Shown here: positions 1-64,000 of the stretch, piece after piece
How positions within the stretch are numbered: the first letter of the stretch is position 1
Layout of the letters: every line of letters starts with the position of its first letter
The notes under the pieces: model-generated
The model's database searches: none
What the model saw: only the letters and a program-made list of their open reading frames with translations
What the model was told of the DNA's origin: nothing
Program-made: the position numbers and the translations under genes
Source: Escherichia phage phiP4
Direction: 5' to 3' (one strand)
DNA: 64,000 nucleotides
Sequence record: PP993145.1

Positions 1-22
1 AGCGGCTAAAAAAGCACCGTTC

Positions 23-256
23 ATGATCAAAGGTTATATCGATACGCCGATTGGTCGCGTAGTAATCGCTAACCTGCTGAGTGTAGCGGTTGACCAGTAC
101 GCCCCGAGTAACCAGAAAGCGAAAGCGGTAGCGGGGGCGGCTATGGAAGCGGCAATGTTGGAAATGGTGCAAAGTTTTAACATCGCTGAGATGATCGATG
201 AAATGGTAAAAGGTATCGATATTTCTACTTTTACCAATAACACCGAAAACGAGTAA
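23..256 (+). CDS. hypothetical protein (77 aa)
   Basis: ORF track; upstream end of window, no recognisable motif. Confidence 0.4.
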   Translation: MIKGYIDTPIGRVVIANLLSVAVDQYAPSNQKAKAVAGAAMEAAMLEMVQSFNIAEMIDEMVKGIDISTFTNNTENE

Positions 257-376
257 TAACTAGCCCATTGTAAAGTTTTGTAAAGGCCGCCTTTTATGGT
301 GGCCTTTTTTGTTATAATGCCTTTACACCGTTTGAGGACGGTTGAAAATTTTCCCAAAAAATTTTGGAGGCTTAAA

Positions 377-607
377 ATGGTTGCTTTTTCTTCTTCTGAC
401 GCTCTTTTCACTGGAAAAGGCTGGGTATCAAATCGCTGGATTATTCAGGAAATGGTGCAAGAGTACGGCATTGCTAAAACTTATACTACCATTCAGGCGC
501 TTTATGATAATGATCAAATCGATCAGCAAACGGCGGGCTTTTTACTGGATACCCTGAAGGCGGAACACTGTACCAAAAAACAAGCCGCTAAAATTGTTTT
601 AATGTAA
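377..607 (+). CDS. hypothetical protein (about 76 aa; internal start of track ORF 296..607)
   Basis: GGAGG-type RBS a few nt upstream of ATG at 377. Confidence 0.4.
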   Translation: MVAFSSSDALFTGKGWVSNRWIIQEMVQEYGIAKTYTTIQALYDNDQIDQQTAGFLLDTLKAEHCTKKQAAKIVLM

Positions 608-656
608 TTAATAACGGGGCGAAAGTATCGCCCCACTAACTAGGGGAGTATCACAA

Positions 657-839
657 ATGATTATTTTTCGAGCTTTTTTAGCGGGTATCTTGGGAGCTAT
701 TTTGACCCTTTTCGCCACCGCTTACGGTATTCAGGATTCCTATTGCGGTTTGGTAAACACAAAACCTATGGTTACTATAGGCGCTGGTATCGCTGTATTT
801 TCTTATCTGCTGGGCTGCATGAATAGTAAAGGAGAATAA
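657..839 (+). CDS. small hydrophobic membrane protein (60 aa)
   Basis: ORF track; hydrophobic composition. Confidence 0.4.
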   Translation: MIIFRAFLAGILGAILTLFATAYGIQDSYCGLVNTKPMVTIGAGIAVFSYLLGCMNSKGE

Positions 840-841
840 AA

Positions 842-1054
842 ATGATCCGCAACGTTTCTCTTGCACGTTCGAAAGGTTTTAAGCTGGTGGACGCTAACAC
901 GTTCGAGCGTCCAGATTGCAAGATCGAATATGTAGCACGTAATAAAAATGCCTTTCGTGTTACCGAGAAAAAATTTGATAAGCGCGGCAACGTGATCCTT
1001 GAAACGGTTAGGCACTTTGCCACCTTTTACGCTGCATTTCGTGGGGTACTATGA
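842..1054 (+). CDS. hypothetical protein (70 aa)
   Basis: ORF track; tightly packed after previous ORF. Confidence 0.4.
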   Translation: MIRNVSLARSKGFKLVDANTFERPDCKIEYVARNKNAFRVTEKKFDKRGNVILETVRHFATFYAAFRGVL

Positions 1055-1290
1055 AAAGCGTTATTGTTGTTATCCTTGCAATGGCTGGCGGTTTTATCGC
1101 CACCTTATTTAAGAATGATCCCACTTCGTTGGGTATCTTTATGCTTTTATCGGGCTATCTGATCGGGAGGTTGTCAAATGATAGCGCAAATTAAAACGGC
1201 TTTTCGTTTTTGGGGCGTCCTGCCTTCAATTGGTTTTATTCTGATAATCATTAGTCAGCTAATGATTATCGTTGGCGTTATCTGGGAGCT

Positions 1291-1641
1291 ATGCAAATGA
1301 TCATTTACGAGGGCAATCGCTTTGTTGCTAATTGCCGCCCGGCATTGTTAGCAAACTATTTAAACCAGCTTTCACCAGCTTATAAGGGCGTTATTAATAT
1401 TTACGAGGGCAAGGCGCATTATAAAATCAATGCGGTCGTTGCCCGTGAACTAGCGTTTCAATTTTTAACCTTTGCATCTTGCGACGTTCAGGTTATGGGT
1501 GAGGCGTTAATTGCAGAAAATGAAGACGATTTTATTAATATTTTCCGTAAGGTATGCACCGAGCGCCTGATAATCAAAGGCGCATATATTCAATCCACGG
1601 CTGATAGTATTGAAACAGCGTTTCGAAAGGTGGCGCAATGA
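1291..1641 (+). CDS. hypothetical protein (116 aa)
   Basis: ORF track. Confidence 0.45.
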   Translation: MQMIIYEGNRFVANCRPALLANYLNQLSPAYKGVINIYEGKAHYKINAVVARELAFQFLTFASCDVQVMGEALIAENEDDFINIFRKVCTERLIIKGAYIQSTADSIETAFRKVAQ

Positions 1642-2017
1642 AACGATGGTTTAATCACTGGTACAAGCGGTTTTTAGTACGCCGTCGCAAGTCTAGGCAT
1701 CAAGATGAGTGGCGGGAGTGGGCAAAGCGTAACGGTTGCCCACTAATATAATAATCACGGGGCGCAACTATCAGGGAGTGCCCCCAATTTTCAAATGATA
1801 ATCATTCTCATTTGACCGCGCCCGCGATGGTTAGCCTGCTAATGGTTCGGGTGTTACGTGTCGCCTTGTGTGATCGTTAGCTCGCTAACTAATTTTCAAG
1901 CCTCCTCCAATTTTGCCCTTGTTTTAGTATCCCCACCAAAATTAAACGCGTTAGAATGCGTTTGAGAGCGTTTTAACGCTATATTAGAATTATTCGCTGC
2001 GTAGGAATACTGTATAT

Positions 2018-2117
2018 TTATCCAGTAGGATAAGCTGTGGATAAGTCTGTTAATAACGCCTCAAAATGGCTAGGGTTTTGTCAAGTCAAATCGTGCTGTT
2101 AATAAGTCTGTGGATAA
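2018..2117. promoter_or_regulatory. DnaA-box cluster: two perfect TGTGGATAA boxes (2036..2044, 2109..2117) plus a near-box TTATCCAGT (2018..2026)
   Basis: Exact 9-mer matches to the DnaA box consensus TTATCCACA (reverse complement) read directly. Confidence 0.6.
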
Positions 2118-2149
2118 CTTAAATAACAGTGTTTCTCACTTCCGTTCTT

Positions 2150-2350
2150 AAATGAGAATCATTATCATTTGTATTTCACTATCTAACTAATAATCATTCC
2201 ACTATCTAACTAATAATCATTCCACTTTCTAAATGAGAATCATTCCGCTTTTTAAATGAGAATCATTTCACTTTTTAAATGAGATTGATTCTCATTTCAC
2301 TTTCTAAATGCGAATTATTATCATTCTCATTCCGCTTTTTAAATGAGAAT
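2150..2350. repeat. cluster of palindromic iterons (AAATGAGAATCATT-type units, about 5 direct copies, plus tandem 24-bp units 2176..2223)
   Basis: Repeated units read directly; a related palindrome also at 1791..1813. Confidence 0.6.
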
Positions 2351-2400
2351 GATTCTTATTATCATTCGTATTTAGCGCAGAGCAATTGCTCTGCGCTTTT

Positions 2401-3000
2401 GTGCAAATCCGACATTGCTCCACGGGTGTTACGTGCGGGCGTGTATGTGCGAATCCGACAATTTTTGGTAGTGTGCAAATCCGACCCGAAAAATTTTTAT
2501 AGTGTGCAAATCCGACAATGAATTTTCCTAAAAACTCCAGCAATCCGATGCTGCGCATCAATCCTGTGGAATTAGCTAGAGTATGTGCAAATCCGACATG
2601 GGTTTATTTGTGCGAATCCGACAAGATTTTTGTGACTTCGATTGGAGGGTGTGTGATTGTGTGGGTTTGGGGAGAAGTTGAGAGAGCGAGAGAAAATAAG
2701 AGGAGAAGCTAGAGGGGCAGCAGTGGTGGCGTGCAACGCCTGATTTGCTGCGTTTTTGGGGAGAGTTGAAAAGATTTGGGTTAATTTGAGATTAGTGGAG
2801 ATAAAGTAAAATTTTATTAGCAAAATGGGGCAAAATAGCTTGACAAGTGAAAATTTCTGTGGCTCTAAAAACTCAGGCAATCACGGGCCTTCGGCCCGAA
2901 ATAATGCTGCCATTTTCAGGAGATTATATGTTCCTAAAAACTTAGGCAATTGTGCAAATCCGACCATAAATTTCTAGAAACACAATGTGCAAATCCGACA
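2401..3000 (+). repeat. eight same-orientation copies of the 14-bp motif GTGC(A/G)AATCCGACA at about 2401, 2448, 2474, 2504, 2585, 2600, 2953, 2987
   Basis: Motif copies read directly; irregular spacing of 15..350 bp; no ORF support. Confidence 0.6.
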
Positions 3001-3473
3001 GTAATTTCTGGAAATGTGTTTTCAAAAAATGTCTCCTAGAAATAACCGCCCTCCCCATAACCGCCCTGTATTAAACCGCCTAGTATATGTTCCTAGAAAC
3101 TTGGGAGAACCGCCCACTAGAAGCGTGAGATCTCGTGAGTATTTCGTGAGAACTCTGGAGTTTCTAGGAAAGTGTTGTGCCATCCTAGCAGATGAGCGGC
3201 AACCGGTGTATCATCTTGAATGTAAATTATGTGGTCAAAAGTTTTACCTTTAATTTAAGTATAAGATCCCCCAAGATTGGAAGAGATGCTCCACCCCTGG
3301 GATACGAATTGCGTGAGATGGTACAAAACTTCTTAAGATTTCCCTAGTCCTTCGACAAGCTACGGGGGAAATAGAAGTTTCCCATCCACCATCCGTATCC
3401 GGGTGGATCTCTTTATTCTATGTTATTTCATAGAGTTATTATAACATGCAGAAATCATAACGTCAAGTAGAGT

Positions 3474-4364
3474 TTATTCATCGAACATGAGATTTCCTTT
3501 CATCCCCATCTCCGCATACTCCATGAGTTCTTTGATGGATCTCACGGGGTAATCTACTTTACTAAAGTTATCATAGATCTTACATGAACTCTCATACAAC
3601 TCGTTAGGTATCTGCAATTTGTTATCTGTTAGCTTCTCATAACGTGCAGAAGAATTTGTACCGTCAAACAGAACTGCGATAACTGCGGCGATTTGTTTAG
3701 TAAGATCATCTGCTCCTAGAATTATTCTATTAATAGCAATCGTTACTTCATGCTTAGGTTTAGCAGGTGGAAGGATAGGTTTGAGATCCTTAGGTAAAGG
3801 TTCTGTTCCTAGGAATCCTTCTTTTGTGCGGAACCAATAATTATCTAGATCAGATATCGTCTTAGACTTATTCCAAATAGTGAAGCAGGGTTTATTTCCT
3901 TCACGATCTCTGTATTCACGAATTGGAAGGTAATGATCAGGGAATGAATTGAGTGCATCATGCATCGGTGAGCCTGTCTTTTTGAATGACAAACCATACA
4001 ACTCATTATAATTCATAACTTCATCTTCGTAAACATGGAAATCTTTATATGCTGGAAGATTAAACCATTCCTGAAGTGAATGAACTGCAAAACGTTGTGC
4101 CCAAGCATGCATCACTAGAACTCTGTATTCTTTTACTTCATCTTTTGGAGAAGTACCTTTAGCTGTTCTAGCTGAACGAATACAGAACATCTCAACAACA
4201 CGTTTCTCATTTAAAGAGAGTTCAGAATAACAACGTTCATGGCAACCTTCTAGCATTTCTAGAAGTTCACGTAGTTTCTCTACATCGACCGGTGGAAAAG
4301 GTCTTTCTTCAACTGCGAATTTACCAGTTACACCTTTTGGTTTTCTATTACTATAAAATCCCAT
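3474..4364 (-). CDS. hypothetical protein (296 aa)
   Basis: ORF track; first gene of the minus-strand block. Confidence 0.55.
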   Translation of the reverse strand: MGFYSNRKPKGVTGKFAVEERPFPPVDVEKLRELLEMLEGCHERCYSELSLNEKRVVEMFCIRSARTAKGTSPKDEVKEYRVLVMHAWAQRFAVHSLQEWFNLPAYKDFHVYEDEVMNYNELYGLSFKKTGSPMHDALNSFPDHYLPIREYRDREGNKPCFTIWNKSKTISDLDNYWFRTKEGFLGTEPLPKDLKPILPPAKPKHEVTIAINRIILGADDLTKQIAAVIAVLFDGTNSSARYEKLTDNKLQIPNELYESSCKIYDNFSKVDYPVRSIKELMEYAEMGMKGNLMFDE

Positions 4365-4966
4365 TAATTACCTCTCTTATCTTCATTAATAGCAGCTCCC
4401 AACGCTTCAAGGATAGCATCACTCATACTCCCAGGCTTAAGATTATTAAAGTGAGTAACATAAATGGGACTTCTAAAACCCTTAGCATCCGCAGGTGCTA
4501 CGCTTCGCATATCAGATTCAAAAGCTTCTTGAGTGTGTTTCAACTGTACAGAAGGGCCGTAATCTTCCCCAAACTTATATGACTGCGTACTACTTACCAC
4601 ACTCCCACAAGGAACATTGTGCAAATCCGGTGATTTATTTAGCATTGAGATTGTCCCTGACTGCCACGGATCTCTAATAGTCACTGGAGTACTAGGGCGG
4701 TTCACCTCAGTCTTCACAAGTTTATATCCTGCATCGATTAATACGTTAATTAGATTATCAGCTGGGATGCGAGCCTTACCAAAAATCTTACGAGCATCTT
4801 CGAGCTTATCCTCAAGATCTTTACACGCTCTAAGGTCAGTGTGTGCAAATGTTAGCTTCATGGATTTGAATTGTACAGTAGCAGTTAGATCTTTAAAGCT
4901 ATAATCCCATGTGTTCAGTTCATGGTCTGGTACTACTTGAATAGATTGTTGTACATTAAAAGTCAT
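4364..4966 (-). CDS. hypothetical protein (200 aa)
   Basis: ORF track; stop/start junction with neighbours. Confidence 0.55.
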   Translation of the reverse strand: MTFNVQQSIQVVPDHELNTWDYSFKDLTATVQFKSMKLTFAHTDLRACKDLEDKLEDARKIFGKARIPADNLINVLIDAGYKLVKTEVNRPSTPVTIRDPWQSGTISMLNKSPDLHNVPCGSVVSSTQSYKFGEDYGPSVQLKHTQEAFESDMRSVAPADAKGFRSPIYVTHFNNLKPGSMSDAILEALGAAINEDKRGN

Positions 4967-5151
4967 TATTTATTCTCCAGTTTGTCTAATAGCTTATGAG
5001 CTGCTAGATTATATTGTTTGAGTTCACGATTAAGGATTTGATTCTCACACTTTAGCTCTAGATTCTTATTATTAAGAATATTGCAGATTAGTAGAAGTGC
5101 TAATATTAGTAACAGAGAACCTACGAGCATTAAAAGAAAAAGAGTTTCCAT
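4966..5151 (-). CDS. small membrane protein (61 aa)
   Basis: ORF track; hydrophobic N-terminus. Confidence 0.45.
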   Translation of the reverse strand: METLFLLMLVGSLLLILALLLICNILNNKNLELKCENQILNRELKQYNLAAHKLLDKLENK

Positions 5152-5591
5152 TATTTTATCTCCATTCTTAACTTTGAAAACTTATTATACCAAACTATAT
5201 GATTATCGTCAATTACAAATTTATGATAACATGCTGGTACGGTATAAGTTCCATAATCTGTGACACGCTGCACAACCTTGTGTGCACACAGTCGACAACC
5301 ATGCCCTTCTAAATGAGATCTAGCAGTTTGCCAGTAATAACCATCATGATCTGGACAATAGATCTCGACTTGCTGTTGCATTGTTTTGTAATTTACACGC
5401 TCATATCCAAAGAAAGCTCCATGAACTGCAACAGCTTTCTTGATAAATATAAGGTTTAGTGCTTCTTGTTGAAAGTCGGGATGTAGCTGCTTAATCTTAG
5501 TTCTATTAATAGATCCATCCGATTTGATGAACCTATTTATTGGAAAGTTGTTAGCTTCCTCGATTAGTAATTCATTTACTTTTTCTCTCAT
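5151..5591 (-). CDS. hypothetical Cys/His-containing protein (track ORF 5151..5693; start moved to ATG at 5591)
   Basis: Track ORF overlaps the upstream ORF by 100 nt; internal ATG at 5589..5591 removes the overlap. Confidence 0.45.
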   Translation of the reverse strand: MREKVNELLIEEANNFPINRFIKSDGSINRTKIKQLHPDFQQEALNLIFIKKAVAVHGAFFGYERVNYKTMQQQVEIYCPDHDGYYWQTARSHLEGHGCRLCAHKVVQRVTDYGTYTVPACYHKFVIDDNHIVWYNKFSKLRMEIK

Positions 5592-5592
5592 A

Positions 5593-5817
5593 TTATATAC
5601 TCTCACAGCTAAGGTAAAAACATTCGTAAGCATCACCAGTAAACTCTTTATCTTGTAGTATACATTTAGCCTGGTCTTCTGGTACTCCGGCATCTAATAA
5701 TTGTTGTTTACTTGGCTTTTCAGCGAATACTTTTACAAAATATTCACCATCCTGATTATACTCATTTATATCTCTAGTAAGGACATATAATTGCATCTGA
5801 AGTTCCTTGAAACACAA
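5593..5817 (-). CDS. hypothetical protein (74 aa)
   Basis: ORF track. Confidence 0.4.
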   Translation of the reverse strand: MCFKELQMQLYVLTRDINEYNQDGEYFVKVFAEKPSKQQLLDAGVPEDQAKCILQDKEFTGDAYECFYLSCESI

Positions 5818-5850
5818 AAGGCCAGAACAATTAAGTCCTGGCCTCTAGAA

Positions 5851-6222
5851 TTAATGAAGTTGTTTACCACTTCTTAAAATAGTGGCCGTTTCCATAAGAT
5901 TTAACGTTGTATCACGCTTTTTGATTTGTTTGTCGAGTTCATCGGTACGTTTGCCAATGTAAGCGTTAATAGCCATATTCATAGCGGAGGCGAGATCTTC
6001 TTTGGTTATCTCTTCGTCATCTAAGGCTAATTTAGCCAAAGAATCGAAAGTACTAGAAAGTCCTATAAGATCAGAAGCTTCCCCAGCCAAAATAGGGTTA
6101 ACATTATCTATTGTTACTTCTAGCATAGAGTTAACAATATCTTCTCCGTCTACTAGACCAGATTCAATATTACTCTCCCATTCCTTCATCTGCTCCAGCA
6201 ATGGATTTTTCTTTTCTGTCAT
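5851..6222 (-). CDS. hypothetical acidic protein (123 aa)
   Basis: ORF track. Confidence 0.5.
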   Translation of the reverse strand: MTEKKNPLLEQMKEWESNIESGLVDGEDIVNSMLEVTIDNVNPILAGEASDLIGLSSTFDSLAKLALDDEEITKEDLASAMNMAINAYIGKRTDELDKQIKKRDTTLNLMETATILRSGKQLH

Positions 6223-6631
6223 GGTAGAGGTTTCCTGTGTCAGTTGGTAAGAAGGACGATTGAGCTTTAGGCGGATGTTGTTTAGTAATCCAGTTAAGAA
6301 TCAGTACACGACTAGGAACAATATCAGTGTTGCACCAAAAATCATGAACCCATTGACGAGCATCCTCAAACTTACCAAATTTATATGCTTTCTTAAATAA
6401 TTCAAACCCAAAACAATCTGGTGTAAAGTCTACTTCACGATATTGAATTACTTTAGAACCAGTTAGGTCTTGGATCGCTGCATTAATTTCTGTATGCGAG
6501 AATTTTGTTTCGTGAAACTTATTAAAGAATCGGTAGTTGAAGCGTCCGTTCGTTTCGACAAACAACTGGATGAAGAGATCGTTAAATTGGTTATCAAACC
6601 AGTAATTCTGTAGTTGTTGTAGTGCTGTCAT
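6170..6631 (-). CDS. hypothetical protein (153 aa)
   Basis: ORF track. Confidence 0.5.
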   Translation of the reverse strand: MTALQQLQNYWFDNQFNDLFIQLFVETNGRFNYRFFNKFHETKFSHTEINAAIQDLTGSKVIQYREVDFTPDCFGFELFKKAYKFGKFEDARQWVHDFWCNTDIVPSRVLILNWITKQHPPKAQSSFLPTDTGNLYHDRKEKSIAGADEGMGE

Positions 6632-6828
6632 TTACGAACTCCGTTAATTGCCACGATGATGCCTTCGTACATAAAAGGAAGTAGCCCAGAAGTATAGAAG
6701 ATATTTTCCGTTATTCCTAGATGTCGAAAAAGTATATTAAATAACGCTGTTAGAAATACAATCTGAGGCAGTAATACAAAATATTCAGTTACAATCTTTG
6801 GTGCCTGATAAACAAGACGTTTTATCAT
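6628..6828 (-). CDS. small membrane protein (66 aa)
   Basis: ORF track; hydrophobic. Confidence 0.4.
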   Translation of the reverse strand: MIKRLVYQAPKIVTEYFVLLPQIVFLTALFNILFRHLGITENIFYTSGLLPFMYEGIIVAINGVRK

Positions 6829-6927
6829 TGTTTTTAAGTCTCCTTATTACTTTGGCCTGCTCCACAATAATAAAAACTGCAAGCACTAATAGTGCTATTA
6901 GCCCAGCAGTAACTGGTACTAAATCAA

Positions 6928-7254
6928 TCATGGGAGACGCCACACGTAATTAGCTGTCTGTAGGATCTTAGTGGTATCATCATGGTACATTACTACAGAC
7001 TTTGGTGAATAGCTATCAGCTAGTTCTTTACGAATCATTTCACACTCTTCACCAGTATCAATATTTTTAACTATCACTTTCATATTAAGTGGTGTTAATA
7101 CAGAAAGTGGTTTCCAAGAGTCCTCAATTTCAATCCCTACCTTTTTCTCGATTAACATGAGGACTTCTAATGTATCGTCCGGAATACTAATATTATTATT
7201 CACAAACTGTAATATCTCATGTAAGGTATTTAATTCATTAAAATTAAGCTTCAT
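6928..7254 (-). CDS. hypothetical protein (108 aa)
   Basis: ORF track. Confidence 0.5.
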   Translation of the reverse strand: MKLNFNELNTLHEILQFVNNNISIPDDTLEVLMLIEKKVGIEIEDSWKPLSVLTPLNMKVIVKNIDTGEECEMIRKELADSYSPKSVVMYHDDTTKILQTANYVWRLP

Positions 7255-7489
7255 CTTTAAGAATATCCTCTACCATATCACAAGACTGTTGCAATTCATC
7301 CGCAATTCGTTTAATATCGGTTTTTGTTACTTTACCAACTAACATCACCAGTAACATAGAAAAGATAATAAGTGGAACTGGAATAACAAATAAAGCTACC
7401 TTAACAACATTCTTTGGTGCCCATGTGTGGTACTTAGTAACCAGTACACCAACCACAATTAGATAAAACGCTAGAATAAACATCATCAT
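7244..7489 (-). CDS. membrane protein (81 aa)
   Basis: ORF track; two hydrophobic segments. Confidence 0.45.
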   Translation of the reverse strand: MMMFILAFYLIVVGVLVTKYHTWAPKNVVKVALFVIPVPLIIFSMLLVMLVGKVTKTDIKRIADELQQSCDMVEDILKDEA

Positions 7490-7767
7490 TTTTTAATCTC
7501 CGTAATTATCTGTGCACGCATTACTTTATTAGGTAATTTTGTATTCCCAGCTATTGCTTCAATATTGTTTAGTTTTTCTTTTAGAATATCTGAGCGTCTT
7601 TGCGCTAGTTCAATATCTTGTTCTTGTTCTATTAAGCGACAGTGGAGTCCACTATTAGTAATAAGCATACTCTCCATGTTTTTTCGTATGCTTACAATAC
7701 CAATAACCCCACCAATCGCTGCTAGTGTCATAAGCACTAGCAATCCAATGAGAATTTCAATTAACAT
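7486..7767 (-). CDS. membrane protein with N-terminal TM segment (93 aa)
   Basis: ORF track. Confidence 0.45.
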   Translation of the reverse strand: MLIEILIGLLVLMTLAAIGGVIGIVSIRKNMESMLITNSGLHCRLIEQEQDIELAQRRSDILKEKLNNIEAIAGNTKLPNKVMRAQIITEIKK

Positions 7768-7930
7768 TAAATACCCCTACATTTTTCGTTATCCGGGACT
7801 AATTTACACATTTCTACATTTAACTCATGGAGAGATTTGTCTACCTCAGTTAAGTGTACGTTAAGAGCAACTATATTATATATTAGTGTTCCTATAAGGA
7901 ATGACAGTATTGAAATTGATACCCTTTCCA

Positions 7931-8200
7931 TTATTTCTTACCTTTCAGTTGCTTAACTTCACGCTCAAAAGATGCTGCACGACGTTCGGCAGTTGCCTGA
8001 TGTTCTTTCGCAAAACGTGCTTCCTGTTTTGCTAGGTTGAACGCCATAGCATTCTTATTCAGGGAATCATACATCTTTTTCATTGCCGGGATAGACATCT
8101 TCATGAGCTGGCCTTCAAAACCCTGCATGTCGAGGAGAATTGCCAGAACGTTAGCCATTTCATTTTTAGTCATGTTTTCCATTAGAATTTCCTCTCTCAT
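7931..8200 (-). CDS. hypothetical protein (89 aa)
   Basis: ORF track; promoter 8215..8243 immediately upstream. Confidence 0.5.
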   Translation of the reverse strand: MREEILMENMTKNEMANVLAILLDMQGFEGQLMKMSIPAMKKMYDSLNKNAMAFNLAKQEARFAKEHQATAERRAASFEREVKQLKGKK

Positions 8201-8214
8201 TAACTTATGAACTT

Positions 8215-8243
8215 ATTATACAGAATTTTAAGGCTTAAAGCAA
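8215..8243 (-). promoter_or_regulatory. sigma70-type early promoter (TTGCTT-N17-TATAAT on minus strand)
   Basis: -10 complement ATTATA at 8215..8220, -35 complement AAGCAA at 8238..8243, 17-nt spacer. Confidence 0.6.
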
Positions 8244-8260
8244 CTGAATTTTTTAATTAC

Positions 8261-8689
8261 TTACCAATCGTTAACGAAACCTGAGAACTCAGAAGCCAAT
8301 ACTTGCTCAAATTTTTCTGCAATTTCAGGATGATTTTTGCAAATCAGTTCAATGCACGCTTCTGGCGTCATCCCATCATCTTCAGGATTACCATAGTATT
8401 TATCCCAAAGATCATCAGGAATGATGCGTTCAGCGAGGTCTTGGAAATAAACTGCCTGATACCGTGGAGCCTCTTCAGCAAAAAGTTCTTCGATCTCTTC
8501 GTCTGCCTCACCTCTGTAATCTGCCATTAATAGGGCATCAGTTGCGTAACATTCCCAGACCATCAAGCGTTCAGAGATAGGGTTAGACTTATCCTGAACG
8601 TAGGACTGGAACAAGGTTCGGAAAGTTGCCTTAACTTGTTCAAACTTATCTGCTGCTGCGAAAACTAGAGCTTTATCAACTTTGTTCAT
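8261..8689 (-). CDS. hypothetical acidic protein (142 aa)
   Basis: ORF track; promoter 8720..8748 upstream. Confidence 0.5.
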   Translation of the reverse strand: MNKVDKALVFAAADKFEQVKATFRTLFQSYVQDKSNPISERLMVWECYATDALLMADYRGEADEEIEELFAEEAPRYQAVYFQDLAERIIPDDLWDKYYGNPEDDGMTPEACIELICKNHPEIAEKFEQVLASEFSGFVNDW

Positions 8690-8719
8690 TTTGATTCCTT
8701 CTAATCAATTTATAAAGTA

Positions 8720-8748
8720 ATTATACAGAAACTTAAGCATTTTAGCAA
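8720..8748 (-). promoter_or_regulatory. sigma70-type early promoter (TTGCTA-N17-TATAAT)
   Basis: Hexamers and 17-nt spacer read directly. Confidence 0.6.
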
Positions 8749-8856
8749 ATAAAACTTTTAATTAAAATGCCTAATCCCGTGCCAATAGCAATACAAATGA
8801 TTATAAGTATTGCTATCGCTTGTATGACTCGTTTAATAATAGCCTCAGCTATATAC

Positions 8857-9378
8857 TTAGACATTTAACATCCAGCTAGTTTTATCATGTGAGGTATACT
8901 TACCACTCATGATGTCTTCCAGACGTACTGGTGATTTTGCATATTCGACACAAACGTTAATATAACGAGGATCCCCCATTAGCTCAAAGTGAGTATGCCC
9001 ATGTAAATTCTTCTTACCTCTCAGCTCCCCATGGTGTATTGGAGCATGGGAAAGCCAGAAGTTTTTATACTTAACTAGTGATTGTACGTTATCTACAACC
9101 CCTATTAAGTCTTTGAAAGATAATCCTTCTCGTTCTAAGTCGTGGTTTCCCAAAACTAACGTAGTTCTAACATTGCCAAAGAGTTTTTCGAACTTTTCCA
9201 AACCATTTCTAGATACAAATGCGTCTCCTAAAATATAGAATACTGTACGCTTATCTTTCACGGATGTAATAGTATCCATAATAAATTCGTCATGCTCTTC
9301 CATAGTAGAGAAGATTGGTCTGAATTTAGTAATATTTGCATGCCCCAAGTGGAGATCACTCCAAAAACAAACTTTCAT
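8857..9378 (-). CDS. calcineurin-like metallophosphoesterase (173 aa)
   Basis: Motifs GDAF..., GNHD, GHTH typical of the metallophosphatase fold. Confidence 0.65.
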   Translation of the reverse strand: MKVCFWSDLHLGHANITKFRPIFSTMEEHDEFIMDTITSVKDKRTVFYILGDAFVSRNGLEKFEKLFGNVRTTLVLGNHDLEREGLSFKDLIGVVDNVQSLVKYKNFWLSHAPIHHGELRGKKNLHGHTHFELMGDPRYINVCVEYAKSPVRLEDIMSGKYTSHDKTSWMLNV

Positions 9379-10253
9379 TAAAGAACCCTCTGTACACCAC
9401 AGCTATCTTCCCGGAGTGTAGTAAATGTGGTGATTTTGCCCGTTTCATCGTTAACTTGCGCAACCGTCAACTGCCCGTTGAAAACACCGCCAGTATCAAG
9501 ATAAACACGGTTTTTATAGAGAAGTGGATAAGGAACCCCAGTATGTCCGTGAAACACGAAATCTACCCCTTTAACTTCTGGTACTTCTACCGTGTATTTT
9601 TCTTTAAATCCTGCGTAACGCTGGAAATATGGGTGTTCTTCTCCATTTTTGGACAAGTGGAAGCCTATTTCTTGGATTACATCTCGATCCCATAAATATG
9701 GCTCAACATGGTATCCAGGATGGTCATGTGGGTCTTCCTTAGCTGCTTCTACTTGCGCAATAAGATTATCCCATACTGGGGTTTCTACCTCATTACCACA
9801 TTCTTTGTATGTAAAAGGTACACCACCGTGAACAACACCAAATTTCTTACCACGATGTCTAACAGTTAGGAATATTGGCATTTTTTCAGCCATATCTTCG
9901 GCAATATTTTTAATGGTGTCTGCATCCAGCTCATTCATAGCCCACATACCACCGTTATACATCCAATTAGCCCAATCTCCCACAATCATAAATTGATCAT
10001 GATTACCACGGACACTGATAAAACGTGGATTATACAGGAATTTGGCTAAAACTTGTAGGTTTTGTGTGCCTCGGTCTATTAAGTCTCCGACACATACTAC
10101 GCAATCTTTTTTGCTATTATACCCAGCTAATTTCAACGCATCTTCTAGCAAATCATTGCATCCATGAATATCACCAACGAAAAACAAGTTGGCCTCATCC
10201 GGCACTACTAGAGTTTTATGTACATTAAATTCTTTTTTCATAATTATTCCCAA
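9378..10253 (-). CDS. serine/threonine protein phosphatase (PPP family, 291 aa)
   Basis: Motifs GDIHG, GDLIDRG, RGNHD match the PPP signature GDxHG / GDxxDRG / GNHE. Confidence 0.7.
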   Translation of the reverse strand: MGIIMKKEFNVHKTLVVPDEANLFFVGDIHGCNDLLEDALKLAGYNSKKDCVVCVGDLIDRGTQNLQVLAKFLYNPRFISVRGNHDQFMIVGDWANWMYNGGMWAMNELDADTIKNIAEDMAEKMPIFLTVRHRGKKFGVVHGGVPFTYKECGNEVETPVWDNLIAQVEAAKEDPHDHPGYHVEPYLWDRDVIQEIGFHLSKNGEEHPYFQRYAGFKEKYTVEVPEVKGVDFVFHGHTGVPYPLLYKNRVYLDTGGVFNGQLTVAQVNDETGKITTFTTLREDSCGVQRVL

Positions 10254-10517
10254 ATAACAGTTAAAATAGTTGTGCCATAGTCATTAGATAGTTGGAGAGT
10301 ATAACCCTCTTTATAGAGGGCTTTTATAGCTTCATAACTAATTTCATCACGATTAAACTGCACAAAAGAACCCCCCAATCCCCACAGAAGAAACTATTCT
10401 CTTTTTAACATACTTATATGGTTTCTTTCTGCTATTAAGAAGTGCAGCTCTATTTATCCTGGCTAAACGTTTTGCTTGTTCCGCTAACATTTAATCCTCC
10501 AATCAATTTATATAACT

Positions 10518-10546
10518 ATTATACCAAAATTTTTAGCAAAAAGCAA
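10518..10546 (-). promoter_or_regulatory. sigma70-type early promoter (TTGCTT-N17-TATAAT)
   Basis: Hexamers and spacer read directly; conserved leader element follows. Confidence 0.55.
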
Positions 10547-10587
10547 GTAAAATAAAAGCCTGATCAGCTAAGATCAGGCTTTGTTTA

Positions 10588-10878
10588 TTAGTCCTCTGGA
10601 TTATCATCCAGGAAATTTTTAATAGCTTCGTGCATAGTTTCTTTACGAAGCTGACGTCCAATCAGAATATGATTAGCTTCTACTCGACCATTGGGTAAAC
10701 GATCCGCCAGAACTACTACAGGAACTTGGCGCACACCAAATTTCTGCATTAATTCTGTATTATCAGTCTCTTTATGGATTTCCAAATTATAGTCACTGAC
10801 TACTTTATCAAATACTGGCTCAAACATTTTGCAAGGGTTGCAAGTGGAACCTTTCAATAGATATACTAATTTACTCAT
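10588..10878 (-). CDS. thioredoxin-fold protein with C-N-P-C motif (96 aa)
   Basis: CxxC motif near N-terminus in a thioredoxin/glutaredoxin-like context. Confidence 0.5.
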   Translation of the reverse strand: MSKLVYLLKGSTCNPCKMFEPVFDKVVSDYNLEIHKETDNTELMQKFGVRQVPVVVLADRLPNGRVEANHILIGRQLRKETMHEAIKNFLDDNPED

Positions 10879-11302
10879 AGTTATTAATGGCCTCTAAGAA
10901 GTTTTTCATAGTTTTTACGGTTGCGGTGCTTAGATCAAGATTTACACCCAAACACTCGGTTAATGCTTCCTGATAAGGAGCCTTCAATCTGCCTTCTGGG
11001 ACTTCTACCTTTTTATACTCTTTATTTTTGACCTTTTTAATCATAGTCTCTAGTACAAGAAGCGGTAATTTAGCACCTTCAATATCAGTACCCAAAAGTT
11101 CAGTTAAAATTTTATTAAGATCAAGACGAGTTAACTTTTTGCCCTTAGACATAGATGCACCTACCTTTGTATCAATAGATTTTTCCGCTTTCTTTTCGAG
11201 CTTTTTGTACTCAGGAGAGTCATGATCACGGAGTGCAATGTTTAGCTCGTAATGTGGTATACGAAAATGTTCCGCCATTTGAGTATAGAAACGATCAGAC
11301 AT
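10871..11302 (-). CDS. hypothetical protein (143 aa)
   Basis: ORF track. Confidence 0.5.
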   Translation of the reverse strand: MSDRFYTQMAEHFRIPHYELNIALRDHDSPEYKKLEKKAEKSIDTKVGASMSKGKKLTRLDLNKILTELLGTDIEGAKLPLLVLETMIKKVKNKEYKKVEVPEGRLKAPYQEALTECLGVNLDLSTATVKTMKNFLEAINNYE

Positions 11303-11377
11303 AATATATACCTCTCTTAACTAATTTATGTATATATTATATAATAACTAGGGCTAAAAGTCAACTACTTTTTTATC

Positions 11378-11794
11378 TTAATCTACTACATGTATAAATC
11401 TTTTCCTAACTAGATACATAGTTATTGGGTAAATTGAGTACATAAGTATCGGGGAGAAAAGGGTGAAATACGCTGTAACTCCCCCAGCTAACATCAAAGG
11501 TATTAATGCTAGAGTAAGGGCCATAAGAATCATGCCGAATGAAACAGCCAAAGCTATGGATATAGGATTCTCTAGTTCCATCCATAACCAACAATATTTC
11601 GTATCTCTATGGCAATTGCATTTACAAACGCCGAATGAACCCATAATTATATACTCTAGTCCGTGAATAACCTTTATTAATAAGCTATTTCGGGTAGTTA
11701 ATGCAAGGATAGTAAAGACTATCATTAAAACGAATACTACTAGACTTATTTTCCAGATACCTAGCAGCATCATAGTGAATAGTTCTGCAAACAT
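11378..11794 (-). CDS. integral membrane protein (138 aa)
   Basis: ORF track; multiple hydrophobic segments. Confidence 0.5.
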   Translation of the reverse strand: MFAELFTMMLLGIWKISLVVFVLMIVFTILALTTRNSLLIKVIHGLEYIIMGSFGVCKCNCHRDTKYCWLWMELENPISIALAVSFGMILMALTLALIPLMLAGGVTAYFTLFSPILMYSIYPITMYLVRKRFIHVVD

Positions 11795-11871
11795 GGCTTT
11801 CTCCTATCTTTAAAAATTATTAAAGCCCCCTTTGCCTAAAAAGGCGGGAATATTCCCGCCTCAGTTATTAA

Positions 11872-12285
11872 TTAAACTAGTTCGACATGACCGCCATCAT
11901 AGGTACCACGTTTTATTTCATCGTGGTAATCTCCCGAAGCATTCCAATCAGCACCAAAACGAAGTTTAATGCCTAGTTCTTTACCAGCTTGTTCAAAAGC
12001 CTTTTTAACTGCCCAAAATGCTTCTAAATCATTCCAATCAATTTTGCCATTAATGTATGGAGCAAAATCAAGGGCATCCCCAGTAATATGCTTGCTTTTA
12101 CTAGGATCTTTTAAAAATGAAGTACCATTAGCAATATTCTGGGCACTTTGTGCTACTGTACGAATACCCTGTACGATTGTGAAATCATATGGAGATAATT
12201 CTAAAGCTCTACGAGCTACTTTTTGTAGCTCTGGCTTAACGGTAGCTAATTGTTTTTCGCTATTTTTACCAAATTTAAAACTCAT
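11872..12285 (-). CDS. endolysin, L-alanyl-D-glutamate peptidase (M15-type zinc peptidase, 137 aa)
   Basis: His/Asp zinc-ligand motifs (HITGDALDF ... DGGHVE); size and position next to a holin-like gene. Confidence 0.65.
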   Translation of the reverse strand: MSFKFGKNSEKQLATVKPELQKVARRALELSPYDFTIVQGIRTVAQSAQNIANGTSFLKDPSKSKHITGDALDFAPYINGKIDWNDLEAFWAVKKAFEQAGKELGIKLRFGADWNASGDYHDEIKRGTYDGGHVELV

Positions 12286-12938
12286 ATTGATCTACCTAAA
12301 GATCTCTGTTGTGGGGAACAGAGCTTTGTTAAATACTCGTTAAATTTCTCAGAATCGGCTGCATCTACAGGATTATCTTTCCAAGCAATACCAATATATC
12401 CAGCATAGATATTGTTTAGATTGAAATACGGACAAGTGTATATGTAATTAAAAGTAACGTTCTTAAACGCAGGTATATTTAACCCCATATATTTATTTAC
12501 TTTTACACTTAAATCCGATGCGTAGTTAAAGCCTTCCAAGTGACGTCTATATAGCTCAGACGTTTTATTTACCGCTTTATCGGCCAAGTCAGCCCTATCT
12601 AATTGCGCATTGCTTTCCCATGCAATAATGTTAGAATAATCATTAATGGCATCGGGTTTATACTTGACGACAAAAACAGCATCCGCACCCGTTTGAGAAA
12701 AGAGTACCATGCTCTTTTCTCTAGCTACATTAGGAAAGTTATCTATCCTTTGAGTTTGAACATCCTGTAGAACCGCAGACGTGGAGAAAGTCTTTAAGAA
12801 TGACATCACCTCGCTAGTATTACTAACAAATAAGAAAATAATGACAGCAACTAAGATAGTTAGCAGACGTTTAAGAAGCGATGCTGGATCTTTCGCTTCT
12901 TGGAGCAGTACCGTTAATAATTGTAAGAACTTTTCCAA
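12282..12938 (-). CDS. holin-like membrane protein (218 aa)
   Basis: N-terminal TM segment; immediately upstream of endolysin, 4-nt overlap. Confidence 0.45.
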   Translation of the reverse strand: MEKFLQLLTVLLQEAKDPASLLKRLLTILVAVIIFLFVSNTSEVMSFLKTFSTSAVLQDVQTQRIDNFPNVAREKSMVLFSQTGADAVFVVKYKPDAINDYSNIIAWESNAQLDRADLADKAVNKTSELYRRHLEGFNYASDLSVKVNKYMGLNIPAFKNVTFNYIYTCPYFNLNNIYAGYIGIAWKDNPVDAADSEKFNEYLTKLCSPQQRSLGRSI

Positions 12939-13094
12939 TTGTAACCTCCTCTAACCAGTACCATTATACTAATTTTGGAGGAAAATTACAATGTGTTTTT
13001 AAAGATCACTTCTGGAGCATAAAATTTTGTCGTTGTCAAGAAGAATTTTAGATAAAAGAAAAGCCAGGGTCGTTAAACCCTGGCTTAAAACTAC

Positions 13095-13694
13095 TTACTC
13101 TTCTTTATGCTCCTCTGATTGAGGTAACTGGGCTTTATTATATTGCTCAGATCGATATTTTGCCAAGATTTCAATACGCTTATGGATTTCTTTGCTATCT
13201 AGATAGATATTTTTGTTGTCTTTTACCATCTCGTCGATTTCGTCTATTGAGAAGAACGGATAGTAGACATCTAGCATCATATCTTCTACGAACTTGTTGT
13301 AAGATTCATAGGCTTTCTTGATTTCTTGACCCTTCTCACAGAATCCGCCAGAGAACGTGTGTCCCATTAGCGTAGCATGTGGATGTACTACCCACCCATG
13401 GCAGGATAAGAAAATTGTGCAGTAAGCAGAAGCACTAGGACCAACCAGATGTCCTATAACTGTTCCACGGCAATTAGCAATTAAGTTAGATAACTGTGCA
13501 GCAGTATCAACATAACCACCCGGGCCATTAATCATCAGATTAATTTCGTCGTCCTCATGTGCCTGCATAAGTACCATTGATAAATCACGGTATTCATCAG
13601 GTGGACCTAATTCTTCATCAAAGAAAAAGGTATACTCATTAGATTGGCGAATGGAGTGAAACAGGTTAGTCTTTTCTTCTTTTTTATTAGTCAT
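13095..13694 (-). CDS. ClpP-like serine protease (199 aa)
   Basis: INGPGGYV and GPSASA motifs resemble ClpP INSPGG / catalytic Ser region. Confidence 0.55.
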   Translation of the reverse strand: MTNKKEEKTNLFHSIRQSNEYTFFFDEELGPPDEYRDLSMVLMQAHEDDEINLMINGPGGYVDTAAQLSNLIANCRGTVIGHLVGPSASAYCTIFLSCHGWVVHPHATLMGHTFSGGFCEKGQEIKKAYESYNKFVEDMMLDVYYPFFSIDEIDEMVKDNKNIYLDSKEIHKRIEILAKYRSEQYNKAQLPQSEEHKEE

Positions 13695-13706
13695 AGCGAT
13701 CCTTGA

Positions 13707-14459
13707 TTATCCAACTAGTGGTTCTAGCTCTAAGTCACAGAAGTTATAAACTTCTAGTTTAAGGTTATTGATACCATCGAATTTATTAACTAATTCGTGA
13801 GTAATATATTTTGCAGGAATACCACTTTCAGATGGATGATCTGATTTAATAGTGAACTTCTGCTCAGCGGGCACTACATTTACTATCAAAGAATCCATAT
13901 CTAAATGGTTTGTTTCTCTGAGTAACTCTCCTTCATTGGGGAATCTAACATCTGTTATTACGGCGACATCTGGGTCGTCTTTAGCGATGGATTGCTCCAG
14001 AATTATGAGCCAAATGCGTTCATGCACCAGCTGCCTTCCTAGCTCTGTCCCTACGAGCTGTAACATTTTTCTCGGAGAAATAAATAAACTATAAAGTCCG
14101 TCTTCTTTATTCTCTGAGATAAGTTGTTGAGGATTAAGGTATTTTTCCTCAAAAATAGGCCAAACGTACGAGAAGTCTTCAAACTTATCGATACCGTACT
14201 TAAACCATACATCTCTGGCTCGCTCCAATTGAGATTGTGTGACCGTAAACCATTGGTCAATCTCTTTTCCTCTGCGCTCTCCTAGAAACTCTGGAGTTAC
14301 ACCGAGGATTACGGATGCAAGTTCATAAACTGGCTTAGCAAAACTATAACGACGAGAAAAACACGTTGGATACGTGTCATTACACCAATCGATAATTAAT
14401 TTTGCAACGGTATCTTTTCCCGAACCAGCTTCACCATGTAAACCGACTAATACTGACAT
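13707..14459 (-). CDS. deoxynucleoside monophosphate kinase (P-loop, 250 aa)
   Basis: Walker A GEAGSGKDT at N-terminus; T5-like dNMP kinase size. Confidence 0.6.
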   Translation of the reverse strand: MSVLVGLHGEAGSGKDTVAKLIIDWCNDTYPTCFSRRYSFAKPVYELASVILGVTPEFLGERRGKEIDQWFTVTQSQLERARDVWFKYGIDKFEDFSYVWPIFEEKYLNPQQLISENKEDGLYSLFISPRKMLQLVGTELGRQLVHERIWLIILEQSIAKDDPDVAVITDVRFPNEGELLRETNHLDMDSLIVNVVPAEQKFTIKSDHPSESGIPAKYITHELVNKFDGINNLKLEVYNFCDLELEPLVG

Positions 14460-14812
14460 TAATCTTTCCTATTGTTAATTGGTGGATAATATACTAAACA
14501 ACGTTTTTCTTGCAAATCTTGACGATAGAAGCAAACCATACTTGTCAGTCGTGAAATATATGAATATTCTGCCTCACGGCATTTTGCCAACATATTCCAA
14601 TCTTTATATGGTACAACAACTACTACGCCATCTTCTCCATTTGTAGCTAATTTCTTTTCAAACTTAAAGTCAAAGCTACAAGGTTGAAGTCCTTTAGGCC
14701 AATCTACATGAGCTGTTGGTAACTCATGTGAGGGTTCTGACTCTATTTCTTGTGCACAGCCTGTGATTGTGATTGCGGCTGCGAGCAGTATTCCAAGTTT
14801 CCAGTTAAACAT
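14459..14812 (-). CDS. putative lipoprotein (117 aa)
   Basis: Signal peptide with lipobox-like ITGC. Confidence 0.5.
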   Translation of the reverse strand: MFNWKLGILLAAAITITGCAQEIESEPSHELPTAHVDWPKGLQPCSFDFKFEKKLATNGEDGVVVVVPYKDWNMLAKCREAEYSYISRLTSMVCFYRQDLQEKRCLVYYPPINNRKD

Positions 14813-15192
14813 GCTAATCTTTCCTCGAACTCTTTACTCTGCTTTTTAGCAATTAATGTTACCAATCCAGGCTTTGCAGCTATAATGTCTTGACGACTAA
14901 GTGCTTTATCAAGCTGACTAATTTTCTTATCTAAGTCTGCTTGAGAAATATTATTCATCGTGAAATACTGATTCATTCTAGTCTCACGAAGTTCACTTTC
15001 AGCTTTCACCTTATTAAGGGAAGTCTCTAGAGAAGAAATCTTTTTAGTAGCTACTGCAAGATCTCCCGCTAAAGTCTCCACTTTATCTACTAAGTGATAA
15101 GCACCGAATCCGATGCCTATCGCTAGACCTGCTCCCAGGATATACCACTTACCGTGCCATATTCCTGAAAGAAGTTTTTGTATCAAATCCAT
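14743..15192 (-). CDS. membrane-anchored coiled-coil protein (149 aa)
   Basis: ORF track; N-terminal TM segment. Confidence 0.4.
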   Translation of the reverse strand: MDLIQKLLSGIWHGKWYILGAGLAIGIGFGAYHLVDKVETLAGDLAVATKKISSLETSLNKVKAESELRETRMNQYFTMNNISQADLDKKISQLDKALSRQDIIAAKPGLVTLIAKKQSKEFEERLACLTGNLEYCSQPQSQSQAVHKK

Positions 15193-15847
15193 GCGCTGCT
15201 AACCTGTCTTTATCTGATACTTTAATCATATCAGGCTCACCAGTTCCTAGTACACCGAAGATATACTGTTCGAGAACTTGGTGTAAACGGTATAAGTTAC
15301 TTTCAATTTCCTGCCACGGAATACCTGACTGATGGAAACGAATGTTAGTCTGAATTACGAAGTTACGAACATCATCGTTATCGTTCTTTTTAATACCTTT
15401 CACATATGCAATCGGTACGCGCAGTTCGGATAAGATACGTTCTGCTTTAGGTTTTGCTTCAGCTAGCAGATCACGCATTGTTTCACGAACATCTCCACGA
15501 CTCTTATCCATTAAGTAAGAGCGAGCATGCAATCCCATCTCTTCCATTTTATCGAACATAGTGTCGAGATTAAACGTTTTGAAGCTAAATGCTGGATGCC
15601 AGCAGTACAGCTCGTGTAACCAGTAAACTTCACCTGCAACAAACAGTGGATTTACGAAGTATTCGAAATCACCACGGAAAGATAGTGAACCATCACGAAA
15701 TACCTGGCGAGTATGCACAATGTTCTTTTCTGCATCATCGGTTACTTTAACCAGCAACTCCTCAGTTTTACGTTCCCACACACGATCTGGGTCGAACAAA
15801 CTGTTCTGCAAATCATACACATCGGCGAACTTAGAAATAATCCTCAT
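15149..15847 (-). CDS. hypothetical protein (232 aa)
   Basis: ORF track; promoter 15879..15907 upstream. Confidence 0.55.
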   Translation of the reverse strand: MRIISKFADVYDLQNSLFDPDRVWERKTEELLVKVTDDAEKNIVHTRQVFRDGSLSFRGDFEYFVNPLFVAGEVYWLHELYCWHPAFSFKTFNLDTMFDKMEEMGLHARSYLMDKSRGDVRETMRDLLAEAKPKAERILSELRVPIAYVKGIKKNDNDDVRNFVIQTNIRFHQSGIPWQEIESNLYRLHQVLEQYIFGVLGTGEPDMIKVSDKDRLAAHGFDTKTSFRNMAR

Positions 15848-15878
15848 ATTTAATCCTCTTGCCTCAATCTATAAACAT

Positions 15879-15907
15879 ATTATACAAAAGTTTGGGCATC
15901 TAAGCAA
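15879..15907 (-). promoter_or_regulatory. sigma70-type early promoter (TTGCTT-N17-TATAAT)
   Basis: Hexamers and spacer read directly. Confidence 0.6.
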
Positions 15908-16001
15908 CTAAAATTTTATTATAAAAATAGCCCAGTCGCAAAAGTGCAGGCTGGGCTTTGTCATTATTTGCTTTTGCTAGTAAGTTGATTTAGTATCAAT
16001 C

Positions 16002-16382
16002 TTATGTAATATTAGTTTCTCTAGCTTTGCGTAGTACCCCTGCGTTTCTCCACAATTTGATGTCAGCAACTGTTTCTTTATATGGAGCAATGGTAGAACC
16101 AATTGGGCCAGCAACTAATAACCCAAAGAACCCTACAATACGCATGTAGAACAAGCATTCTTTGGCTGTCATATTATTTACTGCTTTTTTCTGCTTTTCA
16201 TCTTTAAACTTCTGTTCTTGATCATCAATACGTAGATACTTAATAAACCATTCAGCAGAATATTCGTCCAAATGTCTAATAATAGCTATCGCATATACAG
16301 CACCGATTAAAAACCAAGTTGTAACAAGAATTAGTAATATAGTCATATTATCTCCAGTTATGGCTAGCAGCCACCTCACCAC
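16002..16382 (-). CDS. membrane protein (126 aa)
   Basis: ORF track. Confidence 0.5.
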   Translation of the reverse strand: MVRWLLAITGDNMTILLILVTTWFLIGAVYAIAIIRHLDEYSAEWFIKYLRIDDQEQKFKDEKQKKAVNNMTAKECLFYMRIVGFFGLLVAGPIGSTIAPYKETVADIKLWRNAGVLRKARETNIT

Positions 16383-16456
16383 TTACCGCACTAAGGGGCA
16401 CGACTCCCTTATCCGTAACAGTTGCAGGTGACGCAACTCGGTCCTACGCGAGTTCT

Positions 16457-16741
16457 TTAAGTATTCTGCATTTCAGCTTTAAATTTTTTCATATTACGAG
16501 TTTTTCTATAAAAGAAAAACACAGATGTTGGGCCTAGAAGAATATCTACAATAAATATCATAGATCTAGCACATCTGAGTAATGTTTTATCATCAAGAGG
16601 TGGCAGATCTAACGGTCGAGTTTTATGTATAACGTATAATATTACATCTTTATTCTTAGAAATATACAGATCATCAACCAAGCTGTAAATAGCAACCACA
16701 GATCCAATGACGAACCAAAGAGCAAATGGAGAGATAATCAT
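16457..16741 (-). CDS. membrane protein (94 aa)
   Basis: ORF track. Confidence 0.45.
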   Translation of the reverse strand: MIISPFALWFVIGSVVAIYSLVDDLYISKNKDVILYVIHKTRPLDLPPLDDKTLLRCARSMIFIVDILLGPTSVFFFYRKTRNMKKFKAEMQNT

Positions 16742-17034
16742 TTCAGATCCTTTTCATTAATTAGAATATTAGTAAACAGTGGAGTAAATCCTAGACTCAT
16801 AGTGGGTCCAAAGGTTTTCATAGCTACCCATAACTGCAGGGTAATCATCCCATCTTTAATCTCTGGATCTTTATATTCACCAATACGTTTTTTGGCAAAG
16901 GCAACTACATCTGGGTTATTTTTATTTTCCTGAATATAGTCATGCCAAAACTGAGTATTCTCACTACGTAGGAATGTTAAAACATCCTTAGTTGCTGGGA
17001 TCTGCACTGTGCTGTTGATGTTTAGTCTTTTCAC
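16738..17034 (-). CDS. hypothetical protein (98 aa)
   Basis: ORF track. Confidence 0.5.
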   Translation of the reverse strand: MKRLNINSTVQIPATKDVLTFLRSENTQFWHDYIQENKNNPDVVAFAKKRIGEYKDPEIKDGMITLQLWVAMKTFGPTMSLGFTPLFTNILINEKDLK

Positions 17035-17431
17035 GTTCTTCTCTCCGACGTTTACTTTCTTTCATCATATGAGCTGCTACAACTTCATGGTAGTAGTCAT
17101 TAATGTTACCTTCTGGCAAGAAATGCTTAATAGTCTCTAACTGACAAATAACTCGATGAAGATGGTTATTTGGTAGACACAATTTTATACCTGCAACAAA
17201 TCCTGAGAAGCCTGGAATACTGAACATGGGTTTGGCTTCTACTCTACCTTCAGAGTTGATGTTAAGCTCAATTGAAATACCCATTTTCATGCTATAAAGC
17301 TGGCAATATTCTCCATTACCAGACCTTGACCAAACAGTGAAGTCCTCATCAATTTGATCTTGGATTTCTGTAATTGCAAATTTAATTCTAGGGTCTAAAT
17401 TATTCATCTTCACCTTCAAAGTCGCAATCAT
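16988..17431 (-). CDS. hypothetical protein (147 aa)
   Basis: ORF track. Confidence 0.5.
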   Translation of the reverse strand: MIATLKVKMNNLDPRIKFAITEIQDQIDEDFTVWSRSGNGEYCQLYSMKMGISIELNINSEGRVEAKPMFSIPGFSGFVAGIKLCLPNNHLHRVICQLETIKHFLPEGNINDYYHEVVAAHMMKESKRRREEREKTKHQQHSADPSN

Positions 17432-17786
17432 AACGACAAGTAAAAGAATCAGAACTATTAGTACGTTGAGTGGTTATTTCACCGCGTTTGCTAATAGTAA
17501 CGGCTGGAGTAGAGAAGTTTTTATTAGTATATATTTCTACTTTACCATTACGTTCCTTAACATCACGAACTTTACCATACTCGGTAATAATGCCGTTCTG
17601 TTGGACTTTAACATTACCATTTTTCATAGAAACTTTGGTAGACGCCAGAGAACCGAAACTAACTGCGGAGATCATCAGTGCAATAATAAACTTATTCATC
17701 TTCATCCTCCCCACTACAATCACGACATACATCATAATCGTTGAAAGAACGTTCGTGGGCTTCACACCACCAAGAACAAGAATCAC
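17400..17786 (-). CDS. secreted protein with signal peptide (128 aa)
   Basis: ORF track; signal-peptide-like N-terminus. Confidence 0.45.
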   Translation of the reverse strand: MILVLGGVKPTNVLSTIMMYVVIVVGRMKMNKFIIALMISAVSFGSLASTKVSMKNGNVKVQQNGIITEYGKVRDVKERNGKVEIYTNKNFSTPAVTISKRGEITTQRTNSSDSFTCRYDCDFEGEDE

Positions 17787-17973
17787 AGAGAAACATTTCG
17801 GTTTTCTCCAGTGCTTGACCTAAAAGATCATCAGCTTCCTCAGCAGTAATCTTCAATCCGCACACATCTGCCACACGTTCTTTAATTAAACGACCTGCTT
17901 CGTGGTAAGACATACAGGTTCCCGCAACATCATGTTCAAGAACATGAACAGCACAGTCTAGACGAGTTTTCAT
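17692..17973 (-). CDS. Cys-rich hypothetical protein (93 aa)
   Basis: ORF track; promoter 18004..18032 upstream. Confidence 0.5.
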   Translation of the reverse strand: MKTRLDCAVHVLEHDVAGTCMSYHEAGRLIKERVADVCGLKITAEEADDLLGQALEKTEMFLCDSCSWWCEAHERSFNDYDVCRDCSGEDEDE

Positions 17974-18003
17974 TTCAAACCTCTCTCATCAATTTATAAA
18001 CAT

Positions 18004-18032
18004 ATTATAGCAAGAAAAGAGAGGTTTAGCAA
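18004..18032 (-). promoter_or_regulatory. sigma70-type early promoter (TTGCTA-N17-TATAAT)
   Basis: Hexamers and spacer read directly. Confidence 0.6.
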
Positions 18033-18049
18033 ATGAATTATTTCAGAAT

Positions 18050-18397
18050 TTAGTCATAGCACCACCATAACCCACGTTTACGCATGTCATGATCGCGATT
18101 ATAATCATAATTTTCTGGATCTTTCATCACGCGGTGGAGTTCTTGACGATTCCCTTGACGAACCATTTTATTAGAATGCCACTTAACATTCTTACTAATA
18201 GAATTCCAGTTATAACCATCCTTTTTCTCATTACGAATGGTTGCTTCCTTCATTTCTTTTTTGATGTCGTCCCAGGATTTGGCATAAATAACACGAATCC
18301 AGTAGCCATTTTCTTTGAGGAAAGAATATTCTTGAGAGAATTGTTCTTTAGACTTCCACCACTGATCACCAGATTGTCTACGATAAGTACGGCTCAT
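18050..18397 (-). CDS. hypothetical protein (115 aa)
   Basis: ORF track. Confidence 0.5.
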   Translation of the reverse strand: MSRTYRRQSGDQWWKSKEQFSQEYSFLKENGYWIRVIYAKSWDDIKKEMKEATIRNEKKDGYNWNSISKNVKWHSNKMVRQGNRQELHRVMKDPENYDYNRDHDMRKRGLWWCYD

Positions 18398-18518
18398 ATT
18401 ACCTCCATTAAGTCTTTTAAATTAACCTAATGTGGATGAATTTTATTATACATATATTATGTACCTTTATACAGAAAAACCCCAGACTACTTATTCAATA
18501 GCTGGGGTTTGTTATTAA

Positions 18519-18824
18519 TTACAGATCGGGGCGTTCATCTTCGAACGCTACGAAGCCATCAAATTCATCATTTGAAATACCACCAGTATAGGTGATGTCC
18601 GCAATCATCGCTTCCATTTTCCTGATCTCCGAGGTTTTCATACCTGCTTTACTATTCTTATAATATTTGCGAGGGTTCCCACACATCCAACAAGAACAGA
18701 TGCAAGGAGTAGTAGTGATAATACCTAACCGCTTAGGGCTTTCTTCATGTGGAAAGACTGTCCAATACTTCTTACGGTTGTTCTTCACACGTTGCCGGTG
18801 ATGGCGTCTTAATGCTCGATCCAC
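18519..18824 (-). CDS. Cys-rich hypothetical protein (101 aa)
   Basis: ORF track. Confidence 0.5.
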   Translation of the reverse strand: MDRALRRHHRQRVKNNRKKYWTVFPHEESPKRLGIITTTPCICSCWMCGNPRKYYKNSKAGMKTSEIRKMEAMIADITYTGGISNDEFDGFVAFEDERPDL

Positions 18825-18905
18825 ACATTTCTCCTAAAACTTGGGAGATAAACGGAGTTTGCTCGACTACCTTGCGTAGCTGGGAGAAATCGTATCCAAA
18901 CCCCA

Positions 18906-19274
18906 TTACATCGCCTGAGTAAATGTACGACTAATAACGTCGTTCTGTTGTTCACGAGTCAGTGCATTAAATCGAACAGCGTAGCCAGAGACACGGATGG
19001 TCAACTGAGGATATTTTTCAGGATGTTTCTGCGCATCCAAAAGCTGATCACGGCTTAACACATTGACATTTAGGTGCTGACCACCTTCGATTTGAGGGAC
19101 GACTTCCACCTTAACTTCACGGAAGGATTCAGGATCGAATTGCGGTGTGATACCTTCTAGATCTTCAACTAGAACTTTCTGTTTAAGTTCACCGTTGTCG
19201 GAGTATAGCTGAATAATCTGATTTTCATGAACAAGGTTAATTACGCCAGATTTAAGATTTTGATATGCTTTCAT
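18906..19274 (-). CDS. GrcA/YfiD-like autonomous glycyl radical cofactor protein (122 aa)
   Basis: C-terminal half closely matches E. coli GrcA as recalled, including the glycyl radical motif RVSGYAV. Confidence 0.75.
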
Positions 19275-19316
19275 TAGATCTCCCCGATGTTAGAATTTGG
19301 CTCAGCTTTTTATTCT

Positions 19317-19511
19317 TTATACTTTTCCATAGTATACGGAAACTGTCTTACCAGTTTGGTTCATGACATATGCTACTTCATCTTCTTTTAAAAAGATGGC
19401 TTGGTCTACTCCAACTATAGCCAATCTTTTATTTCTAGGATTAAAGCTTACACTTTTGCCTGTATGAATCTGTTCCCCATTCTTGGCTGACATTATTTTA
19501 ATTGTTAACAT
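19317..19511 (-). CDS. hypothetical protein (64 aa)
   Basis: ORF track. Confidence 0.4.
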   Translation of the reverse strand: MLTIKIMSAKNGEQIHTGKSVSFNPRNKRLAIVGVDQAIFLKEDEVAYVMNQTGKTVSVYYGKV

Positions 19512-19548
19512 AGCTGCTCCTAAATTTAGCTATCTCTAGCTATTTTAA

Positions 19549-19624
19549 TGGTAGTTAGTAGTGGATTTGAACCACTGTAATCGCTCCGTATGAAGGAGGT
19601 GCATAACCGCTCTGCCAACTAACT
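19549..19624 (-). tRNA. tRNA-Met (anticodon CAT)
   Basis: Hand fold: 7-bp acceptor, T-arm, anticodon loop TTCATAC, encoded CCA. Confidence 0.65.
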
Positions 19625-19720
19625 ATTATGTTTTACTAGACTAAGTAAGTATTCTTTATACTCTTTAGTCCAATTAGCTTTTTTAAACTTTCCTGGACGC
19701 ATAGTCTTAATTCCTAAATT

Positions 19721-19797
19721 TGGTACTCCGGGAGGGATTTAAACCCCCGATCTCTCGGTTATCAGCCGAGTGCTTTAGATCGCTAAGCTACCGAAGT
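19721..19797 (-). tRNA. tRNA-Ile (anticodon GAT)
   Basis: Hand fold: acceptor with one G-U, anticodon loop CTGATAA, encoded CCA. Confidence 0.65.
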
Positions 19798-19798
19798 A

Positions 19799-20026
19799 TT
19801 AACATTTTACAGCAGAACGTTTGCCATTTCTAGGCGCACCTGGAAGTCGTGCACGTTCTGCCATTATTCGCTTAATCTTTGAGATATTTTCTAGTGTTTG
19901 TTTTTCAGGCTTAATACCTGAAACACTACACCACTGACTACCATCCCATGCGGTAATGATCATAACACCATTACTCATGATCTTTTCTGTGAAAGTAATC
20001 CTCATTATAGCAACTCGTCTAAGCAA
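19799..20026 (-). CDS. hypothetical protein (75 aa)
   Basis: ORF track. Confidence 0.4.
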   Translation of the reverse strand: MLRRVAIMRITFTEKIMSNGVMIITAWDGSQWCSVSGIKPEKQTLENISKIKRIMAERARLPGAPRNGKRSAVKC

Positions 20027-20298
20027 GAGGTATATTTAAGTTTACCATCTTTATCTACTTTGATTTCGACTTCCGCTCGTGGTACTTGACGAACTACACC
20101 ATGAATCATCTTATAGCGAATGCCTTTAGCTGGTTCATGCTCTTTTGGAAATACTTGCTTAACCGTTACTACCTTGAAACCCTCACGCGGTGTTAACACT
20201 ACTACTTGATCACCTTTTTTGATCTTCCAAGAGCTAGGAAATTCATAGGTATAGCGTTGACCACCAGTTTGGAACACAACAGAAAGATAACGTTTCAT
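20005..20298 (-). CDS. hypothetical protein (97 aa)
   Basis: ORF track; promoter 20329..20357 upstream. Confidence 0.5.
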   Translation of the reverse strand: MKRYLSVVFQTGGQRYTYEFPSSWKIKKGDQVVVLTPREGFKVVTVKQVFPKEHEPAKGIRYKMIHGVVRQVPRAEVEIKVDKDGKLKYTSCLDELL

Positions 20299-20328
20299 TT
20301 GGTTTCCCTCTCATTAATTTATATAAAT

Positions 20329-20357
20329 ATTATAACAAGAAATAAGAGAGAAAGCAA
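20329..20357 (-). promoter_or_regulatory. sigma70-type early promoter (TTGCTT-N17-TATAAT)
   Basis: Hexamers and spacer read directly. Confidence 0.6.
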
Positions 20358-20365
20358 ATGAATTT

Positions 20366-20533
20366 TTAATAGAGTTTAGTCACTTCATAAACTATACTAC
20401 GAGATTCTTTATTACGTTCTATTAAATTAGCGTATGCTTTTTCAGCTTCGTTTTTAGTATTAAAGTCTATAACGTGGGAGGTATTAGCTCTGTTTGATTG
20501 ACTATACCAGATAACTACTAGGAGTTTAAACAT
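20366..20533 (-). CDS. hypothetical small protein (track ORF 20366..20560 trimmed to an internal ATG)
   Basis: Track start would overlap the tRNA at 20548..20634. Confidence 0.35.
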   Translation of the reverse strand: MFKLLVVIWYSQSNRANTSHVIDFNTKNEAEKAYANLIERNKESRSIVYEVTKLY

Positions 20534-20547
20534 ACTAGTCCTTAAAT

Positions 20548-20634
20548 TGGTGCTGGGCACAGGATTCGAACCTGCAGTGGGATTACTCCTCCTGATTACA
20601 AATCAGGTGCATTCAACCATTCTGCCAACCCAGC
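20548..20634 (-). tRNA. tRNA with long variable arm; anticodon loop TTTGTAA, formally anticodon TGT (Thr)
   Basis: Hand fold: 7-bp acceptor, CCA, 3-bp D-stem, 15-nt variable arm; identity ambiguous. Confidence 0.5.
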
Positions 20635-20642
20635 AGAACCCG

Positions 20643-20807
20643 TTATTTCAACGGGATTTCTTTTTCAATAACAGGAGACTTATCAGTCATAACTGTCATT
20701 GCCATTTGTTGTAGAAATTCAAAGGTGAAGGCTACACGTTCTTCACCAATCTCTACTTCTACACGTTTCTTTTGTTTATCGATCTTGACTTTTAGGTTAT
20801 CAGCCAT
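20643..20807 (-). CDS. small hypothetical protein (about 54 aa, below track threshold)
   Basis: Hand-translated ORF between two tRNAs, overlapping the stop of 20800..21021. Confidence 0.35.
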   Translation of the reverse strand: MADNLKVKIDKQKKRVEVEIGEERVAFTFEFLQQMAMTVMTDKSPVIEKEIPLK

Positions 20808-21021
20808 CTTCGGGTTCTCGTTGCTGTGCTACTTCTAGCCAGTCTGGTAGAAGAAACTTTGTACGAAATTCTTCGTAAGTTTCTTTGGGATAAAAGCTAA
20901 AACCTCCTTTCTCATCATTCAGGATAACAGAGCCGTCCGTTTGTTCGTATGCTCGGTATGTTTCTCCAATAACAATAACTCGTTTATCGGTACTTTTATT
21001 ACGAAACTCAAAAACGTGCAT
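20800..21021 (-). CDS. hypothetical protein (73 aa)
   Basis: ORF track. Confidence 0.45.
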   Translation of the reverse strand: MHVFEFRNKSTDKRVIVIGETYRAYEQTDGSVILNDEKGGFSFYPKETYEEFRTKFLLPDWLEVAQQREPEDG

Positions 21022-21037
21022 AACGTTTCCTTAAAGT

Positions 21038-21113
21038 TGGAGCGGCTAGAGGGAATCGAACCCTACTCAGCGAGGCTTGGAAGGCCTGCGACACAACCCG
21101 TGTGCTTAACCGC
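21038..21113 (-). tRNA. tRNA-Gly (anticodon TCC)
   Basis: Hand fold: acceptor GCGGTTA/TAGCCGC, anticodon loop CTTCCAA, CCA. Confidence 0.6.
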
Positions 21114-21121
21114 TTATTATT

Positions 21122-21197
21122 TGGCTGGAGAAGGAGGAATCGAACCTACCATTAACGGAGTCAAAGGCCGTTGTGCTAACCGTTACACTACTCTCCA
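21122..21197 (-). tRNA. tRNA-Gln (anticodon TTG)
   Basis: Hand fold: anticodon loop CTTTGAC, CCA. Confidence 0.6.
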
Positions 21198-21203
21198 ATT
21201 GTT

Positions 21204-21279
21204 TGGCTGGGATGCCACGGATCGAACGTGGAACCTTCGGAGTCAGAGGCCGACGATCTGCCAATTGATCTACATCCCA
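21204..21279 (-). tRNA. tRNA-Gln (anticodon CTG)
   Basis: Hand fold: paralogous to previous tRNA, anticodon loop CTCTGAC, CCA. Confidence 0.6.
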
Positions 21280-21288
21280 AGAATGCTA

Positions 21289-21525
21289 TTAGCTAGATGC
21301 TGTTTCTACTGGCTGAGAAACAGCAGGCTGTTCTAACGTATCTGGTGCTGATACAGAGAAAAGAGCTTGTAATGCTGCAATATCACGCTCGTAAGTATCA
21401 ATACGAGTAGTAAGAGTATCTACCATCTGTTTATGGTAGGATAAGTTATTCTGAGATTCATCTCGAAGAGTTTGCAGTTCTGCAAGACGTGTTAACATAA
21501 TTTCACTAATTAAAGCATTACTCAT
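21289..21525 (-). CDS. hypothetical protein (78 aa)
   Basis: ORF track. Confidence 0.5.
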   Translation of the reverse strand: MSNALISEIMLTRLAELQTLRDESQNNLSYHKQMVDTLTTRIDTYERDIAALQALFSVSAPDTLEQPAVSQPVETASS

Positions 21526-21715
21526 TTGTTTCTCCTAAGTTTTCCTGTTCTTCTAAACGTTTGCCTTCATGATCTACTCGAATAACTCCGCATCCTTCGC
21601 AAATCACAACTGCACCATAACCTTCTTTGACCTCAGCTTCTGTAATCAAACCAGAAAGATCACCAGTATCTCTGCCCCACATATCAATGGAGCATTGTTT
21701 GCAGAAATCAGCCAT
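21518..21715 (-). CDS. hypothetical Cys-containing protein (65 aa)
   Basis: ORF track. Confidence 0.5.
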   Translation of the reverse strand: MADFCKQCSIDMWGRDTGDLSGLITEAEVKEGYGAVVICEGCGVIRVDHEGKRLEEQENLGETNE

Positions 21716-21740
21716 ATTTTATTTCCTATTTAAGTTAATT

Positions 21741-21817
21741 TGGGGTGGCTAGTGGAATTCGAATCCACATAGGCCTGATTCACAATCAGGATCATTAACC
21801 AATTATGATATAGCCAC
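21741..21817 (-). tRNA. tRNA-His (anticodon GTG)
   Basis: Hand fold: perfect acceptor GTGGCTA/TAGCCAC, anticodon loop TTGTGAA, CCA. Confidence 0.7.
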
Positions 21818-22186
21818 AATTGAAAACTCGCAGGGTTAGCGAAACCTTCCTCAATTAGCATGTTCTAGAATACTAATCAAGTTATCTCCTATTGCACGCA
21901 GCTCAAGACGAGTACGAATTTTCAATTGTGGCGGCTCTCAGAAACTCTTCTACTCTAGCTTTAGCAGCTTACTCCCGAACGCATGTCGGGGAAGTCTTAC
22001 CAAGAGCATCAAATAGCACCGTTACACTTTGAGCCATAGATGTATCAAGAAGCAGAAGGATTTGAACCTTCACGAGATAGACCAGTTATCTCAGCCGCTT
22101 TATGAGGTATGTTGCAGGGAGTGGATGTTCCCTATAAACCTTTTAGGCAGCCCCGTCTACCGATTCCGGCATACTTCAAGAATTTT

Positions 22187-22360
22187 TTATAAACCAGCAG
22201 AAGCCTCATTTAAAGCATCAACAATAGCTTCACGTTGGGTCATTCCATACCCGGTGGAATCTAGGTGTGGCAAATAAGCCATCCATCCCTTATCTGTTTC
22301 ATGAAGACATGCTTTAAATTTTTTACCATCCTTCATTGTTACAGTAACTGTTTTGCTCAT
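22187..22360 (-). CDS. small protein (57 aa) with HicB-like antitoxin fold signature
   Basis: Hand-translated MSKTVTVTMKDGKKFKACLHETDKGWMAYLPHLDSTGYGMTQREAIVDALNEASAGL; AAGGAA-type RBS. Confidence 0.4.
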   Translation of the reverse strand: MSKTVTVTMKDGKKFKACLHETDKGWMAYLPHLDSTGYGMTQREAIVDALNEASAGL

Positions 22361-22380
22361 AAGATTTCCTTATAGTTAAT

Positions 22381-22470
22381 TGGCAGAAGATAATGGAGTC
22401 GAACCATCACCGTATCGCTACAGCGGGCTGGTTTTCAAGACCAGTTACGTACCACTACGTCCTATCTTCT
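22381..22470 (-). tRNA. tRNA-Ser (anticodon TGA)
   Basis: Hand fold: class II, long variable arm, anticodon loop CTTGAAA, CCA. Confidence 0.65.
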
Positions 22471-22483
22471 AGTATTTATTATA

Positions 22484-22831
22484 CTAATAGTCACTCGTAC
22501 TAGTGAAGTTTTCTACTTTTCCACAGATTTTACAAGTCCTACGATGATAGTAGGTAATTTTTACTTTAGACCAGCCATCGTGATCATTACCTAGGTTTTC
22601 TGTTACTCCCCAAGTATGAGAACACTCATTTTCAATTTGCTTAGTAAGAGCGTTATAGCGAGTATAAAACTCCTCCTGAGCAATAGCAAATTCTTTCTGT
22701 AGTTTATCACGAGCAATAATAGCACGTTCCAGATATGTTAAATCAGGCATTCCAGCTTTTTCAGCAACATCTATAATCTTATCTTCATCTAAAGATGCTA
22801 AAAACTCTAGAGCTTTATCTTTTGTTAGCAT
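22484..22831 (-). CDS. hypothetical protein (115 aa)
   Basis: ORF track. Confidence 0.5.
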   Translation of the reverse strand: MLTKDKALEFLASLDEDKIIDVAEKAGMPDLTYLERAIIARDKLQKEFAIAQEEFYTRYNALTKQIENECSHTWGVTENLGNDHDGWSKVKITYYHRRTCKICGKVENFTSTSDY

Positions 22832-22850
22832 TATTATTACCTCAAGTGTT

Positions 22851-22941
22851 TGGCGGAAGAGGAGAGATTTGAACTCTCAAGCCGTTTTACCAGTCAGCCA
22901 CTTTCCAAGCGGTTTTCGTCACCAATTCGATTTGCTCTTCC
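22851..22941 (-). tRNA. tRNA-Ser (anticodon GGA)
   Basis: Hand fold: class II, long variable arm, anticodon loop TTGGAAA, CCA. Confidence 0.6.
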
Positions 22942-22974
22942 AATAATAAGATGATGCCTCTATCACACCAGGCA

Positions 22975-23053
22975 GTTACGCCTCGCTGGGATTCGAACCC
23001 ATTAAAACAGCTCAACCGAGATAGTAGGTTTAATTTACTCTGACCATCAAATT
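22975..23053 (-). pseudogene. tRNA-like remnant: T-arm (GGGTTCGAATCCC) with 3-prime acceptor half but no pairing 5-prime half
   Basis: The 13-mer GGGATTCGAACCC is duplicated 79 nt apart; no complementary acceptor strand found. Confidence 0.3.
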
Positions 23054-23130
23054 TGGTGCGTGACAAGGGATTCGAACCCTCAAAACCCGACTTCTAAGGA
23101 CGGTATGTATGCCAATTCCATCAATCACGC
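23054..23130 (-). tRNA. tRNA with Leu-type anticodon TAG but class I (short variable loop) architecture
   Basis: Hand fold: 7-bp acceptor GCGTGAT/GTCACGC, discriminator A, CCA, anticodon loop CTTAGAA, 5-nt variable loop. Confidence 0.5.
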
Positions 23131-23135
23131 ATATT

Positions 23136-23214
23136 TGGTGGAGAATAACGGAATCGAACCGTTCTGATGTCCTCGGTGCAAGCGAGGTGTCCACTCCATG
23201 CAGACCCATTCCCC
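23136..23214 (-). tRNA. tRNA-Ala (anticodon TGC)
   Basis: Hand fold: acceptor with G3:U70 pair, anticodon loop CTTGCAC, CCA. Confidence 0.65.
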
Positions 23215-23452
23215 AAATTCTTTAGTTTACTAAGGCTATTAGCTCGGCGTAACTACAGCACCTTCGCTTCGAGCGGAAGGAACTGCGTCATCTCGCAAAC
23301 CCAATACACTATTCAGTTGCCGCTGAATCTAGTGGACCAATCTAGAACTTCTCCCGAATCAGGGGGATCGTGCTTTTTGGCAGCCAGTCCTAGGTCGAGC
23401 TAATACCTTAGTGAACTATGATGAGGATTTCTCCTCATCAATTTATATAAAT

Positions 23453-23481
23453 ATTATAACAAGAAATTAAGCATCAAGCAA
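23453..23481 (-). promoter_or_regulatory. sigma70-type early promoter (TTGCTT-N17-TATAAT) upstream of a tRNA sub-cluster
   Basis: Hexamers and spacer read directly. Confidence 0.6.
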
Positions 23482-23500
23482 CTGCGTTTTTTCTTGAAAT

Positions 23501-23579
23501 TGGTAGATCGCCTGGGACTCGAACCCAGAACCTTCCGATTAAAAGTCGGATGCTACTAAACCTATTGAGCTAGCGATCT
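23501..23579 (-). tRNA. tRNA-Lys (anticodon TTT)
   Basis: Hand fold: perfect acceptor AGATCGC/GCGATCT, anticodon loop CTTTTAA, CCA. Confidence 0.7.
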
Positions 23580-23580
23580 A

Positions 23581-23748
23581 TTAGTAACCATTATACACTT
23601 CTTTAATAGAGTGGACTTTTAAGTAAGGGTGATTAGTACTAAACTCTACCATTACTTCATCCCAATTTTTACCATAATGAGCAAGTAAGGATTTTGATGT
23701 ATTCTTACCTAATCGTTTATCACTTACTACTAATCGAAATACTTTCAT
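23581..23748 (-). CDS. small hypothetical protein (about 55 aa, below track threshold)
   Basis: Hand-translated ORF between tRNA-Lys and the next tRNA. Confidence 0.35.
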   Translation of the reverse strand: MKVFRLVVSDKRLGKNTSKSLLAHYGKNWDEVMVEFSTNHPYLKVHSIKEVYNGY

Positions 23749-23768
23749 TTCGAAATCCTCTATTAAAA

Positions 23769-23846
23769 TGGAAGCGGGTGCAGGAATCGAACCTACCTCT
23801 TTCTAGCTTATGAGACTAGCGATCTCTACCAGAGATCTAACCCGCG
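23769..23846 (-). tRNA. tRNA with anticodon CAT (Met, initiator-like or Ile2)
   Basis: Hand fold: anticodon loop CTCATAA; position 1:72 unpaired (C/U), as in initiator tRNAs; CCA. Confidence 0.55.
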
Positions 23847-23852
23847 ATTATT

Positions 23853-23929
23853 TGGTCAGTGCGGCAGGACTCGAACCTGCGACCCGAAGCATCCAAGGCT
23901 CCCACGCTACCAACTGCGCTACGCACTGT
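23853..23929 (-). tRNA. tRNA-Pro (anticodon TGG)
   Basis: Hand fold: perfect acceptor CAGTGCG/CGCACTG, anticodon loop CTTGGAT, CCA. Confidence 0.7.
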
Positions 23930-24138
23930 TAATTTTTGTTAACTCACTTTATAAGATATATTATACAGAGAATTAAGCAGAATAGCAAATGAATTTTTAA
24001 TAAATTTACTTATTGTGTAGGCCACCTAGAGGCTATGAACCCCACGGCTGACAAAGAAGTTTGCGAGACTTCTCTTAAATGCCAGAATAGACCCGCCGAT
24101 CTATCGGAACCTACATAATAAGTAAACTTTATAGTGTC

Positions 24139-24258
24139 ATTCTAGACAGGACTCGAACCTGTTATCACTTGTGCGGACTTACGAGAACCATTCTTTCACT
24201 CGAATCGAACGAGCTTCTGCCCTCGCCAAGCTGGTTTCCCCATCAACCACGCTAGAAT
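24139..24258 (-). other. composite tRNA-like element (120 nt) with two T-arm hairpins and a D-arm-like hairpin
   Basis: Outer 7-bp acceptor-like pairing ATTCTAG/CTAGAAT spans 120 nt; no canonical anticodon arm found by hand. Confidence 0.3.
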
Positions 24259-24380
24259 GTTTGATTGTTTTCAGTGCAAGAGTCCGAGTCTTGGACACGA
24301 CCGCTTCGCAAGTACATAGGCAGCTTATCATGAGTCAGCACTTCCGAATTGCTAGCTCCGTGTTCTGCACTGAAATTTTA

Positions 24381-24728
24381 TTAGTTTAACCGTAAAGTAT
24401 TATCTACTTCACCATTAATTGTTCGGCATTCTTCTGGGATTGCCGGGGTAGCCTTATATTCCCACCACTCAGCACCATCATATTCCCCACGTTCTAACCA
24501 AGTTCCATCGGCAAACCATACATTACCATAAAGTAATTGTCCACCGTATCCAGAATCATATTCAAAGTCTAGGTTATTAAGAAAATCCTCAATATCTTCT
24601 TCTGTATAACCTAAAGGTAATACCCAAACTTTTTTATCCCCATAATACCCGAATTCTATTTTAATACACTTAACTTCAGAATTAGTATTTTTTAAGGCAA
24701 GTAACAACTCTTCTTTAGCATTACGCAT
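24381..24728 (-). CDS. hypothetical protein (115 aa)
   Basis: ORF track. Confidence 0.5.
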   Translation of the reverse strand: MRNAKEELLLALKNTNSEVKCIKIEFGYYGDKKVWVLPLGYTEEDIEDFLNNLDFEYDSGYGGQLLYGNVWFADGTWLERGEYDGAEWWEYKATPAIPEECRTINGEVDNTLRLN

Positions 24729-24753
24729 AATATATTCTCATACTGAATTAATT

Positions 24754-24830
24754 TGGCGCGACCGATGGGATTCGAACCCACATTCTCTCCCGTGACAGGG
24801 GAGTACCATTACCAAGCCAGCCCCGGTCGC
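24754..24830 (-). tRNA. tRNA-Asp (anticodon GTC)
   Basis: Hand fold: perfect acceptor GCGACCG/CGGTCGC, anticodon loop CTGTCAC, CCA. Confidence 0.7.
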
Positions 24831-24839
24831 ATGATCTGT

Positions 24840-25025
24840 TTATTCAGCTTTGAGTTTTTCAATAGCTGCATTAAGTTCTTTAAGAAACTCTTTTCGTACA
24901 TTAAGACGATTGAGACTTACTAGTATATCATGTTTAAGTTCTTCGATGTATTTCTTCTCAACTTCAATATTGTTGATAGTGCTATCACGATGAACTTCTA
25001 ACTGTGCAATTACATTCTTGGACAT
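24840..25025 (-). CDS. hypothetical coiled-coil protein (61 aa)
   Basis: ORF track. Confidence 0.4.
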   Translation of the reverse strand: MSKNVIAQLEVHRDSTINNIEVEKKYIEELKHDILVSLNRLNVRKEFLKELNAAIEKLKAE

Positions 25026-25052
25026 GCTTATTTCCTCAGTTATTAATGAAAA

Positions 25053-25125
25053 TGGTATCTGTGGCTGAATTCGATGTCAGCAATGATAGCTGGTTGGCTA
25101 CCGGTTTACTTAACTCTACACAGAA
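25053..25125 (-). other. non-canonical tRNA-like element (no U33 in candidate anticodon loop, 8-nt T-loop)
   Basis: 6-bp acceptor with encoded CCA; anticodon loop CAACCAG lacks U33. Confidence 0.3.
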
Positions 25126-25127
25126 TT

Positions 25128-25210
25128 TGGCGGGCCGTGTAGGATTCGAACCTACGTTGTCTTTCGACATGGATTAACAGTCCACCGCCAAACCGCTTGG
25201 CTAACGACCC
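25128..25210 (-). tRNA. tRNA with 13-nt variable arm and anticodon GTT (Asn as read; Tyr-like architecture)
   Basis: Hand fold: acceptor GGGTCGT/ACGGCCC, 3-bp D-stem, anticodon loop CTGTTAA, CCA. Confidence 0.5.
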
Positions 25211-25362
25211 TAAATTTATATTGCTGACTAGGATTTTCACCTAGACGGAGTTAGCACCGTAGCGTGTAGCGGCATACCTCTCCAAACCGTGCCTCATCTT
25301 TCAATTACGGAGACAGTGTTCCTACGCGTGCCTGAATTGATTTAACAATTCTTTCAGCAAAT

Positions 25363-25438
25363 TGGACGACCGCATGAGATTTGAACTCACATAAAAAGGA
25401 TTTGCAATCCTTCGCCTAAGCCATTCAGCCAACGGTCG
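25363..25438 (-). tRNA. tRNA-Cys (anticodon GCA)
   Basis: Hand fold: perfect anticodon stem AAGGA/TCCTT, loop TTGCAAA, CCA. Confidence 0.7.
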
Positions 25439-25505
25439 ATTTATTATCTTTCATAACGTGCAGCTACATGGTCGGAACCACAACACTTAAATCTAACTAA
25501 TCGTT

Positions 25506-25748
25506 TCATTTAACACGCTCCGGTAGATCTTCTAGTTTATATTCAGTAGCCACATTAGCAGCATCTAAAAGTAATCCCATGTGTTTAAGGATTTTAGTGA
25601 TAGATTCGCCTTTGGCTTCTTCTACGAAAGAACGTAGATGAACAAAGTCAATTCCACCGTCCATACCAGAGAAAATATTTAGTAAGCGAAGCATTACCAG
25701 CTTACGTTCATTCAATTCTTGTTCTGTCATGTTGCTTCTCCAGTTCAA
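25506..25748 (-). CDS. hypothetical protein (80 aa)
   Basis: ORF track; promoter 25760..25788 upstream. Confidence 0.5.
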   Translation of the reverse strand: MNWRSNMTEQELNERKLVMLRLLNIFSGMDGGIDFVHLRSFVEEAKGESITKILKHMGLLLDAANVATEYKLEDLPERVK

Positions 25749-25759
25749 TTTATATAATT

Positions 25760-25788
25760 ATTATACAGAACTTTTGGAAACTAAGCAA
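25760..25788 (-). promoter_or_regulatory. sigma70-type early promoter (TTGCTT-N17-TATAAT)
   Basis: Hexamers and spacer read directly. Confidence 0.6.
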
Positions 25789-26068
25789 CTACATTTTTTA
25801 AGAATTTGATGCCTTTCTTTTTCTTCTTATATTTCCACGTTAAGGGATTCTGTCGATTATGAACGCTTGAGATCTTCGTCTCGTCAAAGTTCTTCAATAT
25901 CATGTAATCACAAGATAATTGTTCTAGTGGAATGTGATCACCGTCAAAAGCGTATACATAAGGCTGTTGACTAGCACGATAATGATAGACTTTGTTAATT
26001 CTACGTTTCAGCGACTTATCCGCGCAGTAAATAAAGAAGTTTTCAGGATGCATCAGCAGCTCCTTCAA
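25781..26068 (-). CDS. hypothetical protein (95 aa)
   Basis: ORF track. Confidence 0.45.
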   Translation of the reverse strand: MKELLMHPENFFIYCADKSLKRRINKVYHYRASQQPYVYAFDGDHIPLEQLSCDYMILKNFDETKISSVHNRQNPLTWKYKKKKKGIKFLKNVVA

Positions 26069-26070
26069 TT

Positions 26071-26145
26071 TGGTGCACCCTGTTCGTATCGAACGAACCT
26101 CTCAAGCTCTTCAGGCAAGCGCTAATCCATCTCAGCTAAAGGTGC
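26071..26145 (-). tRNA. tRNA-Phe (anticodon GAA), weakly paired anticodon stem
   Basis: Hand fold: good acceptor and perfect T-arm; anticodon stem has two U-U mismatches; CCA. Confidence 0.45.
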
Positions 26146-26152
26146 AAATTTT

Positions 26153-26197
26153 TGGCAAACCTACTAGGACTCGAACCTAGACCGTACGGTTTTGGAG
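26153..26197 (-). other. minihelix-like element: T-arm plus acceptor-like stem with encoded CCA, no D or anticodon arm
   Basis: T-arm CTAGG-TTCGAGT-CCTAG followed by TAGGTTT-G-CCA; only a 5-bp partner 45 nt upstream. Confidence 0.25.
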
Positions 26198-26237
26198 ACC
26201 GACATGCTGTCCAGTAACACTCTAGGAATGCAGGAAT

Positions 26238-26314
26238 TGGCGTCCTGTGAGGGGATCGAACCCGCAAATCCTACCTTGAAAGGGTAGTGACTTTACCAGT
26301 TTGTCTAACAGGAC
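26238..26314 (-). tRNA. tRNA-Glu (anticodon TTC)
   Basis: Hand fold: perfect acceptor GTCCTGT/ACAGGAC, anticodon loop CTTTCAA, CCA. Confidence 0.65.
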
Positions 26315-26320
26315 TTAAAT

Positions 26321-26408
26321 TGGTGGGGAAAGATGGAGTCGAACCACCCGAGTCGCAATGACAACTGATTTACAGTCAGCTCTGCTACCACTTACAGAAT
26401 ATTTCCCC
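26321..26408 (-). tRNA. tRNA-Tyr (anticodon GTA)
   Basis: Hand fold: class II, acceptor GGGGAAA/TTTCCCC, anticodon loop CTGTAAA, CCA. Confidence 0.7.
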
Positions 26409-26487
26409 ATATTTAGAAGTATTCAAAAAATTCTCATTTAAACACTTTTAAATATGTTTCCAAATTAGATAAATATTATATCAAGTT

Positions 26488-26526
26488 TTATAGCACTGAG
26501 CAAGTCAAATTTTAAAGAACTTGCTC
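26488..26526 (-). terminator. 13-bp perfect hairpin (GCACTGAGCAAGT ... ACTTGCTCAGTGC), terminator-like, downstream of 26540..26815
   Basis: Perfect inverted repeat followed by A/U-rich sequence; overlaps a promoter-like -35. Confidence 0.4.
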
Positions 26527-26539
26527 AGTGCTGTATTAG

Positions 26540-26815
26540 TTAGTCGAACTTAGGAGTGACAGTTAAGGAGAATGGAAGTTCGAAAACTTCTTCACCCTCA
26601 TCACTAACAGTAATTACACGACCTTTAAGTTCAGACATTGAAATATCAATATCAGCTTTTGCATCTGGAGCCATGCCAGCTTCAACACATTTAGCTTTAA
26701 TTTCCGGTAGAAGTTCTACATCGTAGAAATAAAGCCATTCAATCTCACCTTCCCAGCCTTCCCAGGATTTACAGATTGCACTTTCAATACCAGCTGCTAT
26801 AACACGATTTTGCAT
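26540..26815 (-). CDS. hypothetical acidic protein (91 aa)
   Basis: ORF track. Confidence 0.5.
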   Translation of the reverse strand: MQNRVIAAGIESAICKSWEGWEGEIEWLYFYDVELLPEIKAKCVEAGMAPDAKADIDISMSELKGRVITVSDEGEEVFELPFSLTVTPKFD

Positions 26816-26905
26816 TCGTTAACTCCTCCATCAATTTATATAACTATTATACCAGAAATTTAAAGCAAAAGGCAAGTACATTTTTAAAAATTCTGTTTGG
26901 AAGAG

Positions 26906-27112
26906 CTAAACTCCAGACTCTTCAGCCAAGTCTAGACTAATAAGAGATATAGCCATAATTGCTGCTCCATGTTCTTTTTCTCCAGTTTCTTTAGCTAGAG
27001 TTATAATATCAAGAAATTGCTTATGAAAATCTGCAACCTCTTGAGTTAAACCCGCCTCAGCAATCATACCTTTAAGCATGAAACGTTGTGCGGTAATTTC
27101 AGGATTAGCCAT
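26906..27112 (-). CDS. hypothetical protein (68 aa)
   Basis: ORF track. Confidence 0.45.
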   Translation of the reverse strand: MANPEITAQRFMLKGMIAEAGLTQEVADFHKQFLDIITLAKETGEKEHGAAIMAISLISLDLAEESGV

Positions 27113-27272
27113 GTTGTTTCTCCAGTTTCATCTTTAATAGTCTACAAATAAAATCAATGTCTTCATCCGTGCCTAGATCTCTATCTTCAAGAGTTGCCTT
27201 GAAGTTTTTAGTCAATTCCATGAGAATAACTTCTCTAGAACGACGTGTTGGCGGAGGTGGATGTCTATACAT
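27105..27272 (-). CDS. small hypothetical protein (about 55 aa, below track threshold)
   Basis: Hand-translated ORF with 8-nt overlap onto the start of 26906..27112. Confidence 0.35.
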   Translation of the reverse strand: MYRHPPPPTRRSREVILMELTKNFKATLEDRDLGTDEDIDFICRLLKMKLEKQHG

Positions 27273-27287
27273 CTTATTTCCTTAATT

Positions 27288-27364
27288 TGGTAGGGGTGGT
27301 GGGATTCGAACCCACAAAACCTGAATTTTAAGTCCAGTACCTATGCCAATTCGATTACACCCCC
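27288..27364 (-). tRNA. tRNA with Leu-type anticodon TAA but class I (short variable loop) architecture
   Basis: Hand fold: acceptor GGGGGTG/CACCCCT with G1-U72, discriminator A, CCA, anticodon loop CTTAAAA. Confidence 0.5.
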
Positions 27365-27465
27365 ATGTAATCAGTTTATTAGTTGATACATATTATAGCC
27401 TAGTGAAAATCCTACTACTAATCCCACAAACCAACCAATATAATAATCTTTTAGTTTCACAGGTA

Positions 27466-27651
27466 TTATCCTCGTTCAATATCTAGGGAAATACCGCAGT
27501 TAGGATTAATACCTGTACCATTGCAATTTGCGCAAACCCAGATATTGCAAAAAGTATCTCCTGCTTCTGCATCAGAACTTTCACCAATTCCCCTACACTC
27601 AGGGCAGGCACATTCCTCTAGCTCTTGCTTGAGTTCTTGAAACTTGGACAT
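27466..27651 (-). CDS. Cys-rich zinc-ribbon-like small protein (61 aa)
   Basis: Paired CxxC motifs (CPEC ... CANC). Confidence 0.45.
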   Translation of the reverse strand: MSKFQELKQELEECACPECRGIGESSDAEAGDTFCNIWVCANCNGTGINPNCGISLDIERG

Positions 27652-27659
27652 ATAGTCTC

Positions 27660-27848
27660 CTAGTTAATTACTTTTGAGGCTTCTAAAGCATTGACGTAGT
27701 AAACATCTTCTACATTATACATATAGTCTACTACTTTGTCCATAGCATGGAGTTCAGATGTAGCCTTTACTAGTCTGTACCCTTGCTTAAACTCGTCCGA
27801 ATGTTCTCTATCTTGTGCAAATTTAACAGAAACTATGAATAATTCCAT
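27660..27848 (-). CDS. hypothetical protein (62 aa)
   Basis: ORF track. Confidence 0.4.
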   Translation of the reverse strand: MELFIVSVKFAQDREHSDEFKQGYRLVKATSELHAMDKVVDYMYNVEDVYYVNALEASKVIN

Positions 27849-27867
27849 TAGTTGTCCTTATTTAATT

Positions 27868-27945
27868 TGGTGGCTCCCCGAGGATTCGAACCTACGTACC
27901 TTCCGGTTATGAGCCGGGTGCTCATACCATATGAGCTTGAGAACC
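27868..27945 (-). tRNA. tRNA with anticodon CAT (third CAT tRNA; Met or Ile2), imperfect T-stem
   Basis: Hand fold: acceptor GGTTCTC/GGGAGCC, D-arm GCTC/GAGC, anticodon loop CTCATAA, CCA. Confidence 0.5.
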
Positions 27946-27951
27946 AAAATC

Positions 27952-28040
27952 TGGCGGAAGAAGTGGGAATCGAACCCACAAGGCTATATTTCAAGCCGAC
28001 AGATTAGCAATCTGCTGCAATACCGTTATGCTATTCTTCC
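27952..28040 (-). tRNA. tRNA-Ser (anticodon GCT)
   Basis: Hand fold: class II, perfect acceptor GGAAGAA/TTCTTCC, anticodon loop TTGCTAA, CCA. Confidence 0.65.
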
Positions 28041-28061
28041 GAATTTATAAGATATATTATA

Positions 28062-28580
28062 TTAGAAATTTAGCTTCATAGCAAGAAAATTTTTCAAGTT
28101 TTCGGTAGACATCTCATCCACATCTACAGGAGAAACAAAGCCGTTTAATTTTCTAGCAAATTTTTCACCTGCAGGGTCATTATCCCCGACAGCTACCAAT
28201 TTAAAAGGTAATAATTTCAGTTGCTTTAATAACGCTTTTCCTGGAGAAGAACCCAACATTGCCAGGGCTGGATAACCAGCGTTATGTAACGCAACTGCCT
28301 TAAATACAGATTCAGCAATCAATACTACTTTTTCATCTCCATTGAGAGTTTCTAGTCCCCATACACACTGGATAGTAGAATAAGTAAAATATTTAGCTTC
28401 AAATGGGCACTTACCATGACCTTTTGGAGCAGAAGGATTATACGTCTGATAGCCTCTCAACATCCCAGAGAAGTCATACAACGGGACTGTTAGCCATCCT
28501 TCCGGACTTAACCAGCAATGATATTTATCTGTATCAAATCCTCTAGATAAGAGGTGCTGTGTTAGCTCATCAACATTCAT
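28062..28580 (-). CDS. hypothetical protein (track ORF 28062..28631; start moved to ATG at 28580)
   Basis: Promoter -10 at 28611..28616 lies inside the track ORF; ATG at 28580 has a GAGAGG RBS. Confidence 0.5.
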   Translation of the reverse strand: MNVDELTQHLLSRGFDTDKYHCWLSPEGWLTVPLYDFSGMLRGYQTYNPSAPKGHGKCPFEAKYFTYSTIQCVWGLETLNGDEKVVLIAESVFKAVALHNAGYPALAMLGSSPGKALLKQLKLLPFKLVAVGDNDPAGEKFARKLNGFVSPVDVDEMSTENLKNFLAMKLNF

Positions 28581-28610
28581 ATTTGGTTCCTCTCTCAAAT
28601 TTATAGATAT

Positions 28611-28639
28611 ATTATACAGAGAATTTAGCATTCAAGCAA
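28611..28639 (-). promoter_or_regulatory. sigma70-type early promoter (TTGCTT-N17-TATAAT)
   Basis: Hexamers and spacer read directly. Confidence 0.6.
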
Positions 28640-28755
28640 TCAAATTTTTTAACTTTTTAGAGGAAAATCATATGGCACTTAAGGGTAGCAGATAAGTGGT
28701 GAGGACCAAAATTTGTGACCCCACTAAAAATCCGGGGGTAATTTTTAAAGACCCC

Positions 28756-28784
28756 TTGACATTTTCTCGGGGGTAGTGTAAAGT
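28756..28784 (+). promoter_or_regulatory. promoter-like element (TTGACA-N17-TAAAGT) for the + strand island
   Basis: Perfect -35 TTGACA, 17-nt spacer, weaker -10. Confidence 0.4.
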
Positions 28785-28846
28785 ATACGTTATGGATGAG
28801 TGATCAAAGAGACACACATTTTCTATATACTAGGAGGTGTCAAAAA

Positions 28847-29833
28847 ATGACAGAAGAAGTAGCTAAGAGTCCTGAGACCGTCGCTAGCGTTGCAGCAGAA
28901 CTGCACCGTCACGAGGAATCGGATAAGAAAAAGTGGGAGAAGGTCAGAGCCTACGAAGAGAAACATCGCGAACACGACGATGAAGAAGATGACGATGATG
29001 AACATTGTCATAAATATGGAAAACATAAAATGCAAGAACCAGTAAACGTATTCACTAGTGGCTTCCCTGGCCTACTGGGTGGTTACCCAGCAAACGCAGG
29101 TGCTTTCGGTGGTGAAGGTATGGGACTATTCGGAGCTATCCTAATCGGTGCTCTATTAACAGGCGGATTCGGTGGTTTCGGTGGATTCGGTGGACGTGGT
29201 GTAGTTGGTGATGGTACCGCAGTTGATGCAGTACTTCAGAACCAAGATACCGCTAGTATTCTAGCAGCTATTAACACTACTCGTACAGAAGCTAACCAGG
29301 GTACTGGAGCTGTTTTAAGCGCAGTTAACAATGGTTTTAGCCAGACATCCCAAAACCAGAGCCGTGATACTCAGTCTGTACTAACTACGATCTATGGTAC
29401 AGGTGCTAATCTGTCTAATCAGATCTGCCAGGAAACTCGCAACGTTATTCAGGGTCAGTTCGATCTTTCTCGCCAGATTGATCAATCTTTCGCAGCTAAC
29501 CAGATAGCTCGTGCACAAGATAAGTTTGATTCTGCACAGATCGCTTTCCAGCAGACTTTACAAACTAATAACCAGTTTGCCGCTGTTCAGGCTCAGATGT
29601 GTGCTAACCAGAACTCTCTGGAACGTCAGATCGCTGAATGTTGCTGTGAACTTCAGACTGCGATCGCTGGTGTAACTACTGCGCGTATCCAGGATGAGTT
29701 AGACGCATGTCGCCTACGTGAAGCAATCGCTGCTGGTAGCGGTGCTAACGGTCAGGTAATTAATCAAATCGCTTTAAGTCTTGGTGCTATCACTCAGACT
29801 CTGGCTGGTCTGCAGGCTAAACTGCCGGCTTAA
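28847..29833 (+). CDS. low-complexity protein: acidic N-terminus, Gly-Phe repeat hydrophobic segment, Gln/Asn-rich body, Cys cluster (track ORF 28796..29833)
   Basis: AGGAGG RBS before ATG at 28847; GGFGGFGGFGG and ECCCE motifs read directly. Confidence 0.5.
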   Translation: MTEEVAKSPETVASVAAELHRHEESDKKKWEKVRAYEEKHREHDDEEDDDDEHCHKYGKHKMQEPVNVFTSGFPGLLGGYPANAGAFGGEGMGLFGAILIGALLTGGFGGFGGFGGRGVVGDGTAVDAVLQNQDTASILAAINTTRTEANQGTGAVLSAVNNGFSQTSQNQSRDTQSVLTTIYGTGANLSNQICQETRNVIQGQFDLSRQIDQSFAANQIARAQDKFDSAQIAFQQTLQTNNQFAAVQAQMCANQNSLERQIAECCCELQTAIAGVTTARIQDELDACRLREAIAAGSGANGQVINQIALSLGAITQTLAGLQAKLPA

Positions 29834-29854
29834 TATTAAGGGGAGGAGCCCATT

Positions 29855-30259
29855 ATGAGTAAATATGGTTTTGTAAATAACGGACTTAATCAAAGTATGG
29901 GCTCCCAGCAGCCCATGCCGGGTCTGGATAACCCCTACTTACAACAGTTGCAACAGCGTTTAGCAGAAGCGCAACAGATGCAGCAACAACTCCAGCAAAA
30001 CCCTGGAAGTGTGAGTCCTATGCAAATGATGCAGCAAATGAGCGGGCAGTCGCAAATGCCTCAACAAATGCAGCAACAGGTGCCGCAGCAGCAAACCCAA
30101 CAACCGCAGGTTTCTGCGGAAGGACAGGCAGTACTAGCCCTTTTCGAAGACTTCGCAAAGACAGAGGATGGGAAACAGCTTGTATCACTTATGGGTAAGT
30201 TTAATAGCTTCTGCCAAAGCCAAGTTGCAAAAGCTCAAAATGGTGGTAATAACTCCTAA
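29855..30259 (+). CDS. Gln/Met-rich low-complexity protein (134 aa)
   Basis: GGAGG RBS; polyQ-like composition. Confidence 0.5.
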   Translation: MSKYGFVNNGLNQSMGSQQPMPGLDNPYLQQLQQRLAEAQQMQQQLQQNPGSVSPMQMMQQMSGQSQMPQQMQQQVPQQQTQQPQVSAEGQAVLALFEDFAKTEDGKQLVSLMGKFNSFCQSQVAKAQNGGNNS

Positions 30260-30268
30260 GGAGGAATT

Positions 30269-30463
30269 ATGTGTTGCAGAAAATCTGTTTCGTGCTGCCC
30301 AATGCCTGTAACACGTTGTTGCTCTCCAGCAATGTTTACGCAAATACCGGCGTTCAATCCGTTTGCCTTTAAACCTATTCTTATCCTGCCCCCTAGAGTA
30401 GATTTTCAGTCAAGATTGGCCTCCCGTATGGGTGGTTGCTGTACACCGAGAGTGTGGTTCTAA
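30269..30463 (+). CDS. Cys-rich small protein (64 aa)
   Basis: AGGAGG RBS upstream; multiple CC pairs. Confidence 0.45.
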   Translation: MCCRKSVSCCPMPVTRCCSPAMFTQIPAFNPFAFKPILILPPRVDFQSRLASRMGGCCTPRVWF

Positions 30464-30477
30464 ACCAAAAAACAAAA

Positions 30478-30510
30478 GCCCCTGCCGAAAGGTAAGGGGC
30501 TTTTTCTTTT
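30478..30510 (+). terminator. rho-independent terminator (GCCCCT ... AGGGGC + T-run)
   Basis: GC stem followed by TTTTTCTTTT. Confidence 0.6.
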
Positions 30511-30518
30511 GCCTTAAA

Positions 30519-30554
30519 TACAGAAAAGCCCGCGCTCTCGGAGGAAACGCGGGC
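30519..30554 (-). terminator. rho-independent terminator for the minus-strand SPFH gene (GCCCGCG ... CGCGGGC + U-run)
   Basis: GC stem followed on minus strand by TTTTCTG. Confidence 0.6.
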
Positions 30555-30579
30555 TTGGTTCGAAGATTACGTGTAACTA

Positions 30580-31527
30580 TTACTTGTTACGCATATCCAT
30601 GATCATTTGACCATCGTAGCCAGTACCTACCACAGTCTGAGGCACACCACCTTGATACTTCTGAGCACGAATCATTTCAACTTCCAGTTGCTTCCAGCGA
30701 ATCATCTCAGGAGTAATGGTACGTTGCAATGCGGCGTTAGCTTCAGCTTCTTTTTTAGCTGCGTACAGTTTAGCATCTGCGTCACGTTCGTTAGCAATAG
30801 CCTGGTTATTACGGGCTTCACGGTCTGCTTCTGCCTGTTTAACTTTTTGCTGTGCTTCTTGTTCAACACGAGCCAACTCAGCTTTTGCAGCATTAACTTG
30901 CTCTTCACGAACTTTGGTATTCTGTACCTGTTCCATGATTACTGGTGGCAGAGTAATATCCTGAAGGAATACCTGCTTAACTGTGTAACCATATGGGCGT
31001 GCATACTCTTCAACTTCTTGTTGAATTGCAGTTTGCAATTGAGCCTGAATTTTAGCATCAAACAAATCTTGTGCTTTAGGTACAGACTTACCAAACTCAC
31101 GAATAGTAGACAGTAATTTTTCAGTTACATATTTGTCTAACGCTTGATCCTGAGTACCCGCATTAATACGGTTAATCGGTGCCTTAGAACCATCAAACTG
31201 CAACATAACAGTCAGGTCAACAGTGGATTTAAACTTATCCTGGCTAGGAACCTGAAGTTTATCTAATTTTACAGCAATATCTTTTGTACTAAAAGTATCG
31301 AAAGATGCAAATGGGTTTACAAGATGGAAACCCGGTAATACTGGGTTAGGATCTACTTTACCCAGAAATGTTTGGGTTTTAACCGTACCATCAGAAACAA
31401 TAGTATATGAATTAAAGGCTAGAATCAAGCCTGCTAAACCAACTACAGCACCAATACCCCAACGTTTAATAGTACGAATTACTTTCTGCTCAGAAGTCAG
31501 TTCTTTCATATTTTTAGTATTAAACAT
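30580..31527 (-). CDS. SPFH/band-7 (stomatin/prohibitin/HflK-C-like) membrane protein (315 aa)
   Basis: N-terminal TM segment, SPFH-like core, C-terminal Ala/Glu/Gln-rich coiled coil. Confidence 0.65.
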   Translation of the reverse strand: MFNTKNMKELTSEQKVIRTIKRWGIGAVVGLAGLILAFNSYTIVSDGTVKTQTFLGKVDPNPVLPGFHLVNPFASFDTFSTKDIAVKLDKLQVPSQDKFKSTVDLTVMLQFDGSKAPINRINAGTQDQALDKYVTEKLLSTIREFGKSVPKAQDLFDAKIQAQLQTAIQQEVEEYARPYGYTVKQVFLQDITLPPVIMEQVQNTKVREEQVNAAKAELARVEQEAQQKVKQAEADREARNNQAIANERDADAKLYAAKKEAEANAALQRTITPEMIRWKQLEVEMIRAQKYQGGVPQTVVGTGYDGQMIMDMRNK

Positions 31528-31561
31528 ATATTTCCTTTGTTTTAGTTACAGTTAATAAAAT

Positions 31562-31636
31562 TGGCCGAGGTGACAGGATTCGAACCTGCATAAAGGAATT
31601 TAGAAGACTCCTGCCTCTCCCTTAGACTACACCCCG
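31562..31636 (-). tRNA. tRNA-Arg (anticodon TCT)
   Basis: Hand fold: acceptor CGGGGTG/CACCTCG, anticodon loop CTTCTAA, CCA. Confidence 0.65.
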
Positions 31637-32138
31637 TTTAAGTATTTTTAAGAACTCTCGTAAAAACTCTTAAAAATACAGACGATACCGGGAGAGTCAT
31701 AAGTCTCACTCATTAAGTATTTCAAGACAAAATACAGTAACGTCTATTATTTTCCAGTTTAAGTCAAGGTGACTTAGTGGTTATGTCCTGCGGTATATTG
31801 AGGACTCGGTTAGGCTTGGGGTCATGACTTCCCGCCTTTTGCTGCTACTCAACAGGAGTTATCGCGAATTACCTGTGCTATTGTGCACCATTAGTGACAT
31901 CTCTCATGTCAGCATTTCCCACTTTGTGGATAGCTTGAAAAACTACTCCGATATGGAGAAAGAACTTCACTATCCTAGAATACCTTCTAAAGTTCTTCTT
32001 TAGCCTGGACATAGTTAAATCGTAATAAAACTATTCAGCAGACTGGTTGGTTAGTCTGGAACCAACTACCGCGTGGTTTAGGCAGTGCGCAACTAACCTC
32101 GGAAGCTTTTACGTTAAAAGCATCAGTTATCCAGTTCT

Positions 32139-32210
32139 TACCGACCGTAGGATTCGAACCTACATCTTCCACCAGTTACGGCTTGATAATACCAATTATA
32201 CTAGGACGGC
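32139..32210 (-). other. tRNA-like element with acceptor and perfect T-arm but no recognisable anticodon arm
   Basis: T-arm GTAGG-TTCGAAT-CCTAC; acceptor 6/7 paired; no CCA. Confidence 0.3.
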
Positions 32211-32470
32211 AGTGTTACTACATAAGTGATTTCCACACCCCACTATTTATAAATTAGAGAAGAGTTTAAGGGAGAGGTTTCAGACGCCTCATTTTACACG
32301 TTCTAGCCACTAACCGGGATTGCCGCCCCCTGTGTACTAGTTTTACAACTAACCCACCGACTCTATTCAATGCGCTCCGGTTGGGATTCTGCACTCAGCG
32401 TAATCGGCTCGCTGTTCCCTAATTTATGAATATATTATACATAATTTATAAGCATTTAGCAAATGAATTT

Positions 32471-32905
32471 TTAGAAAAATTCACTAGCAATCAAAGCAGT
32501 TGTTTTACCGTCATAACGTCCAGGAAATTCTGCCTTAATAGTTTTCATTAAAAGAGCTTTGGTAATTCCTGGATTTAATTTAACCAGTTCTGCAAAATAC
32601 TCACGAATTTCAGTTTCAGTCAGTTGACTTGGCTGATACTCTTGCAGCATGGAATAAAGCAGTTGCTCATAGTCTACATCAGTAGGAACTTTCATACCAA
32701 CTTTAATAGCGCGCTGTTTTGCATTTTCTAGAGCCTTAATCTGAGCTTTCAGATAGGCTACGAACTCGGTTCGAGTAACAATGTCTTTATCAATACGTTG
32801 CAGATCACCAATCATGGTCTGAAGATTAAGTGCCCGCTCTTTATCACCGTGAGTACGTGCTAGACTAAGCAGTCCACGAAGGGTCATTAGGATATTTTCA
32901 CCCAT
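32471..32905 (-). CDS. hypothetical protein (144 aa)
   Basis: ORF track. Confidence 0.5.
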   Translation of the reverse strand: MGENILMTLRGLLSLARTHGDKERALNLQTMIGDLQRIDKDIVTRTEFVAYLKAQIKALENAKQRAIKVGMKVPTDVDYEQLLYSMLQEYQPSQLTETEIREYFAELVKLNPGITKALLMKTIKAEFPGRYDGKTTALIASEFF

Positions 32906-33075
32906 TATTTCATCCCCAATGCTTGGTTAAAAGATTGTTCTGTCATAACTGCTGAGACTTTGGCGAAATCAAACTTTTTAGGGTTCGTAGTGATTTCAGC
33001 AACGTTAGAAGTTTTAACAGTTTTCGTAGTACGAATACCGCGAGTGTTAACACCAATAATTACAACTGATTTCAT
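32905..33075 (-). CDS. small hypothetical protein (about 56 aa, below track threshold)
   Basis: Hand-translated ORF with GAGAGG RBS, promoter at 33107 upstream, ATGA overlap with next gene. Confidence 0.4.
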   Translation of the reverse strand: MKSVVIIGVNTRGIRTTKTVKTSNVAEITTNPKKFDFAKVSAVMTEQSFNQALGMK

Positions 33076-33143
33076 ATTTCGCTTCCTCTCATTAATTTAT
33101 GAAAGTATTATACAGAAATTTAAGTAGTTAAGCAAGTAAATTT

Positions 33144-33611
33144 TTAAGTTTTAGTGACAACAGGTTTATAGAATGTATGTCCCTTAATCTTAGTTGTTTT
33201 CTTAAATTTCTTTGTCCAGTAAGGTTTATCTTTACCACTATGGAAGTATAGTGCTCCATGTGTAGGATCTTGTGGTAAATCAACGTAGTATATCACTCTA
33301 GCTAAATTCTTAGCTGTTTGCCAAGCCTCATCAGTTTTATCAACTTTTGGTCTCTTAGATACCCAAGAGAACTGGTTAGACTGATATACTACTTTACAGT
33401 AGGAATCTGGGAATTTACCGGAGTTTACACGGTTTTTAGTAACATGTGCAATCGCCGTCATTCCCTTTATGCCCTCACCACGACTTTCGAAATAGATATT
33501 TTTAGCAATGCAATCTATTTCTTTTGCATCGTGCGATGCCTGACTACTAAAGCTGAAGGTAAGGGCAGCTACTAAAAGCAAAGCTGCCTTCATTCTTTTT
33601 ACTCCTGCCAA
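33144..33611 (-). CDS. secreted cell-wall hydrolase (SleB/CwlJ-like Hydrolase_2 domain) (155 aa)
   Basis: Signal peptide plus conserved block NIYFESRGEG ... AIAHVTKNR. Confidence 0.55.
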   Translation of the reverse strand: MAGVKRMKAALLLVAALTFSFSSQASHDAKEIDCIAKNIYFESRGEGIKGMTAIAHVTKNRVNSGKFPDSYCKVVYQSNQFSWVSKRPKVDKTDEAWQTAKNLARVIYYVDLPQDPTHGALYFHSGKDKPYWTKKFKKTTKIKGHTFYKPVVTKT

Positions 33612-33916
33612 TCATATTCAACACGATTGGGATTTTCTTTATACCCTAAGTCAAGCAAATCATTACGCATATTTTGCTTAGCTACTGGGTTCGAGGTTAC
33701 TAGTACCACTTTCTTTGGTCTCTGCCCAAATTCTAAGAGTAAACGAAGAATTTGATAACCTTCCATACCATCTACAGCCAAGTCATTATCCATATAAACG
33801 AAATGGCCTGTGGTATCAGTTTTATTCAGAAACTCTACAGCGGCTTCTGGGGTTCGAATGATAATGTCCATTCCGTGAAGATTACGCACATCATCAATCA
33901 AAATATGAAAAGTCAT
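33599..33916 (-). CDS. hypothetical protein (105 aa), possible receiver-like fold
   Basis: ORF track; weak resemblance only. Confidence 0.4.
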   Translation of the reverse strand: MTFHILIDDVRNLHGMDIIIRTPEAAVEFLNKTDTTGHFVYMDNDLAVDGMEGYQILRLLLEFGQRPKKVVLVTSNPVAKQNMRNDLLDLGYKENPNRVEYDWQE

Positions 33917-34358
33917 AATAGCCTCGTTTCATCAATTTAAAAATATATTATACAGATAACTTAGTAAATTAGCAAATACATTTTTAAATTGTGAAACTAG
34001 TAAACCGATAAACAGCCTAGAGGCGCCACAGGCCATATCTTATGAGCCATGTACCTTTGATCTAGGGTTTGAATCATCAACGAATACTTTGCATCTTTTA
34101 GCTTTAGAAGTTTAGAAGTTTGAGTTCTTTAAACTTTTCAGCTTTCATACTTAAATGTTGATCTTTGAAGTTGTGTCGGTAATATCAACGACGCTTTGTT
34201 TTTACGTGTCAGATTAAATGTCTGATGTAATAAACATAATCTCCAATAGATTATACTTTATAGTATGGTCAGCGGTCTTATTTAACCTCGTATTTCAACC
34301 GCTGCTGCGAGGTAAGATGCTTGGGCTTTCGTCTACCGATTTACTAGCTTTTAAATTA

Positions 34359-34997
34359 TTACTCTACTTCAATGAAGGTAGAGGCGTTAGACTCGGACAG
34401 AACAAAGTCAACATTTGTTGCAAAGTCCTGGTATTCCTCGTCATGCTGCTTAATCAGCTTCTCCAGTTCCAGCGGATCAATCAAGAATGGAGTATTCTTG
34501 AGTTCCAGCAGATTGAGCTGCATTTTAACTTCATCTTCGGAAGTTTTCTTATCGCGGGTAGCCATGCTATCCTGCAAACGCTCATATTTAGCATCAAACT
34601 GTGCTTTCTGCGTATTAAACTTAACCGTAGCGGCATGGAACTGCTTACGCATGTTAGCCAGCAGTTGAGCTTTAAGCTCCATAGAACGCTTAGCTTCAAT
34701 TGCTTCCGCAACAGTCATTTTACGAGAACCGATCTCAACGATTGTTTCTGCATTGCTCTTAATCAGAGCAGACTTGATACGATCACGCTGAGACATCATA
34801 TCCAGCAGAGATTGGAAATCAGTCTTAATACGAGTAGACAGGTCATCTACTTCGATTGCAGCTCCAACTACAACCTGGTTTTTATCCTTACCTTCACCAA
34901 CAGCAATCAGAAGCTGCTGTTCAGTAGCTTTACGGATTTTAGCTTCCAGAGATTTGATAGTTGCCAGAGCGCGAGTTTTAGAGATACGAGTAGTCAT
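34359..34997 (-). CDS. coiled-coil protein (212 aa)
   Basis: ORF track; the overlapping + strand ORF 34218..35030 is rejected. Confidence 0.5.
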   Translation of the reverse strand: MTTRISKTRALATIKSLEAKIRKATEQQLLIAVGEGKDKNQVVVGAAIEVDDLSTRIKTDFQSLLDMMSQRDRIKSALIKSNAETIVEIGSRKMTVAEAIEAKRSMELKAQLLANMRKQFHAATVKFNTQKAQFDAKYERLQDSMATRDKKTSEDEVKMQLNLLELKNTPFLIDPLELEKLIKQHDEEYQDFATNVDFVLSESNASTFIEVE

Positions 34998-35050
34998 TAT
35001 TTGCTTCCTTATATGAAGTTTGAGATTTGAATTTATTTAAAGTTGGTCTA

Positions 35051-35245
35051 TTACAGACCAATTGCCAGCAGAGTGCGCAGAACAGTATCGTTACTGTTAT
35101 CAATTTTAGGATTAGCACGATTTAGCAGATCAAAGATTTTCTGGACACCTGATTGACGTTCAGCCATACGACGGATACCCAGATTACGAGTAGCTTTCTT
35201 ACCATTTTTACGAACATTTTTACGAACATTTTTAGATACTGGCAT
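35051..35245 (-). CDS. small basic protein (64 aa)
   Basis: ORF track. Confidence 0.4.
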   Translation of the reverse strand: MPVSKNVRKNVRKNGKKATRNLGIRRMAERQSGVQKIFDLLNRANPKIDNSNDTVLRTLLAIGL

Positions 35246-35315
35246 ATTTGTTTTCCTTTTATTGTTTTCTCAAATTTATGAATATATTATACAGAATTTT
35301 GGAGCCGGAAGCAAA

Positions 35316-36017
35316 TCAAATTTTCATTTTTTCGATCATAGCTGCAACACAATAGCTCTCAACTAAGGCATCGAATGCTGGATCATGCTTAACTGGATAG
35401 ATTCCATAACGAATAGTGTCCATTTTCTCCATTTTAGCGGTTGCCCAGCTAATACCTTCAGCCTCTAGCTCTTTGTAACTATATCCAGCTTGCATCCAGA
35501 GATTACGAAGAGATCGAACATTGCCCAAATTCCAGAATTTCCACGGAACTACCTCTTCATTGGTTCCAGCATGGAAAGTGTTTGCAGAGTAGATAGTCAT
35601 ATCAAACTCTGGGCCATTGCCATAATACAAAGCATTATCGCCTAGAGCCAACTCCATAATATTTTGAGCCATAGAGTAGGCAGCATAGTTAGAGCCGAGT
35701 TTATTAGTACAATGATGTTTACCGTTTTGGAATGCAATCAGCTTTGGATTACGCTCGTTCATAGCTTGCATAATGTGGATAGCAGACGGGCTGTCTTTAG
35801 CTTGATCCATCCAGAATGCTAGAGTAGATGCTGTAACTTTAGCACCAGAGTTAAGCTGATCTTGTACATCCAAAGTAACAAATACTAGATCAGGGTCTTT
35901 ATCAATTCCATGCATAGCCACAAAAGCGAAAGAAGGCATTGCGATATGAGTAGTACCACAATCTCCTGGAGTTCCTAGAGATTCAATATCTAGCATACCA
36001 AATGGTTTTACTTTCAT
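35316..36017 (-). CDS. DEDDh-type 3-prime to 5-prime exonuclease-like protein (233 aa)
   Basis: Motif I LDIESLG, motif II GPEFD, motif III HDPAFDA resemble DnaQ-like Exo I/II/III. Confidence 0.45.
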   Translation of the reverse strand: MKVKPFGMLDIESLGTPGDCGTTHIAMPSFAFVAMHGIDKDPDLVFVTLDVQDQLNSGAKVTASTLAFWMDQAKDSPSAIHIMQAMNERNPKLIAFQNGKHHCTNKLGSNYAAYSMAQNIMELALGDNALYYGNGPEFDMTIYSANTFHAGTNEEVVPWKFWNLGNVRSLRNLWMQAGYSYKELEAEGISWATAKMEKMDTIRYGIYPVKHDPAFDALVESYCVAAMIEKMKI

Positions 36018-36045
36018 AACTTATCCTTTATTGTGTAGAAAACTA

Positions 36046-36282
36046 TTAAAGAGCTGTCTCTTTAATAGACTCCCACTTCTTGGGGTCTTTAAAACCAGGA
36101 AGCATATCCTCACTGACATCCCAGTTCTCTTCCATAGAGAAGTCGGGCCATTCATTCCAGCTACCTTCCAGCTCTTCATAACAGGTGTCCATTACCTCAT
36201 GACTAGAAAGTCGTGTATAATCCCTAGCTGACTTATGGGTGCTAGCACGGTTAAAATCATTCTTTGCCACAAAATTACGCAT
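36046..36282 (-). CDS. hypothetical acidic protein (78 aa)
   Basis: ORF track. Confidence 0.4.
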   Translation of the reverse strand: MRNFVAKNDFNRASTHKSARDYTRLSSHEVMDTCYEELEGSWNEWPDFSMEENWDVSEDMLPGFKDPKKWESIKETAL

Positions 36283-36288
36283 AGTTTC

Positions 36289-36313
36289 TCCAAATAAGAG
36301 GGGCTTTCGCCCC
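36289..36313 (-). terminator. hairpin GGGGC-TTTC-GCCCC with U-rich tail on minus strand
   Basis: Read directly; lies downstream of 36324..36539. Confidence 0.45.
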
Positions 36314-36323
36314 CTGATTTAAA

Positions 36324-36539
36324 TCACTTGCCCAGCAGTTTAAAGATATTTTCCATAATAGTTTGGGCAGATTTTTCACTCTTGTTGGTTTCAGCCAACT
36401 TTAAAGCGAGTTCTTCCTGCTGTTTCTGAATATCAGCTGCGATTTTTTGATCAGCCTCAATACGAGCTTGAAGCTCATCAGTGATAGTGGTAAAGGAAGC
36501 AACGATTTCAGTAACGGAACGTGGTTTCTTAGAGAACAT
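36324..36539 (-). CDS. hypothetical protein (71 aa)
   Basis: ORF track. Confidence 0.4.
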   Translation of the reverse strand: MFSKKPRSVTEIVASFTTITDELQARIEADQKIAADIQKQQEELALKLAETNKSEKSAQTIMENIFKLLGK

Positions 36540-36602
36540 AAAAATATCCTTGATTAGTTAGAGAATTAGTAGATTGTAGGGGCTTCTGCCCCTATTTATC
36601 TA

Positions 36603-37118
36603 TTACTTCGCTTTACGCTTGCTAGCTGGTTTAGCAGATTTACGAGCAGAATCACCCGTGAACTTAATGCCTACACCGTAACACAGAGCGCGAACGTTAT
36701 CTTTACTATACTCTACGCCAAAGATATTTGGCTTAACAGAACCAAACTGTCCACGAGCATCACGTAGTACGTCTGCCGTTGGTTTACGCTTCTGGTTAAC
36801 TGCTTTCTCATAGTCTTTCATAGCCATACCATTACGAGAGAACAATTCAGCCCCAGCGTTGAAGCTCAGGGAAACTGGGGCAGATTTGTGGCCGTAATTT
36901 TCTACATACATAACCATTTTGTAGGATTTACGGGTGGCATTTTTAGCTTTAGGCTTCTGACGAATCGGAGCCGGATTATTCAGTGCTTGTGCAGCCTGAG
37001 CATCGGTAGGATGCTTACGCAGGTGGCGTTCCAGACGAGCTTTGCGATTAGCTTCGGTCTGCGGGAAAGTTTTAACTGCCGGAGCTGCTTGAGTTTTTGC
37101 GTTTTTCTGTTTAGCCAT
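36603..37118 (-). CDS. Lys/Ala-rich basic protein, possible DNA-binding (171 aa)
   Basis: Strongly basic termini (AKQKNAKTQAAPAVK ... KPASKRKAK). Confidence 0.5.
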   Translation of the reverse strand: MAKQKNAKTQAAPAVKTFPQTEANRKARLERHLRKHPTDAQAAQALNNPAPIRQKPKAKNATRKSYKMVMYVENYGHKSAPVSLSFNAGAELFSRNGMAMKDYEKAVNQKRKPTADVLRDARGQFGSVKPNIFGVEYSKDNVRALCYGVGIKFTGDSARKSAKPASKRKAK

Positions 37119-37193
37119 TATTTGTTTTCCTTTTTGTTTATCAATTTATGAAGTATATTATACGAGAATTTGAAGCGTTTAGCAAATGAATTT

Positions 37194-37643
37194 TTAATTT
37201 ATTAACTGTAAGCTTCTTTTAATTTCAGACCTTACCTGCATCAAAAGAACTCCTAAAGTATTATCCCCGATGCCTCGGCAAACACCCCAATATGTATCTC
37301 CCCAGGTATTTCCTTCGATCAAAGTTGCATTTTTTGTTGCTAACAGTTTGTCTCTCAAATCAGGGATTGCAAACTTTAACCGTAAAAGCTCTAGCATTAC
37401 ATCATCTTTTACCTTATCCCAGTCAGAGCGCAGAGTTAATTTACGTCCTCTACGTTTGGCAACACCTGCATTTAGGGAGCGCAGTACATGAGCTACATCA
37501 TCTTTTTGGTCGGATTTCATAGCCTGAAAAGCGTGTTCTACAGTATCAGCATGCCATATTTCATTTAGATATTCGAAAGTAATTGGTGATAAATAAAAGT
37601 TTGATAAGAAACTATAAGCACCTTTAAATTCAGTAATCTTCAT
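37194..37643 (-). CDS. NADAR (YbiA-like, DUF1768) domain protein (149 aa)
   Basis: Motif FLSNFY ... EHAFQAMK typical of the NADAR family. Confidence 0.55.
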   Translation of the reverse strand: MKITEFKGAYSFLSNFYLSPITFEYLNEIWHADTVEHAFQAMKSDQKDDVAHVLRSLNAGVAKRRGRKLTLRSDWDKVKDDVMLELLRLKFAIPDLRDKLLATKNATLIEGNTWGDTYWGVCRGIGDNTLGVLLMQVRSEIKRSLQLIN

Positions 37644-37924
37644 TTTTTACGCCCCGCATCTTTAGCCTCTTCGGCTGTATAGATATACTGATAAGCCCCT
37701 TTGGAGTAGGCTGGAGCAGTACACATTTTCTTACGCTCAATCTCTTCTTGAGCTTTTCTTTCGCGTTCAGCTAATTCTTCGTCCAGATAAACTAAACGTT
37801 GTTCTGGAGGGGGTGGAAGACGTGTTTCTGGCTCACCAATATTAGCCTTTCTTATTTGACGAGGTGATTGTGCACGTTTTCTCAATGGTTTAAATCCTAA
37901 TGAATTTGAGTTATAAATCCGCAT
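37640..37924 (-). CDS. hypothetical protein (94 aa)
   Basis: ORF track. Confidence 0.45.
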   Translation of the reverse strand: MRIYNSNSLGFKPLRKRAQSPRQIRKANIGEPETRLPPPPEQRLVYLDEELAERERKAQEEIERKKMCTAPAYSKGAYQYIYTAEEAKDAGRKK

Positions 37925-38001
37925 AAAGCCCTCCTCACTTTCAATACGAATATTATACTAAATTAGAGGGCTTTAAGCAAGAGAATTTTTTAATTTATTT
38001 A

Positions 38002-38490
38002 TCACATCTCAGCCATTTCAGCTTCAGTAATAACTGTATTACATAAGGCATCTACAGCTTCATTACCACTAATACCAGAATGTCCTTTAACCTTAATAAA
38101 GGTAGGGTTAGTATTATGAAAGTTGATATACTGCTGTGTTAATTTAAATGCTTCCTGCCAAAGTTCTAGATTAAGAGGAACTTCACCATCTGCTTTCTTC
38201 CAGCCTTTCCTTTGCCAAGAAAACATCCAACTTTCCATGCCATTTTTGCAATAAGCAGAGTCAGTATAGATAGCAATTGGTCTATTATCTTTTTTAACAG
38301 ACCAACGTAGAGCTTCTACAATAGCTGTGAGTTCCATCTCATTATTTGTAGTTTTAGGACTATAACCAGATTTAGAGCCTAAACGATCGTCGTTATCATC
38401 ATAGACAATAAAACCCCAAGCACCTGGACCCGGGTTAGCCTTACAAGCACCATCTGTGTAAATGTGGAAAACCGACATTATACCTCCCAA
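38002..38490 (-). CDS. ribonuclease H (RNase HI-like, 162 aa)
   Basis: Catalytic signature IYTDGAC ... YTDS ... GHSG..GNEAVDAL. Confidence 0.7.
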   Translation of the reverse strand: MGGIMSVFHIYTDGACKANPGPGAWGFIVYDDNDDRLGSKSGYSPKTTNNEMELTAIVEALRWSVKKDNRPIAIYTDSAYCKNGMESWMFSWQRKGWKKADGEVPLNLELWQEAFKLTQQYINFHNTNPTFIKVKGHSGISGNEAVDALCNTVITEAEMAEM

Positions 38491-38759
38491 CTAATTTTAA
38501 GACCCATGTCTACAAAGGCGGCTTCTCGGTAGTATTGTGAGAGATGATACCCCTTATCCGATAAGGTTTTTAGTACCGATTTAGCTGCTCCTGGCATTTC
38601 TCTAGGATTATATAGCCACCTAGCGTAAGGATTATCTCGAATAATTACTTCTGTATTTCCAGACTTAGCAGCTTCTACAATCTTTTCTTCTATAAACTTT
38701 AGAAGTGCGGGGACTTCTGTTAATCCTGCAAGTTCTTGAGCTTCTTTGGCTGAAATCAT
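38478..38759 (-). CDS. hypothetical protein (93 aa)
   Basis: ORF track. Confidence 0.45.
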   Translation of the reverse strand: MISAKEAQELAGLTEVPALLKFIEEKIVEAAKSGNTEVIIRDNPYARWLYNPREMPGAAKSVLKTLSDKGYHLSQYYREAAFVDMGLKISWEV

Positions 38760-38775
38760 GGCTTTTCACCTTCTG

Positions 38776-38958
38776 CTACACTTCTAGTTTTTGATGGAAT
38801 GGGGGGTTAGGTTTTATAGCCTCTAATTCTCTATCTAAGAATTCCTCTATTGCTCTATCTACAAAGTAGTCATAGGGTAAATGATAATATTCTGATAGAG
38901 TAAGAAGTTTGTGTTCTTGCCCTTCTGTTAAATAAACTTTCTTTCTAAAGAGTCCCAT
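38776..38958 (-). CDS. hypothetical protein (60 aa)
   Basis: ORF track. Confidence 0.4.
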   Translation of the reverse strand: MGLFRKKVYLTEGQEHKLLTLSEYYHLPYDYFVDRAIEEFLDRELEAIKPNPPFHQKLEV

Positions 38959-39052
38959 ATGTGTATCTCCAATTTATAAAATATATTATATTTAAATTTC
39001 ACTAAATAAGCAAATGAAATTTAAATATAATAGCCCCGAAGGGCTACTTAAG

Positions 39053-39892
39053 TTAAGAGGACATTTTAGCTTTAAGAGCTGGATGTGGGTCATATCCTTC
39101 AAGGTGGAAGGACCAAGCCGCAGTATTATTCTCTAATAAATCATAGAGATCTACAAATTCTGGCATTACTAGAGTTGGCAAAGGACGTGGTTTACGTTTC
39201 ATTTGCTCCTCTACTTGCTCTATATGATCACTGTAAATATGTGTATCTCCACCACTAAAGATGAGATAACGAGGTTTTAATCCAGTCAATTTTGCTAGGA
39301 TATGTGTTAATAAAGCATAACTAGCAATATTGAAAGGTAGGCCTAGAAAACAGTCTACAGAACGTTGTGTCCATTTAAGATCTAAGTATCCATCATTACT
39401 TACGTAACACTGGAAACCATAGTGACATGGTGGTAATGCCATCTTATCTAGTTCGGCAACGTTCCATGCAGATACTAGGTGTCTACGACCATGTGGATTA
39501 TTCTTGAGACCCTCAATGAGTTCTAGGATCTGATCTCGTCCACCAAAGTTGCGCCATTGTTTACCATATACTGGTCCTAGATTACCGTTGTCATAGCCCA
39601 TACTTATAGCTTGGTCTTCATAATTTGGAGTCCAGATAGTCCACTGTCCTTCGTCACGCCCAAATGTGAATACTCGCAGATCATGGAGATTTGTAGATCC
39701 AGATAAAAACCACAGGAGTTCTCCAACTACTGATTTCCAAGCTAGACGTTTAGTGGTTACGGCGGGGAATCCCTCACGTAGGTCGAACTTAGCATAGGAA
39801 TCAAAAATTGAAACTGTGCCTGTTCCTGTACGATCGTTACGTGGTTCACCCAGTAAAATTACATCTGTTAGAATTTTTAAATATTGTTGCAT
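39053..39892 (-). CDS. thyA: thymidylate synthase (279 aa)
   Basis: Conserved ThyA blocks including active-site region PPCH and RR...W motifs. Confidence 0.8.
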   Translation of the reverse strand: MQQYLKILTDVILLGEPRNDRTGTGTVSIFDSYAKFDLREGFPAVTTKRLAWKSVVGELLWFLSGSTNLHDLRVFTFGRDEGQWTIWTPNYEDQAISMGYDNGNLGPVYGKQWRNFGGRDQILELIEGLKNNPHGRRHLVSAWNVAELDKMALPPCHYGFQCYVSNDGYLDLKWTQRSVDCFLGLPFNIASYALLTHILAKLTGLKPRYLIFSGGDTHIYSDHIEQVEEQMKRKPRPLPTLVMPEFVDLYDLLENNTAAWSFHLEGYDPHPALKAKMSS

Positions 39893-40425
39893 TAATAAGT
39901 AACCAATTCCTGTACAAATCGCAGGCTGTTATCACTGTTTGCGCCAGTTGCGTAAACTAAACGAGTAGATTCATAGTTGTAATCTAGAATCGTATTATCT
40001 AGATGTACATCTGCCTCTAGTTTTTGATCACTAAAGATTGTGGATACAAAAGCACTTTCAATATGTCCATGAATATACATTTCGTACAGTAATGTTGCAC
40101 CACCTAAAACCACTGTCTGTTGATCTTTCAGAAATGTAGGTAAAGCATCCCCAATCTTAGAAATTGGAGTGTAAATATCATGTGTAATATCGTCTGGTAG
40201 TGGACGATCAGCACGAATAAATAGGTCAGAAGCTCCAATCATACGTTCCCTAACGGCGTATGGAAGAGCTAAATAAGTACCCGCACCAATGATGATGTTA
40301 TCTGGATTCAACACGTCCAGTTGAGAATAGAAAGCATCTAGTTCTTCTTTGAAGGAACCCCATGGAAGTTTACCGCGGAGGCCGAACTCCCCATTCGGCC
40401 CAACTGCATACATTGCTGTAATCAT
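39892..40425 (-). CDS. dihydrofolate reductase (177 aa)
   Basis: N-terminal DHFR signature (GPNGEFG..GKLPW); adjacent to thymidylate synthase. Confidence 0.75.
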   Translation of the reverse strand: MITAMYAVGPNGEFGLRGKLPWGSFKEELDAFYSQLDVLNPDNIIIGAGTYLALPYAVRERMIGASDLFIRADRPLPDDITHDIYTPISKIGDALPTFLKDQQTVVLGGATLLYEMYIHGHIESAFVSTIFSDQKLEADVHLDNTILDYNYESTRLVYATGANSDNSLRFVQELVTY

Positions 40426-41567
40426 AAGAAATCTCCAAATTCATTACCCAGATCTTTCAGAGTATCAGTAGAGGTCTCAGTTACCTGACCTACACGGTAA
40501 GCTGCACCAATCTGGATTTCTTGCGGAGCAGGCTGTAGAGAAGTAGTATCCAACCAGTTCATGATCCACGGAATAGGGTTTTTGGTGATTACTGGTAAGT
40601 GACTAGGCCATTCTACACCGATGTGCATAAATGCATTACGCCCCACAAAGTACAGATATTCTTCTAGAAGTTCTGCATTCAAGCCAATCAGACTACGACC
40701 TTTGAAAATGAAATGACCCCATTCAATTTCAGTTTTCAGAGTTTTCAGGAGCTGTGCTGGTGCTTTAGCCACTGCTTCATCTACCAGATCTTTGTCAAAC
40801 TGCTGGAACATAATCTGGATGATTGCTTTAGACATCTGAGTGTGTAGAGCTTCATCTTTAGCAATTAATTGTAGGTTTTTAGCAATACCTTGCAGAATAT
40901 CGTTCTCTGCTAATGCAAAGGTACATGCAAAGGATGCATAAAACTGCATTGCTTCCAGACCATAGATCGCAAAGTAAGCGTCTAATAGTTTAGCCTGAGT
41001 TTCACGTTTAACTTCAGGGAACTCAGTTTCTGGATATGTATTGTCGCCACGATGATCGCGTACTGCGATGAAATACTGACCTAACTGGTACAGTTCATCG
41101 AATAGTTCAACAGAATCAGCGATGCGTGCGAATGCTTCTTGGTTTTTGGTTACAGAATCAATAAATTCTGCTGGATCAGTTAGCACATTACGAATAATAT
41201 TGCTATAAGCACGACTATGCAGATCTTCGAAGTAGCTCCACTGCTTGAGCATACCTTCCAATTCTGGACGACTTACAAGCGGCATAATAGCTGCTTCAGG
41301 AGCACGACTGATAAAGGAATCTGTTTGAGTTTGCCATGCTAAGTTCAGGAGTGTAATTTCCTGAATTTCCCGTGGGAGATTAGGCCATTGTTTCTTATCT
41401 GCTTCCAGACTGATTTCAGTTTCAGTCCAAAATTGAGAGCGTTGCAGAAGTGCCAGACGTTCTAGTTCTGGATGTGCTACACGTACATAATCTGCGATAC
41501 CGAGAGAATCGCCCAGGAAAAGATCAGCGTTAGTATGGTCCCAATTCAGGTTTAGTAAAGTAGTCAT
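40422..41567 (-). CDS. nrdB: ribonucleotide reductase class Ia small subunit (381 aa)
   Basis: Ferritin-like di-iron protein downstream of the large subunit; C-terminal FGDFL-type tail. Confidence 0.8.
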   Translation of the reverse strand: MTTLLNLNWDHTNADLFLGDSLGIADYVRVAHPELERLALLQRSQFWTETEISLEADKKQWPNLPREIQEITLLNLAWQTQTDSFISRAPEAAIMPLVSRPELEGMLKQWSYFEDLHSRAYSNIIRNVLTDPAEFIDSVTKNQEAFARIADSVELFDELYQLGQYFIAVRDHRGDNTYPETEFPEVKRETQAKLLDAYFAIYGLEAMQFYASFACTFALAENDILQGIAKNLQLIAKDEALHTQMSKAIIQIMFQQFDKDLVDEAVAKAPAQLLKTLKTEIEWGHFIFKGRSLIGLNAELLEEYLYFVGRNAFMHIGVEWPSHLPVITKNPIPWIMNWLDTTSLQPAPQEIQIGAAYRVGQVTETSTDTLKDLGNEFGDFL

Positions 41568-41673
41568 TGATTTTCCTCTTTCTCACTATTTCAGGAATAT
41601 TATAGCAAATCTGGTAGCGATTAGCAAGTAAAATTTCAAAGAAAAAGGAGACCCGAAGATCTCCTTGTTTTTA

Positions 41674-44003
41674 TTAAATAGTACAACCACCGGATGCACA
41701 ACCTGCTGCTTCTTCTCCAGCACCTCCACCATTTGCAGTATTGAAGTTAGCATAGTAGAAAGTTTTCCACCCATACTTAACAGCAGTCATGAAATCACGA
41801 ACTACTACTGGGCCAGGAATGATTTCATTCTCAAACTTGGTGTAGTCATAGTACATATTCGTACTGATAGACTGGCTGAAGAATTTCTGCATAGTTGCTA
41901 CCCACTTGATCCACTCGATACGATCTACATCATAAGCCAGTTTATAGCTCATTAACGTTTCCCAATCGGTTGCACCTGGAGCAATTGCAATTACTTTATT
42001 CACTGCACTACCCTTGATAGATACAATCTTACGAGGCGGTTCAATAGAGTTAGTAACACCTAACAGAACAGAAGAACTTTCTCCTGGCATCTGAGCAGTC
42101 AGAACAGAGTTACGCATACCATATTTCAGAATATCTGCACGCAGAGACTCCCAATCCATTTCTAGACCTACGGATACCAGTTCATCAACAGTTTTCTTGT
42201 AAGTGTCGATTACCAGAATTCCTTTAGATGGTTTAGTACGATCAAACCACTCACATGCACCCTGTTCTTTAGCTAGGCGTACAGAGGCTTTATGCAGAAA
42301 GTAAGACAGTTTTTCAGCCTCACGGTGAATCCAGTTACGGGCTTCAATACCTTCATAAGCCAGACCTTCTGCTGCCATTGCACCTGCTGCGTTCATCAGG
42401 CCAATACCAACATTACGACGTTTCTTAGCCGTATATTCCATAGTTGGGAACGGATAATCCTGAATTTCAATAATTGTATCAACGAATTTCAGGAGGATGT
42501 AGCAAGTTTTTTCCCACTCAGCCAGAGATTCCATGCGTCCAAGTACAACACCACCTAAGTTACACAGAGATACTTCACCAATATCCTCCGGCTTCATTTG
42601 ATCAAGCTGCTCTTTTGTCTTATACAGCTCTGTGATATGATGGAACGGGCGTGTAGGCTGAGTAATTTCAACACAAAGGTTTGTCATACGGATCGGATCA
42701 AGGAAGTTACCGTGACGGTTAGATTCCCCGATGTGATGAGCGTACATACGTCCTGTTTCCATTCGGATACGTAGCCAAGTATCTAGGATTTCTTTTGCAG
42801 AGACTTTAGGAGCTGCAGGAACTGTTTTTCCTTCGTGGTCGATCTTTGTAAGAGATGCCACACGTTTCTCCGCTGCCACGTAGATTTCTTCAAATTTAGC
42901 CTCGTCATCACTATAAAACGCTTCATGAACTTCTGGAGCATAGAAGTATGACATTAGCGTAATATCTTCGTTTTTAAGATAACGTTTTAACAAAAGATTG
43001 TTAAAGCTCAGAGAATAATCCATCTTATCGATTTTATTCTCATCTGTAGCACGTTGTTGCTTAACCTGCATCAATTGAATGATTTCAGGGTCGAAGTACG
43101 GATAAGACACTGTGGCAGAACCACCACGAGTTTGCTGAGTATTGGCCTTTACTGAGCGGTCAATGTGTCGATAATATGGCAGTTTTCCGGAATGCGGGAA
43201 TGCCCCATTTCGCACCGGATCAGCAATTGATCGGCTTTCAAGATGATACCCGATTCCCGCTCTGGCTGCGACCATTTTGAAGACGATGTGCTCGGCGGTG
43301 TCGATTGAATCCAACGTGTCAGTGGAATCCACGAGGCAGCAACTAGCAAATCCACGGTCACTAGAGCGCAGACCAACCAGTGGCGGCGTAGGAACGTTGA
43401 TTTTGTGGAGTGACATTGCATTGTAGAGGTCGATTGCATCTAGAATTGTCCAGTTAGGTTGAGATAACATCGCCATTGCCATACCCATGTAGGCAAACTG
43501 CGGGGTTTCATAAATTTCACCAGTGGCTATGTTACGACGGGAATACTTATCAAAGAACTGTTTCAGCCCACCACTAGTAAAAAGACGGTCACGATCGTGG
43601 TCTATAACCTGATTCAGAGCTTCAAATTGCTCATCGGTAATCCATGCACTCATGTCTTCCCATGCACCTACGCTAACCATATGGTCATGGAAGAAGCGTA
43701 GAGAGGGTGGTTCGAAAGAATCATAAAGGCGTTTACGCATTTGCGCAAGACGTAATTCCTTTGCTGGCACATCGTATGCTGGATTATCTTTGATAAGACT
43801 TTCAGCAGCTTTAATTAATGCATCCATCAGAGTGTCGGAATCTACAACCCCTTTAGGCAGAGTTTTTTGAGCAGCCATAGTAATGGCTGACCAACTTACA
43901 TCAACTGTTTTGCAACCATACTCTGCCCAACCATTGAGTTTTTCAGGAGCAAAGTCTTCTACAGTACCGTCACGTTTAATTACTTTTTCAATGCGATGGC
44001 TCA
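41674..44003 (-). CDS. nrdA: ribonucleotide reductase class Ia large subunit (track ORF 41674..44109; start moved to ATG at 44003)
   Basis: ATP-cone start (MSHRIEKVIKRDGT) preceded by AAAGGAA RBS; catalytic core; C-terminal Cys pair. Confidence 0.8.
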
Positions 44004-44146
44004 TTTGGCTTTCCTTTTTATAGTTATCAGGATTTAAGGAATATTCTACTTTATTATCGGTCATTAGGCAAATAAAATTTTCTGATAGAAAAGGCCCGAG
44101 TATTTTCATACCCAGGCCCTGTATATTACCAGTCTAGCTTTTTAGC

Positions 44147-44368
44147 TTATTCAATTACTTTAGCTCTAGCTACTTCTTTTAATAGAATATCTATGGAGGT
44201 GCTCAGCTCGTTATAGTTGAATGGTTTATTTGGATTTGAGGTTACAATTTTCCACGCTAGGGTTGTCTTAGGACTTTCTTCCCCTTCCTTACGTGTAATC
44301 ATATTAGCAGCACTCAGTGAAGTACGATGTATTTTAGTTTTACGGCTCAGATGAACGACGTTTCCCAT
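44147..44368 (-). CDS. hypothetical protein (track ORF 44147..44437 trimmed to an internal ATG)
   Basis: Trim removes overlap with the PhoH gene. Confidence 0.4.
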   Translation of the reverse strand: MGNVVHLSRKTKIHRTSLSAANMITRKEGEESPKTTLAWKIVTSNPNKPFNYNELSTSIDILLKEVARAKVIE

Positions 44369-44369
44369 A

Positions 44370-45131
44370 TTACACCTTCCCCATGTCTTTAAAAATATCA
44401 TAGAATGCTTTAGACTCAACAGAACGAACGTTATCAATCAATTCGATCATTGAGAATGGGGCATTTTCGTATTTTTCATAGACTTCCATAAGGAGTGCTA
44501 GACCTGAGTCACCTTTAATGTCTTTCTGAGCTATATCTCCGCAGATAATTAAACGGCAGTCTTGTCCTACACGAGTTAGGAGACAAATCATTGCCTCAAC
44601 GGAAATATTCTGAGCTTCATCGACAATTACATAGGAGTTGTTGAAAGTTCTGCCACGAGCATGTTCGATAGCCAAAAATTTAATTTTCTGACGTTCGACA
44701 TATCCTTTATATGCATGATCGCCGATGGCCCATTTCATACCATCAGCTATTGGCTCCAACCAAGGCTCTAGCTTTTCCGCTAGATCACCAGGAAGCATAC
44801 CAAGAGACTTACCTAGAGGTTCATTAGGACGTACGAGAATCACTTGCTCAATATCTGAGTGAATGTCTACGAGTTCCTGAGCTGCAAGAACGGACGGAAT
44901 AAAGGTTTTACCAGTACCTGGCTCGCCGATACCCACAGTCACTGTGTTGTTCTTGATCATATTGATATATGATTTTTGCTCGCGGTTTTTACCTACTAGG
45001 GATTTAGCAACTGGGTTAGCGTAATCATTAGAAAAATCAGCCTGAATTACGTTGTTCTCATATTTGTTGCCACGCTTTCTTGAACCATTGCGGTTCTCTC
45101 TTTTTTGACGTGCTTTTCCCATAAATAACAC
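44370..45131 (-). CDS. phoH: PhoH-like ATPase (253 aa)
   Basis: Walker A GEPGTGKTF and Walker B-like ICGD, characteristic PhoH layout. Confidence 0.75.
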   Translation of the reverse strand: MLFMGKARQKRENRNGSRKRGNKYENNVIQADFSNDYANPVAKSLVGKNREQKSYINMIKNNTVTVGIGEPGTGKTFIPSVLAAQELVDIHSDIEQVILVRPNEPLGKSLGMLPGDLAEKLEPWLEPIADGMKWAIGDHAYKGYVERQKIKFLAIEHARGRTFNNSYVIVDEAQNISVEAMICLLTRVGQDCRLIICGDIAQKDIKGDSGLALLMEVYEKYENAPFSMIELIDNVRSVESKAFYDIFKDMGKV

Positions 45132-45416
45132 TCCTATAGTGTACTTCGCTAACAGAGGATCAACAAAAAGATCTTGTTTATCAACTTACAAATATATTAT
45201 ACCAATATATACAGTAAAAAGCAACTACAATTTTAAATAAGCCTATGATATTGCATTTAAATAAAAAATTTGCTTGCTTTTAACGTGAGATGTGTGATAC
45301 TAGATAATCATTTTATATCGCGTGCACGAGTGCGTGATTATACAATTTTTAATAGAGATTGGCAAATAAAATTTTTTGACTCAGATCATGTTACAGAACT
45401 TTATAGTAAAATATTG

Positions 45417-45445
45417 TTGACATCCGCCCTCGAATGAGTTATAAT
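45417..45445 (+). promoter_or_regulatory. sigma70 promoter TTGACA-N17-TATAAT upstream of nrdD
   Basis: Perfect consensus hexamers with 17-nt spacer. Confidence 0.65.
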
Positions 45446-45474
45446 AGTAGTCTTAGTTAGAGAAGGAGAGTATA

Positions 45475-47349
45475 ATGAATCGCAATGAAGAACTAAAGTA
45501 TAAAGAAATGCAGGCGTTAATTAGAAACTGCAAAGAGATTATCGAAGGGTCAGCAGATGAAGAGCTGCTGTTTAATAATGCTAATAAACCCTCAGAACGT
45601 TTCCCTACACAAAGGGATATGCTTGCAGGTGAGTTGAGTAAGTATCTGATTCTAGAAGAAATGCCAATTCAGATTCGAAATGCTCATATGATTGGGGATA
45701 TTCATTTCCATGATGCTGATTATGCTGCATTAGGCATGACTAACTGTTGCCTGGTAGCTCTGGAAGATATGTTAAAGAATGGTATGAAGGTTGGTAATGC
45801 TGAAATTAGCACTCCAAACTCTATCACTACTGCGGCGGCTATCACTGCTCAGATTATCACTCAAGTTAGCTCCCATCAGTATGGTGGTACTTCTGTAGAT
45901 CGCCTTGATGAAGTATTAGCCCCTTATGTTCGTAAATCCTATGACAAAAATCATGCGTTTGCAAAACGTTGGACTAAGGATGAAGCCAAAGCATCTGTAA
46001 TGGCTACGGAGATGACTGAAAAAGAAGTCTATGACGCTTGTCAGGGTTTAGAATATGAAATCAATACCATGTTTAACTCTAATGGTCAGAGTCCATTTAT
46101 TACCTTTGGTTTTGGTCTAGGAACTTCCTGGGAAGCACGTCTAGTACAGAAAGCAATACTGAAAGTACGCATGGATGGTTTAGGTATCAATAAACGTACA
46201 GCTATCTTCCCAAAACTGGTATTTGTACTTCGTGATGGCGTAAATATGAAACCAGGAGATGTTAATTATGACATCAAGAAGTTAGCTATGAAATGTACTG
46301 CTGAACGTATGTATCCAGATTATATCAGCTATGACAAAGTTGTAGAAGTTACTGGAGACTACAAAGTTTCTATGGGCTGCCGTTCATTCCTAGCTGCTAC
46401 AGAAGATGGTGAAACTGCCGGTCGTAATAACTTAGGTGTTGTTTCTGTAAACTTGCCTAGAATTGCTATCGAAGCTGAAGGAAATATTGACCTATTCTTT
46501 GATTTGCTTGAGCTACGTGTGGATACAGCATTAAAAGCGTTGGAGTGGAGAGTTGATCGCTTAAAATATATCCAAGCTAAAGCTGCACCCATCCTCTATA
46601 TGTCAGGAGCTTTTGGGTTACGCTTGGAGCCTGATGAATATGTATTCGATCATTTCTATAACCGTGCTTCTGTATCCCTAGGGTATATTGGTTGCCATGA
46701 AATGCTACAGTTCATGTTTGGCAAAGATGTAGACACAATGTCCGAGACCTGCATCAAGTTTGTTCAGCGTGTATTGCAGTACATGCGAGATAGGGTAGAT
46801 CAGAAGAAGGAAGAAACTAAGTTAGGTTATAGCCTATATGCTACACCATCGGAATCCCTATGCGATCGTTTTTGTCGTCTAGACCGTGAGTATTTCCCGG
46901 AGCATGAAGATATTCTGTCCAAAGGATACTACACTAACTCGCACCACCTTGATGTAGAACGTAAAGTTGCTCCTAACGTCAAATTTGATTATGAATCTAA
47001 CTTTACTCCGATTGCTTCTGGTGGGTGCATTTCCTATGTAGAACTACCAGATATGAAACGATTCCCAGATGCACTGGAATGGGTTATTAATTATGCCGCT
47101 AGTAAAGTTCATTACTTCGGTATCAATACTCCAGTGGATTCTTGTGGTAAATGTGGATTCTTAGGTGAAACAATAGCATCCGAGGATGGATTTAAGTGCC
47201 CTATCTGTGGTAATCATGACCCCGAAACTCTTGAAGTAACTCGTCGAGTTTGTGGGTATCTTGGAAATCCGGGTGCTCGTCCCTTTAACCCCGGCAAACA
47301 GCACGAGGTGATGGGCAGAGTGAAACATCAGGATATTCGAGCTAAATAA
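45475..47349 (+). CDS. nrdD: anaerobic ribonucleoside-triphosphate reductase (class III RNR, 624 aa)
   Basis: C-terminal glycyl radical motif RVCGYLG and Cys-rich zinc site (CGKCG ... CPICG). Confidence 0.8.
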   Translation: MNRNEELKYKEMQALIRNCKEIIEGSADEELLFNNANKPSERFPTQRDMLAGELSKYLILEEMPIQIRNAHMIGDIHFHDADYAALGMTNCCLVALEDMLKNGMKVGNAEISTPNSITTAAAITAQIITQVSSHQYGGTSVDRLDEVLAPYVRKSYDKNHAFAKRWTKDEAKASVMATEMTEKEVYDACQGLEYEINTMFNSNGQSPFITFGFGLGTSWEARLVQKAILKVRMDGLGINKRTAIFPKLVFVLRDGVNMKPGDVNYDIKKLAMKCTAERMYPDYISYDKVVEVTGDYKVSMGCRSFLAATEDGETAGRNNLGVVSVNLPRIAIEAEGNIDLFFDLLELRVDTALKALEWRVDRLKYIQAKAAPILYMSGAFGLRLEPDEYVFDHFYNRASVSLGYIGCHEMLQFMFGKDVDTMSETCIKFVQRVLQYMRDRVDQKKEETKLGYSLYATPSESLCDRFCRLDREYFPEHEDILSKGYYTNSHHLDVERKVAPNVKFDYESNFTPIASGGCISYVELPDMKRFPDALEWVINYAASKVHYFGINTPVDSCGKCGFLGETIASEDGFKCPICGNHDPETLEVTRRVCGYLGNPGARPFNPGKQHEVMGRVKHQDIRAK

Positions 47350-47354
47350 GCTAA

Positions 47355-47400
47355 TCAGCCGGGTTGCTAGTCGACCTGGCTTTTATTTTATTTGCTTTCA
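47355..47400 (+). terminator. rho-independent terminator after nrdD (imperfect GC hairpin + TTTTATTTTATTT)
   Basis: Hairpin followed by T-run; overlaps the next promoter. Confidence 0.5.
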
Positions 47401-47420
47401 GCCAAAAATTTATATATAAT
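47392..47420 (+). promoter_or_regulatory. sigma70-type early promoter (TTGCTT-N17-TATAAT)
   Basis: Hexamers and spacer read directly; conserved leader follows. Confidence 0.6.
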
Positions 47421-47448
47421 AGATTTATAAATTTGATGAGAGAAAGAT

Positions 47449-47661
47449 ATGAGAGTTCACAAGGTAGATAAAGAACGTATCTATTTTATTATGGATTCTG
47501 GGGCGTATGGTTCCATTCTCCGTGGGGATATAACTAAATTATGTTTAGTAAATACTTGGATGAACGAAGGGAAGATTGATCCTAGGGTGGGATTGTGCTT
47601 ATCCGAACCCGCCCTTTCTATTGCTAATGCAGAAATTGAAATGTTTGAGGAACAAGAATGA
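47449..47661 (+). CDS. hypothetical protein (70 aa)
   Basis: ORF track. Confidence 0.5.
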   Translation: MRVHKVDKERIYFIMDSGAYGSILRGDITKLCLVNTWMNEGKIDPRVGLCLSEPALSIANAEIEMFEEQE

Positions 47662-47861
47662 AAAACGTAAAACATCTTAAATATCGCTTAATTTACAACG
47701 GACGTATGGAAACAGAAGATCTGGCCCAGTTAGCTATTAATTCTAATGAGGTTACAGTGCGTGCGCTGGCAATTGAAAAGTTGCGTGCCTCTTATGAAAA
47801 TCGTGTTATGGAACTAGAGGAGAAACTTTATGGCATTCTCGAAGCTGATGCTACCAGATAA
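47658..47861 (+). CDS. hypothetical protein (67 aa)
   Basis: ORF track; ATGA overlap with previous. Confidence 0.5.
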   Translation: MKNVKHLKYRLIYNGRMETEDLAQLAINSNEVTVRALAIEKLRASYENRVMELEEKLYGILEADATR

Positions 47862-48051
47862 GGGTTTAAACGACGCTTTGGAAAACGCATTAATGCAGCA
47901 GTGGGAAACTGGCTATAAGGATGGTGTTGAATCCTGTGCTACTATGCTAGAAGTTATTGCTAATACCTTAATGGAGAAAGGCAATAAAGAATTAGCTGAG
48001 CTATTAGACAGTATTGGGCAAAACTTCAGAGAACAGGTGAAAAATGCGTAG
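47830..48051 (+). CDS. hypothetical protein (73 aa)
   Basis: ORF track. Confidence 0.45.
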   Translation: MAFSKLMLPDKGLNDALENALMQQWETGYKDGVESCATMLEVIANTLMEKGNKELAELLDSIGQNFREQVKNA

Positions 48052-48859
48052 ATTAATTATTATTAGTGGTGCAGGTTTGAGTGTTGAAAGTGGTGTACGA
48101 GCTTTTCGTACTGATACTGCTAGTGGTAAAGCATTGTGGGATGATTATGATCTAGAAGAGGTATGTAATATTCATGCCTTTCGTGGTAATTTTTATCATA
48201 AAACCCATATGTTTTACAACAAGCGTCGTGAAGAGCTAAAAACTGTTGAACCCAATCTTGCGCATTTGCGTATTGGTGAATGGTATAAACAATATCCAGG
48301 CCAAGTAGTAAACTTGACTACCAACGTTGATGACCTTATTGAGCGTGCTGGCGTTCCACATAGTGACATTCTGCACATTCACGGATATTTAAAAGAGGTT
48401 GTTGTAGCTGATAGCTACAATAGTAGCAATAAACGGATTATTGATGTAGGGTACAATTCTATTGATCCAGACGATTATAAATGGGTTAAACCTAATGTAA
48501 TCTTTTTTGGGGAGCATGCTCCAGCGTACGCAGAAATGTACAATGTTTTTGATGGTATTACCAGTCAAGATATGATCGTTGTGGTTGGTTGCTCTAACCA
48601 AGTAATTAACTTCTACTGGGAATTATTTCCTGTTCTTAATTTGACTGCTGCCAAGCTAATGGTTGTTAACTACTATGATAGTGCCCTAGCGGCGGAACCG
48701 AGCTATCAAGGTATGACTCGTAGTGAGATGTACCAGCTGGAAGAACGCGGTATCCCTTACTGGAGTAAAGGTGCGGTAGATGCTTTCAGTGATCCTGATT
48801 TTATTGCTCGTGTAGAAGCTCATTTAGAGGGTAGACCTTATGTGTCAGGAAATAAGTAA
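48044..48859 (+). CDS. Sir2-family (sirtuin-like) NAD-dependent protein (271 aa)
   Basis: N-terminal GAGLSVESGVRAFR resembles the sirtuin NAD-binding motif GAGIS.ESGI..FR. Confidence 0.6.
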   Translation: MRRLIIISGAGLSVESGVRAFRTDTASGKALWDDYDLEEVCNIHAFRGNFYHKTHMFYNKRREELKTVEPNLAHLRIGEWYKQYPGQVVNLTTNVDDLIERAGVPHSDILHIHGYLKEVVVADSYNSSNKRIIDVGYNSIDPDDYKWVKPNVIFFGEHAPAYAEMYNVFDGITSQDMIVVVGCSNQVINFYWELFPVLNLTAAKLMVVNYYDSALAAEPSYQGMTRSEMYQLEERGIPYWSKGAVDAFSDPDFIARVEAHLEGRPYVSGNK

Positions 48860-49352
48860 TACTCCAATTATTTTTCTAGACATTGATGGGGTGCTCAATT
48901 CGAGCATCTCCCAATATCATGCGCCTGATGATGAAAAGATTTTCTTTGGAAGTGATTGGGTTTTCAAACCGCTTCTCAAGGCTTTTCAGGACTTTATTCG
49001 TCCTTCTCCAATAATGATTGTTGGAGTATCATCTTGGTTCTCTGTCAGAAATGAGATGGAGAACGTTCAGATTATGACCGGATTAGGTCTTATCGATCGT
49101 TTTCTTGGTACAACGGATTTTACTGGGGGTGGATTATCTAGGGGTAATTCTGTTCTTCGCTTCGTTGAAAAGCATAAGCTCAAACATTGGTGTGTGCTTG
49201 ATGATGCGGGTGCTATGATGTATCAGTATCCAACGGTTATAGTCAACGGTAGGACTGGAATAAATCTTCAAGATTTAAGAGCTGTTAGCTATATGTTAGA
49301 ATTTAGTCCGGATCTTGAAATGTGTAAATCCTTACAACAATTTAAGGTGTAA
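48840..49352 (+). CDS. HAD-superfamily phosphatase-like protein (170 aa)
   Basis: Motif I FLDIDGVLN near the N-terminus. Confidence 0.5.
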   Translation: MCQEISNTPIIFLDIDGVLNSSISQYHAPDDEKIFFGSDWVFKPLLKAFQDFIRPSPIMIVGVSSWFSVRNEMENVQIMTGLGLIDRFLGTTDFTGGGLSRGNSVLRFVEKHKLKHWCVLDDAGAMMYQYPTVIVNGRTGINLQDLRAVSYMLEFSPDLEMCKSLQQFKV

Positions 49353-49354
49353 AT

Positions 49355-49783
49355 ATGTTCAACAATGTATTCTCTAAAGAAGCTAACCCAATTTTGGTTA
49401 ACTTTTGGCGTACTCTCCCAGCTAGCCTGTATAATGAGACTATTAACTCTTTGAAAATATGGTGTGAGAATAACGAAATCTCCTTTGCTTTTAAAGATGA
49501 TATTGATGAGGCTCCCTGTATTGGTTTAATTGTTCAGGTAGAGGAGGGTCTTGAAGAGATTGTCGGCTGGAAAGAGTTAGATGAAATGGGCTTAGTTTTT
49601 GCATTAAACTATAAGCTGTTTATGCCTGCTAAGCATCGCCTCGTTGTTAACTATAAAACTAGTGAATCTCCTGGTTTTCAGGTTAATGAACGTTATGGTT
49701 GGTCTTACTCACCGGAAGAAGTAAATGAGGGGATTCAGAAACTTCGACGTTTCGGGTATATGATCCCAGGTTTAACTGCTTAA
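49355..49783 (+). CDS. hypothetical protein, tandem paralog A (142 aa)
   Basis: Shares blocks with the next ORF (DEAPCIG/DDPCVG, MGLVFALN/MGLIVALN, PGL C-terminus). Confidence 0.5.
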   Translation: MFNNVFSKEANPILVNFWRTLPASLYNETINSLKIWCENNEISFAFKDDIDEAPCIGLIVQVEEGLEEIVGWKELDEMGLVFALNYKLFMPAKHRLVVNYKTSESPGFQVNERYGWSYSPEEVNEGIQKLRRFGYMIPGLTA

Positions 49784-49792
49784 GGAGGCAGA

Positions 49793-50185
49793 ATGGAACA
49801 AGTATATTGGCGTCAGATTGATCCTAGTTTGGTGAAACGTGCGGAGAAGCTGCTACAACGTTGGTTGGGGGTAAGACAAGCCTCCTTCACTTTTCCGGAG
49901 CAGCAAATAGATGATCCCTGTGTTGGTGTTTTCCTATCCGGCTACGCGGGGGGATGGGAGTTGGATTGGAATGAATTGTCTGCTATGGGCTTGATTGTTG
50001 CCCTAAACTTCTCTTTGTTCCATCCACGTGGTTTGGCCATATGTCGTGTGCCGGATGATGGTTGTTCGCCATATCTTTTACAGGTGGAAGATGATATTTG
50101 GGAGTACACTCCAGATATTCTCGCAGAAGCTAAAGAACAATTAAATCGTGTTGGGATTTATGTTCCGGGCCTAAATGATGAATGA
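49793..50185 (+). CDS. hypothetical protein, tandem paralog B (130 aa)
   Basis: Paralogous to the previous ORF. Confidence 0.5.
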   Translation: MEQVYWRQIDPSLVKRAEKLLQRWLGVRQASFTFPEQQIDDPCVGVFLSGYAGGWELDWNELSAMGLIVALNFSLFHPRGLAICRVPDDGCSPYLLQVEDDIWEYTPDILAEAKEQLNRVGIYVPGLNDE

Positions 50186-50276
50186 TTTTTATTAGCTCAA
50201 CTCTGATTACCGAGTCATTTTGGCTCGGTTTTATCCGTACTCAAGACCAATGATAGCACCATCCGGAAAATTTTAC

Positions 50277-50305
50277 TTGCAGGATGCCCAAAATCTTGAT
50301 ATAAT
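50277..50305 (+). promoter_or_regulatory. sigma70-type promoter (TTGCAG-N17-TATAAT) about 500 nt upstream of the large ATPase gene
   Basis: Hexamers and spacer read directly. Confidence 0.5.
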
Positions 50306-50804
50306 ATTTATATTGAATTGAGAGACATTAGTAAAAATTGATTTTGCTAATTTTTCTTGTTTACAATCCGCGATACGGAACAGTTAGGCTGCCCCATTAA
50401 GGGTTGTTTTAACTGTTACGTGTTAGTTTTTAAACAAATAGTTAATAGAATACTTAGCGATCTACATCCCGTAGGAACCCTGGTAAGGCCTCGAAGCAAC
50501 CTAGTGTGAGGTGGTTGTGAAGTGAGACGGGAGGAGTGAAAAACTCCGAGAAGTGATGACGTAAGGTATACTGCATCTAGTATGAGCTAGTACATGAAGC
50601 ATTAGGTGAGCAAATCTGGCTTAGCGGCCATCCTCAAGGATTTGTGCGGTATAGTGAAGCGGCAGTGTAGCGTGAAAGTGGAAGTTGCCACCCCACTTCA
50701 GTATTTGCAATTAATTTGTTGAGAAATTGACAGTAACAGTTGTTCTATTCTTTCTGAATAGTCCTAAAGAAAACTTATTTCATTTCCAACACAGGAGTAT
50801 TGTT

Positions 50805-53594
50805 GTGTTCTCAATCCTACAAGGTCATGCAGGATTTCATCGCGACTTAGCCACAGGCATTTGGCGAGAAGTTAAAGCAGAAGACTATCTTTTTGCTAAA
50901 AGATTTTCCTCAAAGCATCCTGAAGGTAAACCAGCTTCAATGCCCTTCAAGTTTGATGTAATTGATGAAGTTGATCCTCAAACCCTAGTAGAAATGCTCC
51001 CTCTTATGAGACGTTTAACGTCTGACCCTCATATCGTTGCGGTACGAGGTCGATGTCTTGCACCTAAAAATAATGTGCGACGTAAGAAGGGCAACTTTAA
51101 TGTATCTAATCCAAGTCATATAATTGCAATGGATGTGGATGGTATTGTAGATACAGGTGGTTGTAACAAGTTTGATCTTGTTGGCATGGCTCGACATATT
51201 ATTAGAATGTTAAATAGTATTAGTGAGGATATGTTTCCTCTTGATGCAGGGTTTATCGCTCATGCATCGTCTTCGGCTGGGCTAAAACCAGGTATCCGAA
51301 TGCACTTAATACTAGAATCTAATGTTAAGGTAACTCAGGGTCAAATCAAGTTCTTATTTACATCTATCAACGAAAGTAGTAGACAAAAGTATGGCTTTGA
51401 TATTGCCGACTTAGCTTATTACTCTTCCGTACAGCTCCATTATTTCGCAGATCCGTTATTTACTGATGGTATAGTAGATCCGTTTAAAGCGGAGGGTGCT
51501 TCACGTCTGGTATTTGTTAAGGGTTCTAAAGTAAATTTACCAAATAATCTGGTTGACTATGAAACAACTAGAGGTGAGTTTAAGGAGGAGTTTTACTCTT
51601 TACTCGATCAAATTAAAGGTAAAAAAGCTGCCTCTGATAAAGTAGAGGAAACTATCAGCGAACTAGAAGAAGCTGAGGATGGAGTGTATCTACGTATCAT
51701 ACCTAAACTCTATCACAGAGCTTTAGAGGATGGTGTTGATTTTGCATGGCTAGAAAAAGAAATCCGTCCAGCCTTATCAGAATATATTGCAACTAAAGAT
51801 AATAGTCGTAATATTCAAGATTACTTTAATAATGGTCGTAAACAGGCTCTGAAGGCGTTTGTTAATAATTCTAAACGCGATATACCTGATGTTTTAAAAG
51901 GTATTCCACTTAAAAAGCTAGAAACTAATTCTCTAGAAACTGATAACTTCTTGAAATTAAATACTGTACCACCAGAAGGTTATATGACTTTTGTAAAAGC
52001 AAGTCTAGGTACAGGTAAAACTACGGCGGTTGTGCGTTGGTTAGATTCAGGAGTTATTAAAGGTAATTTCTTAGCAATTACCAACACTCGAGCACTGGTA
52101 TCTTCAAATGCTAAGAAATTTAGTGCAGGACAATATGATAAGTCTGTAGATATGCTTAATTTTAAGCGTGGCGCTATTGACCGTATGTCCACAACTATTC
52201 ACTCTTTGCATAAGTTCAAGAGTTTTATTGGTCAAATTGATGCAATCTTTATCGATGAATGTGATGCTGTAATGAATGACCTATTATTCGCCCCGGTTGT
52301 TAAACAACGTCGTGAATGTATTCAGGTTCTTCGGGATATTCTTGCAACTGCAAAAATTATTATATTATCTGATGGGGATATTAGTGCAGAAACAATTGAA
52401 GCATATGGTTCTTTGATTGAGTTCGATAAACCGGTTGCATTTTATAATCATCACCGTAAAATGCTATCAAAAGCTCATGCTTATGAGTTCCCGGATGAAT
52501 CCAGTATTTGGGTTGCACTTCAGACTTCTCTAGAAATGGGTGAGAAATCTATTCTGGTATCTGATTGTGGTCCTGATGAACTGAATGAGAAGGGTATGGC
52601 ACTGCGTCGTAATACGGGTGCATTAGTTAAGGAAATCCACTCAAACTCTACGTCTGATGTAGATATTCGACGTATTCTGGATTACACAACTAATGAGCTA
52701 ATTGACCAACAAATTGATTGCTTATTATGTAGTCCATCCGTAACGAGTGGTGTTGACTTCAACTACTTTGATAACGTATTCGTTATTACTAGAACTAGTA
52801 ATCAAGCGCCAAACATGCGTTTCCAAGCAATCAGGCGCGACCGTGGCGCTCAGAACATTTATTATTTTATTGATAAATCTACTAGTGGATTCTCTGCAGG
52901 TTCTGAACAATATAACATTGATGAAGGTTGGCTGGAGTTAGCACAGCAATTATACGCACGTCGTAGGGAGCTGGAGTCTAGGAACTATACTAGTACTTTA
53001 CGTTATTACTTGCTTGATCAGGGTGCAACTATTGATATTTTCAGTGAAAGCTGGGGAACTATCGAAGGTGCAGGAAAAGAGTATACGGAAGAGCGAATCA
53101 AAGCTATTTTGTATTCAACTCCTGATTATTGTGCTCCACGCCATGCAGATGCGTATGAAGCTAAACTACTTCTTGTTCGCTATTATCATCTTGAGTCTAT
53201 TAAAGATGTAACAGTTGAGCACGTTGAACAATATATCAAGGATAAACCGAATGATCGAGCGGCATTCTTCCATAAAATGCACGAGATGTTCTGGGAAGAT
53301 ATTAAGAAGTGTTCAAATGTCACTATCAAACCATTCATAGAAGCTCTGAAAGGTAAGAAGAAAGATTTCTTCCTTAAAACAGGCCAGAGTGCTAACCCAA
53401 AATATGCAAGAATGTATCTTGGTATGATGGGTATTGGTAAGGATATGAACACGGAGAATATTGTAGACTGGTACAGAACCTATTGTAAAATCGAGTGTAT
53501 GCCAATCCCGTATAAGTTTATGACTGATGAGGAGAAACATATGCATGATGAAGCAATGGCAGAGCTAGGTGCTAGAAATGACAGTGAAGAATAA
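50805..53594 (+). CDS. large P-loop NTPase, putative replication helicase or origin-binding protein (track ORF 50727..53594; GTG start at 50805)
   Basis: Walker A SLGTGKTT, Walker B-like FIDECD; AGGAG RBS before GTG. Confidence 0.6.
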   Translation: MFSILQGHAGFHRDLATGIWREVKAEDYLFAKRFSSKHPEGKPASMPFKFDVIDEVDPQTLVEMLPLMRRLTSDPHIVAVRGRCLAPKNNVRRKKGNFNVSNPSHIIAMDVDGIVDTGGCNKFDLVGMARHIIRMLNSISEDMFPLDAGFIAHASSSAGLKPGIRMHLILESNVKVTQGQIKFLFTSINESSRQKYGFDIADLAYYSSVQLHYFADPLFTDGIVDPFKAEGASRLVFVKGSKVNLPNNLVDYETTRGEFKEEFYSLLDQIKGKKAASDKVEETISELEEAEDGVYLRIIPKLYHRALEDGVDFAWLEKEIRPALSEYIATKDNSRNIQDYFNNGRKQALKAFVNNSKRDIPDVLKGIPLKKLETNSLETDNFLKLNTVPPEGYMTFVKASLGTGKTTAVVRWLDSGVIKGNFLAITNTRALVSSNAKKFSAGQYDKSVDMLNFKRGAIDRMSTTIHSLHKFKSFIGQIDAIFIDECDAVMNDLLFAPVVKQRRECIQVLRDILATAKIIILSDGDISAETIEAYGSLIEFDKPVAFYNHHRKMLSKAHAYEFPDESSIWVALQTSLEMGEKSILVSDCGPDELNEKGMALRRNTGALVKEIHSNSTSDVDIRRILDYTTNELIDQQIDCLLCSPSVTSGVDFNYFDNVFVITRTSNQAPNMRFQAIRRDRGAQNIYYFIDKSTSGFSAGSEQYNIDEGWLELAQQLYARRRELESRNYTSTLRYYLLDQGATIDIFSESWGTIEGAGKEYTEERIKAILYSTPDYCAPRHADAYEAKLLLVRYYHLESIKDVTVEHVEQYIKDKPNDRAAFFHKMHEMFWEDIKKCSNVTIKPFIEALKGKKKDFFLKTGQSANPKYARMYLGMMGIGKDMNTENIVDWYRTYCKIECMPIPYKFMTDEEKHMHDEAMAELGARNDSEE

Positions 53595-53811
53595 AAAATG
53601 GGAAACAAGGAAGTTCCCAGTAAAAGAGCGTAAAGTTCCTGTTTACGACACTTCGGAAAAGCTATGTAGGGTGGTACCACATAGATTAGCTGGCATCCCT
53701 AACATATCCGAGTGGTTACTTAAACAACGGAAAACAAACGTGTCTCTTCGCATCGGCTTTGAGTTAGATAAAGTCTATGCTGAACTTGCTTCTTTGCTCA
53801 AGGAATCGTAA
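53569..53811 (+). CDS. hypothetical basic protein (80 aa)
   Basis: ORF track; overlaps the 3-prime end of the ATPase gene. Confidence 0.35.
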   Translation: MLEMTVKNKKWETRKFPVKERKVPVYDTSEKLCRVVPHRLAGIPNISEWLLKQRKTNVSLRIGFELDKVYAELASLLKES

Positions 53812-53819
53812 AAATTTAT

Positions 53820-53848
53820 TTGCTTTCAGGAAAATTTTTCTGTATAAT
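53820..53848 (+). promoter_or_regulatory. PN25-like strong early promoter (TTGCTT-N17-TATAAT) with leader ATTCATAAATTTGAGAGAGGAGTT
   Basis: Near-exact match to the phage T5 PN25 promoter and leader as recalled. Confidence 0.75.
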
Positions 53849-53879
53849 AGATTCATAAATTTGAGAGAGGAGTTTAAAT

Positions 53880-54584
53880 ATGGCTGGTTCTCGTAGAAAG
53901 AAACACATTCATGAAATCCCGGATGAGGTCTTTAAAAAGGTTATAGAGCATCTGGAGAACGGGGGCACTAAGAAAGCAGCATGTGAAATGCTCGGCGTAT
54001 CATCCAATCCAACTATGGAAAGGATGATTGAAGAATGGCAAGACCGCCAGATTCAAGTTGCCGAAATGAAGAAAAAGAAACGTGGCACACTTATTGAGGG
54101 CATCGAGTTAGCTAACGTTATTGAGCAGTATTTATCTGGTGATTCTTTCGAAGAAATTGCCGATCGTAATTACCGCTCTGTAGCAATGGTTAAATCTGTT
54201 CTGGAACGATATGGTGCTCTACTTCGTTTGAACGATATTGTAGATCCATTGAATCCCCCAATTATTCCTGATGATGCTGTAGCAGAAGAATTTGCAGTTG
54301 GTGAGCTTGTTTGGGTTCCTGGATACCAGTGTATCGGTGAAATCAAAAAAGCAATGGATAATCCTGTTGGTTGTTACCGTGTATGGCTTCTATCGGAAGG
54401 CAAACAACAGAACGTCCATTATATGAATTACGAGCTGGCCTCTGTTAAACATCTGGAAAAGCTAGGGGTTGACGTAAAGTCTCTGGGATATAAATGGACT
54501 CGTGAAGAAATTATTACGTTGATTAACGAAGCTGTTAAGGCTGCCCTGAAACTTGATAAAGAAAAAGGAAAACGCCGTGAGTAG
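53880..54584 (+). CDS. early protein (234 aa) expressed from the PN25-like promoter
   Basis: ORF track; strong RBS GAGAGG. Confidence 0.6.
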   Translation: MAGSRRKKHIHEIPDEVFKKVIEHLENGGTKKAACEMLGVSSNPTMERMIEEWQDRQIQVAEMKKKKRGTLIEGIELANVIEQYLSGDSFEEIADRNYRSVAMVKSVLERYGALLRLNDIVDPLNPPIIPDDAVAEEFAVGELVWVPGYQCIGEIKKAMDNPVGCYRVWLLSEGKQQNVHYMNYELASVKHLEKLGVDVKSLGYKWTREEIITLINEAVKAALKLDKEKGKRRE

Positions 54585-54828
54585 GCTAACTGATTTGCTT
54601 AAAGATGGGGAAGTAAAAACTCTCTATCGTAGAAGCTGGGATAATGATAATAATGGCTTAGTATTACTAACTCTAGATGCTGACTCAGATGTAGTTACCC
54701 AACATACCTGGGTAGCTGGTAATTATCCCTATAGTGAGGTTGTTACGTTAACAGTATGCGAAGCTATTGCCGACGATTGGGAGGTTGCCAGCATCGATGA
54801 TATGCTCGCTGTTGGCCTGGTGGAGTAA
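54553..54828 (+). CDS. hypothetical protein (91 aa)
   Basis: ORF track. Confidence 0.5.
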   Translation: MIKKKENAVSRLTDLLKDGEVKTLYRRSWDNDNNGLVLLTLDADSDVVTQHTWVAGNYPYSEVVTLTVCEAIADDWEVASIDDMLAVGLVE

Positions 54829-54845
54829 CTACAGAAAAATTTCAG

Positions 54846-54874
54846 TTGCTTAATCCTATAATTCTTGATATAAT
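54846..54874 (+). promoter_or_regulatory. sigma70-type early promoter (TTGCTT-N17-TATAAT)
   Basis: Hexamers and spacer read directly. Confidence 0.55.
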
Positions 54875-54931
54875 ATTCTCATAGTTTGAAAGAACTATTC
54901 TGTTTAATTCTTAATTAAGGAAATATAAAAT

Positions 54932-55342
54932 ATGACTACTCCAACTCAGTGGACTGATGAACTGTTCGAAAAAATGTCTTCCGAATACGTTGCTCGTATG
55001 GAGCAATTCCCCGAGGATGAACGTCCGGGTGTTAGCATGGAAATTGTTAGCGAAATTGCCCAGGAAAATGGTGTAACTCCGAACGGTTTTCGTATGAAGC
55101 TGACTAAAGCAGGTTTGTATATCAAGAAAGCTGCTGGCTCCGCTTCTAAATCTAGCGCATCTACTGGAGAAAAAGCTTCTGGTGGTTCTCGTACTTCCAA
55201 AGCTCAAGCTCATGCCGATCTTCGTTCAGCATTCTCTGATGCTGGCCTAGCACCAGATTTTCTGGATGATGCAATTATCGACAAACTGACCGGTAAAGCG
55301 GCCGCTCATCTGGCAGAAGCAATCCGAGCTATCACTAAGTAA
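54932..55342 (+). CDS. hypothetical protein (136 aa)
   Basis: ORF track. Confidence 0.55.
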   Translation: MTTPTQWTDELFEKMSSEYVARMEQFPEDERPGVSMEIVSEIAQENGVTPNGFRMKLTKAGLYIKKAAGSASKSSASTGEKASGGSRTSKAQAHADLRSAFSDAGLAPDFLDDAIIDKLTGKAAAHLAEAIRAITK

Positions 55343-55379
55343 TTTTTAGATAAATCCACCAACAAAAGGAACTACAGTT

Positions 55380-55676
55380 ATGACCAAAGCTGAAATTATC
55401 GCACAATGTGAAAAATTTGGTGAGTTTTATCTTCATTACGAGAAACTTCGTCAGAAAGGAACCACGTACCTTCAGGGTACGATGGAATTTGATCCAGCCC
55501 AAGATAAATATCTGGCTGAGCGTATTAAACGTGAACGTATTCGTAAAGCGAAAGATGATGAGATCCTTGTCTTCTCTCGTACTAATGATAGCTTCCGTTT
55601 TATTCCTGTCGAGAAAGTCCGTCGTGTGACTAGCCTCCAATCAGAGTTAGATCGTGCTTCTCCAGTAGGCCGATAA
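55380..55676 (+). CDS. hypothetical protein (98 aa)
   Basis: ORF track. Confidence 0.5.
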   Translation: MTKAEIIAQCEKFGEFYLHYEKLRQKGTTYLQGTMEFDPAQDKYLAERIKRERIRKAKDDEILVFSRTNDSFRFIPVEKVRRVTSLQSELDRASPVGR

Positions 55677-55726
55677 GAAACCAATTAGCCCCTATATGGG
55701 GCTTTTTGTGTATTTGGGATATGTAA

Positions 55727-56035
55727 ATGAGCGAACAGGTAAATCAAAACTATGAAGGACACGTTGATGACCAGTCCATCATACTTTGGGAGAAGGAGGG
55801 AGAACAAGTAAGATTAACAGTATCTGAATTTCGTGGGAATCTATACATGGGTATTCGTTACTGGCTTCTTGATATTAATGATGAATGGTTTCCAACGAAA
55901 TCTGGCTTCTCTTTTCCTTACACCCTAGAAACAACATCACAGCTTTTCTACGCGTTTACACAGATTCTTAGCGAATCTGAGGTTTTGCATGAAGTACAGA
56001 AACGAGCTGAAGAACTCAAAGCCAAGAATGCCTAG
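55727..56035 (+). CDS. hypothetical protein (102 aa)
   Basis: ORF track. Confidence 0.5.
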   Translation: MSEQVNQNYEGHVDDQSIILWEKEGEQVRLTVSEFRGNLYMGIRYWLLDINDEWFPTKSGFSFPYTLETTSQLFYAFTQILSESEVLHEVQKRAEELKAKNA

Positions 56036-56062
56036 TTCTTGGCTTTTTCTTTATAAATGTAT

Positions 56063-56091
56063 TTGCTTTCAACTCAGTTTTGTTATATAAT
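56063..56091 (+). promoter_or_regulatory. sigma70-type early promoter (TTGCTT-N17-TATAAT)
   Basis: Hexamers and spacer read directly. Confidence 0.6.
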
Positions 56092-56122
56092 ATTTATATA
56101 AATTAATGAGAGATATAAATAA

Positions 56123-57094
56123 ATGACTAATGTAAAAGAATTTATTAAACGCTGTCAAGAAGCATATTATCAAGGCATGTCTTTAATCTCTGATGAAGAA
56201 TATGATCGTCTTATTAAAAGATTCCCACTAGAGGAAGAGATTGGGCCTAAGGGTGATATTCCACATCTGTATCGTATGTATTCTTTACAGAAAGTTTATT
56301 ATAATCGTGGAGATAAACCTCCGTTTAACCCATTAGGTCAGGTAGAAACTGATAAGTTAGATGGTTGTGCGATTTCTCTGCTATATATTAATGGAGAATT
56401 TGTTCAAGCATTAACTCGTGGTAATGGTATTCTAGGGAATGATGTCACAAGCAACGTAAGATTGCTGAACATCCCTAAAAAGATCTCCCAAAAAGTACCT
56501 ACTCAAATCACTGGTGAAGTTCTAATTACAAAAGAAGTAGAAAATAAACGTAACTTTGCCTCTGGTGCTATTAACCTCAAAGATAGTGATGATTTCGTAC
56601 AACGTATCGGAGAAGGTGGTTTAATCTTCGTTGCATACGGTATCCAGTGTTCTGCTGAATCTGTAGGTATTACAGAAGCATATTTAAAAGATATGCTTTG
56701 GCTGGAGAATGAGAACTTCTTAACAGTTGTTAATGTGCGTTCCTTCTTTAAATGGATTCCGACGGACGGTAAAGTTGTTCGTATTAATGATAACAACAAA
56801 TTCTTTCGTGAAGGCTGGACTAATAAATTTCCTCGTGGCGCATTCGCTATTAAAGAAGATGAAGAAGGCGAAATTACAACTCTTACTAAAGTTGAATGGC
56901 AGGTAGGGGCTTCTGGTAAAGTAACTCCAGTTGGTTATTTCGAACCGGTAATTATTGATGATGCTACAATTGTTAAAGCGACTCTTAATAACGTTGATTA
57001 TATTAACTCTCTTGATCTAGAGATCGGTTGCCAGATTCGAGTAATTCGTGCTGGTGGTGTAATCCCGTGTATAGTAGAGCGAGTATACGATTAA
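56123..57094 (+). CDS. NAD-dependent DNA ligase, N-terminal adenylation/OB part of a split enzyme (323 aa)
   Basis: LigA-like Ia domain and KxDG adenylation motif (DKLDG). Confidence 0.75.
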   Translation: MTNVKEFIKRCQEAYYQGMSLISDEEYDRLIKRFPLEEEIGPKGDIPHLYRMYSLQKVYYNRGDKPPFNPLGQVETDKLDGCAISLLYINGEFVQALTRGNGILGNDVTSNVRLLNIPKKISQKVPTQITGEVLITKEVENKRNFASGAINLKDSDDFVQRIGEGGLIFVAYGIQCSAESVGITEAYLKDMLWLENENFLTVVNVRSFFKWIPTDGKVVRINDNNKFFREGWTNKFPRGAFAIKEDEEGEITTLTKVEWQVGASGKVTPVGYFEPVIIDDATIVKATLNNVDYINSLDLEIGCQIRVIRAGGVIPCIVERVYD

Positions 57095-57237
57095 TACATA
57101 ACCCTTTGCTACCCATCTACCATATCGGAATTATAAAGTGGTTATTGACATTTTCGCCGCTTAGGTATATACTATTATCATTCAGTTGAGGGATAGAAAG
57201 TTATGGCGAGGGTAAGCAAAGTTAGTTAAAATTGTAG

Positions 57238-57266
57238 TTGCTAAATGCTTAAATACTTGCTATAAT
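57238..57266 (+). promoter_or_regulatory. sigma70-type early promoter (TTGCTA-N17-TATAAT) between the two ligase halves
   Basis: Hexamers and spacer read directly. Confidence 0.6.
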
Positions 57267-57293
57267 ATTTATATAAATTGATAAGGAAGAAAT

Positions 57294-58067
57294 TTGATGA
57301 AAATCGAAATTCCAACACAATGTCCCTCTTGTGGTTCTAAGCTAGATCTTGTCAACGGACAATTATTCTGTCGGAATAAGTCCAACTGTCCAGCGCAATC
57401 AAGTAAGTTAATTGAGAACTTCTGTACAAAAATGAAGTTAAAGGGCTTTGGTCCGAAAACTATTGAGAAGCTGGAGCTGACGAAGATTTCAGAACTATTT
57501 TACCTAACCGAAGAAGATTTGGTTAGAGCCGTGGGTAGCAAGGTTGCCGCTAAGTTAATTAGCGAATTAAATACTAAAGTTCGCGGAGACATTGACTTTG
57601 GTTCAGTTCTCGGTTCTTTAGGAATCCCTCTAATCGGAGAGGTTGCAGCAAAGAAATTATCCCAAAATTGCACTAGCTTCCACGATGTGAAGGCTGACGG
57701 CAAGGCTGGAGAAAACTACAAAGCCTGGCTAAATTCCCCACAAGGCAAGGATGTTATCGAACTACCGTGGAAATTCTCAACTGGTGCTAAAGCTAAAACC
57801 GTCGTTACTGATGATTTAGTTGCCCAGCCAAATGGAATCGTGGTATGTATTACCGGATCTTTGCAAGATTTTGCAAATCGAACGGATGCAACAAACTATT
57901 TAGAAAGTCTAGGATATACGGTTAAGAAATCCGTTACCAAAGACGTCAAATACCTAATCTGTGAGGATGAATCAAAACGTTCCTCCTCATCTTATAAGAA
58001 AGCCGAAACGAATGGGATAGAAATCCTGTCGATTAAAGAACTATTGGAGAAAAATAATAATGTCTAA
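57294..58067 (+). CDS. NAD-dependent DNA ligase, C-terminal zinc-finger/HhH/BRCT part of a split enzyme (257 aa)
   Basis: Cys4 zinc finger CPSCGSKL ... CRNKSNCPAQ followed by HhH-like and BRCT-like regions. Confidence 0.7.
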   Translation: MMKIEIPTQCPSCGSKLDLVNGQLFCRNKSNCPAQSSKLIENFCTKMKLKGFGPKTIEKLELTKISELFYLTEEDLVRAVGSKVAAKLISELNTKVRGDIDFGSVLGSLGIPLIGEVAAKKLSQNCTSFHDVKADGKAGENYKAWLNSPQGKDVIELPWKFSTGAKAKTVVTDDLVAQPNGIVVCITGSLQDFANRTDATNYLESLGYTVKKSVTKDVKYLICEDESKRSSSSYKKAETNGIEILSIKELLEKNNNV

Positions 58068-58827
58068 ACTGAACTGGAACGTAGAAGGTGTAACCGAGTC
58101 TCTGAAAGCAAAAGCCACTGCTCTGGGTGTTGCTGTAATCTCTCAAGAACAAGTAGCTGCTATCGCTGCTGAACTGGCCGCTGAAACTGGCAAAGATGTT
58201 ACCGCTCGCTCTGTTGGCTCTAAACTGCGTAAAGAAGGTTTTGAAGTACAGAAAGCTAATGAAGTACAGAAATCTCCGTGGACTCCTGAGCAGGAAGCTG
58301 AACTGGTTGATTTCCTGAACGCTCATGCTGGTCAGTATACCTATGCTGAAATCGCTGCTGCTGTAGCTGGTGGTCAGTTCGGTGCTAAGCAGGTACAGGG
58401 TAAGATCCTGAGTCTGGAAATGACCGCTTCTGTTAAGCCAACCGAAAAAGCTGCTGCTGTTCGTTCCTTCACTCCGGATGAAGAAACTGATTTTGTTAAT
58501 CAGGTTGTTGCCGGTGCTACTATTGAAGCTATCGCTGCTCACTTCGGTCGCAATATTAAGCAGATCCGTGGTAAAGCTCTGAGCCTGCTTCGTGAAGGTC
58601 GTATCGCTGCTATGCCGGTACAGGAAACTTCAAGTGCTAAAACTCGTGAAGATCTGTTAGAAGGTCTGGATCTGGTTAACATGACTGTTGCTGAGATCGC
58701 TGAGAAAACTGGTAAGTCTGAGCGTGGTGTTAAATCTATGCTGTCTCGTCGTGGTCTGGTTGCTAAGGACTATGATGGTGCCGCTAAGCGTGCTAAACTG
58801 GATGCAAAAGCTGCGGCTGCTGAATAA
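58060..58827 (+). CDS. Ala-rich abundant early protein, possible DNA-binding protein (255 aa)
   Basis: Codon usage shifts to high-expression codons (GCT, CGT, CTG, GAA). Confidence 0.5.
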   Translation: MSKLNWNVEGVTESLKAKATALGVAVISQEQVAAIAAELAAETGKDVTARSVGSKLRKEGFEVQKANEVQKSPWTPEQEAELVDFLNAHAGQYTYAEIAAAVAGGQFGAKQVQGKILSLEMTASVKPTEKAAAVRSFTPDEETDFVNQVVAGATIEAIAAHFGRNIKQIRGKALSLLREGRIAAMPVQETSSAKTREDLLEGLDLVNMTVAEIAEKTGKSERGVKSMLSRRGLVAKDYDGAAKRAKLDAKAAAAE

Positions 58828-58858
58828 TCTGGTAAATTAAACCTAAGGGGAGGGGGCT

Positions 58859-60382
58859 ATGCTCCTTCCCCTTTTTGCATTTAGAAGGCACGAAAGCGTG
58901 CAAAGGAGAATGACCTTGTTTAACGTGCAAGCTGTAGTGTTGAAGATGCTTCTAGCTTCCGAACAGAAGCAAATAGCATTGGAAACATTCTCAAAACTGC
59001 ATAAAGATCATTTTAATGACGCTTTCTCCTCAATTTACCAAGCCGTCCAGAATTATTATAAAAAATATAACACAATGCCGTCCATTGACGCACTTATGCT
59101 TGAAGCTAATAGGAACGCCCGCCTTTCTCAAGCCCTAGTCGTCTTAGCTAACACTCAAATTCCAGAAGTGAGCATGGAACAGGCACTTGAAGTCCTAGAG
59201 GCCGAATATACACAGGATTTATTCCTGAAGCTTCTAGAAACAGACGTGCTTCAAGATTTAACAATGCTGGATCAGGGAGAAATTCTCAACCGAGTTGCCT
59301 CCCTTCACTTAAAATTAGAAGAGAAAGTAACGAATACTGGAAAAGTATTCAACGCAGATAACATGCGTATTTTCCAGAGAGAAGAAGATACCAAACTGAA
59401 CTTAATCGCTCTTGGTATTTGTAATGAGTTCGACGCTCAAATTGGTTTAGCTCGCACAGAAACGTTACTGCTTGGTGGTTGGCGTGGTACTGGTAAATCC
59501 ATTATCTGTTCAAACATACAGGTTCAGCAATATTTGAATGGGGATATTGCTCCATACTTCTCAATTGAGATGAAAGAACATGAAGTATTTAGACGTAATC
59601 TAGCCATGTTAGCTGGTGTATCAGCATTAGCAATGCGTAATAATACTCTAGAAGGTGCAGCTCTATTGAGATTAGCCAGAACTAGAGCTAGAATGTTTAA
59701 TGGGGGTGAAGAGCTTTTCGATAACTTCGTTAAACAGTATACAATGGCTAAGATGAGTGATTTCTACGATATGGAGAGTAAGCTAATAGAAGGGTATGAG
59801 CTACATACTCCTATGATTATTGTTTATGACCCTGAGCTGTCTATTACAACAGTTGACGTAGAATTAAATAAATTAGTTGCTAGATATGGAGATAAAGTTA
59901 CAGTAGCTTTACTGGACTATATTAACCAAACCCGACTTCCAGACTCTAAAACCATTGATATGTATGACTGGAAAGAACAGATGGTTGTTAGCTCGTCTTT
60001 CAAATCTATCTGCCAGAAACATAACGTGGCTGGTGTAGCTCCTTACCAGATCGATCAAGATGGTAGAACACGTATGTCAAAGGGGATTCTTGATTCCGCA
60101 GACATGGCTGCTAATCTTAATGCTGCAAAAGCTGATAATGGTCAAGGTGCCATTATGTTTGACTTCGTTAAGACTCGTTCTTCTGATAGCGTGAAGTTTA
60201 TGCCTAAAATGAACTGGGAAACTCTGCGAATGGATAACACTACCAACCTAGCAATGGAAGATATATCTCAAATGGAAGCTGAGTTCGTTATCCCTATTGA
60301 GAAGGATAAGCCGGCTCAACCTAAACGTGCTAAGAAAGACAAAACTGAAAATTCAACAGGTGAACAGGCCAGCGATATATGA
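58859..60382 (+). CDS. DnaB-like replicative helicase (507 aa)
   Basis: Walker A GWRGTGKS; GGAGG RBS; position upstream of primase. Confidence 0.6.
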   Translation: MLLPLFAFRRHESVQRRMTLFNVQAVVLKMLLASEQKQIALETFSKLHKDHFNDAFSSIYQAVQNYYKKYNTMPSIDALMLEANRNARLSQALVVLANTQIPEVSMEQALEVLEAEYTQDLFLKLLETDVLQDLTMLDQGEILNRVASLHLKLEEKVTNTGKVFNADNMRIFQREEDTKLNLIALGICNEFDAQIGLARTETLLLGGWRGTGKSIICSNIQVQQYLNGDIAPYFSIEMKEHEVFRRNLAMLAGVSALAMRNNTLEGAALLRLARTRARMFNGGEELFDNFVKQYTMAKMSDFYDMESKLIEGYELHTPMIIVYDPELSITTVDVELNKLVARYGDKVTVALLDYINQTRLPDSKTIDMYDWKEQMVVSSSFKSICQKHNVAGVAPYQIDQDGRTRMSKGILDSADMAANLNAAKADNGQGAIMFDFVKTRSSDSVKFMPKMNWETLRMDNTTNLAMEDISQMEAEFVIPIEKDKPAQPKRAKKDKTENSTGEQASDI

Positions 60383-61269
60383 GTAGAATAACAGAACTAC
60401 TTGATCTGAAAGGCATTGAATATAAAGACACAGGTGGGGACATCCTCATCTGTTGTCTCAATCCAGATCATGACGATAAACACCCAAGTTTGCGTATTGA
60501 TCCTGAAACAGGTATTATGCACTGCTTGAGTTGTGGCTTCGGTAAAGGTATACCGAGCATTTACCATTATTTTAATGAGACTCAGTACCGACAGTCTCCA
60601 AGACTATCGCAGGTACGTAAAAAGATTTCAGAGATTAGGAATGGATCTACGAATCTTGCAATTCCTGAATCTGCTTACCTTTTCGAAGGTGATTTCCGAG
60701 GTATAAGTTCTAAGACCTTGAAGAAATATTTTGCTTTCCAACATCAAGCAGACTGGGAAGGCAGAATTGTATTCCCAATCACAGATGCTGTTGGACGCAA
60801 TATCCTATTTTTGGGTCGTTCTATAAACAGTTCTGCCCCTCCTAAATACTTAGTAAAACCAAAACAAGTTTCACCACCGATTTTCCCTGTACGATATAAT
60901 ACTCCAGTTCTTATTCTAGTTGAAGGTATCTTTGATATGCTGAACCTAGAGGATAATGGTATAGACTATGCTTCTTGCTGCTTTGGTACACATCAGTTTA
61001 CTTCGGATAACATTGCAGATAAGTTCAGTCCTTATATTATTGCTGGTGTAAAAGTTGTTGTTATCTTACTAGATAATGATGCTTCTGGTAATAAAGCTGC
61101 ACAAGCATTGGCCAAGTTAATTCGTACAAAAACGCGTTTAACACCTGTAGTTGCTAACTTTCTTCTGCCCGAAGGCAAAGATCCTGGTGATTTAAACAAA
61201 GATGAAATTGATATGTTAGCAAAACGTATTGAAATTTTAGTTGCTGAATCGCTTAAAGATTTGGTATAA
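60379..61269 (+). CDS. DNA primase (zinc-binding + TOPRIM, 296 aa)
   Basis: Zinc motif CCLNPDHDDKHPS...CLSCG and TOPRIM-like LVEG ... LLDNDASG. Confidence 0.7.
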   Translation: MSRITELLDLKGIEYKDTGGDILICCLNPDHDDKHPSLRIDPETGIMHCLSCGFGKGIPSIYHYFNETQYRQSPRLSQVRKKISEIRNGSTNLAIPESAYLFEGDFRGISSKTLKKYFAFQHQADWEGRIVFPITDAVGRNILFLGRSINSSAPPKYLVKPKQVSPPIFPVRYNTPVLILVEGIFDMLNLEDNGIDYASCCFGTHQFTSDNIADKFSPYIIAGVKVVVILLDNDASGNKAAQALAKLIRTKTRLTPVVANFLLPEGKDPGDLNKDEIDMLAKRIEILVAESLKDLV

Positions 61270-61331
61270 TATATTGGTAAGTTAGAGAAGAAACACTGAA
61301 GTTATACTTACTTACCAAGAGGAGATTAAAT

Positions 61332-63899
61332 TTGAAAATCGCAGTAGTTGATAAAGCTCTAAATAACACTCGTTACGATAAACATTTCCAGCTATACGGC
61401 GAGGAAGTTGATGTATTCCATATGTGTAATGAGAAGTTATCCGGTCGTTTGCTCAAAAAGCATATTACTATCGGGACTCCGGAAAACCCATTTGATCCGA
61501 ATGATTATGATTTTGTTATACTGGTAGGTGCCGAACCTTTCCTGTACTTTGCTGGTAAGAAAGGCATTGGTGACTATACTGGTAAACGTGTAGAGTATAA
61601 TGGATATGCTAACTGGATTGCGAGCATCAGCCCAGCCCAGTTACACTTCAAACCTGAAATGAAACCAGTTTTCGATGCAACAGTAGAGAATATCCACGAT
61701 ATTATCAATGGTCGTGAGAAGATTGCAAAAGCTGGTGATTACCGTCCTATTACTGACCCTGACGAGGCGGAAGAATATATCAAGATGGTGTATAATATGG
61801 TTATCGGACCTGTAGCATTTGACTCCGAAACCTCAGCACTATACTGTCGAGATGGTTATCTGCTTGGTGTTTCTATGTCTCACCAAGAATATCAGGGTGT
61901 ATATATCGATTCTGATTGTCTCACAGAGGTTGCAGTATATTATCTCCAGAAAATTCTGGATAGTGAAAACCACACTATTGTTTTTCACAACCTGAAGTTT
62001 GATATGCACTTTTATAAGTACCATCTGGGACTTACTTTTGATAAAGCACATAAAGAACGCAGGCTCCATGATACAATGTTGCAGCATTATGTTCTAGATG
62101 AGCGTCGTGGTACTCATGGCTTGAAATCTCTAGCAATGAAGTATACCGATATGGGTGACTATGATTTTGAACTAGATAAGTTCAAGGAGGATTATTGCAA
62201 AGCACATAAAATCAAGAAAGAAGATTTCACCTATGATTTAATTCCGTTTGATATTATGTGGCCTTACGCTGCAAAAGATACCGATGCCACCATACGTTTG
62301 CACAACTTCTTCTTACCAAAAATTGAGAAGAATGAAAAACTTTGCAGTCTGTATTATGATGTTCTAATGCCTGGTTGCGTGTTCCTGCAACGTGTTGAGG
62401 ATCGTGGTGTACCTATTTCTATTGATCGTTTAAAAGAAGCTCAGTACCAGTTAACCCATAATCTGAATAAAGCTCGTGAGAAACTGTATACTTATCCAGA
62501 AGTCGTTCAGCTAGAGAAAGACCAGAACGAAGCGTTTAACCCAAACTCTGTTAAGCAGCTACGTGTTCTTCTGTTTGATTATGTTGGGTTAACTCCAACA
62601 GGTAAATTGACAGATACTGGAGCGGACTCTACAGATGCAGAAGCTCTGAACGAATTGTCTACGCAGCATCCAATTGCTAAGACCCTACTAGAGATTCGTA
62701 AGCTGACTAAGCTGATCTCTACTTACGTTGAGAAGATTCTTCTGAGCATTGATGCTGATGGTTGCATTCGTACTGGCTTCCATGAGCATATGACTACTTC
62801 TGGTCGTCTGAGTTCTTCTGGTAAACTGAACCTGCAACAGTTACCTCGTGATGAATCCATTATCAAGGGTTGTGTAGTAGCCCCTGTAGGATACCGTGTA
62901 ATTGCATGGGACTTAACAACTGCGGAAGTTTATTATGCTGCTGTTCTATCTGGTGATAGAAATATGCAACAGGTATTTATCAACATGAGAAATGAACCTG
63001 ATAAATACCCTGACTTCCACTCTAACATCGCACACATGGTGTTTAAACTCCAATGCGAGCCTCGTGATGTTAAAAAGTTATTCCCAGCTCTGCGTCAGGC
63101 TGCTAAGGCAATTACCTTCGGTATTTTGTATGGTTCTGGCCCGGCTAAAGTAGCTCATTCTGTTAATGAAGCTCTTCTGGAACAAGCTGCTAAGACAGGT
63201 GAACCGTTTGTAGAGTGTACTGTTGCAGATGCTAAAGAGTACATTGAAACTTACTTCGGTCAGTTCCCGCAGCTTAAGCGTTGGATTGATAAATGTCATG
63301 ACCAGATCAAGAATCATGGGTTTATCTATAGTCACTTTGGTCGTAAACGTCGTCTGCATAATATCCATTCCGAAGACCGTGGTGTTCAGGGTGAAGAAAT
63401 CCGTTCTGGATTTAACGCAATCATTCAGTCTGCTTCTTCTGACAGTCTCCTTTTAGGTGCTGTAGATGCAGATAATGAGATCATTTCTCTTGGCCTAGAA
63501 CAAGAGATGAAGATTGTTATGCTGGTTCATGACTCCGTAGTTGCTATTGTTCGTGAGGATTTGATCGACCAATACAATGAAATCCTGATTCGTAATATCC
63601 AAAAAGACCGTGGTATCAGTATTCCTGGCTGTCCGATTGGTATTGATTCAGATTCTGAAGCCGGAGGTTCTCGTGACTATTCTTGTGGTAAGATGAAGAA
63701 ACAGCACCCATCAATCGCTTGTATTGATGATGATGAATATACTCGTTATGTCAAGGGTGTATTACTTGATGCAGAGTTCGAGTATAAGAAACTAGCTGCA
63801 ATGGATAAAGAGCATCCAGATCATAGCAAATACAAGGATGATAAGTTTATTGCTGTATGTAAAGATTTGGATAACGTGAGAAGGATTCTCGGTGCTTGA
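61332..63899 (+). CDS. DNA polymerase, family A, with 3-prime to 5-prime exonuclease domain (855 aa)
   Basis: Exo motifs (FDSETSALY, YAAKD) and Pol A motifs (FGILYG, VHDS); length matches T5 DNA polymerase. Confidence 0.85.
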   Translation: MKIAVVDKALNNTRYDKHFQLYGEEVDVFHMCNEKLSGRLLKKHITIGTPENPFDPNDYDFVILVGAEPFLYFAGKKGIGDYTGKRVEYNGYANWIASISPAQLHFKPEMKPVFDATVENIHDIINGREKIAKAGDYRPITDPDEAEEYIKMVYNMVIGPVAFDSETSALYCRDGYLLGVSMSHQEYQGVYIDSDCLTEVAVYYLQKILDSENHTIVFHNLKFDMHFYKYHLGLTFDKAHKERRLHDTMLQHYVLDERRGTHGLKSLAMKYTDMGDYDFELDKFKEDYCKAHKIKKEDFTYDLIPFDIMWPYAAKDTDATIRLHNFFLPKIEKNEKLCSLYYDVLMPGCVFLQRVEDRGVPISIDRLKEAQYQLTHNLNKAREKLYTYPEVVQLEKDQNEAFNPNSVKQLRVLLFDYVGLTPTGKLTDTGADSTDAEALNELSTQHPIAKTLLEIRKLTKLISTYVEKILLSIDADGCIRTGFHEHMTTSGRLSSSGKLNLQQLPRDESIIKGCVVAPVGYRVIAWDLTTAEVYYAAVLSGDRNMQQVFINMRNEPDKYPDFHSNIAHMVFKLQCEPRDVKKLFPALRQAAKAITFGILYGSGPAKVAHSVNEALLEQAAKTGEPFVECTVADAKEYIETYFGQFPQLKRWIDKCHDQIKNHGFIYSHFGRKRRLHNIHSEDRGVQGEEIRSGFNAIIQSASSDSLLLGAVDADNEIISLGLEQEMKIVMLVHDSVVAIVREDLIDQYNEILIRNIQKDRGISIPGCPIGIDSDSEAGGSRDYSCGKMKKQHPSIACIDDDEYTRYVKGVLLDAEFEYKKLAAMDKEHPDHSKYKDDKFIAVCKDLDNVRRILGA

Positions 63900-64000
63900 T
63901 TTCAAATTGCCCGTATATGCTTTACGGGCGTTTGTATCAATTGAGCAAGAAGGTGATTATTCCGTAATTACAACAAGGTATAATAAATATGTGCTAGATA

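What the first reader, a model, noticed from the sequence alone, without database searches (positions are those of the whole stretch)
1790..3300. ORF-poor repeat locus with two perfect DnaA boxes at the boundary between + and - strand gene blocks
About 1.5 kb carries no credible coding capacity but holds perfect DnaA boxes (2036..2044, 2109..2117), palindromic iterons and a stable hairpin (3385..3410). It sits exactly where transcription polarity switches. In T5-type phages the injection-stop region at the end of the first-step-transfer DNA is described as containing repeats, palindromes and DnaA boxes, so this may be that locus or an origin-like element.
Basis: partly seen in the sequence, partly recalled or inferred. 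Interest (0 to 1): 0.75.

Follow-up and report, generated by a model that had tools for sequence, protein, structure and literature searches.

The report
T5-type phage injection-stop region
This gene-free stretch is the already-described "injection stop signal" and terminal-repeat end of a T5-like phage; what may be new is that it also carries near-perfect look-alikes of host LexA and Fur binding sites, and that a small structured-RNA gene sits next to it.

Summary
Window 1790-3300 is non-coding, sits between convergent + and - strand gene blocks, and holds the only two perfect DnaA boxes in 64 kb. The window is a T5-like phage (Demerecviridae). The locus is collinear with T5 9.15-10.66 kb, which spans the annotated injection stop signal (iss), the 7.9% nick and the end of the left terminal repeat. 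By homology, the repeat ends at window 2865|2866 and the nick site is 2396|2397. All of this has been published (Heusterspreute 1987; Wang 2005; Davison 2020), so the finding is already known. The mechanism is still untested.

Three things do not appear in the papers I could read:
- A near-optimal LexA/SOS box (2008-2027, 25.4 bits) abuts the DnaA boxes. It is conserved as far as Vibrio, Proteus and Klebsiella T5-like phages.
- The AT-rich repeats (1791-2366) are strong Fur-box look-alikes (up to 20.9 bits).
All T5-like phages have this cassette, but its body is hypervariable.

An origin-like function is unlikely.

The parts
1759..1792 (+). GC-rich hairpin plus short T run (GGGGCGCAACTATCAGGGAGTGCCCC-CAATTTTC) after the last pre-early ORF (1638-1751). 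It is terminator-like.
   Evidence: Read directly from the sequence. It is collinear with T5's annotated rho-independent terminator at 9275-9296.
1791..1815 (.). Fur-box-like palindrome TCAAATGATAATCATTCTCATTTGA. It contains the exact 13-bp core of the Fur consensus (AATGATAATCATT).
   Evidence: Fur PWM score 18.1 bits. It matches the 7-1-7 motif at 14 of 15 positions. It is conserved at about -550 to -670 from the first DRD in most Markadamsvirinae loci (not in T5 or 3 others).
2008..2027 (.). LexA/SOS-box look-alike TACTGTATATTTATCCAGTA (CTG...CAG intact).
   Evidence: It is the only site in 64 kb within 3 mismatches of the consensus, with 0 expected. PWM score is 25.4 bits, above all 18 real E. 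coli SOS boxes in leave-one-out scoring (maximum 24.2) and above the maximum of 200 shuffles (23.0). It is present in every relative that has upstream flank, and in distant Demerecviridae.
2036..2117 (-). DnaA-box module (the core of Davison's IRD'-spacer-IRC'). It has perfect boxes at 2036-2044 and 2109-2117 and one-mismatch boxes (TTATTAACA) at 2048-2056 and 2097-2105. The boxes form two pairs 3 bp apart, all in one orientation.
   Evidence: (D10). An inverted second copy lies in T5 at about 6098-6228, upstream of the window start. Described in Davison 2020.
2148..2366 (.). AT-rich array (31% GC) of Fur-box-like units (Davison's DRE/DRC/pal). It has 23-bp tandem units at 2150-2287 and palindromes at 2148-2172, 2275-2299, 2304-2331 and 2339-2366.
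   Evidence: (D1-D3). Fur PWM scores are 18.3, 15.0, 14.3 and 20.9 bits. None of 1000 local shuffles reaches 18 bits. Hit density is 5.25 per kb here versus 0.15 per kb elsewhere across 37 loci.
2374..2400 (.). Perfect 24-bp palindrome AGCGCAGAGCAATTGCTCTGCGCT followed by further Ts (T-run TTTT, 2397-2400). It is terminator-like on the + strand. It corresponds to T5's major 7.9% nick, which by homology falls on the - strand between 2396 and 2397.
   Evidence: DNA fold -12.4 kcal/mol, z -5.3. T5's nick...CCCTGCGC|TTTTGTGC, is at 9748|9749. There is a compensatory change relative to other genomes: AGAGCAATTGCTCT versus AGGGCAATTGCCCT.
2401..2999 (+). Eight copies of the 13-mer GTGCRAATCCGAC (Davison's DRD). 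Six are inside the terminal repeat (starts 2401, 2447, 2473, 2504, 2585, 2610) and two are beyond it (2952, 2987).
   Evidence: 8 observed, 0.05 expected, none elsewhere in the window. The spacing pattern 0, 46, 72, 103, 184, 209, 551, 586 recurs, fully or with one or two copies missing, in most relatives.
2630..2790 (+). G-rich, purine-rich tract (65 G versus 13 C; GC skew about +0.33).
2861..2881 (+). End of the left terminal repeat by homology (last base 2865: ...GGCTC|TAAAAACTCAGGCAAT). The end falls inside one member of the repeat family TCCTAAAAACTYMRGCAAT. Other copies are at 2526-2544 and 2932-2950, with an inverted copy at about 3155-3171.
   Evidence: Right-repeat copies of 7 genomes end at this sequence. 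T5's LTR end at 10219 has the same sequence. The region is 98% conserved. Repeat family: (D6, I15).
2884..2898 (.). Almost invariant small GC hairpin CGGGCCTTCGGCCCG, 19 nt beyond the repeat end.
   Evidence: DNA fold -7.4 kcal/mol. All but one column is invariant across 16 genomes.
3040..3116 (+). Four copies of AACCGCC (starts 3044, 3059, 3074, 3108) in the unique DNA just beyond the repeat.
3255..3466 (-). Separate element: an sRNA-like cassette. It has a sigma-70 promoter (TTGACG 3466-3461, 17-nt spacer, TG-TATAAT 3443-3438), a predicted start near 3431, a long imperfect hairpin (3408-3290), and a terminator stem (3284-3267) followed by a U-rich tail.
   Evidence: -64.2 kcal/mol, z -4.75; same architecture with at least 6 unrelated bodies in other T5-like phages; 3 compensatory pairs in the T5-type body.

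Best explanation
Identity. Window 1750-3270 is the orthologue of phage T5's 'Repeat Region 3'. This is the non-coding, cis-acting region at the right end of the left terminal repeat. It contains the injection stop signal (iss), the 7.9% nick site and the terminal-repeat boundary.

Anatomy. It is a composite of protein-binding arrays. From left to right:
- the terminator of the rightward pre-early operon;
- a Fur-like palindrome;
- a LexA-like box;
- two pairs of DnaA boxes;
- an AT-rich array of Fur-like units;
- a GC palindrome with a T run, which is also the nick site;
- six DRD 13-mers and a G-rich tract;
- the repeat end at 2865;
- two more DRD copies.

Shown here: the homology, the positions, the statistical excess of each motif, and their conservation.

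Known from the literature: in T5, DNA entry pauses at about 8% of the genome, in this region, without any phage protein synthesis. It resumes only after the pre-early proteins A1 and A2 are made.

Inferred mechanism (about 0.35 likely): as this segment reaches the inner membrane or cytoplasm, it is captured by abundant host DNA-binding proteins. Davison proposed membrane-associated DnaA. I add LexA and Fur as candidates. Possibly the captured segment is bridged to the inverted LexA/DnaA module 2-4.5 kb upstream. The result would be a nucleoprotein complex that arrests or anchors the DNA until A1 and A2 release it.

The right-hand part (2400-3000) more likely serves nicking and terminal-repeat formation during packaging.
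For: Identity:
- 450 T5-like phage records match.
- The locus is collinear with T5, where the iss, the LTR end and the nick are annotated.
- The repeat end maps to 2865 and the nick to 2396|2397.
- The block is 0.84-0.98 conserved over most of its length (0.47-0.67 in four indel-rich 50-nt bins), against about 0.3-0.65 for the adjacent sequence outside the block.
- No ORF is conserved and no Rfam family matches.
- The published description matches feature by feature: paired DnaA boxes 3 bp apart, DRE/DRC/DRD repeats, palindromes, and an inverted copy in Repeat Region 2.

Host-factor sites:
- DnaA boxes hold fixed positions, and perfect and variant boxes swap places between genomes.
- The LexA box scores 25.4 bits and is conserved in phages whose A1 protein is only 34-73% identical.
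- The Fur-like sites score 18-21 bits and are unmatched by shuffles.
Against: - The arrest mechanism is untested. Papers from 2023-2026 still call the functional role unknown.
- Proteins in the cytoplasm would bind DNA only after it has entered, so it is unclear how they would halt translocation.
- A T5-like phage with this locus type is recorded as grown on E. coli DH5a, which is recA1 to my knowledge. RecA-dependent LexA cleavage therefore cannot be required for DNA entry to resume.
- Fur-like boxes are absent from Vibrio phage JSF10 and weak in the Klebsiella phage, so Fur cannot be a universal component.
- From my own recollection (not checked with the tools), genome-wide host screens for T5 resistance mainly recover fhuA. 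That argues against any non-essential host factor being strictly required.
- The binding-site look-alikes could instead be sites for phage proteins.
Confidence: 0.85

Rival explanations
1. The palindromes and repeats are binding sites for phage-encoded proteins, not for host LexA, Fur or DnaA. Candidates are the DNA-binding protein A2, the nickase, and the small terminase subunit. On this reading the resemblance to host operators is incidental or mimicry. A2 binding at these sites would release or re-start DNA transfer.
For: - A2 is an annotated DNA-binding protein required for second-step transfer.
- Its AlphaFold model (pLDDT 82) is all-helical, with an N-terminal part whose only weak, non-significant fold matches are to HTH proteins.
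- The DRD 13-mers and the DRA family match no host operator that I know of, so they must have some other binder.
- The spacer of the LexA-like box is more conserved than LexA itself would require.
Against: - The pause happens without phage protein synthesis (literature), so the stop itself cannot depend on newly made A2.
- The LexA-like box scores higher than every genuine SOS box tested. The DnaA boxes are exact consensus. This is hard to explain as coincidence.
- A2 has no significant sequence or structural similarity to LexA: no Pfam hit, no PDB hit, and Foldseek E of about 3.
Confidence: 0.3
2. The right half (about 2370-3000) is mainly a packaging and DNA-processing signal. It would hold the nick site, the DRD and DRA repeats as recognition sites, and the cut that creates the right genome end and hence the terminal repeat. 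On this reading only the left half (1790-2370) concerns injection. This complements the best explanation more than it competes with it.
For: - The repeat end at 2865 falls inside a DRA copy and is flanked by DRD copies, 6 on the left and 2 on the right.
- The 50 bp around the cut are the most conserved of the whole block, at 98%.
- T5's major nick maps to the palindrome at 2374-2397.
Against: - No similar motif occurs at the other repeat boundary in T5.
- None of the tools can test terminase or nickase specificity.
- Davison places the shear point of first-step-transfer DNA (about T5 9618) within this repeat region, not cleanly to its left.
Confidence: 0.35
3. The locus is a transcription control zone. 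It would hold a LexA-, DnaA- or Fur-regulated promoter (1962-1990) driving a roughly 400-nt non-coding transcript that ends at the 2374-2400 terminator, and/or a convergent-terminator buffer between the pre-early and early operons.
For: - There is a promoter-like site TTGAGA-17-TAGAAT at 1962-1990, with the LexA box at about +11 to +30.
- There are terminator-like hairpins at 1759-1792 and 2374-2400.
- The region lies between convergent operons.
Against: - By inspection, the -35 element does not look conserved in T5, and neither promoter element is evident in the Klebsiella, Proteus or Vibrio phages, yet the LexA/DnaA module is retained in all of them.
- The second copy of the module sits in a different context, a divergent promoter region.
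- Simple terminator duty would not need 1.5 kb of highly conserved repeats.
Confidence: 0.12
4. The locus is a DnaA-dependent replication origin or origin-like element: a DnaA-box cluster next to an AT-rich repeat array that serves as an unwinding element.
For: - There are four DnaA-type boxes.
- They are immediately followed by a 31% GC array of 23-bp tandem repeats. This layout superficially resembles oriC.
Against: - According to Davison 2020, citing electron-microscopy mapping studies, T5 origins lie near the genome centre, and replication functions are not in the cell during first-step transfer.
- The element is duplicated in both terminal repeats.
- The AT-rich repeats match the Fur box rather than E. 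coli's 13-mers.
Confidence: 0.05

Closest known systems
Bacteriophage T5 injection stop signal / 'Repeat Region 3' (Heusterspreute et al. 1987 Gene 52:155; Wang et al. 2005; Davison 2015 and 2020 preprint 10.1101/866236). The same region is noted in BF23 at 8.6-10.3 kb (PMC10644984).
   Same: - The position is the same: the right end of the left terminal repeat, between pre-early and early genes.
- Both are non-coding.
- Both have paired DnaA boxes 3 bp apart.
- Both have the DRE/DRC/DRD/DRA repeats, palindromes, the nick palindrome and the repeat-end sequence.
- DNA identity to T5 is 84-91% block by block.
   Different: - The window has 8 DRD copies, where Davison counts 9 in T5.
- Both outer DnaA boxes are perfect here, whereas T5 has only one perfect box.
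- The copy number of the 23-bp AT-rich units differs.
- The LexA-like and Fur-like reading of the palindromes does not appear in the papers I could read.
E. coli DnaA-box clusters (oriC, datA, DARS)
   Same: Both are clusters of consensus and near-consensus 9-mers (TTATNCACA) at fixed spacing, next to AT-rich DNA.
   Different: There are only four boxes per module, all in one orientation. No replication role is known in the phage. Each terminal repeat carries two inverted modules 2-4.5 kb apart. The module is flanked by LexA-like and Fur-like sites.
LexA operators (SOS boxes) and Fur boxes of enterobacterial promoters. Published sets: 18 SOS boxes in PMC3009722 Table 4; 11 iron boxes in PMC10665472, Methods.
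   Same: The sequence match is as good as or better than that of genuine sites: LexA 25.4 bits; Fur 18-21 bits. The core AATGAGAATCATTAT is identical to the published iron box GATAATGAGAATCATTATT.
   Different: The sites are not placed over a conserved promoter. They lie in a convergent, terminator-rich gap. Binding has not been tested. The Fur-like units are not universal in the phage family.
Stepwise genome entry of phage T7 (transcription-driven internalisation)
   Same: In both, only the leading few percent of the genome enters first, and the rest needs functions expressed from that leading segment. This comparison rests on my own knowledge.
   Different: T7 has no discrete repeat-rich stop locus, and its entry is driven by RNA polymerases. 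For T5 the stop is a cis-acting site, and restart needs A1 and A2.

Membership tests
T5-type injection stop signal / Repeat Region 3 | Lies at the right end of the left terminal repeat, between the pre-early (+) and early (-) gene blocks | tested here: met
   The locus is collinear with T5 9.15-10.66 kb. The repeat-end sequence shared with 7 genomes maps to 2865. The flanking ORFs are T5.011-017 and T5.018 homologues. The window's own right repeat is outside the window, so the end is inferred by homology.
T5-type injection stop signal / Repeat Region 3 | At least 1 kb without genes | tested here: met
   No ORF is maintained across 19 relatives. Conservation shows no coding pattern, and the block tolerates indels in repeat units.
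T5-type injection stop signal / Repeat Region 3 | IRD'-spacer-IRC' module with DnaA and DnaA* boxes in pairs 3 bp apart at fixed spacing, plus an inverted copy in Repeat Region 2 | tested here: met
   The four boxes are at 2036, 2048, 2097 and 2109, with no indels between them in 17 close relatives. An inverted match to T5 6098-6228 was found. The Repeat Region 2 copy of this phage lies upstream of the window and could not be seen.
T5-type injection stop signal / Repeat Region 3 | DRE/DRC AT-rich repeats, a DRD 13-mer array, DRA copies and the nick palindrome | tested here: met
T5-type injection stop signal / Repeat Region 3 | DNA transfer actually pauses here in vivo | not testable with these tools
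   This needs shear (blender) experiments or time-resolved marker-entry assays.
DnaA-dependent replication origin | DnaA-box cluster adjacent to an AT-rich unwinding element | tested here: inconclusive
   The boxes are present. The adjacent AT-rich array exists, but it resembles Fur boxes rather than known unwinding repeats.
DnaA-dependent replication origin | Replication initiates at the site | not testable with these tools
   The literature summarised in Davison 2020 places T5 origins near the genome centre.
LexA operator (SOS box) | CTGT-N8-ACAG palindrome matching the enterobacterial consensus | tested here: met
   The window has CTGT-N8-CCAG, a variant also found in the genuine uvrB, recN, dinB and dinI boxes. 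It scores 25.4 bits. Most relatives have exact CTGT-N8-ACAG with one mismatch to the 20-mer consensus.
LexA operator (SOS box) | Overlaps a promoter and is bound by LexA | tested here: inconclusive
   A promoter-like site is present upstream in the window but is not conserved in distant relatives. Binding cannot be tested here.
Fur box | Match to the 19-bp / 7-1-7 iron-box consensus | tested here: met
   Five loci score at least 14 bits and three score at least 18. Four of the six 7-1-7 hits in the window lie here. Shuffle controls.
Fur box | Operator position over an iron-regulated promoter; Fur binding | tested here: not met
   The sites lie in a convergent intergenic gap with no conserved promoter. 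Binding itself was not tested.

The most novel reading that the evidence does not exclude
The T5-family injection-stop region may be a trap built from operators of several abundant host DNA-binding proteins, not DnaA alone.

- A near-optimal LexA box is fused to the DnaA-box pairs. This combination is conserved across Demerecviridae, from E. coli phages to Vibrio phages, and is duplicated in inverted orientation 2-4.5 kb upstream.
- In Markadamsvirinae and the Proteus phage, arrays of Fur boxes are added.

Together, these proteins would arrest or anchor the first 8% of the genome, or sense the host's SOS, iron or replication state before the rest of the genome is committed.

Unlike dnaA, lexA and fur can be deleted. 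That would make the host-factor model of the 58-year-old two-step-injection problem directly testable by genetics.

Separately, the adjacent hypervariable promoter-hairpin-terminator cassette may be an unrecognised family of phage small RNAs.
Probability: 0.25. Interest if true: 0.7.

Novelty: already known. Interest (0 to 1): 0.3.

Why it matters
As stated, the finding rediscovers a published element, so it adds another orthologue and no new kind of system.

Its value lies in the open question behind it. Why T5 DNA entry stops at 8% and how it restarts have been unknown since Lanni's 1968 model. Papers from 2023-2026 still say the repeats and DnaA boxes have not been tested.

Two host proteins that can be deleted, LexA and Fur, have near-perfect and evolutionarily conserved site look-alikes in this region. 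That gives simple experiments: binding assays, and measurements of first-step-transfer length in fur-deletion and lexA mutant hosts. The only existing hypothesis concerns DnaA, which is essential and does not allow such tests.

The neighbouring variable small-RNA-like cassette is a separate lead that could be checked against existing T5-like RNA-seq data.

Tried and rejected
- **Coding potential.** Nine ORFs were tested by tblastn against 19 relatives. None is maintained.
- **Known RNA families.** The Rfam scan of 1500-3700 found nothing near any gathering score.
- **Fur-like palindromes bracketing the first-step-transfer DNA.** A second conserved cluster of Fur-PWM hits lies about 9.5 kb upstream. 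In T5, however, it lies inside the dmp coding sequence, where it encodes ...EDDNDYQ.... I treat it as probably incidental.
- **LexA cleavage as the restart trigger.** The chain would be A1-induced DNA damage, then RecA activation, then LexA cleavage. I rejected this as an essential step because a T5-like phage carrying this locus type is recorded as grown on DH5a, which is recA1 to my knowledge. In addition, A2 mutants degrade host DNA yet fail second-step transfer.
- **A2 as a LexA-like protein.** There was no Pfam hit and no PDB sequence hit. The AF2 model gave only non-significant HTH matches, LexA among them at E of about 3. The result is inconclusive.
- **Promoter at 1962-1990 as a conserved LexA-controlled promoter.** It is not conserved in distant relatives.
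- **Covariation in the window's sRNA-like body type.** The sequences are 97% identical, which is too little variation. The T5-type body gave 3 compensatory pairs, but these come from essentially one lineage split.
- **Davison 2015 review.** It could not be opened. The 1987 and 2005 papers were not consulted. I cannot exclude that any of them mentions LexA or Fur sites.
Full report

Yes.
- TGTGGATAA, the reverse complement of the DnaA-box consensus TTATCCACA, is at exactly 2036-2044 and 2109-2117. These are the only perfect boxes in the 64 kb.
- Two boxes somewhere in 64 kb is not unusual (14 of 100 shuffles). Here, though, they lie 73 nt apart inside a duplicated 24-nt unit (GCTGTGGATAAGTCTGTTAATAAC / GCTGTTAATAAGTCTGTGGATAAC, D10).
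- Each perfect box is paired 3 bp away with a one-mismatch box (TTATTAACA). The result is four boxes in one orientation.
- The span has several strongly over-represented repeat families. GTGCRAATCCGAC occurs 8 times, all on the + strand at 2401-2999, against 0.05 expected. The AATGAGAATCATT family gives 14 overlapping hits in 1794-2360, out of 20 in the whole window, against 4.5 expected for the whole window. There are many palindromes.
- + strand ORFs stop at 1751 and - strand ORFs begin at 3474.
- Of nine ORFs of 35-102 aa inside the gap, eight are broken or missing in most of 19 related genomes. The ninth (2825-2977) is intact in 12 of 19 and sits in DNA that is 91-98% conserved. No Rfam family matches.
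- The hairpin at 3385-3410 exists but is modest on its own (-5.8 kcal/mol, z -2.1). It belongs to a different element (section 7).

**2. What is it?**

- The window is a T5-like phage of the family Demerecviridae. The 1.8-kb query matched 450 phage records, the best at 88-93% identity.
- Window 1-1057, 1916-2274, 2219-3082 and 3141-3273 are collinear with T5 (NC_005859) at about 7250-10661.
- That record annotates the left terminal repeat as 1-10219, an 'injection stop signal (iss)' at 9140-10149, and a 'major DNA single-chain interruption' at 9748/9749 on the minus strand.
- In seven independently deposited genomes that include both repeats, the right-hand copy ends at ...GACAAGTGAAAATTTCTGTGGCTC. 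In the window this is 2865, followed by TAAAAACTCAGGCAAT exactly as in T5.
- T5's nick (...CCCTGCGC|TTTTGTGC) maps to window 2396|2397. This is the right edge of a perfect 24-bp palindrome (2374-2397, -12.4 kcal/mol, z -5.3). The window and one other genome carry AGAGCAATTGCTCT where the rest carry AGGGCAATTGCCCT, a compensatory double change.

**3. What is already known?**

- Davison's 2020 preprint (10.1101/866236) cites Heusterspreute et al. 1987 and Wang et al. 2005. It describes this 'Repeat Region 3' in 25 T5-like phages.
- The features it lists are paired DnaA and DnaA* boxes 3 bp apart in IRD'-spacer-IRC', an inverted copy (IRC-spacer-IRD) in Repeat Region 2, DRE/DRC repeats, nine DRD copies, DRA copies and palindromes palC-palJ.
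- It also reports much higher conservation than in the neighbouring genes.
- It proposes, without experiments, that membrane-bound DnaA holds the iss.
- The BF23 genome paper (2023), a PNAS paper (2026) and a 2026 preprint all still describe the region as repeats, palindromes and DnaA boxes whose role has not been tested.

The finding as written is a correct rediscovery of a known element.

**4. Conservation, checked independently**

- I baited IMG/VR with a pair of DRD 13-mers, not with DnaA boxes. This gave 42 loci from about 30 T5-like genomes.
- The DRD spacing (0, 46, 72, 103, 184, 209, 551, 586) recurs, fully or with one or two copies missing, in most of them. A perfect DnaA box lies 215-450 nt upstream in nearly every locus that has flank.
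- In a 20-genome alignment the block 1750-3270 is 0.84-0.98 conserved over most of its length. Four indel-rich 50-nt bins (2181-2280, 2681-2730, 3081-3130) fall to 0.47-0.67. The adjacent sequence outside the block is about 0.3-0.65.
- At the four box positions, perfect and variant boxes exchange places between genomes. For example, some genomes have TTATCCCCA at box 1 and a perfect box at box 2. This looks like selection on the sites rather than frozen sequence.

**5. Beyond the literature I could read: a LexA-box look-alike**

- Eight bp to the left of the first DnaA box is TACTGTATATTTATCCAGTA (2008-2027).
- It is the only sequence in 64 kb within 3 mismatches of the 20-nt SOS-box consensus, with 0 expected.
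- I built a PWM from 18 published E. coli SOS boxes (PMC3009722, Table 4). The site scores 25.4 bits. That is above every one of those real sites in leave-one-out scoring (median 19.1, maximum 24.2) and above the best score in 200 shuffles (23.0).
- The CCAG variant also occurs in genuine boxes (uvrB, recN, dinB, dinI).
- Most relatives have TACTGTATA(W)(W)TATACAGTA, one mismatch from the consensus, at the same position. Many have a second copy in Repeat Region 2. There is no other hit in more than 300 kb of T5-like sequence.
- I then took distant family members found through the A1 protein: Klebsiella Sugarlandvirus (A1 73% identical), Proteus Novosibvirus (42%), Vibrio cholerae phage JSF10 (34%) and Vibrio phage Athena (31%).
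- The three loci that could be scanned across this position (Klebsiella, Proteus, JSF10) each have a 1.7-2.4-kb gene-free gap there. In Athena the record starts at this point, so its gap was not assessed.
- Within that gap sits the same module: CTGTATA..TATACAG, then about 10 nt, then TGTGGATAA, then about 60 nt, then TGTGGATAA. The LexA-PWM scores are 18.8-26.0 bits, and the surrounding sequence is unrelated.
- Davison 2020 mentions neither LexA nor SOS. Full-text searches found nothing. I could not open Davison 2015 and did not consult the 1987 and 2005 papers, so priority is uncertain.

**6. Fur-box look-alikes**

- The AT-rich units (Davison's palC, DRE and DRC) have the core AATGAGAATCATT. 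The copy at 1794-1806 is AATGATAATCATT, which is exactly the central 13 bp of the Fur consensus. AATGAGAATCATTAT is identical to the core of a published natural iron box, GATAATGAGAATCATTATT.
- A PWM built from the 11 published Gram-negative iron boxes gives 18.1 (1791), 18.3 (2148), 15.0 (2281), 14.3 (2310) and 20.9 bits (2345).
- Six of the seven positions scoring at least 13 bits in the whole window lie in 1790-2370. The seventh is at 1258.
- Whole-window shuffles give 0.02 sites of at least 18 bits. Local shuffles of 1790-2370 never reach 18 bits in 1000 trials.
- Across 37 T5-like loci, hits of at least 14 bits occur at 5.25 per kb in the 700 nt left of the first DRD, against 0.15 per kb elsewhere.
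- The signal is strong in Markadamsvirinae and the Proteus phage, weak in the Klebsiella phage and absent in Vibrio phage JSF10. It is therefore lineage-restricted.
- A second cluster near the extreme left genome end lies inside the dmp gene and is probably a by-product of Asp/Asn codons.

**7. The 'stable hairpin' belongs to something else**

- On the minus strand, directly after the stop codon of the T5.018 homologue (3474), there is a near-consensus promoter: TTGACG, a 17-nt spacer, then TG-TATAAT (3466-3438).
- The 178 nt downstream of it fold into a short 5' hairpin, a roughly 120-nt imperfect hairpin (3408-3290), and a terminator stem with a U-rich tail (3284-3258). The fold energy is -64.2 kcal/mol, z -4.75.
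- Every T5-like genome examined has the same conserved promoter and terminator tail (GGGGGATCTTAT...) at this place. Between them are at least six unrelated bodies of 171-204 nt. All fold the same way (-51 to -65 kcal/mol, z -4.8 to -6.0).
- The window's body type occurs in 38 phage records from both Tequintavirus and Epseptimavirus, always at least 94.7% identical.
- The T5-type body shows three compensatory pair changes.
- There is no ORF longer than 10 codons, no Rfam hit and no annotation in T5. Other depositors mostly annotate nothing beyond the end of the adjacent gene.
- This looks like an unrecognised, cassette-like small-RNA gene. A DNA-level palindrome remains an alternative.

**8. 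How does the locus most likely work?**

- Shown here: the identity, the anatomy, the motif statistics and the conservation.
- Known from the literature: DNA entry pauses at about 8% of the genome without phage protein synthesis. It resumes only after A1 and A2 are made. Naked FhuA proteoliposomes allow full ejection, so a cellular component is implicated.
- Inferred, at about 0.35: the left half (1790-2400) is a platform for abundant host DNA-binding proteins. Davison proposed DnaA. LexA is, on sequence grounds, at least as good a candidate, and Fur is a candidate in Markadamsvirinae. The platform may be bridged to the inverted LexA/DnaA module 2-4.5 kb upstream, arresting or anchoring the DNA until A1 and A2 act.
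- The right half (2370-3000) holds the nick palindrome, the DRD array and the DRA copy that is cut at 2865. It more plausibly serves nicking and terminal-repeat formation at packaging.
- Arguments against:
  - Cytoplasmic binders act only on DNA that is already inside the cell.
  - RecA-dependent LexA cleavage cannot be essential, because T5-like phages grow on DH5a.
  - Fur-like boxes are not universal.
  - The sites could belong to phage proteins such as A2. Its predicted fold is helical, with only weak, non-significant matches to HTH proteins, and it matches nothing significantly.
- An origin function is unlikely.

**9. Verdict**

Overall interest is low to moderate (0.3). It rests on the additional leads, which turn the 'host factor at the iss' idea into something testable with non-essential host genes, and on the neighbouring small-RNA-like cassette.

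Noticed in passing
window 3255-3466, minus strand: An sRNA-like cassette: a near-consensus sigma-70 promoter, a short 5' hairpin, a roughly 120-nt imperfect hairpin, then a terminator (-64 kcal/mol, z -4.75). All T5-like phages examined have the same promoter and terminator ends at this place, but at least 6 unrelated bodies that fold alike. The window's body type is in 38 phage records at 94.7% identity or more. The T5-type body shows 3 compensatory pairs. It is unannotated and has no Rfam match.
   Followed up: partly
window 2008-2027; L046:5467 and 9167; L047:6373 and 9911; L048:7761; L049:579: A near-optimal LexA/SOS-box look-alike abuts the DnaA boxes. It is conserved across Demerecviridae, including Klebsiella, Proteus and Vibrio phages, and often has a second copy in the Repeat Region 2 equivalent. 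It is not mentioned in the T5 papers I could read.
   Followed up: yes
window 1791-1815 and 2148-2366: The AT-rich palindromes and direct repeats of the iss are strong Fur-box look-alikes (14-21 bits). They are conserved in Markadamsvirinae and the Proteus phage but absent from Vibrio phage JSF10.
   Followed up: yes
L033 about 4872 (T5 positions about 231-255) and equivalent places in L013, L015, L019, L022, L043: A second conserved cluster of very strong Fur-PWM hits (18-21 bits; T5 has a perfect TGATAATCATTATCA) lies near the extreme left genome end. It is inside the dmp coding sequence (...EDDNDYQ...), so it is probably incidental.
   Followed up: partly
window 1237-1282: Fur-PWM hits of 12-15 bits (GCTAATGATTATCGTTGGC and others) lie inside a small pre-early ORF (1178-1300). 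Their significance is unknown.
   Followed up: no
window 2630-2790: A strongly G-rich, purine-rich + strand tract (65 G versus 13 C) lies just inside the terminal-repeat end. It is partly conserved. Its function is unknown.
   Followed up: no
window 2884-2898: An almost invariant hairpin, CGGGCCTTCGGCCCG, lies 19 nt beyond the terminal-repeat end.
   Followed up: no
window 3040-3116: Four copies of AACCGCC occur in 70 nt of the unique DNA just beyond the repeat. This region is indel-rich in relatives.
   Followed up: no
window 4617-4629; L006, L012, L027, L031, L032, L036 at about +2360 to +2425 from the first DRD: An extra DRD 13-mer lies inside the coding region of the T5.019 homologue. It is exact in several relatives and has two mismatches (GTGCAAATCCGGT) in the window.
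   Followed up: no
window 29073-29092 and 62482-62501: Two further LexA-PWM hits of 17.9 and 17.5 bits. Both are below the 99th percentile of shuffle maxima (19.3), so they are not significant.
   Followed up: no

What the first reader, a model, noticed from the sequence alone, without database searches (positions are those of the whole stretch)
2150..2350. Palindromic AATGA-N3-TCATT iteron cluster
About five direct units of type ttctaaatgagaatcattYcRcttttt, each with an internal palindrome, plus two tandem 24-bp units (2176..2223) and a related palindrome at 1791..1813. The dyad symmetry suggests sites for a dimeric DNA-binding protein.
Basis: seen in the sequence. Interest (0 to 1): 0.6.

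Follow-up and report, generated by a model that had tools for sequence, protein, structure and literature searches.

The report
Fur-box-like repeats in T5 injection-stop region
The repeats are real, but they are not replication iterons: they are the known palindromic repeat block of the "injection stop signal" of a T5-like phage, and their sequence matches the operators that bacteria use for the iron regulator Fur, which offers a testable lead on how T5 pauses DNA entry.

Summary
Nine tandem units of 23, 29 or 35 bp (2142-2372), plus an outlying copy (1791-1815), carry AATGA-N3-TCATT-type dyads; exact copies number 4 against 0.13 expected. The window is a T5-like phage. The block lies in the untranslated gap between pre-early and early genes. 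It is orthologous to T5's annotated injection stop signal (iss, Davison's Repeat Region 3), whose repeats are already described but have no assigned function. It is not a replication origin.

New here: the units are (NNNAAT)2-N-(ATTNNN)2-3 hexamer arrays that match Fur operators. Their scores (13-19 bits) equal those of the E. coli fepD-entS and fepB-entC operators. There are 7 hits in 600 bp against at most 2 anywhere else in the window. One exact 21-mer recurs in more than 120 bacterial contigs, including tonB/chuX, Nramp, TonB-dependent-receptor and LbtU loci. Fur-grade arrays persist in four enterobacterial phage lineages but not in the two Vibrio lineages whose arrays were scored. A near-consensus LexA box and paired DnaA boxes lie next to the array.

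Best reading (about 0.45): host Fur binds the last-entering FST DNA. The main rival is a lineage-specific phage protein. The feature is already known; the Fur and LexA reading appears new and can be tested directly.

The parts
1759..1790 (+). Terminator-like GC hairpin plus T-run after the last pre-early ORF (which ends at 1641)
   Evidence: Read from the sequence. T5 has an annotated rho-independent terminator at the equivalent place, 9275-9296. This is an inference; the scan tool did not call it because the loop is longer than 8 nt.
1791..1815 (.). Outlying unit U0: 25-bp dyad TCAAAT-GATAAT-C-ATTCTC-ATTTGA. It is an inverted copy of unit U1.
   Evidence: I3, I20. Fur PWM 18.5 bits and 15/19 to the consensus. 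Present in the window and in the IMG/VR relative, absent from T5 and BF23.
2008..2027 (.). LexA/SOS-box-like palindrome TACTGTATATTTATCCAGTA
   Evidence: It is the only site in 64 kb within 3 mismatches of TACTGTATATATATACAGTA (2 mismatches; expected 0.00). CTGT-N8-ACAG lies in the iss module of the eight other lineages/phages read, but not in the short gap of Vibrio phage 70E34-1b.
2036..2056 (-). DnaA box pair 1: TGTGGATAA-gtc-TGTTAATAA (part of Davison's IRD'-spacer-IRC' inverted-repeat module)
   Evidence: The pairing with 3-bp separation matches Davison's description.
2097..2117 (-). DnaA box pair 2: TGTTAATAA-gtc-TGTGGATAA (part of Davison's IRD'-spacer-IRC' inverted-repeat module)
   Evidence: The only two perfect TTATCCACA boxes in the 64-kb window are at 2036 and 2109.
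2142..2372 (.). The finding: tandem array of nine units built from NNNAAT/ATTNNN hexamers. Composite Fur-grade units: 2148-2172, 2275-2299, 2304-2332, 2339-2370. Simple units: 2229-2248, 2252-2271. Degenerate units: 2173-2218.
   Evidence: Fur PWM 16.9, 13.5, 13.6 and 19.3 bits. Shuffle control P<=0.001. Orthologous to T5 at about 9540-9730.
2374..2401 (.). Perfect 24-bp GC-rich palindrome AGCGCAGAGCAATTGCTCTGCGCT plus TTTT. It is a terminator-like hairpin. By homology to T5 it is also the site of the major 7.9% single-strand interruption, predicted between 2397 and 2398 on the minus strand.
   Evidence: (I19). The T5 nick is annotated at 9748/9749, directly after CTGCGC. There is a compensatory A/T versus G/C change in the stem relative to four relatives.
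2400..2999 (+). Eight TGTGCRAATCCGAC repeats (T5 'DRD'), all in one orientation
   Evidence: There are no other copies in the window. The same repeat is found in the Klebsiella, Pectobacterium and Vibrio (JSF10, GRLPWR) phages, and in one diverged copy in the Proteus phage.

Best explanation
The block is the central palindromic-repeat part of the injection stop signal (iss, 'Repeat Region 3') of a T5-like phage. It is the last DNA to enter the cell before first-step transfer pauses.

Its units are arrays of GATAAT-type hexamers in forward-forward-N-reverse-reverse order, which is the architecture of Fur operators. I propose the following. When this segment emerges into the cytoplasm, pre-existing host Fur-Fe2+ dimers bind and oligomerise along it. 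LexA binds the near-consensus SOS box and DnaA binds the paired DnaA boxes immediately to the left. Together they build a host nucleoprotein complex on the entry-proximal end of the FST DNA. That complex takes part in holding or marking the DNA during the pause, until A1 and A2 restart transfer.

What is shown: the identity of the region, and sequence equivalence to authentic Fur operators that is conserved in four enterobacterial phage lineages.

What is inferred: that Fur actually binds, that binding is the selected function, and how it would affect transfer.

My estimates: identity as iss about 0.97; Fur occupancy in an iron-replete cell about 0.7; Fur binding as the selected function about 0.45.
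For: Identity
- The window is 90-93% identical to Tequintavirus genomes at 8.3-10.3 kb of the left terminal repeat.
- T5 annotates iss at 9140-10149. Unit-by-unit orthology is seen.
- Davison places the shear point (~9618) inside these repeats and says their function is unknown.

Fur equivalence
- The PWM was built from 10 literature iron boxes, leaving out the aerobactin box. It ranks the block's sites first in 64 kb: 19.3, 18.5 and 16.9 bits, and 7 of the top 9.
- The same PWM picks out the E. coli fepD-entS (17.2), fepB-entC (16.1 and 18.4) and fepA-fes (10.3) promoters.
- There are 7 hits of >=9 bits in 600 bp, against at most 2 elsewhere and a mean of 0.27.
- The symmetrised unit consensus is 17/19 identical to the Fur core.
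- Unit lengths differ by whole hexamers: 23, 29, 35 bp.
- The exact 21-mer at 2150-2170 occurs in more than 120 bacterial contigs. My own calculation gives ~0.3 expected.
- Of the 9 contigs examined, 4 place it at iron or metal uptake loci: the tonB/chuX-hutX divergent promoter, upstream of an Nramp gene, between a TonB-dependent receptor gene and the next gene, and upstream of an LbtU siderophore porin.

Conservation
- Arrays of T5, BF23, phiR2-01, an IMG/VR relative, and the Klebsiella, Proteus and Pectobacterium phages all beat 1000 shuffles (P<=0.006; 3-7 hits >=9 bits).

Context
- Complete injection in FhuA proteoliposomes implies that a host factor is needed for the stop.
- The stop needs no new protein synthesis.
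- Near-consensus LexA and DnaA sites lie next to the array.
- No demerecvirus encodes a Fur homologue.
- A2's putative recognition segment is invariant even though the arrays differ between lineages.
Against: - The two Vibrio lineages scored (JSF10, GRLPWR) keep the LexA-like box, the DnaA boxes, the GCGC element and the GTGCAAAnCCGA repeats. Their middle array, however, is a different, non-Fur-like sequence. From my own knowledge, Vibrio Fur recognises the same box. So a Fur role cannot be universal in the family, and the pattern resembles co-evolution with a lineage-specific reader.
- The phage consensus prefers G over T at +/-4 (65% versus 23%), and its outer hexamer is TTAAAT, not GATAAT. 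Many units (GCGAAT, ACGAAT) depart from NATWAT.
- The simple 23-bp units score below 9 bits.
- The sites are not at a promoter, which is where Fur normally acts.
- A protein bound to DNA already inside the cell does not obviously stop further entry, so the mechanistic link to the pause is weak.
- The related phages share ancestry, so their conservation is not independent evidence.
- 5 of the 9 bacterial contexts sampled were uninformative.
- There is no binding data.
Confidence: 0.45

Rival explanations
1. The array is read by a phage-encoded DNA-binding protein: A2, another pre-early protein, or a virion protein. That protein's specificity happens to overlap the Fur box, and its binding mediates the stop or the A1/A2-dependent restart.
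For: - The middle array is lineage-specific, whereas the flanking modules are conserved family-wide. That is typical of a co-evolving protein and site pair.
- The consensus departs systematically from Fur at +/-4 and in the outer hexamer.
- A2 is an essential DNA-binding protein required for second-step transfer, and its target is unknown.
Against: - A2's HTH-like segment S-x-x-S-V-R-x-K-L is invariant across phages whose arrays differ. That fits the invariant GTGCAAATCCGA repeats better.
- A T5 mutant with only A1, A2, hdi and 009 is viable, so few pre-early readers remain.
- The stop needs no phage protein synthesis.
- No phage Fur homologue exists, and A2 has no Pfam or PDB relative.
- A chance match of this quality to one host operator family is unlikely.
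Confidence: 0.25
2. The palindromes act as DNA structure. Hairpins or cruciforms mechanically stall DNA passage through the tail or channel, without a sequence-specific protein.
For: - As single-stranded DNA, the block folds with z = -7 relative to shuffles.
- Nested inverted repeats reach up to 41 nt (I1).
- There are apparent compensatory arm changes: ACGAAT..ATTCGT in T5 against GCGAAT..ATTCGC in BF23 and the Klebsiella phage.
Against: - The arms are short and AT-rich. The simple units have only a 5-bp stem.
- The AAT/ATT cores are invariant across deep lineages, which base pairing does not require.
- Any hexamer array of this type is automatically self-complementary.
- The whole genome is injected in vitro into FhuA proteoliposomes, so the DNA alone does not stop transfer.
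Confidence: 0.08
3. One of the palindromes is the cleavage site of an A1/A2 restriction-like nuclease that frees the blocked FST DNA (Davison's model).
For: A1 is a predicted metallophosphatase-type nuclease. Palindromes lie to the right of the DnaA boxes. An FST-sized fragment was seen in unblended infections.
Against: Davison himself says the model assigns no role to the many repeats. A cleavage site does not need nine tandem copies or hexamer periodicity. No cleavage data exist.
Confidence: 0.07
4. The Fur, LexA and DnaA boxes are operators of a promoter inside the gap that drives a short non-coding transcript, so that host status regulates a phage RNA.
For: Weak sigma-70-like sites lie at 1962-1990 (10/12), 2296-2324 and 2338-2365. 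The LexA-like box lies just downstream of the first of these. A strong hairpin plus T-run at 2374-2401 could terminate such a transcript.
Against: The -35 element is not conserved in T5 or BF23. No Rfam family reaches its threshold. No promoter is annotated or mapped here in T5 or BF23.
Confidence: 0.05
5. The repeats are replication-origin iterons flanked by DnaA boxes.
For: Tandem ~23-bp direct repeats lie next to DnaA boxes.
Against: There is no initiator gene nearby. T5 origins map near the genome centre, and replication genes are not yet in the cell during FST. The module is syntenic with the injection stop site across the family.
Confidence: 0.02

Closest known systems
Bacteriophage T5 injection stop signal (iss) / Repeat Region 3 (DRC, DRE and palE-palJ repeats; NC_005859 9140-10149)
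   Same: - Same position: the right end of the left terminal repeat, between pre-early and early genes.
- Same module order: LexA-like palindrome, paired DnaA boxes, palindromic array, GCGC nick hairpin, TGTGCAAATCCGAC repeats.
- The units align one to one.
   Different: - The number and order of units differ through whole-unit gains and losses.
- This phage has two degenerate 23-bp units.
- It also has an extra upstream copy (1791-1815), with a partial duplication of the segment that follows the hairpin (1848-1872 resembles 2423-2447). T5 and BF23 lack both.
Fur operators of Gram-negative bacteria (19-bp iron box GATAATGATAATCATTATC; aerobactin box GATAATGAGAATCATTATT; ent-fep promoters)
   Same: - The hexamer F-F-N-R(-R) architecture is the same.
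- 15-16 of 19 positions match the consensus.
- PWM scores equal those of authentic operators.
- 15 nt are identical to the aerobactin box.
- The exact 21-mer is used at bacterial iron-uptake promoters.
   Different: - The block is not at a promoter; it lies in a convergent intergenic gap.
- It is far longer and denser than any operator in the ent-fep cluster.
- G is preferred at +/-4, and the outer hexamer is TTAAAT.
- Binding has not been tested.
Plasmid and phage replication iterons next to DnaA boxes (for example P1 oriR or pSC101-type origins; from my own knowledge)
   Same: Tandem direct repeats of about two helical turns lie next to DnaA boxes.
   Different: There is no Rep gene. The block is not at a mapped origin. 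Each unit has internal dyad symmetry. The module tracks the injection stop site.

Membership tests
T5-type injection stop signal region (Repeat Region 3) | Lies in the large untranslated gap at the right end of the left terminal repeat, between rightward pre-early and leftward early genes | tested here: met
   The gap runs from 1641 to 3474 between + and - strand ORFs. Matches fall at 8.3-10.3 kb in genomes that start at the repeat, and twice in records that hold both repeats. T5 annotation.
T5-type injection stop signal region (Repeat Region 3) | [quoted passage not shown] | tested here: met
   A five-phage alignment has 77% mean column identity. DnaA boxes occur in pairs 3 bp apart, followed by the array, the CTGCGC hairpin and the DRD repeats.
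T5-type injection stop signal region (Repeat Region 3) | Acts in cis to halt DNA transfer at about 8% of the genome | not testable with these tools
   This needs blender-shearing experiments. It is known only for T5 and BF23.
Fur operator | At least three contiguous GATAAT-like hexamers (F-F-N-R), matching the 19-bp consensus as well as footprinted sites do | tested here: met
   15-16/19 matches and 13.5-19.3 bits, against 10.3-18.4 bits for the E. coli ent-fep operators. P<=0.001 against shuffles.
Fur operator | The same sequence is used at Fur-regulon promoters in bacteria | tested here: met
   The exact 21-mer occurs in more than 120 contigs. Contexts include tonB/chuX, Nramp, a TonB-dependent receptor and an LbtU porin. 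5 of the 9 loci sampled were uninformative.
Fur operator | Overlaps a promoter whose transcription it represses | tested here: not met
   The gap is convergent and intergenic. Only weak, non-conserved promoter-like sites are present.
Fur operator | Bound by Fur-Fe2+/Mn2+ in vitro or in vivo | not testable with these tools
   This needs EMSA, footprinting, a Fur titration assay or ChIP.
Replication-origin iterons | An adjacent gene for the cognate initiator (Rep) protein | tested here: not met
   The flanking ORFs are small pre-early and early proteins with no Rep-like Pfam hit.
Replication-origin iterons | Coincides with a mapped origin of replication | tested here: not met
   According to the literature, T5 origins map near the centre of the genome. 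This was not tested for this phage itself.

The most novel reading that the evidence does not exclude
T5-like phages of enterobacteria build their injection stop signal from consensus-grade sites for three pre-existing host proteins, lying side by side: LexA, DnaA and Fur. The long-sought host factor for the pause in DNA entry would then be a host nucleoprotein complex assembled on the entering DNA. The pause could be coupled to host iron status, DNA-damage status and replication status.
Probability: 0.3. Interest if true: 0.85.

Novelty: already known. Interest (0 to 1): 0.55.

Why it matters
How T5 stops DNA transfer after 8% of its genome has entered has been unexplained since the 1960s. 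The iss repeats are described as conserved but with no assigned role. In vitro data imply that an unidentified host factor is needed.

If the repeats are Fur operators next to LexA and DnaA sites, specific host proteins are named as candidates. They can be tested with standard assays: EMSA, Fur titration, ChIP, and blender experiments in fur, lexA and dnaA hosts. A positive result would also be a rare case of a virulent phage using host global-regulator sites for something other than transcription control. If Fur does not bind, the block remains an ordinary, already-catalogued part of the T5 iss.

Tried and rejected
- Rfam scan of 1400-3700: nothing came near a gathering score.
- Promoter and terminator scan: only weak, non-conserved promoter-like sites in the array.
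- A phage-encoded Fur: none found in any demerecvirus.
- A2 against Pfam and PDB: no hit. The window's pre-early ORFs gave only DUF7566.
- The search for related loci with the flanking early protein returned a single close relative, so it gave no breadth.
- Known Fur-regulated sRNAs next to the bacterial copies of the 21-mer: none found.
- A first sample of six bacterial contexts, using ORFs of >=70 aa, gave five uninformative loci. The sixth, Legionella, was resolved only later with NCBIfam.
- Arm covariation as evidence for hairpins: only one clear compensated change in the array (ACG..CGT against GCG..CGC). Hexamer arrays are self-complementary anyway, so I did not pursue it.
- A Fur-like palindrome at 1237-1282 turned out to be a by-product of Ile codons in a transmembrane micro-ORF.
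- Vibrio phage 70E34-1b has only a short gap with no recognisable module, and I set it aside.
- Technical: the sandbox exported only the first new locus of each batch. Several arrays were therefore pasted by hand from get_sequence output.
- I did not predict the A2 structure. A2 is not in the window, and its fold would not decide between the rivals.

Full report
**1. Observation**

The sequence at 2142-2372 is a head-to-tail array of nine related units.
- Start-to-start spacings are 23 bp (five times), then 35 and 29 bp, so unit lengths differ by whole hexamers.
- The two units at 2173-2218 are identical 23-mers, not 24-mers. They are degenerate copies.
- An outlying 25-bp dyad lies at 1791-1815. 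It is 95% complementary to 2150-2171.
- The exact pattern AATGA-N3-TCATT occurs four times in the 64-kb window, all within 1794-2267. Chance expectation is 0.13.

**2. Where it is**

The window is a T5-like phage. Region 1700-3100 is 90-93.5% identical to many Salmonella and Escherichia Tequintavirus genomes. The matches fall at about 8.3-10.3 kb in records that start at the left terminal repeat, and twice in records that hold both repeats.

The block lies in a 1.8-kb untranslated gap (1641-3474). Plus-strand pre-early ORFs lie to its left and minus-strand early ORFs to its right.

The T5 RefSeq record annotates 'injection stop signal (iss)' at 9140-10149. It also annotates the major single-strand interruption at 9748/9749. 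T5 carries the same units at about 9540-9730, and a five-phage alignment shows unit-by-unit orthology.

Davison's comparison of 25 T5-like phages calls this 'Repeat Region 3' and lists its repeats (DRE, DRC, palE-palJ, DRD).
- It places the FST shear point (~9618) within these repeats.
- It stresses paired DnaA boxes.
- It says the function of the other repeats is 'impossible to guess' and that his model gives them no role.
- It notes that T5 replication origins map near the genome centre.

The feature itself is therefore already known. The replication-iteron reading is not supported.

**3. Anatomy in the window**

| Coordinates | Feature |
|---|---|
| 1759-1790 | Terminator-like hairpin |
| 1791-1815 | Outlying unit U0 |
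| 2008-2027 | LexA-like palindrome |
| 2036-2056, 2097-2117 | DnaA box pairs, 3 bp apart (the only perfect TTATCCACA boxes in 64 kb) |
| 2142-2372 | The array |
| 2374-2397 (+TTTT) | Perfect 24-bp GC palindrome, homologous to the T5 nick site |
| 2400-2999 | Eight TGTGCRAATCCGAC repeats, one orientation, found nowhere else in the window |

**4. What the units are**

Read in hexamers, the units follow (NNNAAT)2-N-(ATTNNN)2-3, for example TCAAAT-GATAAT-C-ATTCTC-ATTTGA. This is the architecture of the Fur box, GATAAT-GATAAT-C-ATTATC. I tested the resemblance in five ways.

(a) *Consensus matches.* Four of the five 19-mers in the window that match the consensus at >=15/19 lie in 1791-2363.

(b) *PWM ranking and calibration.* I built a PWM from ten iron boxes listed in PMC10665472. 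I left out the aerobactin box, which shares 15 nt with the phage unit.
- The PWM ranks sites in the block first in the window: 19.3, 18.5 and 16.9 bits, and 7 of the top 9.
- On 25 kb of the E. coli ent-fep cluster, the same PWM picks out the three known Fur-controlled divergent promoters: fepD-entS 17.2 bits, fepB-entC 16.1 and 18.4, fepA-fes 10.3. The 18.4-bit site is one of the training boxes.
- The phage sites therefore score like authentic operators.

(c) *Clustering.* There are seven hits of >=9 bits within 600 bp. The maximum anywhere else in the window is two, and the mean is 0.27.

(d) *The phage's own motif.* I symmetrised 26 distinct AAT-N-ATT-centred 25-mers from eight phages.
- The result is TTAAATGAGAAT-S-ATTCTCATTTAA. 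Its central 19 positions are 17/19 identical to the Fur core.
- The only systematic difference is G (65%) rather than T (23%) at +/-4. The aerobactin box also has G there.

- By my own calculation, about 0.3 copies are expected for equal base frequencies. At most about 10 would be expected even if every genome were 65% A+T.
- I examined nine loci. In Oxalobacter the 21-mer lies in the divergent tonB / chuX-hutX promoter. In Francisella it lies directly upstream of an Nramp transporter gene. In Paraburkholderia it lies between a TonB-dependent receptor gene and the next gene. In Legionella it lies 33 bp upstream of an LbtU-family siderophore porin gene.
- The other five loci were uninformative.

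Bacteria thus use this precise sequence where Fur operators are expected.

No paper in the searchable library links T5-like phages with Fur. Older subscription literature could not be searched.

**5. Relatives**

The module order is conserved across Demerecviridae: a TGTATA..TATACA palindrome, paired DnaA boxes, a middle array, CTGCGC, then GTGCAAAnCCGA repeats. I saw it in the following phages:

| Phage | Genus or subfamily |
|---|---|
| BF23 | Tequintavirus |
| phiR2-01 | Epseptimavirus |
| Klebsiella phage | Sugarlandvirus |
| Proteus phage 1 | Novosibvirus (A1 only 42% identical to T5's) |
| Pectobacterium phage DU_PP_V | Mccorquodalevirinae |
| Vibrio phage JSF10 | Jesfedecavirus |
| Vibrio phage GRLPWR | Thalassavirus |

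The middle array is Fur-like in every enterobacterial lineage. Maximum scores are 12.4-21.1 bits, with 3-7 hits of >=9 bits, and P<=0.006 against 1000 dinucleotide shuffles. Proteus phage 1 has three copies of GTAATGATAATCA.

The two Vibrio arrays are different sequences with no Fur hit at all: ACGGATAGAAGGCTAG-type in JSF10, and CACTAATATAGGGAT plus GTAGGTCATGCTAAT in GRLPWR.

BF23 uses BtuB rather than FhuA. Its array is as Fur-like as T5's, so the motif does not track the receptor.

**6. Who reads the array**

For a phage protein:
- The array is lineage-specific.
- It prefers G at +/-4.
- A2 is an essential DNA-binding protein needed for second-step transfer.

Against a phage protein:
- A2 has no Pfam or PDB relative.
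- Its HTH-like segment S..SVR.KL is invariant even in phages whose arrays differ. That fits the invariant GTGCAAATCCGA repeats better.
- A T5 with only A1, A2, hdi and 009 is viable.
- The stop needs no new protein synthesis, and complete injection occurs in FhuA proteoliposomes, so a pre-existing host factor is implied.
- No demerecvirus encodes a Fur homologue.

A purely structural role is weak.
- The block folds well as single-stranded DNA (z = -7), but any such hexamer array is self-complementary.
- The simple units have only 5-bp arms.
- The invariant AAT/ATT cores are not explained by base pairing.

**7. A neighbouring clue**

The palindrome next to the DnaA boxes is a near-consensus LexA/SOS box.
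- The window has TACTGTATATTTATCCAGTA (2 mismatches). It is the only site in 64 kb within 3 mismatches, with 0.00 expected.
- T5 has TACTGTATAAATATACAGTA.
- CTGT-N8-ACAG with an all-A/T spacer lies in the iss module of every lineage listed in section 5, including those two Vibrio phages.
- Davison does not mention LexA, and the library holds no paper on it.

So about 400 bp carry consensus-grade sites for LexA, DnaA and, in enterobacterial phages, Fur.

**8. Most likely mechanism**

As the last part of the FST DNA emerges into the cell, pre-existing Fur-Fe2+ binds and oligomerises on the hexamer array. LexA and DnaA bind alongside. The resulting host nucleoprotein complex on the entry-proximal end of the FST DNA takes part in the pause or in marking the DNA for the A1/A2 restart.

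- Shown: the identity of the region, its equivalence to Fur operators, and its conservation.
- Inferred: binding, selection for binding, and the link to the pause.
- Weak points: the Vibrio exceptions, the absence of a promoter, and the fact that a protein bound to DNA already inside the cell does not obviously stop further entry.

My estimates are 0.97 for the identity, about 0.7 for Fur occupancy in iron-replete cells, and 0.45 for Fur binding being the selected function. The main rival, a lineage-specific phage reader, gets 0.25.

**9. Verdict**

This is a real feature that is already known: the repeat block of the T5-type iss. It is not a replication origin. The Fur reading, and the LexA reading next to it, appear to be new. 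They turn a long-standing open question into a set of simple experiments, which is why I give it moderate interest despite the known identity.

Noticed in passing
window 2008-2027; T5 L001 3409-3428 and 211-232 (T5 Repeat Region 2): A near-consensus LexA/SOS box (CTGT-N8-ACAG with an all-A/T spacer) lies directly left of the first DnaA-box pair. It is present in eight relatives read, including two Vibrio phages, but not in the short gap of Vibrio phage 70E34-1b. It is not mentioned in Davison's preprint and is not found in the literature library.
   Followed up: partly
window 2400-2999; L012 12721-13344; L013 12176-12688; L008 about 9310-9450: The TGTGCRAATCCGAC (DRD) repeats are the most widely conserved repeat of the module: Escherichia, Klebsiella, Pectobacterium and two Vibrio lineages, always in one orientation. 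A2's HTH-like segment S..SVR.KL is invariant across the same phages. A2 binding to the DRD repeats is a natural hypothesis.
   Followed up: partly
window 2374-2401: The 24-bp GC palindrome at the predicted major nick site carries a compensatory double change relative to T5, BF23, phiR2-01 and the IMG/VR relative: GCAGAGC..GCTCTGC against GCAGGGC..GCCCTGC. The symmetry or hairpin is therefore maintained.
   Followed up: partly
window 1791-1890 versus 2339-2450: [quoted passage not shown] The duplication is present in the window and in the IMG/VR relative but absent from T5 and BF23.
   Followed up: partly
window 1237-1282: A Fur-like inverted repeat, GATAATCATTAG-tcag-CTAATGATTATC (10.7-14.8 bits), lies inside a 40-aa transmembrane micro-ORF. 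It is explained by Ile codons encoding 'ILIIISQLMIIV'.
   Followed up: yes
T5 L003 228-252 (dmp coding region); also L004 14817-14829, L005 15100-15112, L006 14865-14877: A strong Fur-PWM hit (18.4 and 20.6 bits) lies inside the dmp gene, near the very left end of the genome, which enters the cell first. Its GATAATCATTATC core is conserved in BF23, phiR2-01 and the Klebsiella phage. It may simply reflect protein conservation.
   Followed up: partly
window 3438-3466, minus strand: The best sigma-70-like site of the gap (TTGACG-17-TATAAT with an extended TG; 11/12) lies just downstream of the last early gene. It points leftward into the repeat region.
   Followed up: no
L008 about 9480-9650 (Vibrio phage JSF10); L013 12700-12790 (Vibrio phage GRLPWR): The slot that holds the Fur-like array in enterobacterial phages is filled in the Vibrio phages by unrelated tandem or palindromic repeats. 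JSF10 has ACGGATAGAAGGCTAG-type repeats. GRLPWR has ATAGGGATCAC-TAATATA-GTGATCCCTAT and GTAGGTCATGCTAAT x2. Their readers are unknown.
   Followed up: partly
L026 6711-6731 and 7911-7931; also L035 and L075: In three Legionella species the exact 21-mer occurs twice, about 1.2 kb apart. In L. moravica the two copies bracket an LbtU-family siderophore porin gene.
   Followed up: no

What the first reader, a model, noticed from the sequence alone, without database searches (positions are those of the whole stretch)
2401..3000. Eight direct copies of a 14-bp motif GTGC(A/G)AATCCGACA
All eight copies are in one orientation with irregular spacing (15 to 350 bp), and a degenerate ninth copy sits inside the gene at 4617..4630. 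This looks like an array of binding sites for a sequence-specific protein rather than a tandem or CRISPR repeat.
Basis: seen in the sequence. Interest (0 to 1): 0.7.

Follow-up and report, generated by a model that had tools for sequence, protein, structure and literature searches.

The report
Phage T5 "DRD" repeat array
The eight repeats are real and are the already catalogued "direct repeat D" copies at the DNA-injection stop and terminal-repeat boundary of phage T5 relatives; they look like docking sites for a still unidentified protein, possibly the one that restarts DNA injection.

Summary
Eight same-strand copies of (T)GTGCRAATCCGAC(A/C) lie at window 2400-3000, against about 0.4 expected by chance. 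The window is a T5-like phage (Demerecviridae). The copies are the "direct repeat D" (DRD) elements annotated in GenBank AY587007, inside T5's injection-stop-signal region. The feature is therefore already known, but no function has been assigned and 2026 papers still call the mechanism unknown.

What I add:
- The motif has sharp edges and is far better conserved than its spacers (95% vs 81% pairwise identity). It persists in Klebsiella, Pectobacterium-type and Vibrio relatives whose spacers cannot be aligned.
- Every copy in every genome examined lies on one strand.
- The array always starts a few bases after a conserved CTGCGC, which is T5's 7.9% nick site.
- It is always split into two clusters by a G-rich gap that contains the right end of the terminal repeat.
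- T5 has extra same-strand copies inside genes T5.019 and D13.
- Some distant lineages carry altered motifs.

Best reading (about 0.35): binding sites for pre-early protein A2, needed to restart DNA transfer. A2 models as a Myb/GcrA-like helix-turn-helix protein. Main rival (about 0.25): small-terminase sites marking the repeat-end cut. Neither is shown.

The parts
2400..2414 (+). DRD copy 1 (TGTGCAAATCCGACA)
   Evidence: Homologous to T5 'direct repeat D copy 1'. Starts 4 nt after the GCGC of the nick site.
2446..2460 (+). DRD copy 2 (TGTGCGAATCCGACA)
2472..2486 (+). DRD copy 3 (TGTGCAAATCCGACC)
2503..2517 (+). DRD copy 4
2584..2598 (+). DRD copy 5
2609..2623 (+). DRD copy 6 (last copy inside the terminal repeat)
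2624..2850 (+). G-rich, C-poor gap between the two DRD clusters
   Evidence: GC skew +0.6 to +0.7 over 2600-2850. G-rich gaps sit in the same place in Klebsiella, Vibrio, Aeromonas and Proteus relatives (sequences).
2801..2915 (.). Conserved core around the right end of the terminal repeat; the end is predicted between 2865 and 2866 (..ttctgtggctc|taaaaactcagg..)
   Evidence: 94% pairwise identity in 21 genomes. It is the only part of 2380-3010 that blastn still matches in Klebsiella phages. The end is placed by homology to T5 LTR 1-10219, and the repeat ends annotated in phiR2-01 and EscoHU1 map to the same place.
2951..2965 (+). DRD copy 7 (unique side of the repeat end)
2986..3000 (+). DRD copy 8
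4618..4632 (+). Degenerate in-gene copy (TGTGCAAATCCGgtg), antisense to the T5.019 homologue (ORF 4364..4966, - strand)
   Evidence: T5 has TGTGCAAATCCGACG here. Conserved in 19 loci, with variation only at third codon positions.
2374..2400 (+). Hairpin plus T-run (agcgcagagcaattgctctgcgctttt) ending the last rightward pre-early transcription unit. It holds the GCGC of the predicted 7.9% nick (- strand, between 2396 and 2397).
   Evidence: Sequence. T5 'major DNA single-chain interruption' at 9748/9749 and palindrome J. CTGCGC precedes the first copy in every lineage read.
2036..2117 (+). Two pairs of DnaA-type boxes (TGTGGATAA gtc TGTTAATAA at 2036-2056; TGTTAATAA gtc TGTGGATAA at 2097-2117), upstream neighbours of the array
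   Evidence: Sequence. Described for T5-like phages by Davison 2020. Also present in the Vibrio, Aeromonas and Proteus relatives.

Best explanation
The copies are the DRD repeats of the T5-type injection-stop / terminal-repeat-end region. They form a one-directional array of recognition sites for a sequence-specific DNA-binding protein encoded by the phage. My most likely candidate is the pre-early protein A2. Proposed course of events: the left 8% of the genome enters and transfer pauses with the DRD array at or just outside the point of entry. A2 is made from the DNA that has already entered. A2 then binds the sites one after another as they become accessible, probably together with the membrane-associated A1, and this allows the remaining 92% to be drawn in. 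The same sites in the right repeat could let A2 pair the two terminal repeats. Shown here: the array exists, is non-coding, is selectively conserved, is polar, and has a fixed place relative to the nick site and the repeat end across the family. Inferred: that a protein binds it. Speculative: that the protein is A2 and that binding restarts transfer.
Confidence: 0.35

Rival explanations
1. Packaging signal. The two DRD clusters are binding sites for the small terminase subunit. They bracket the site where the terminase cuts concatemers to make the right end of the terminal repeat. Because the left end is ejected first, this would be the first DNA packaged. That would make the array comparable to lambda cosB, P1 pac or SPP1 pacL/pacR.
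For: The repeat end lies in the large gap between the clusters in every lineage where it is known: T5, phiR2-01 and EscoHU1, a Klebsiella phage, a My1-type phage and Vibrio Thalassavirus phages. The core around the end is as conserved as the motif (94%) and is the only blastn-detectable piece in Klebsiella phages. Six copies lie about 240-470 bp from the right genome end. T5-type small terminase has the same family-wide distribution. From memory, repeats flanking a cut site are the P1 pac design.
Against: The predicted helix-turn-helix stretch of the small terminase varies among lineages that share the identical 13-nt core. Its invariant positions stay mostly unchanged in Vibrio 70E37-3 and Proteus, where the motif changes. 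The distance from cluster to repeat end varies widely: 89 to 365 bp on one side and 2 to 246 bp on the other. No DRD lies near the left end of the repeat. Terminase sites usually diverge quickly between related phages (general knowledge).
Confidence: 0.25
2. Replication origin. The DRDs act as iterons for a phage initiator, for example the UL9-like helicase D2 (T5.108), working with the neighbouring DnaA boxes and the AT-rich repeats. The pair inside D13 would be a second origin.
For: Same-orientation repeats lie next to paired DnaA boxes and an AT-rich tandem region. T5.108 matches the herpesvirus origin-binding protein family (PMC3632103). T5 is reported to use multiple origins (cited). Extra copies lie at 78.9 kb in T5. 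From memory only, the reverse complement of the G-variant motif shares TTCGCAC with the HSV UL9 box.
Against: Origins were mapped near the middle of the genome, and the replication genes are not expressed while only the first-step DNA is inside (Davison). Spacing is irregular, and no initiator gene is adjacent. The Pfam match of T5.108 covers only its helicase part. The test for DNA-level constraint on the D13 pair was inconclusive.
Confidence: 0.1
3. Host-factor or virion roadblock. The DRDs are the stop signal itself. A conserved host protein, or a protein carried in the virion, holds the DNA there until A1 and A2 release it.
For: The array lies in the annotated injection-stop region. The stop needs no new protein synthesis. 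The motif is unchanged across hosts from Escherichia to Vibrio, as expected for a conserved host reader. The span of the T5 array, about 740 bp, is close to my own rough estimate, not checked here, of the DNA held in a T5 tail.
Against: No known host consensus fits. The motif matches the reverse-complemented relaxed DnaA box at 8 of 9 positions, but its first T is not kept in Vibrio or My1-type phages while CCGAC, outside the box, is. Purified receptor triggers complete release in vitro. Aeromonas and some Vibrio phages have changed motifs, which argues against a universal host reader.
Confidence: 0.1

Closest known systems
T5 'direct repeat D' (DRD) copies 1-9 in Repeat Region 3 / injection stop signal (Heusterspreute 1987; Wang 2005, GenBank AY587007; Davison 2015, 2020)
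   Same: Same sequence, same order and spacing, and the same place between the last pre-early terminator/7.9% nick and the first early gene. The window is 88% identical to T5 over this stretch.
   Different: The window has 8 copies. T5's ninth intergenic copy falls in a stretch absent from the window. The published descriptions I could read (Davison 2020; the AY587007 annotation) list the repeats without assigning a function and do not mention the copies in T5.019 and D13.
Terminase recognition sites built from repeats that flank or adjoin the cut (P1 pac hexamers, lambda cosB R sites, SPP1 pacL/pacR boxes); from memory
   Same: Short repeated elements in two clusters on either side of a genome-end cut site, with a conserved core at the cut.
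   Different: The gap is much longer (267-611 bp) and the distances vary. All copies point one way. The site is conserved across genera while the terminase helix-turn-helix stretch is not. Binding is untested.
Plasmid and phage origin iterons with DnaA boxes
   Same: Direct repeats in one orientation beside DnaA boxes and AT-rich DNA.
   Different: Spacing is irregular, there is no adjacent initiator gene, and the array straddles a genome end.
T7 SRL/SRR short-repeat arrays next to its terminal repeat; from memory, not checked here
   Same: Arrays of short direct repeats beside the terminal repeat of a phage with direct terminal repeats and stepwise genome entry; their function is also unclear.
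   Different: Unrelated phage, a different motif and a 160-bp repeat. No homology was tested.
Myb/GcrA-type helix-turn-helix proteins reading asymmetric sites as monomers (relevant to candidate reader A2)
   Same: The N-terminal domain of the A2 model superposes on GcrA, MogR, Rap1 and c-Myb DNA-binding domains.

Membership tests
T5 DRD repeats (injection-stop region, Repeat Region 3) | Sequence matches the annotated 'direct repeat D' copies | tested here: met
   The AY587007 features 'direct repeat D copy 1-9' coincide with the motif matches. The window copies are identical or differ at one base.
T5 DRD repeats (injection-stop region, Repeat Region 3) | Homologous genomic position: after the pre-early genes and the 7.9% nick, spanning the right end of the left terminal repeat, before the first early gene | tested here: met
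   Gene order in the window is shown.
T5 DRD repeats (injection-stop region, Repeat Region 3) | The region acts in cis to stop DNA transfer at about 8% | not testable with these tools
   This is an experimental property. Even for T5 the exact stop element is undefined.
Protein-binding site array | Motif conserved more than spacers, with sharp boundaries, across diverged genomes | tested here: met
   (95.1% vs 81.2%, p = 1e-12). Searches show the same in other genera.
Protein-binding site array | A protein shown to bind the motif | not testable with these tools
   No paper in the library contains the sequence. Recent papers call the mechanism unknown.
Terminase pac/cos recognition site | Repeats adjoin the genome-end cleavage site | tested here: met
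   The repeat end falls between the clusters in T5, phiR2-01, EscoHU1, Klebsiella, My1-type and Thalassavirus genomes.
Terminase pac/cos recognition site | The DNA-reading part of the small terminase tracks the site | tested here: inconclusive
   The helix-turn-helix stretch varies while the motif is constant. 6 of 40 invariant positions change in each of two variant lineages, and about 8 of the roughly 31 covered in Aeromonas. G92 changes in all three.
Replication-origin iterons | Regularly spaced direct repeats next to an initiator gene, DnaA boxes and an AT-rich unwinding region | tested here: inconclusive
   DnaA boxes and an AT-rich tandem region are present upstream. Spacing is irregular and no initiator gene is adjacent.
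CRISPR array | Repeats of about 21-48 nt at near-constant period with unique spacers of similar length | tested here: not met
   The unit is 15 nt and the spacings run from 25 to 342 bp.
Tandem repeat / satellite | Head-to-tail copies | tested here: not met
   TRF reports only a 2.7-copy, 71%-match stretch at 2446-2519.
DnaA box | 9-mer TTWTNCACA (reverse complement TGTGNAWAA) | tested here: not met
   TGTGCAAAT matches 8 of 9 positions and the G variant 7 of 9. The conserved block extends 6 nt further (CCGACA), and its first T is G or A in Vibrio and My1-type phages.
tRNA gene / T-arm | Cloverleaf detected; T-loop GTTCRAATCC flanked by a 5-bp stem | tested here: not met
   ARAGORN finds nothing in 1800-3700. 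The motif differs from the T-arm consensus by one base, and exact matches in unrelated phage contigs are real tRNA genes.
Protein-coding sequence | Open reading frame kept in relatives | tested here: not met
   The ORFs over the array are intact in 1/20, 1/20, 4/20 and 11/20 relatives, with frame-breaking length changes. T5 is annotated as non-coding here.

The most novel reading that the evidence does not exclude
The DRD array is the long-sought cis element of two-step DNA transfer in T5-like phages. It would be a family-wide, one-directional track of sites read by the Myb/GcrA-like protein A2. A2 would bind the sites in turn as they enter and so pull the DNA in, or pair the two terminal repeats. 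The placement of the array around the repeat end would mean that one DNA-protein assembly serves both genome entry and genome-end formation.
Probability: 0.3. Interest if true: 0.7.

Novelty: already known. Interest (0 to 1): 0.4.

Why it matters
How T5 stops DNA injection at 8% and restarts it has been an open question since the 1960s, and papers from 2026 still call the mechanism unknown. The repeats themselves are not new. What this analysis adds is that one specific 13-15-nt polar motif is the most deeply conserved element of that region, from Escherichia to Vibrio phages. Its place is fixed relative to the nick site and the end of the terminal repeat. It has two concrete candidate readers, A2 and the small terminase. 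That turns a catalogue entry into a cheap, decisive experiment: a gel shift with an oligonucleotide, plus DRD mutants made with the reverse genetics now available for T5.

Tried and rejected
- **CRISPR or tandem repeat:** rejected on unit length and spacing.
- **Coding sequence:** rejected for the array, because the ORFs are not conserved.
- **Structured RNA or tRNA:** nothing in Rfam above threshold and no tRNA. The motif resembles a tRNA T-arm, and exact matches elsewhere in the viral collection are tRNA genes.
- **DnaA box:** rejected (see the membership test).
- **Determinant of the major nicks:** rejected. Only the nick at 9748 is adjacent to the motif (4 nt); the one at 78573 lies about 360 bp from the D13 pair, and those at 22336 and 39746 have no motif nearby.
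- **DNA-level constraint on the D13 pair:** inconclusive. Third-codon diversity is lower inside the pair (0.036 vs 0.136), but 5 of 10 third positions vary. A Vibrio D13 carries GCGCAAATCCGAC at the same place in another reading frame, which is only weakly significant.
- **In-gene T5.019 copy:** its conservation can be explained by coding.
- **Covariation of A2 and small terminase with motif variants:** suggestive for A2 but not clean; the pVp-1-like exception is.
- **Proteus phage PL1:** no clear array was found de novo.
- **Host-genome search for the motif:** not attempted. A 15-mer is too short for the BLAST collections, and a pattern scan of the genome collection would return mostly chance hits.
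- **Older papers:** Davison 2015 and Bourguignon 1976 are not held, and I did not look up Heusterspreute 1987 or Snyder & Benzinger 1981. What I say about the last two, and about P1, lambda, SPP1, T7 and UL9 sites, is from memory.

Full report
**Observation.** The motif GTGCRAATCCGACA occurs with at most one mismatch at window 2401, 2447, 2473, 2504, 2585, 2610, 2952 and 2987, always on the + strand. With up to two mismatches, shuffles of the window give 0.38 matches on average and never 10. A T precedes every copy, so the unit is the 15-mer TGTGCRAATCCGAC(A/C). Start-to-start spacings are 46, 26, 31, 81, 25, 342 and 35 bp.

**Identity of the window.** The region matches 450 phage records at 80-95% identity, all T5-like (Salmonella and Escherichia phages). 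In the T5 reference the homologous stretch is the "injection stop signal (iss)" at 9140-10149. That feature lies at the right end of the 10,219-bp left terminal repeat, and a major single-strand nick is annotated at 9748/9749.
- The other T5 record, AY587007 (Wang et al. 2005), annotates nine "direct repeat D" copies that coincide exactly with this motif.
[quoted passage not shown] He discusses DnaA boxes and inverted repeats but gives the DRDs no role.
- No paper in the library contains the motif string.

The feature is therefore known and named, but functionally unassigned.

**Anatomy in the window (from unless stated).**
- Rightward pre-early ORFs end near 1641.
- Two pairs of DnaA-type boxes follow at 2036-2056 and 2097-2117.
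- An AT-rich tandem region of TTAAATGAGAATCATT-like units runs from 2140 to 2370.
- A hairpin with a T-run at 2374-2400 contains the GCGC that is nicked in T5. The predicted nick is between 2396 and 2397 on the - strand.
- DRD copies 1-6 lie at 2400-2623.
- A G-rich, C-poor tract follows, with GC skew +0.6 to +0.7 over 2600-2850.
- By homology the terminal repeat ends between 2865 and 2866.
- DRD copies 7-8 lie at 2951-3000.
- Leftward early genes start at 3474.

The array therefore sits between convergent transcription units. The mechanical ORFs over it are broken in most relatives. No Rfam family and no tRNA is present.

**Evidence that the motif itself is selected.**
- In an alignment of 21 distinct Tequintavirus- and Epseptimavirus-type arrays, motif columns have 95.1% mean pairwise identity. 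The remaining columns of 2400-3000 have 81.2% (Mann-Whitney p = 1e-12). Counts over 164 sites show near-invariant positions bounded by unconstrained ones.
- In Klebsiella phage Shiner, blastn detects only about 75 bp around the repeat end. Yet about ten copies of TGTGCAAATCCGACA-like sequence are present with entirely different spacers.
- The same holds for My1-type genomes and a second Klebsiella phage.
- Vibrio Thalassavirus phages carry GGTGCAAATCCGAC arrays although their A1 protein is only 31% identical to T5's.
- In every locus all copies share one strand.
- T5 as a whole has 18 copies with at most two mismatches, all on the + strand: six in each terminal repeat, three just right of the left repeat, one in T5.019 and a tandem pair in D13.

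**Fixed relations to other elements.**
- CTGCGC, the nick-site sequence, immediately precedes the first copy in T5, Klebsiella, Vibrio, Aeromonas and Proteus phages.
- Where genome ends are recorded, the right end of the terminal repeat always falls in the large gap between a left and a right cluster:
  - T5: 243 bp after copy 6 and 86 bp before copy 7.
  - phiR2-01 and EscoHU1: the same homologous point.
  - A Klebsiella phage: 169 bp after its fifth copy.
  - A My1-type phage: 365 bp after the last good copy of its left cluster.
  - Thalassavirus phages: about 89 bp after the last left-cluster copy.
- The core around the end (window 2801-2915) is 94% conserved.

**Variant lineages.**
- Aeromonas phage AhSzw-1 has two clusters of GTACTTATCCGAC- and GTAGAAATTCGAC-type repeats in the same place.
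- Vibrio phage 70E37-3 has tandem ATGTGCGAAACCTAT units.
- JSF10 has GTGCAAAACCGAY on the left and GTGCTAATTCGAT on the right of a 552-bp G-rich gap.
- Proteus phage PL1 keeps one GTGCGTAATCGAC after CTGCGC but has no clear array.

**Who reads it?** I compared two family-specific candidates: A2 (homologues in 892 records, all apparently Demerecviridae) and the small terminase (909 records).
- A2 is an essential DNA-binding protein required for second-step transfer, with no known target.
- It has no solved relative.
- Its AlphaFold model (pLDDT 84.5) has three parts: an N-terminal three-helix domain, a flexible basic linker and a C-terminal helical domain.
- The A2 blocks VRSKL (third helix), YQK and RKxHYVR are invariant in nine sequences from the lineages I grouped as canonical. 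They are altered in Aeromonas, 70E37-3, JSF10 and Proteus.
- In the three variant lineages aligned (Aeromonas, 70E37-3, Proteus), 8-10 of 29 invariant A2 positions change. For the small terminase the figure is 6 of 40 in two of them, and about 8 of the roughly 31 covered in Aeromonas.
- The presumed helix-turn-helix stretch of the small terminase differs among lineages that share the identical motif.
- The signal is not clean. The pVp-1-like phage, one of those nine, keeps the A2 blocks although most of its copies read GTGCAAATTCTAT. The small terminase also has one position (G92) changed in all three aligned variants. The variant lineages are also simply the most distant ones.

**Weighing the explanations.** I rank A2 first, at about 0.35. 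My reasons are its function, its timing, its restriction to this family, its fold, the conservation of its likely recognition helix, and the start of the array at the estimated end of the first-step DNA. The terminase reading, at about 0.25, best explains why the repeat end always lies within the array and why its core is so conserved. It resembles P1 pac and lambda cosB (from memory). It is weakened by the variable terminase helix and by the very variable distances to the cut. An origin with iterons read by the UL9-like helicase D2 is possible, at about 0.1. It conflicts with origin mapping as cited by Davison. A host or virion roadblock also gets about 0.1. It fits the "stop signal" label, but no known consensus matches, and the motif changes in some lineages. 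A dual role in entry and end formation is not excluded.

**Extra copies.** It varies only at third codon positions, so coding may explain it. The D13 pair (GTGCAAATCCTACAgGTGCAAATCCGACA, encoding VQILQVQIRQ) is present in all 28 close relatives sampled. Its third-codon diversity is four-fold lower than that of the flanks, but the number of variable sites is ordinary. A pVp-1-like Vibrio D13 carries GCGCAAATCCGAC at the same place in a different reading frame. These remain leads.

**Verdict.** The feature is the already described T5 DRD array. Its function is still open, and it can be tested directly.

Noticed in passing
window 1237-2363: Fur-box-like sequences are clustered here. 13 of the window's 20 matches to GATAATGATAATCATTATC (at most 5 mismatches) fall in this 1.1 kb, against about 4.75 expected for the whole window in shuffles. 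Most lie in the TTAAATGAGAATCATT(ATCATT) repeats at 2140-2370. T5's receptor FhuA belongs to the iron (Fur) regulon, so Fur binding to the first-step DNA may be worth testing.
   Followed up: partly
window 2600-2850: A strongly G-rich, C-poor tract (GC skew +0.6 to +0.7) lies between the two DRD clusters, just left of the predicted repeat end. G-rich tracts sit in the same place in Klebsiella, Vibrio, Aeromonas and Proteus relatives despite having no alignable sequence.
   Followed up: partly
window 3438-3466 (- strand): A near-consensus promoter (TTGACG, 17-nt spacer, TATAAT, with a TG upstream) lies just downstream of the last early gene and reads leftward into the non-coding region toward the array. 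Terminator-like sites on the - strand lie at 3284-3267 and 2553-2538. By eye, equivalent TTGACA-17-TATCAT and TTGACA-17-TAGAAT sites are present in T5 and Klebsiella phage Shiner. This may be an unannotated small transcript.
   Followed up: partly
T5 NC_005859 78935-78964 (L003 28935-28964), outside the window: A tandem pair of the motif lies inside gene D13 (SbcC-like) on the same strand as all other copies, about 360 bp from the 64.8% nick. It is conserved in 28 of 28 close relatives. The AY587007 repeat annotation and the Davison 2020 text I read list only nine copies and do not mention it.
   Followed up: partly
window 2393-2397, and the homologous sites in L006, L116, L287, L288 and L290: CTGCGC, the sequence of T5's 7.9% nick, directly precedes the first repeat copy in every lineage examined. 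This includes Aeromonas and Proteus phages, whose repeat motif has changed or been lost.
   Followed up: partly
window 3042-3115: Three to four copies of (A)AACCGCC(C) lie just right of the array. Similar AACCGCCC copies occur at the equivalent place in T5, Klebsiella Shiner, Aeromonas AhSzw-1 and Proteus PL1. This may be a second conserved short motif.
   Followed up: no
window 2525-2544, 2861-2884, 2931-2950: A second repeat family, TTCCTAAAAACTYAGGCAAT-like, is present. One copy starts exactly at the predicted end of the terminal repeat. On the - strand the 2525-2544 copy reads as a hairpin followed by GAGTTTTTAG.
   Followed up: no
T5 termini (L002 1-20; L004 21730-21750): Read outward, the two genome ends look alike: ...GGCAGTGGACA at the left end and ...TTCTGTGGCTC at the right end. 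This may be a shared cleavage motif. No DRD lies near the left end.
   Followed up: no
L287 2034-2372 (Aeromonas phage AhSzw-1, - strand): The small-terminase reading frame has four in-frame stop codons at otherwise conserved positions, and the record annotates only fragments. This suggests stop-codon reassignment or suppression, or else sequence errors.
   Followed up: no
window 25138, 27298, 32146; L175, L191, L234: The motif differs by one base from the tRNA T-arm consensus GTTCRAATCC. Weak matches in the window are the phage's own tRNA genes. Exact 14-mer matches in unrelated viral contigs lie in tRNA clusters.
   Followed up: yes
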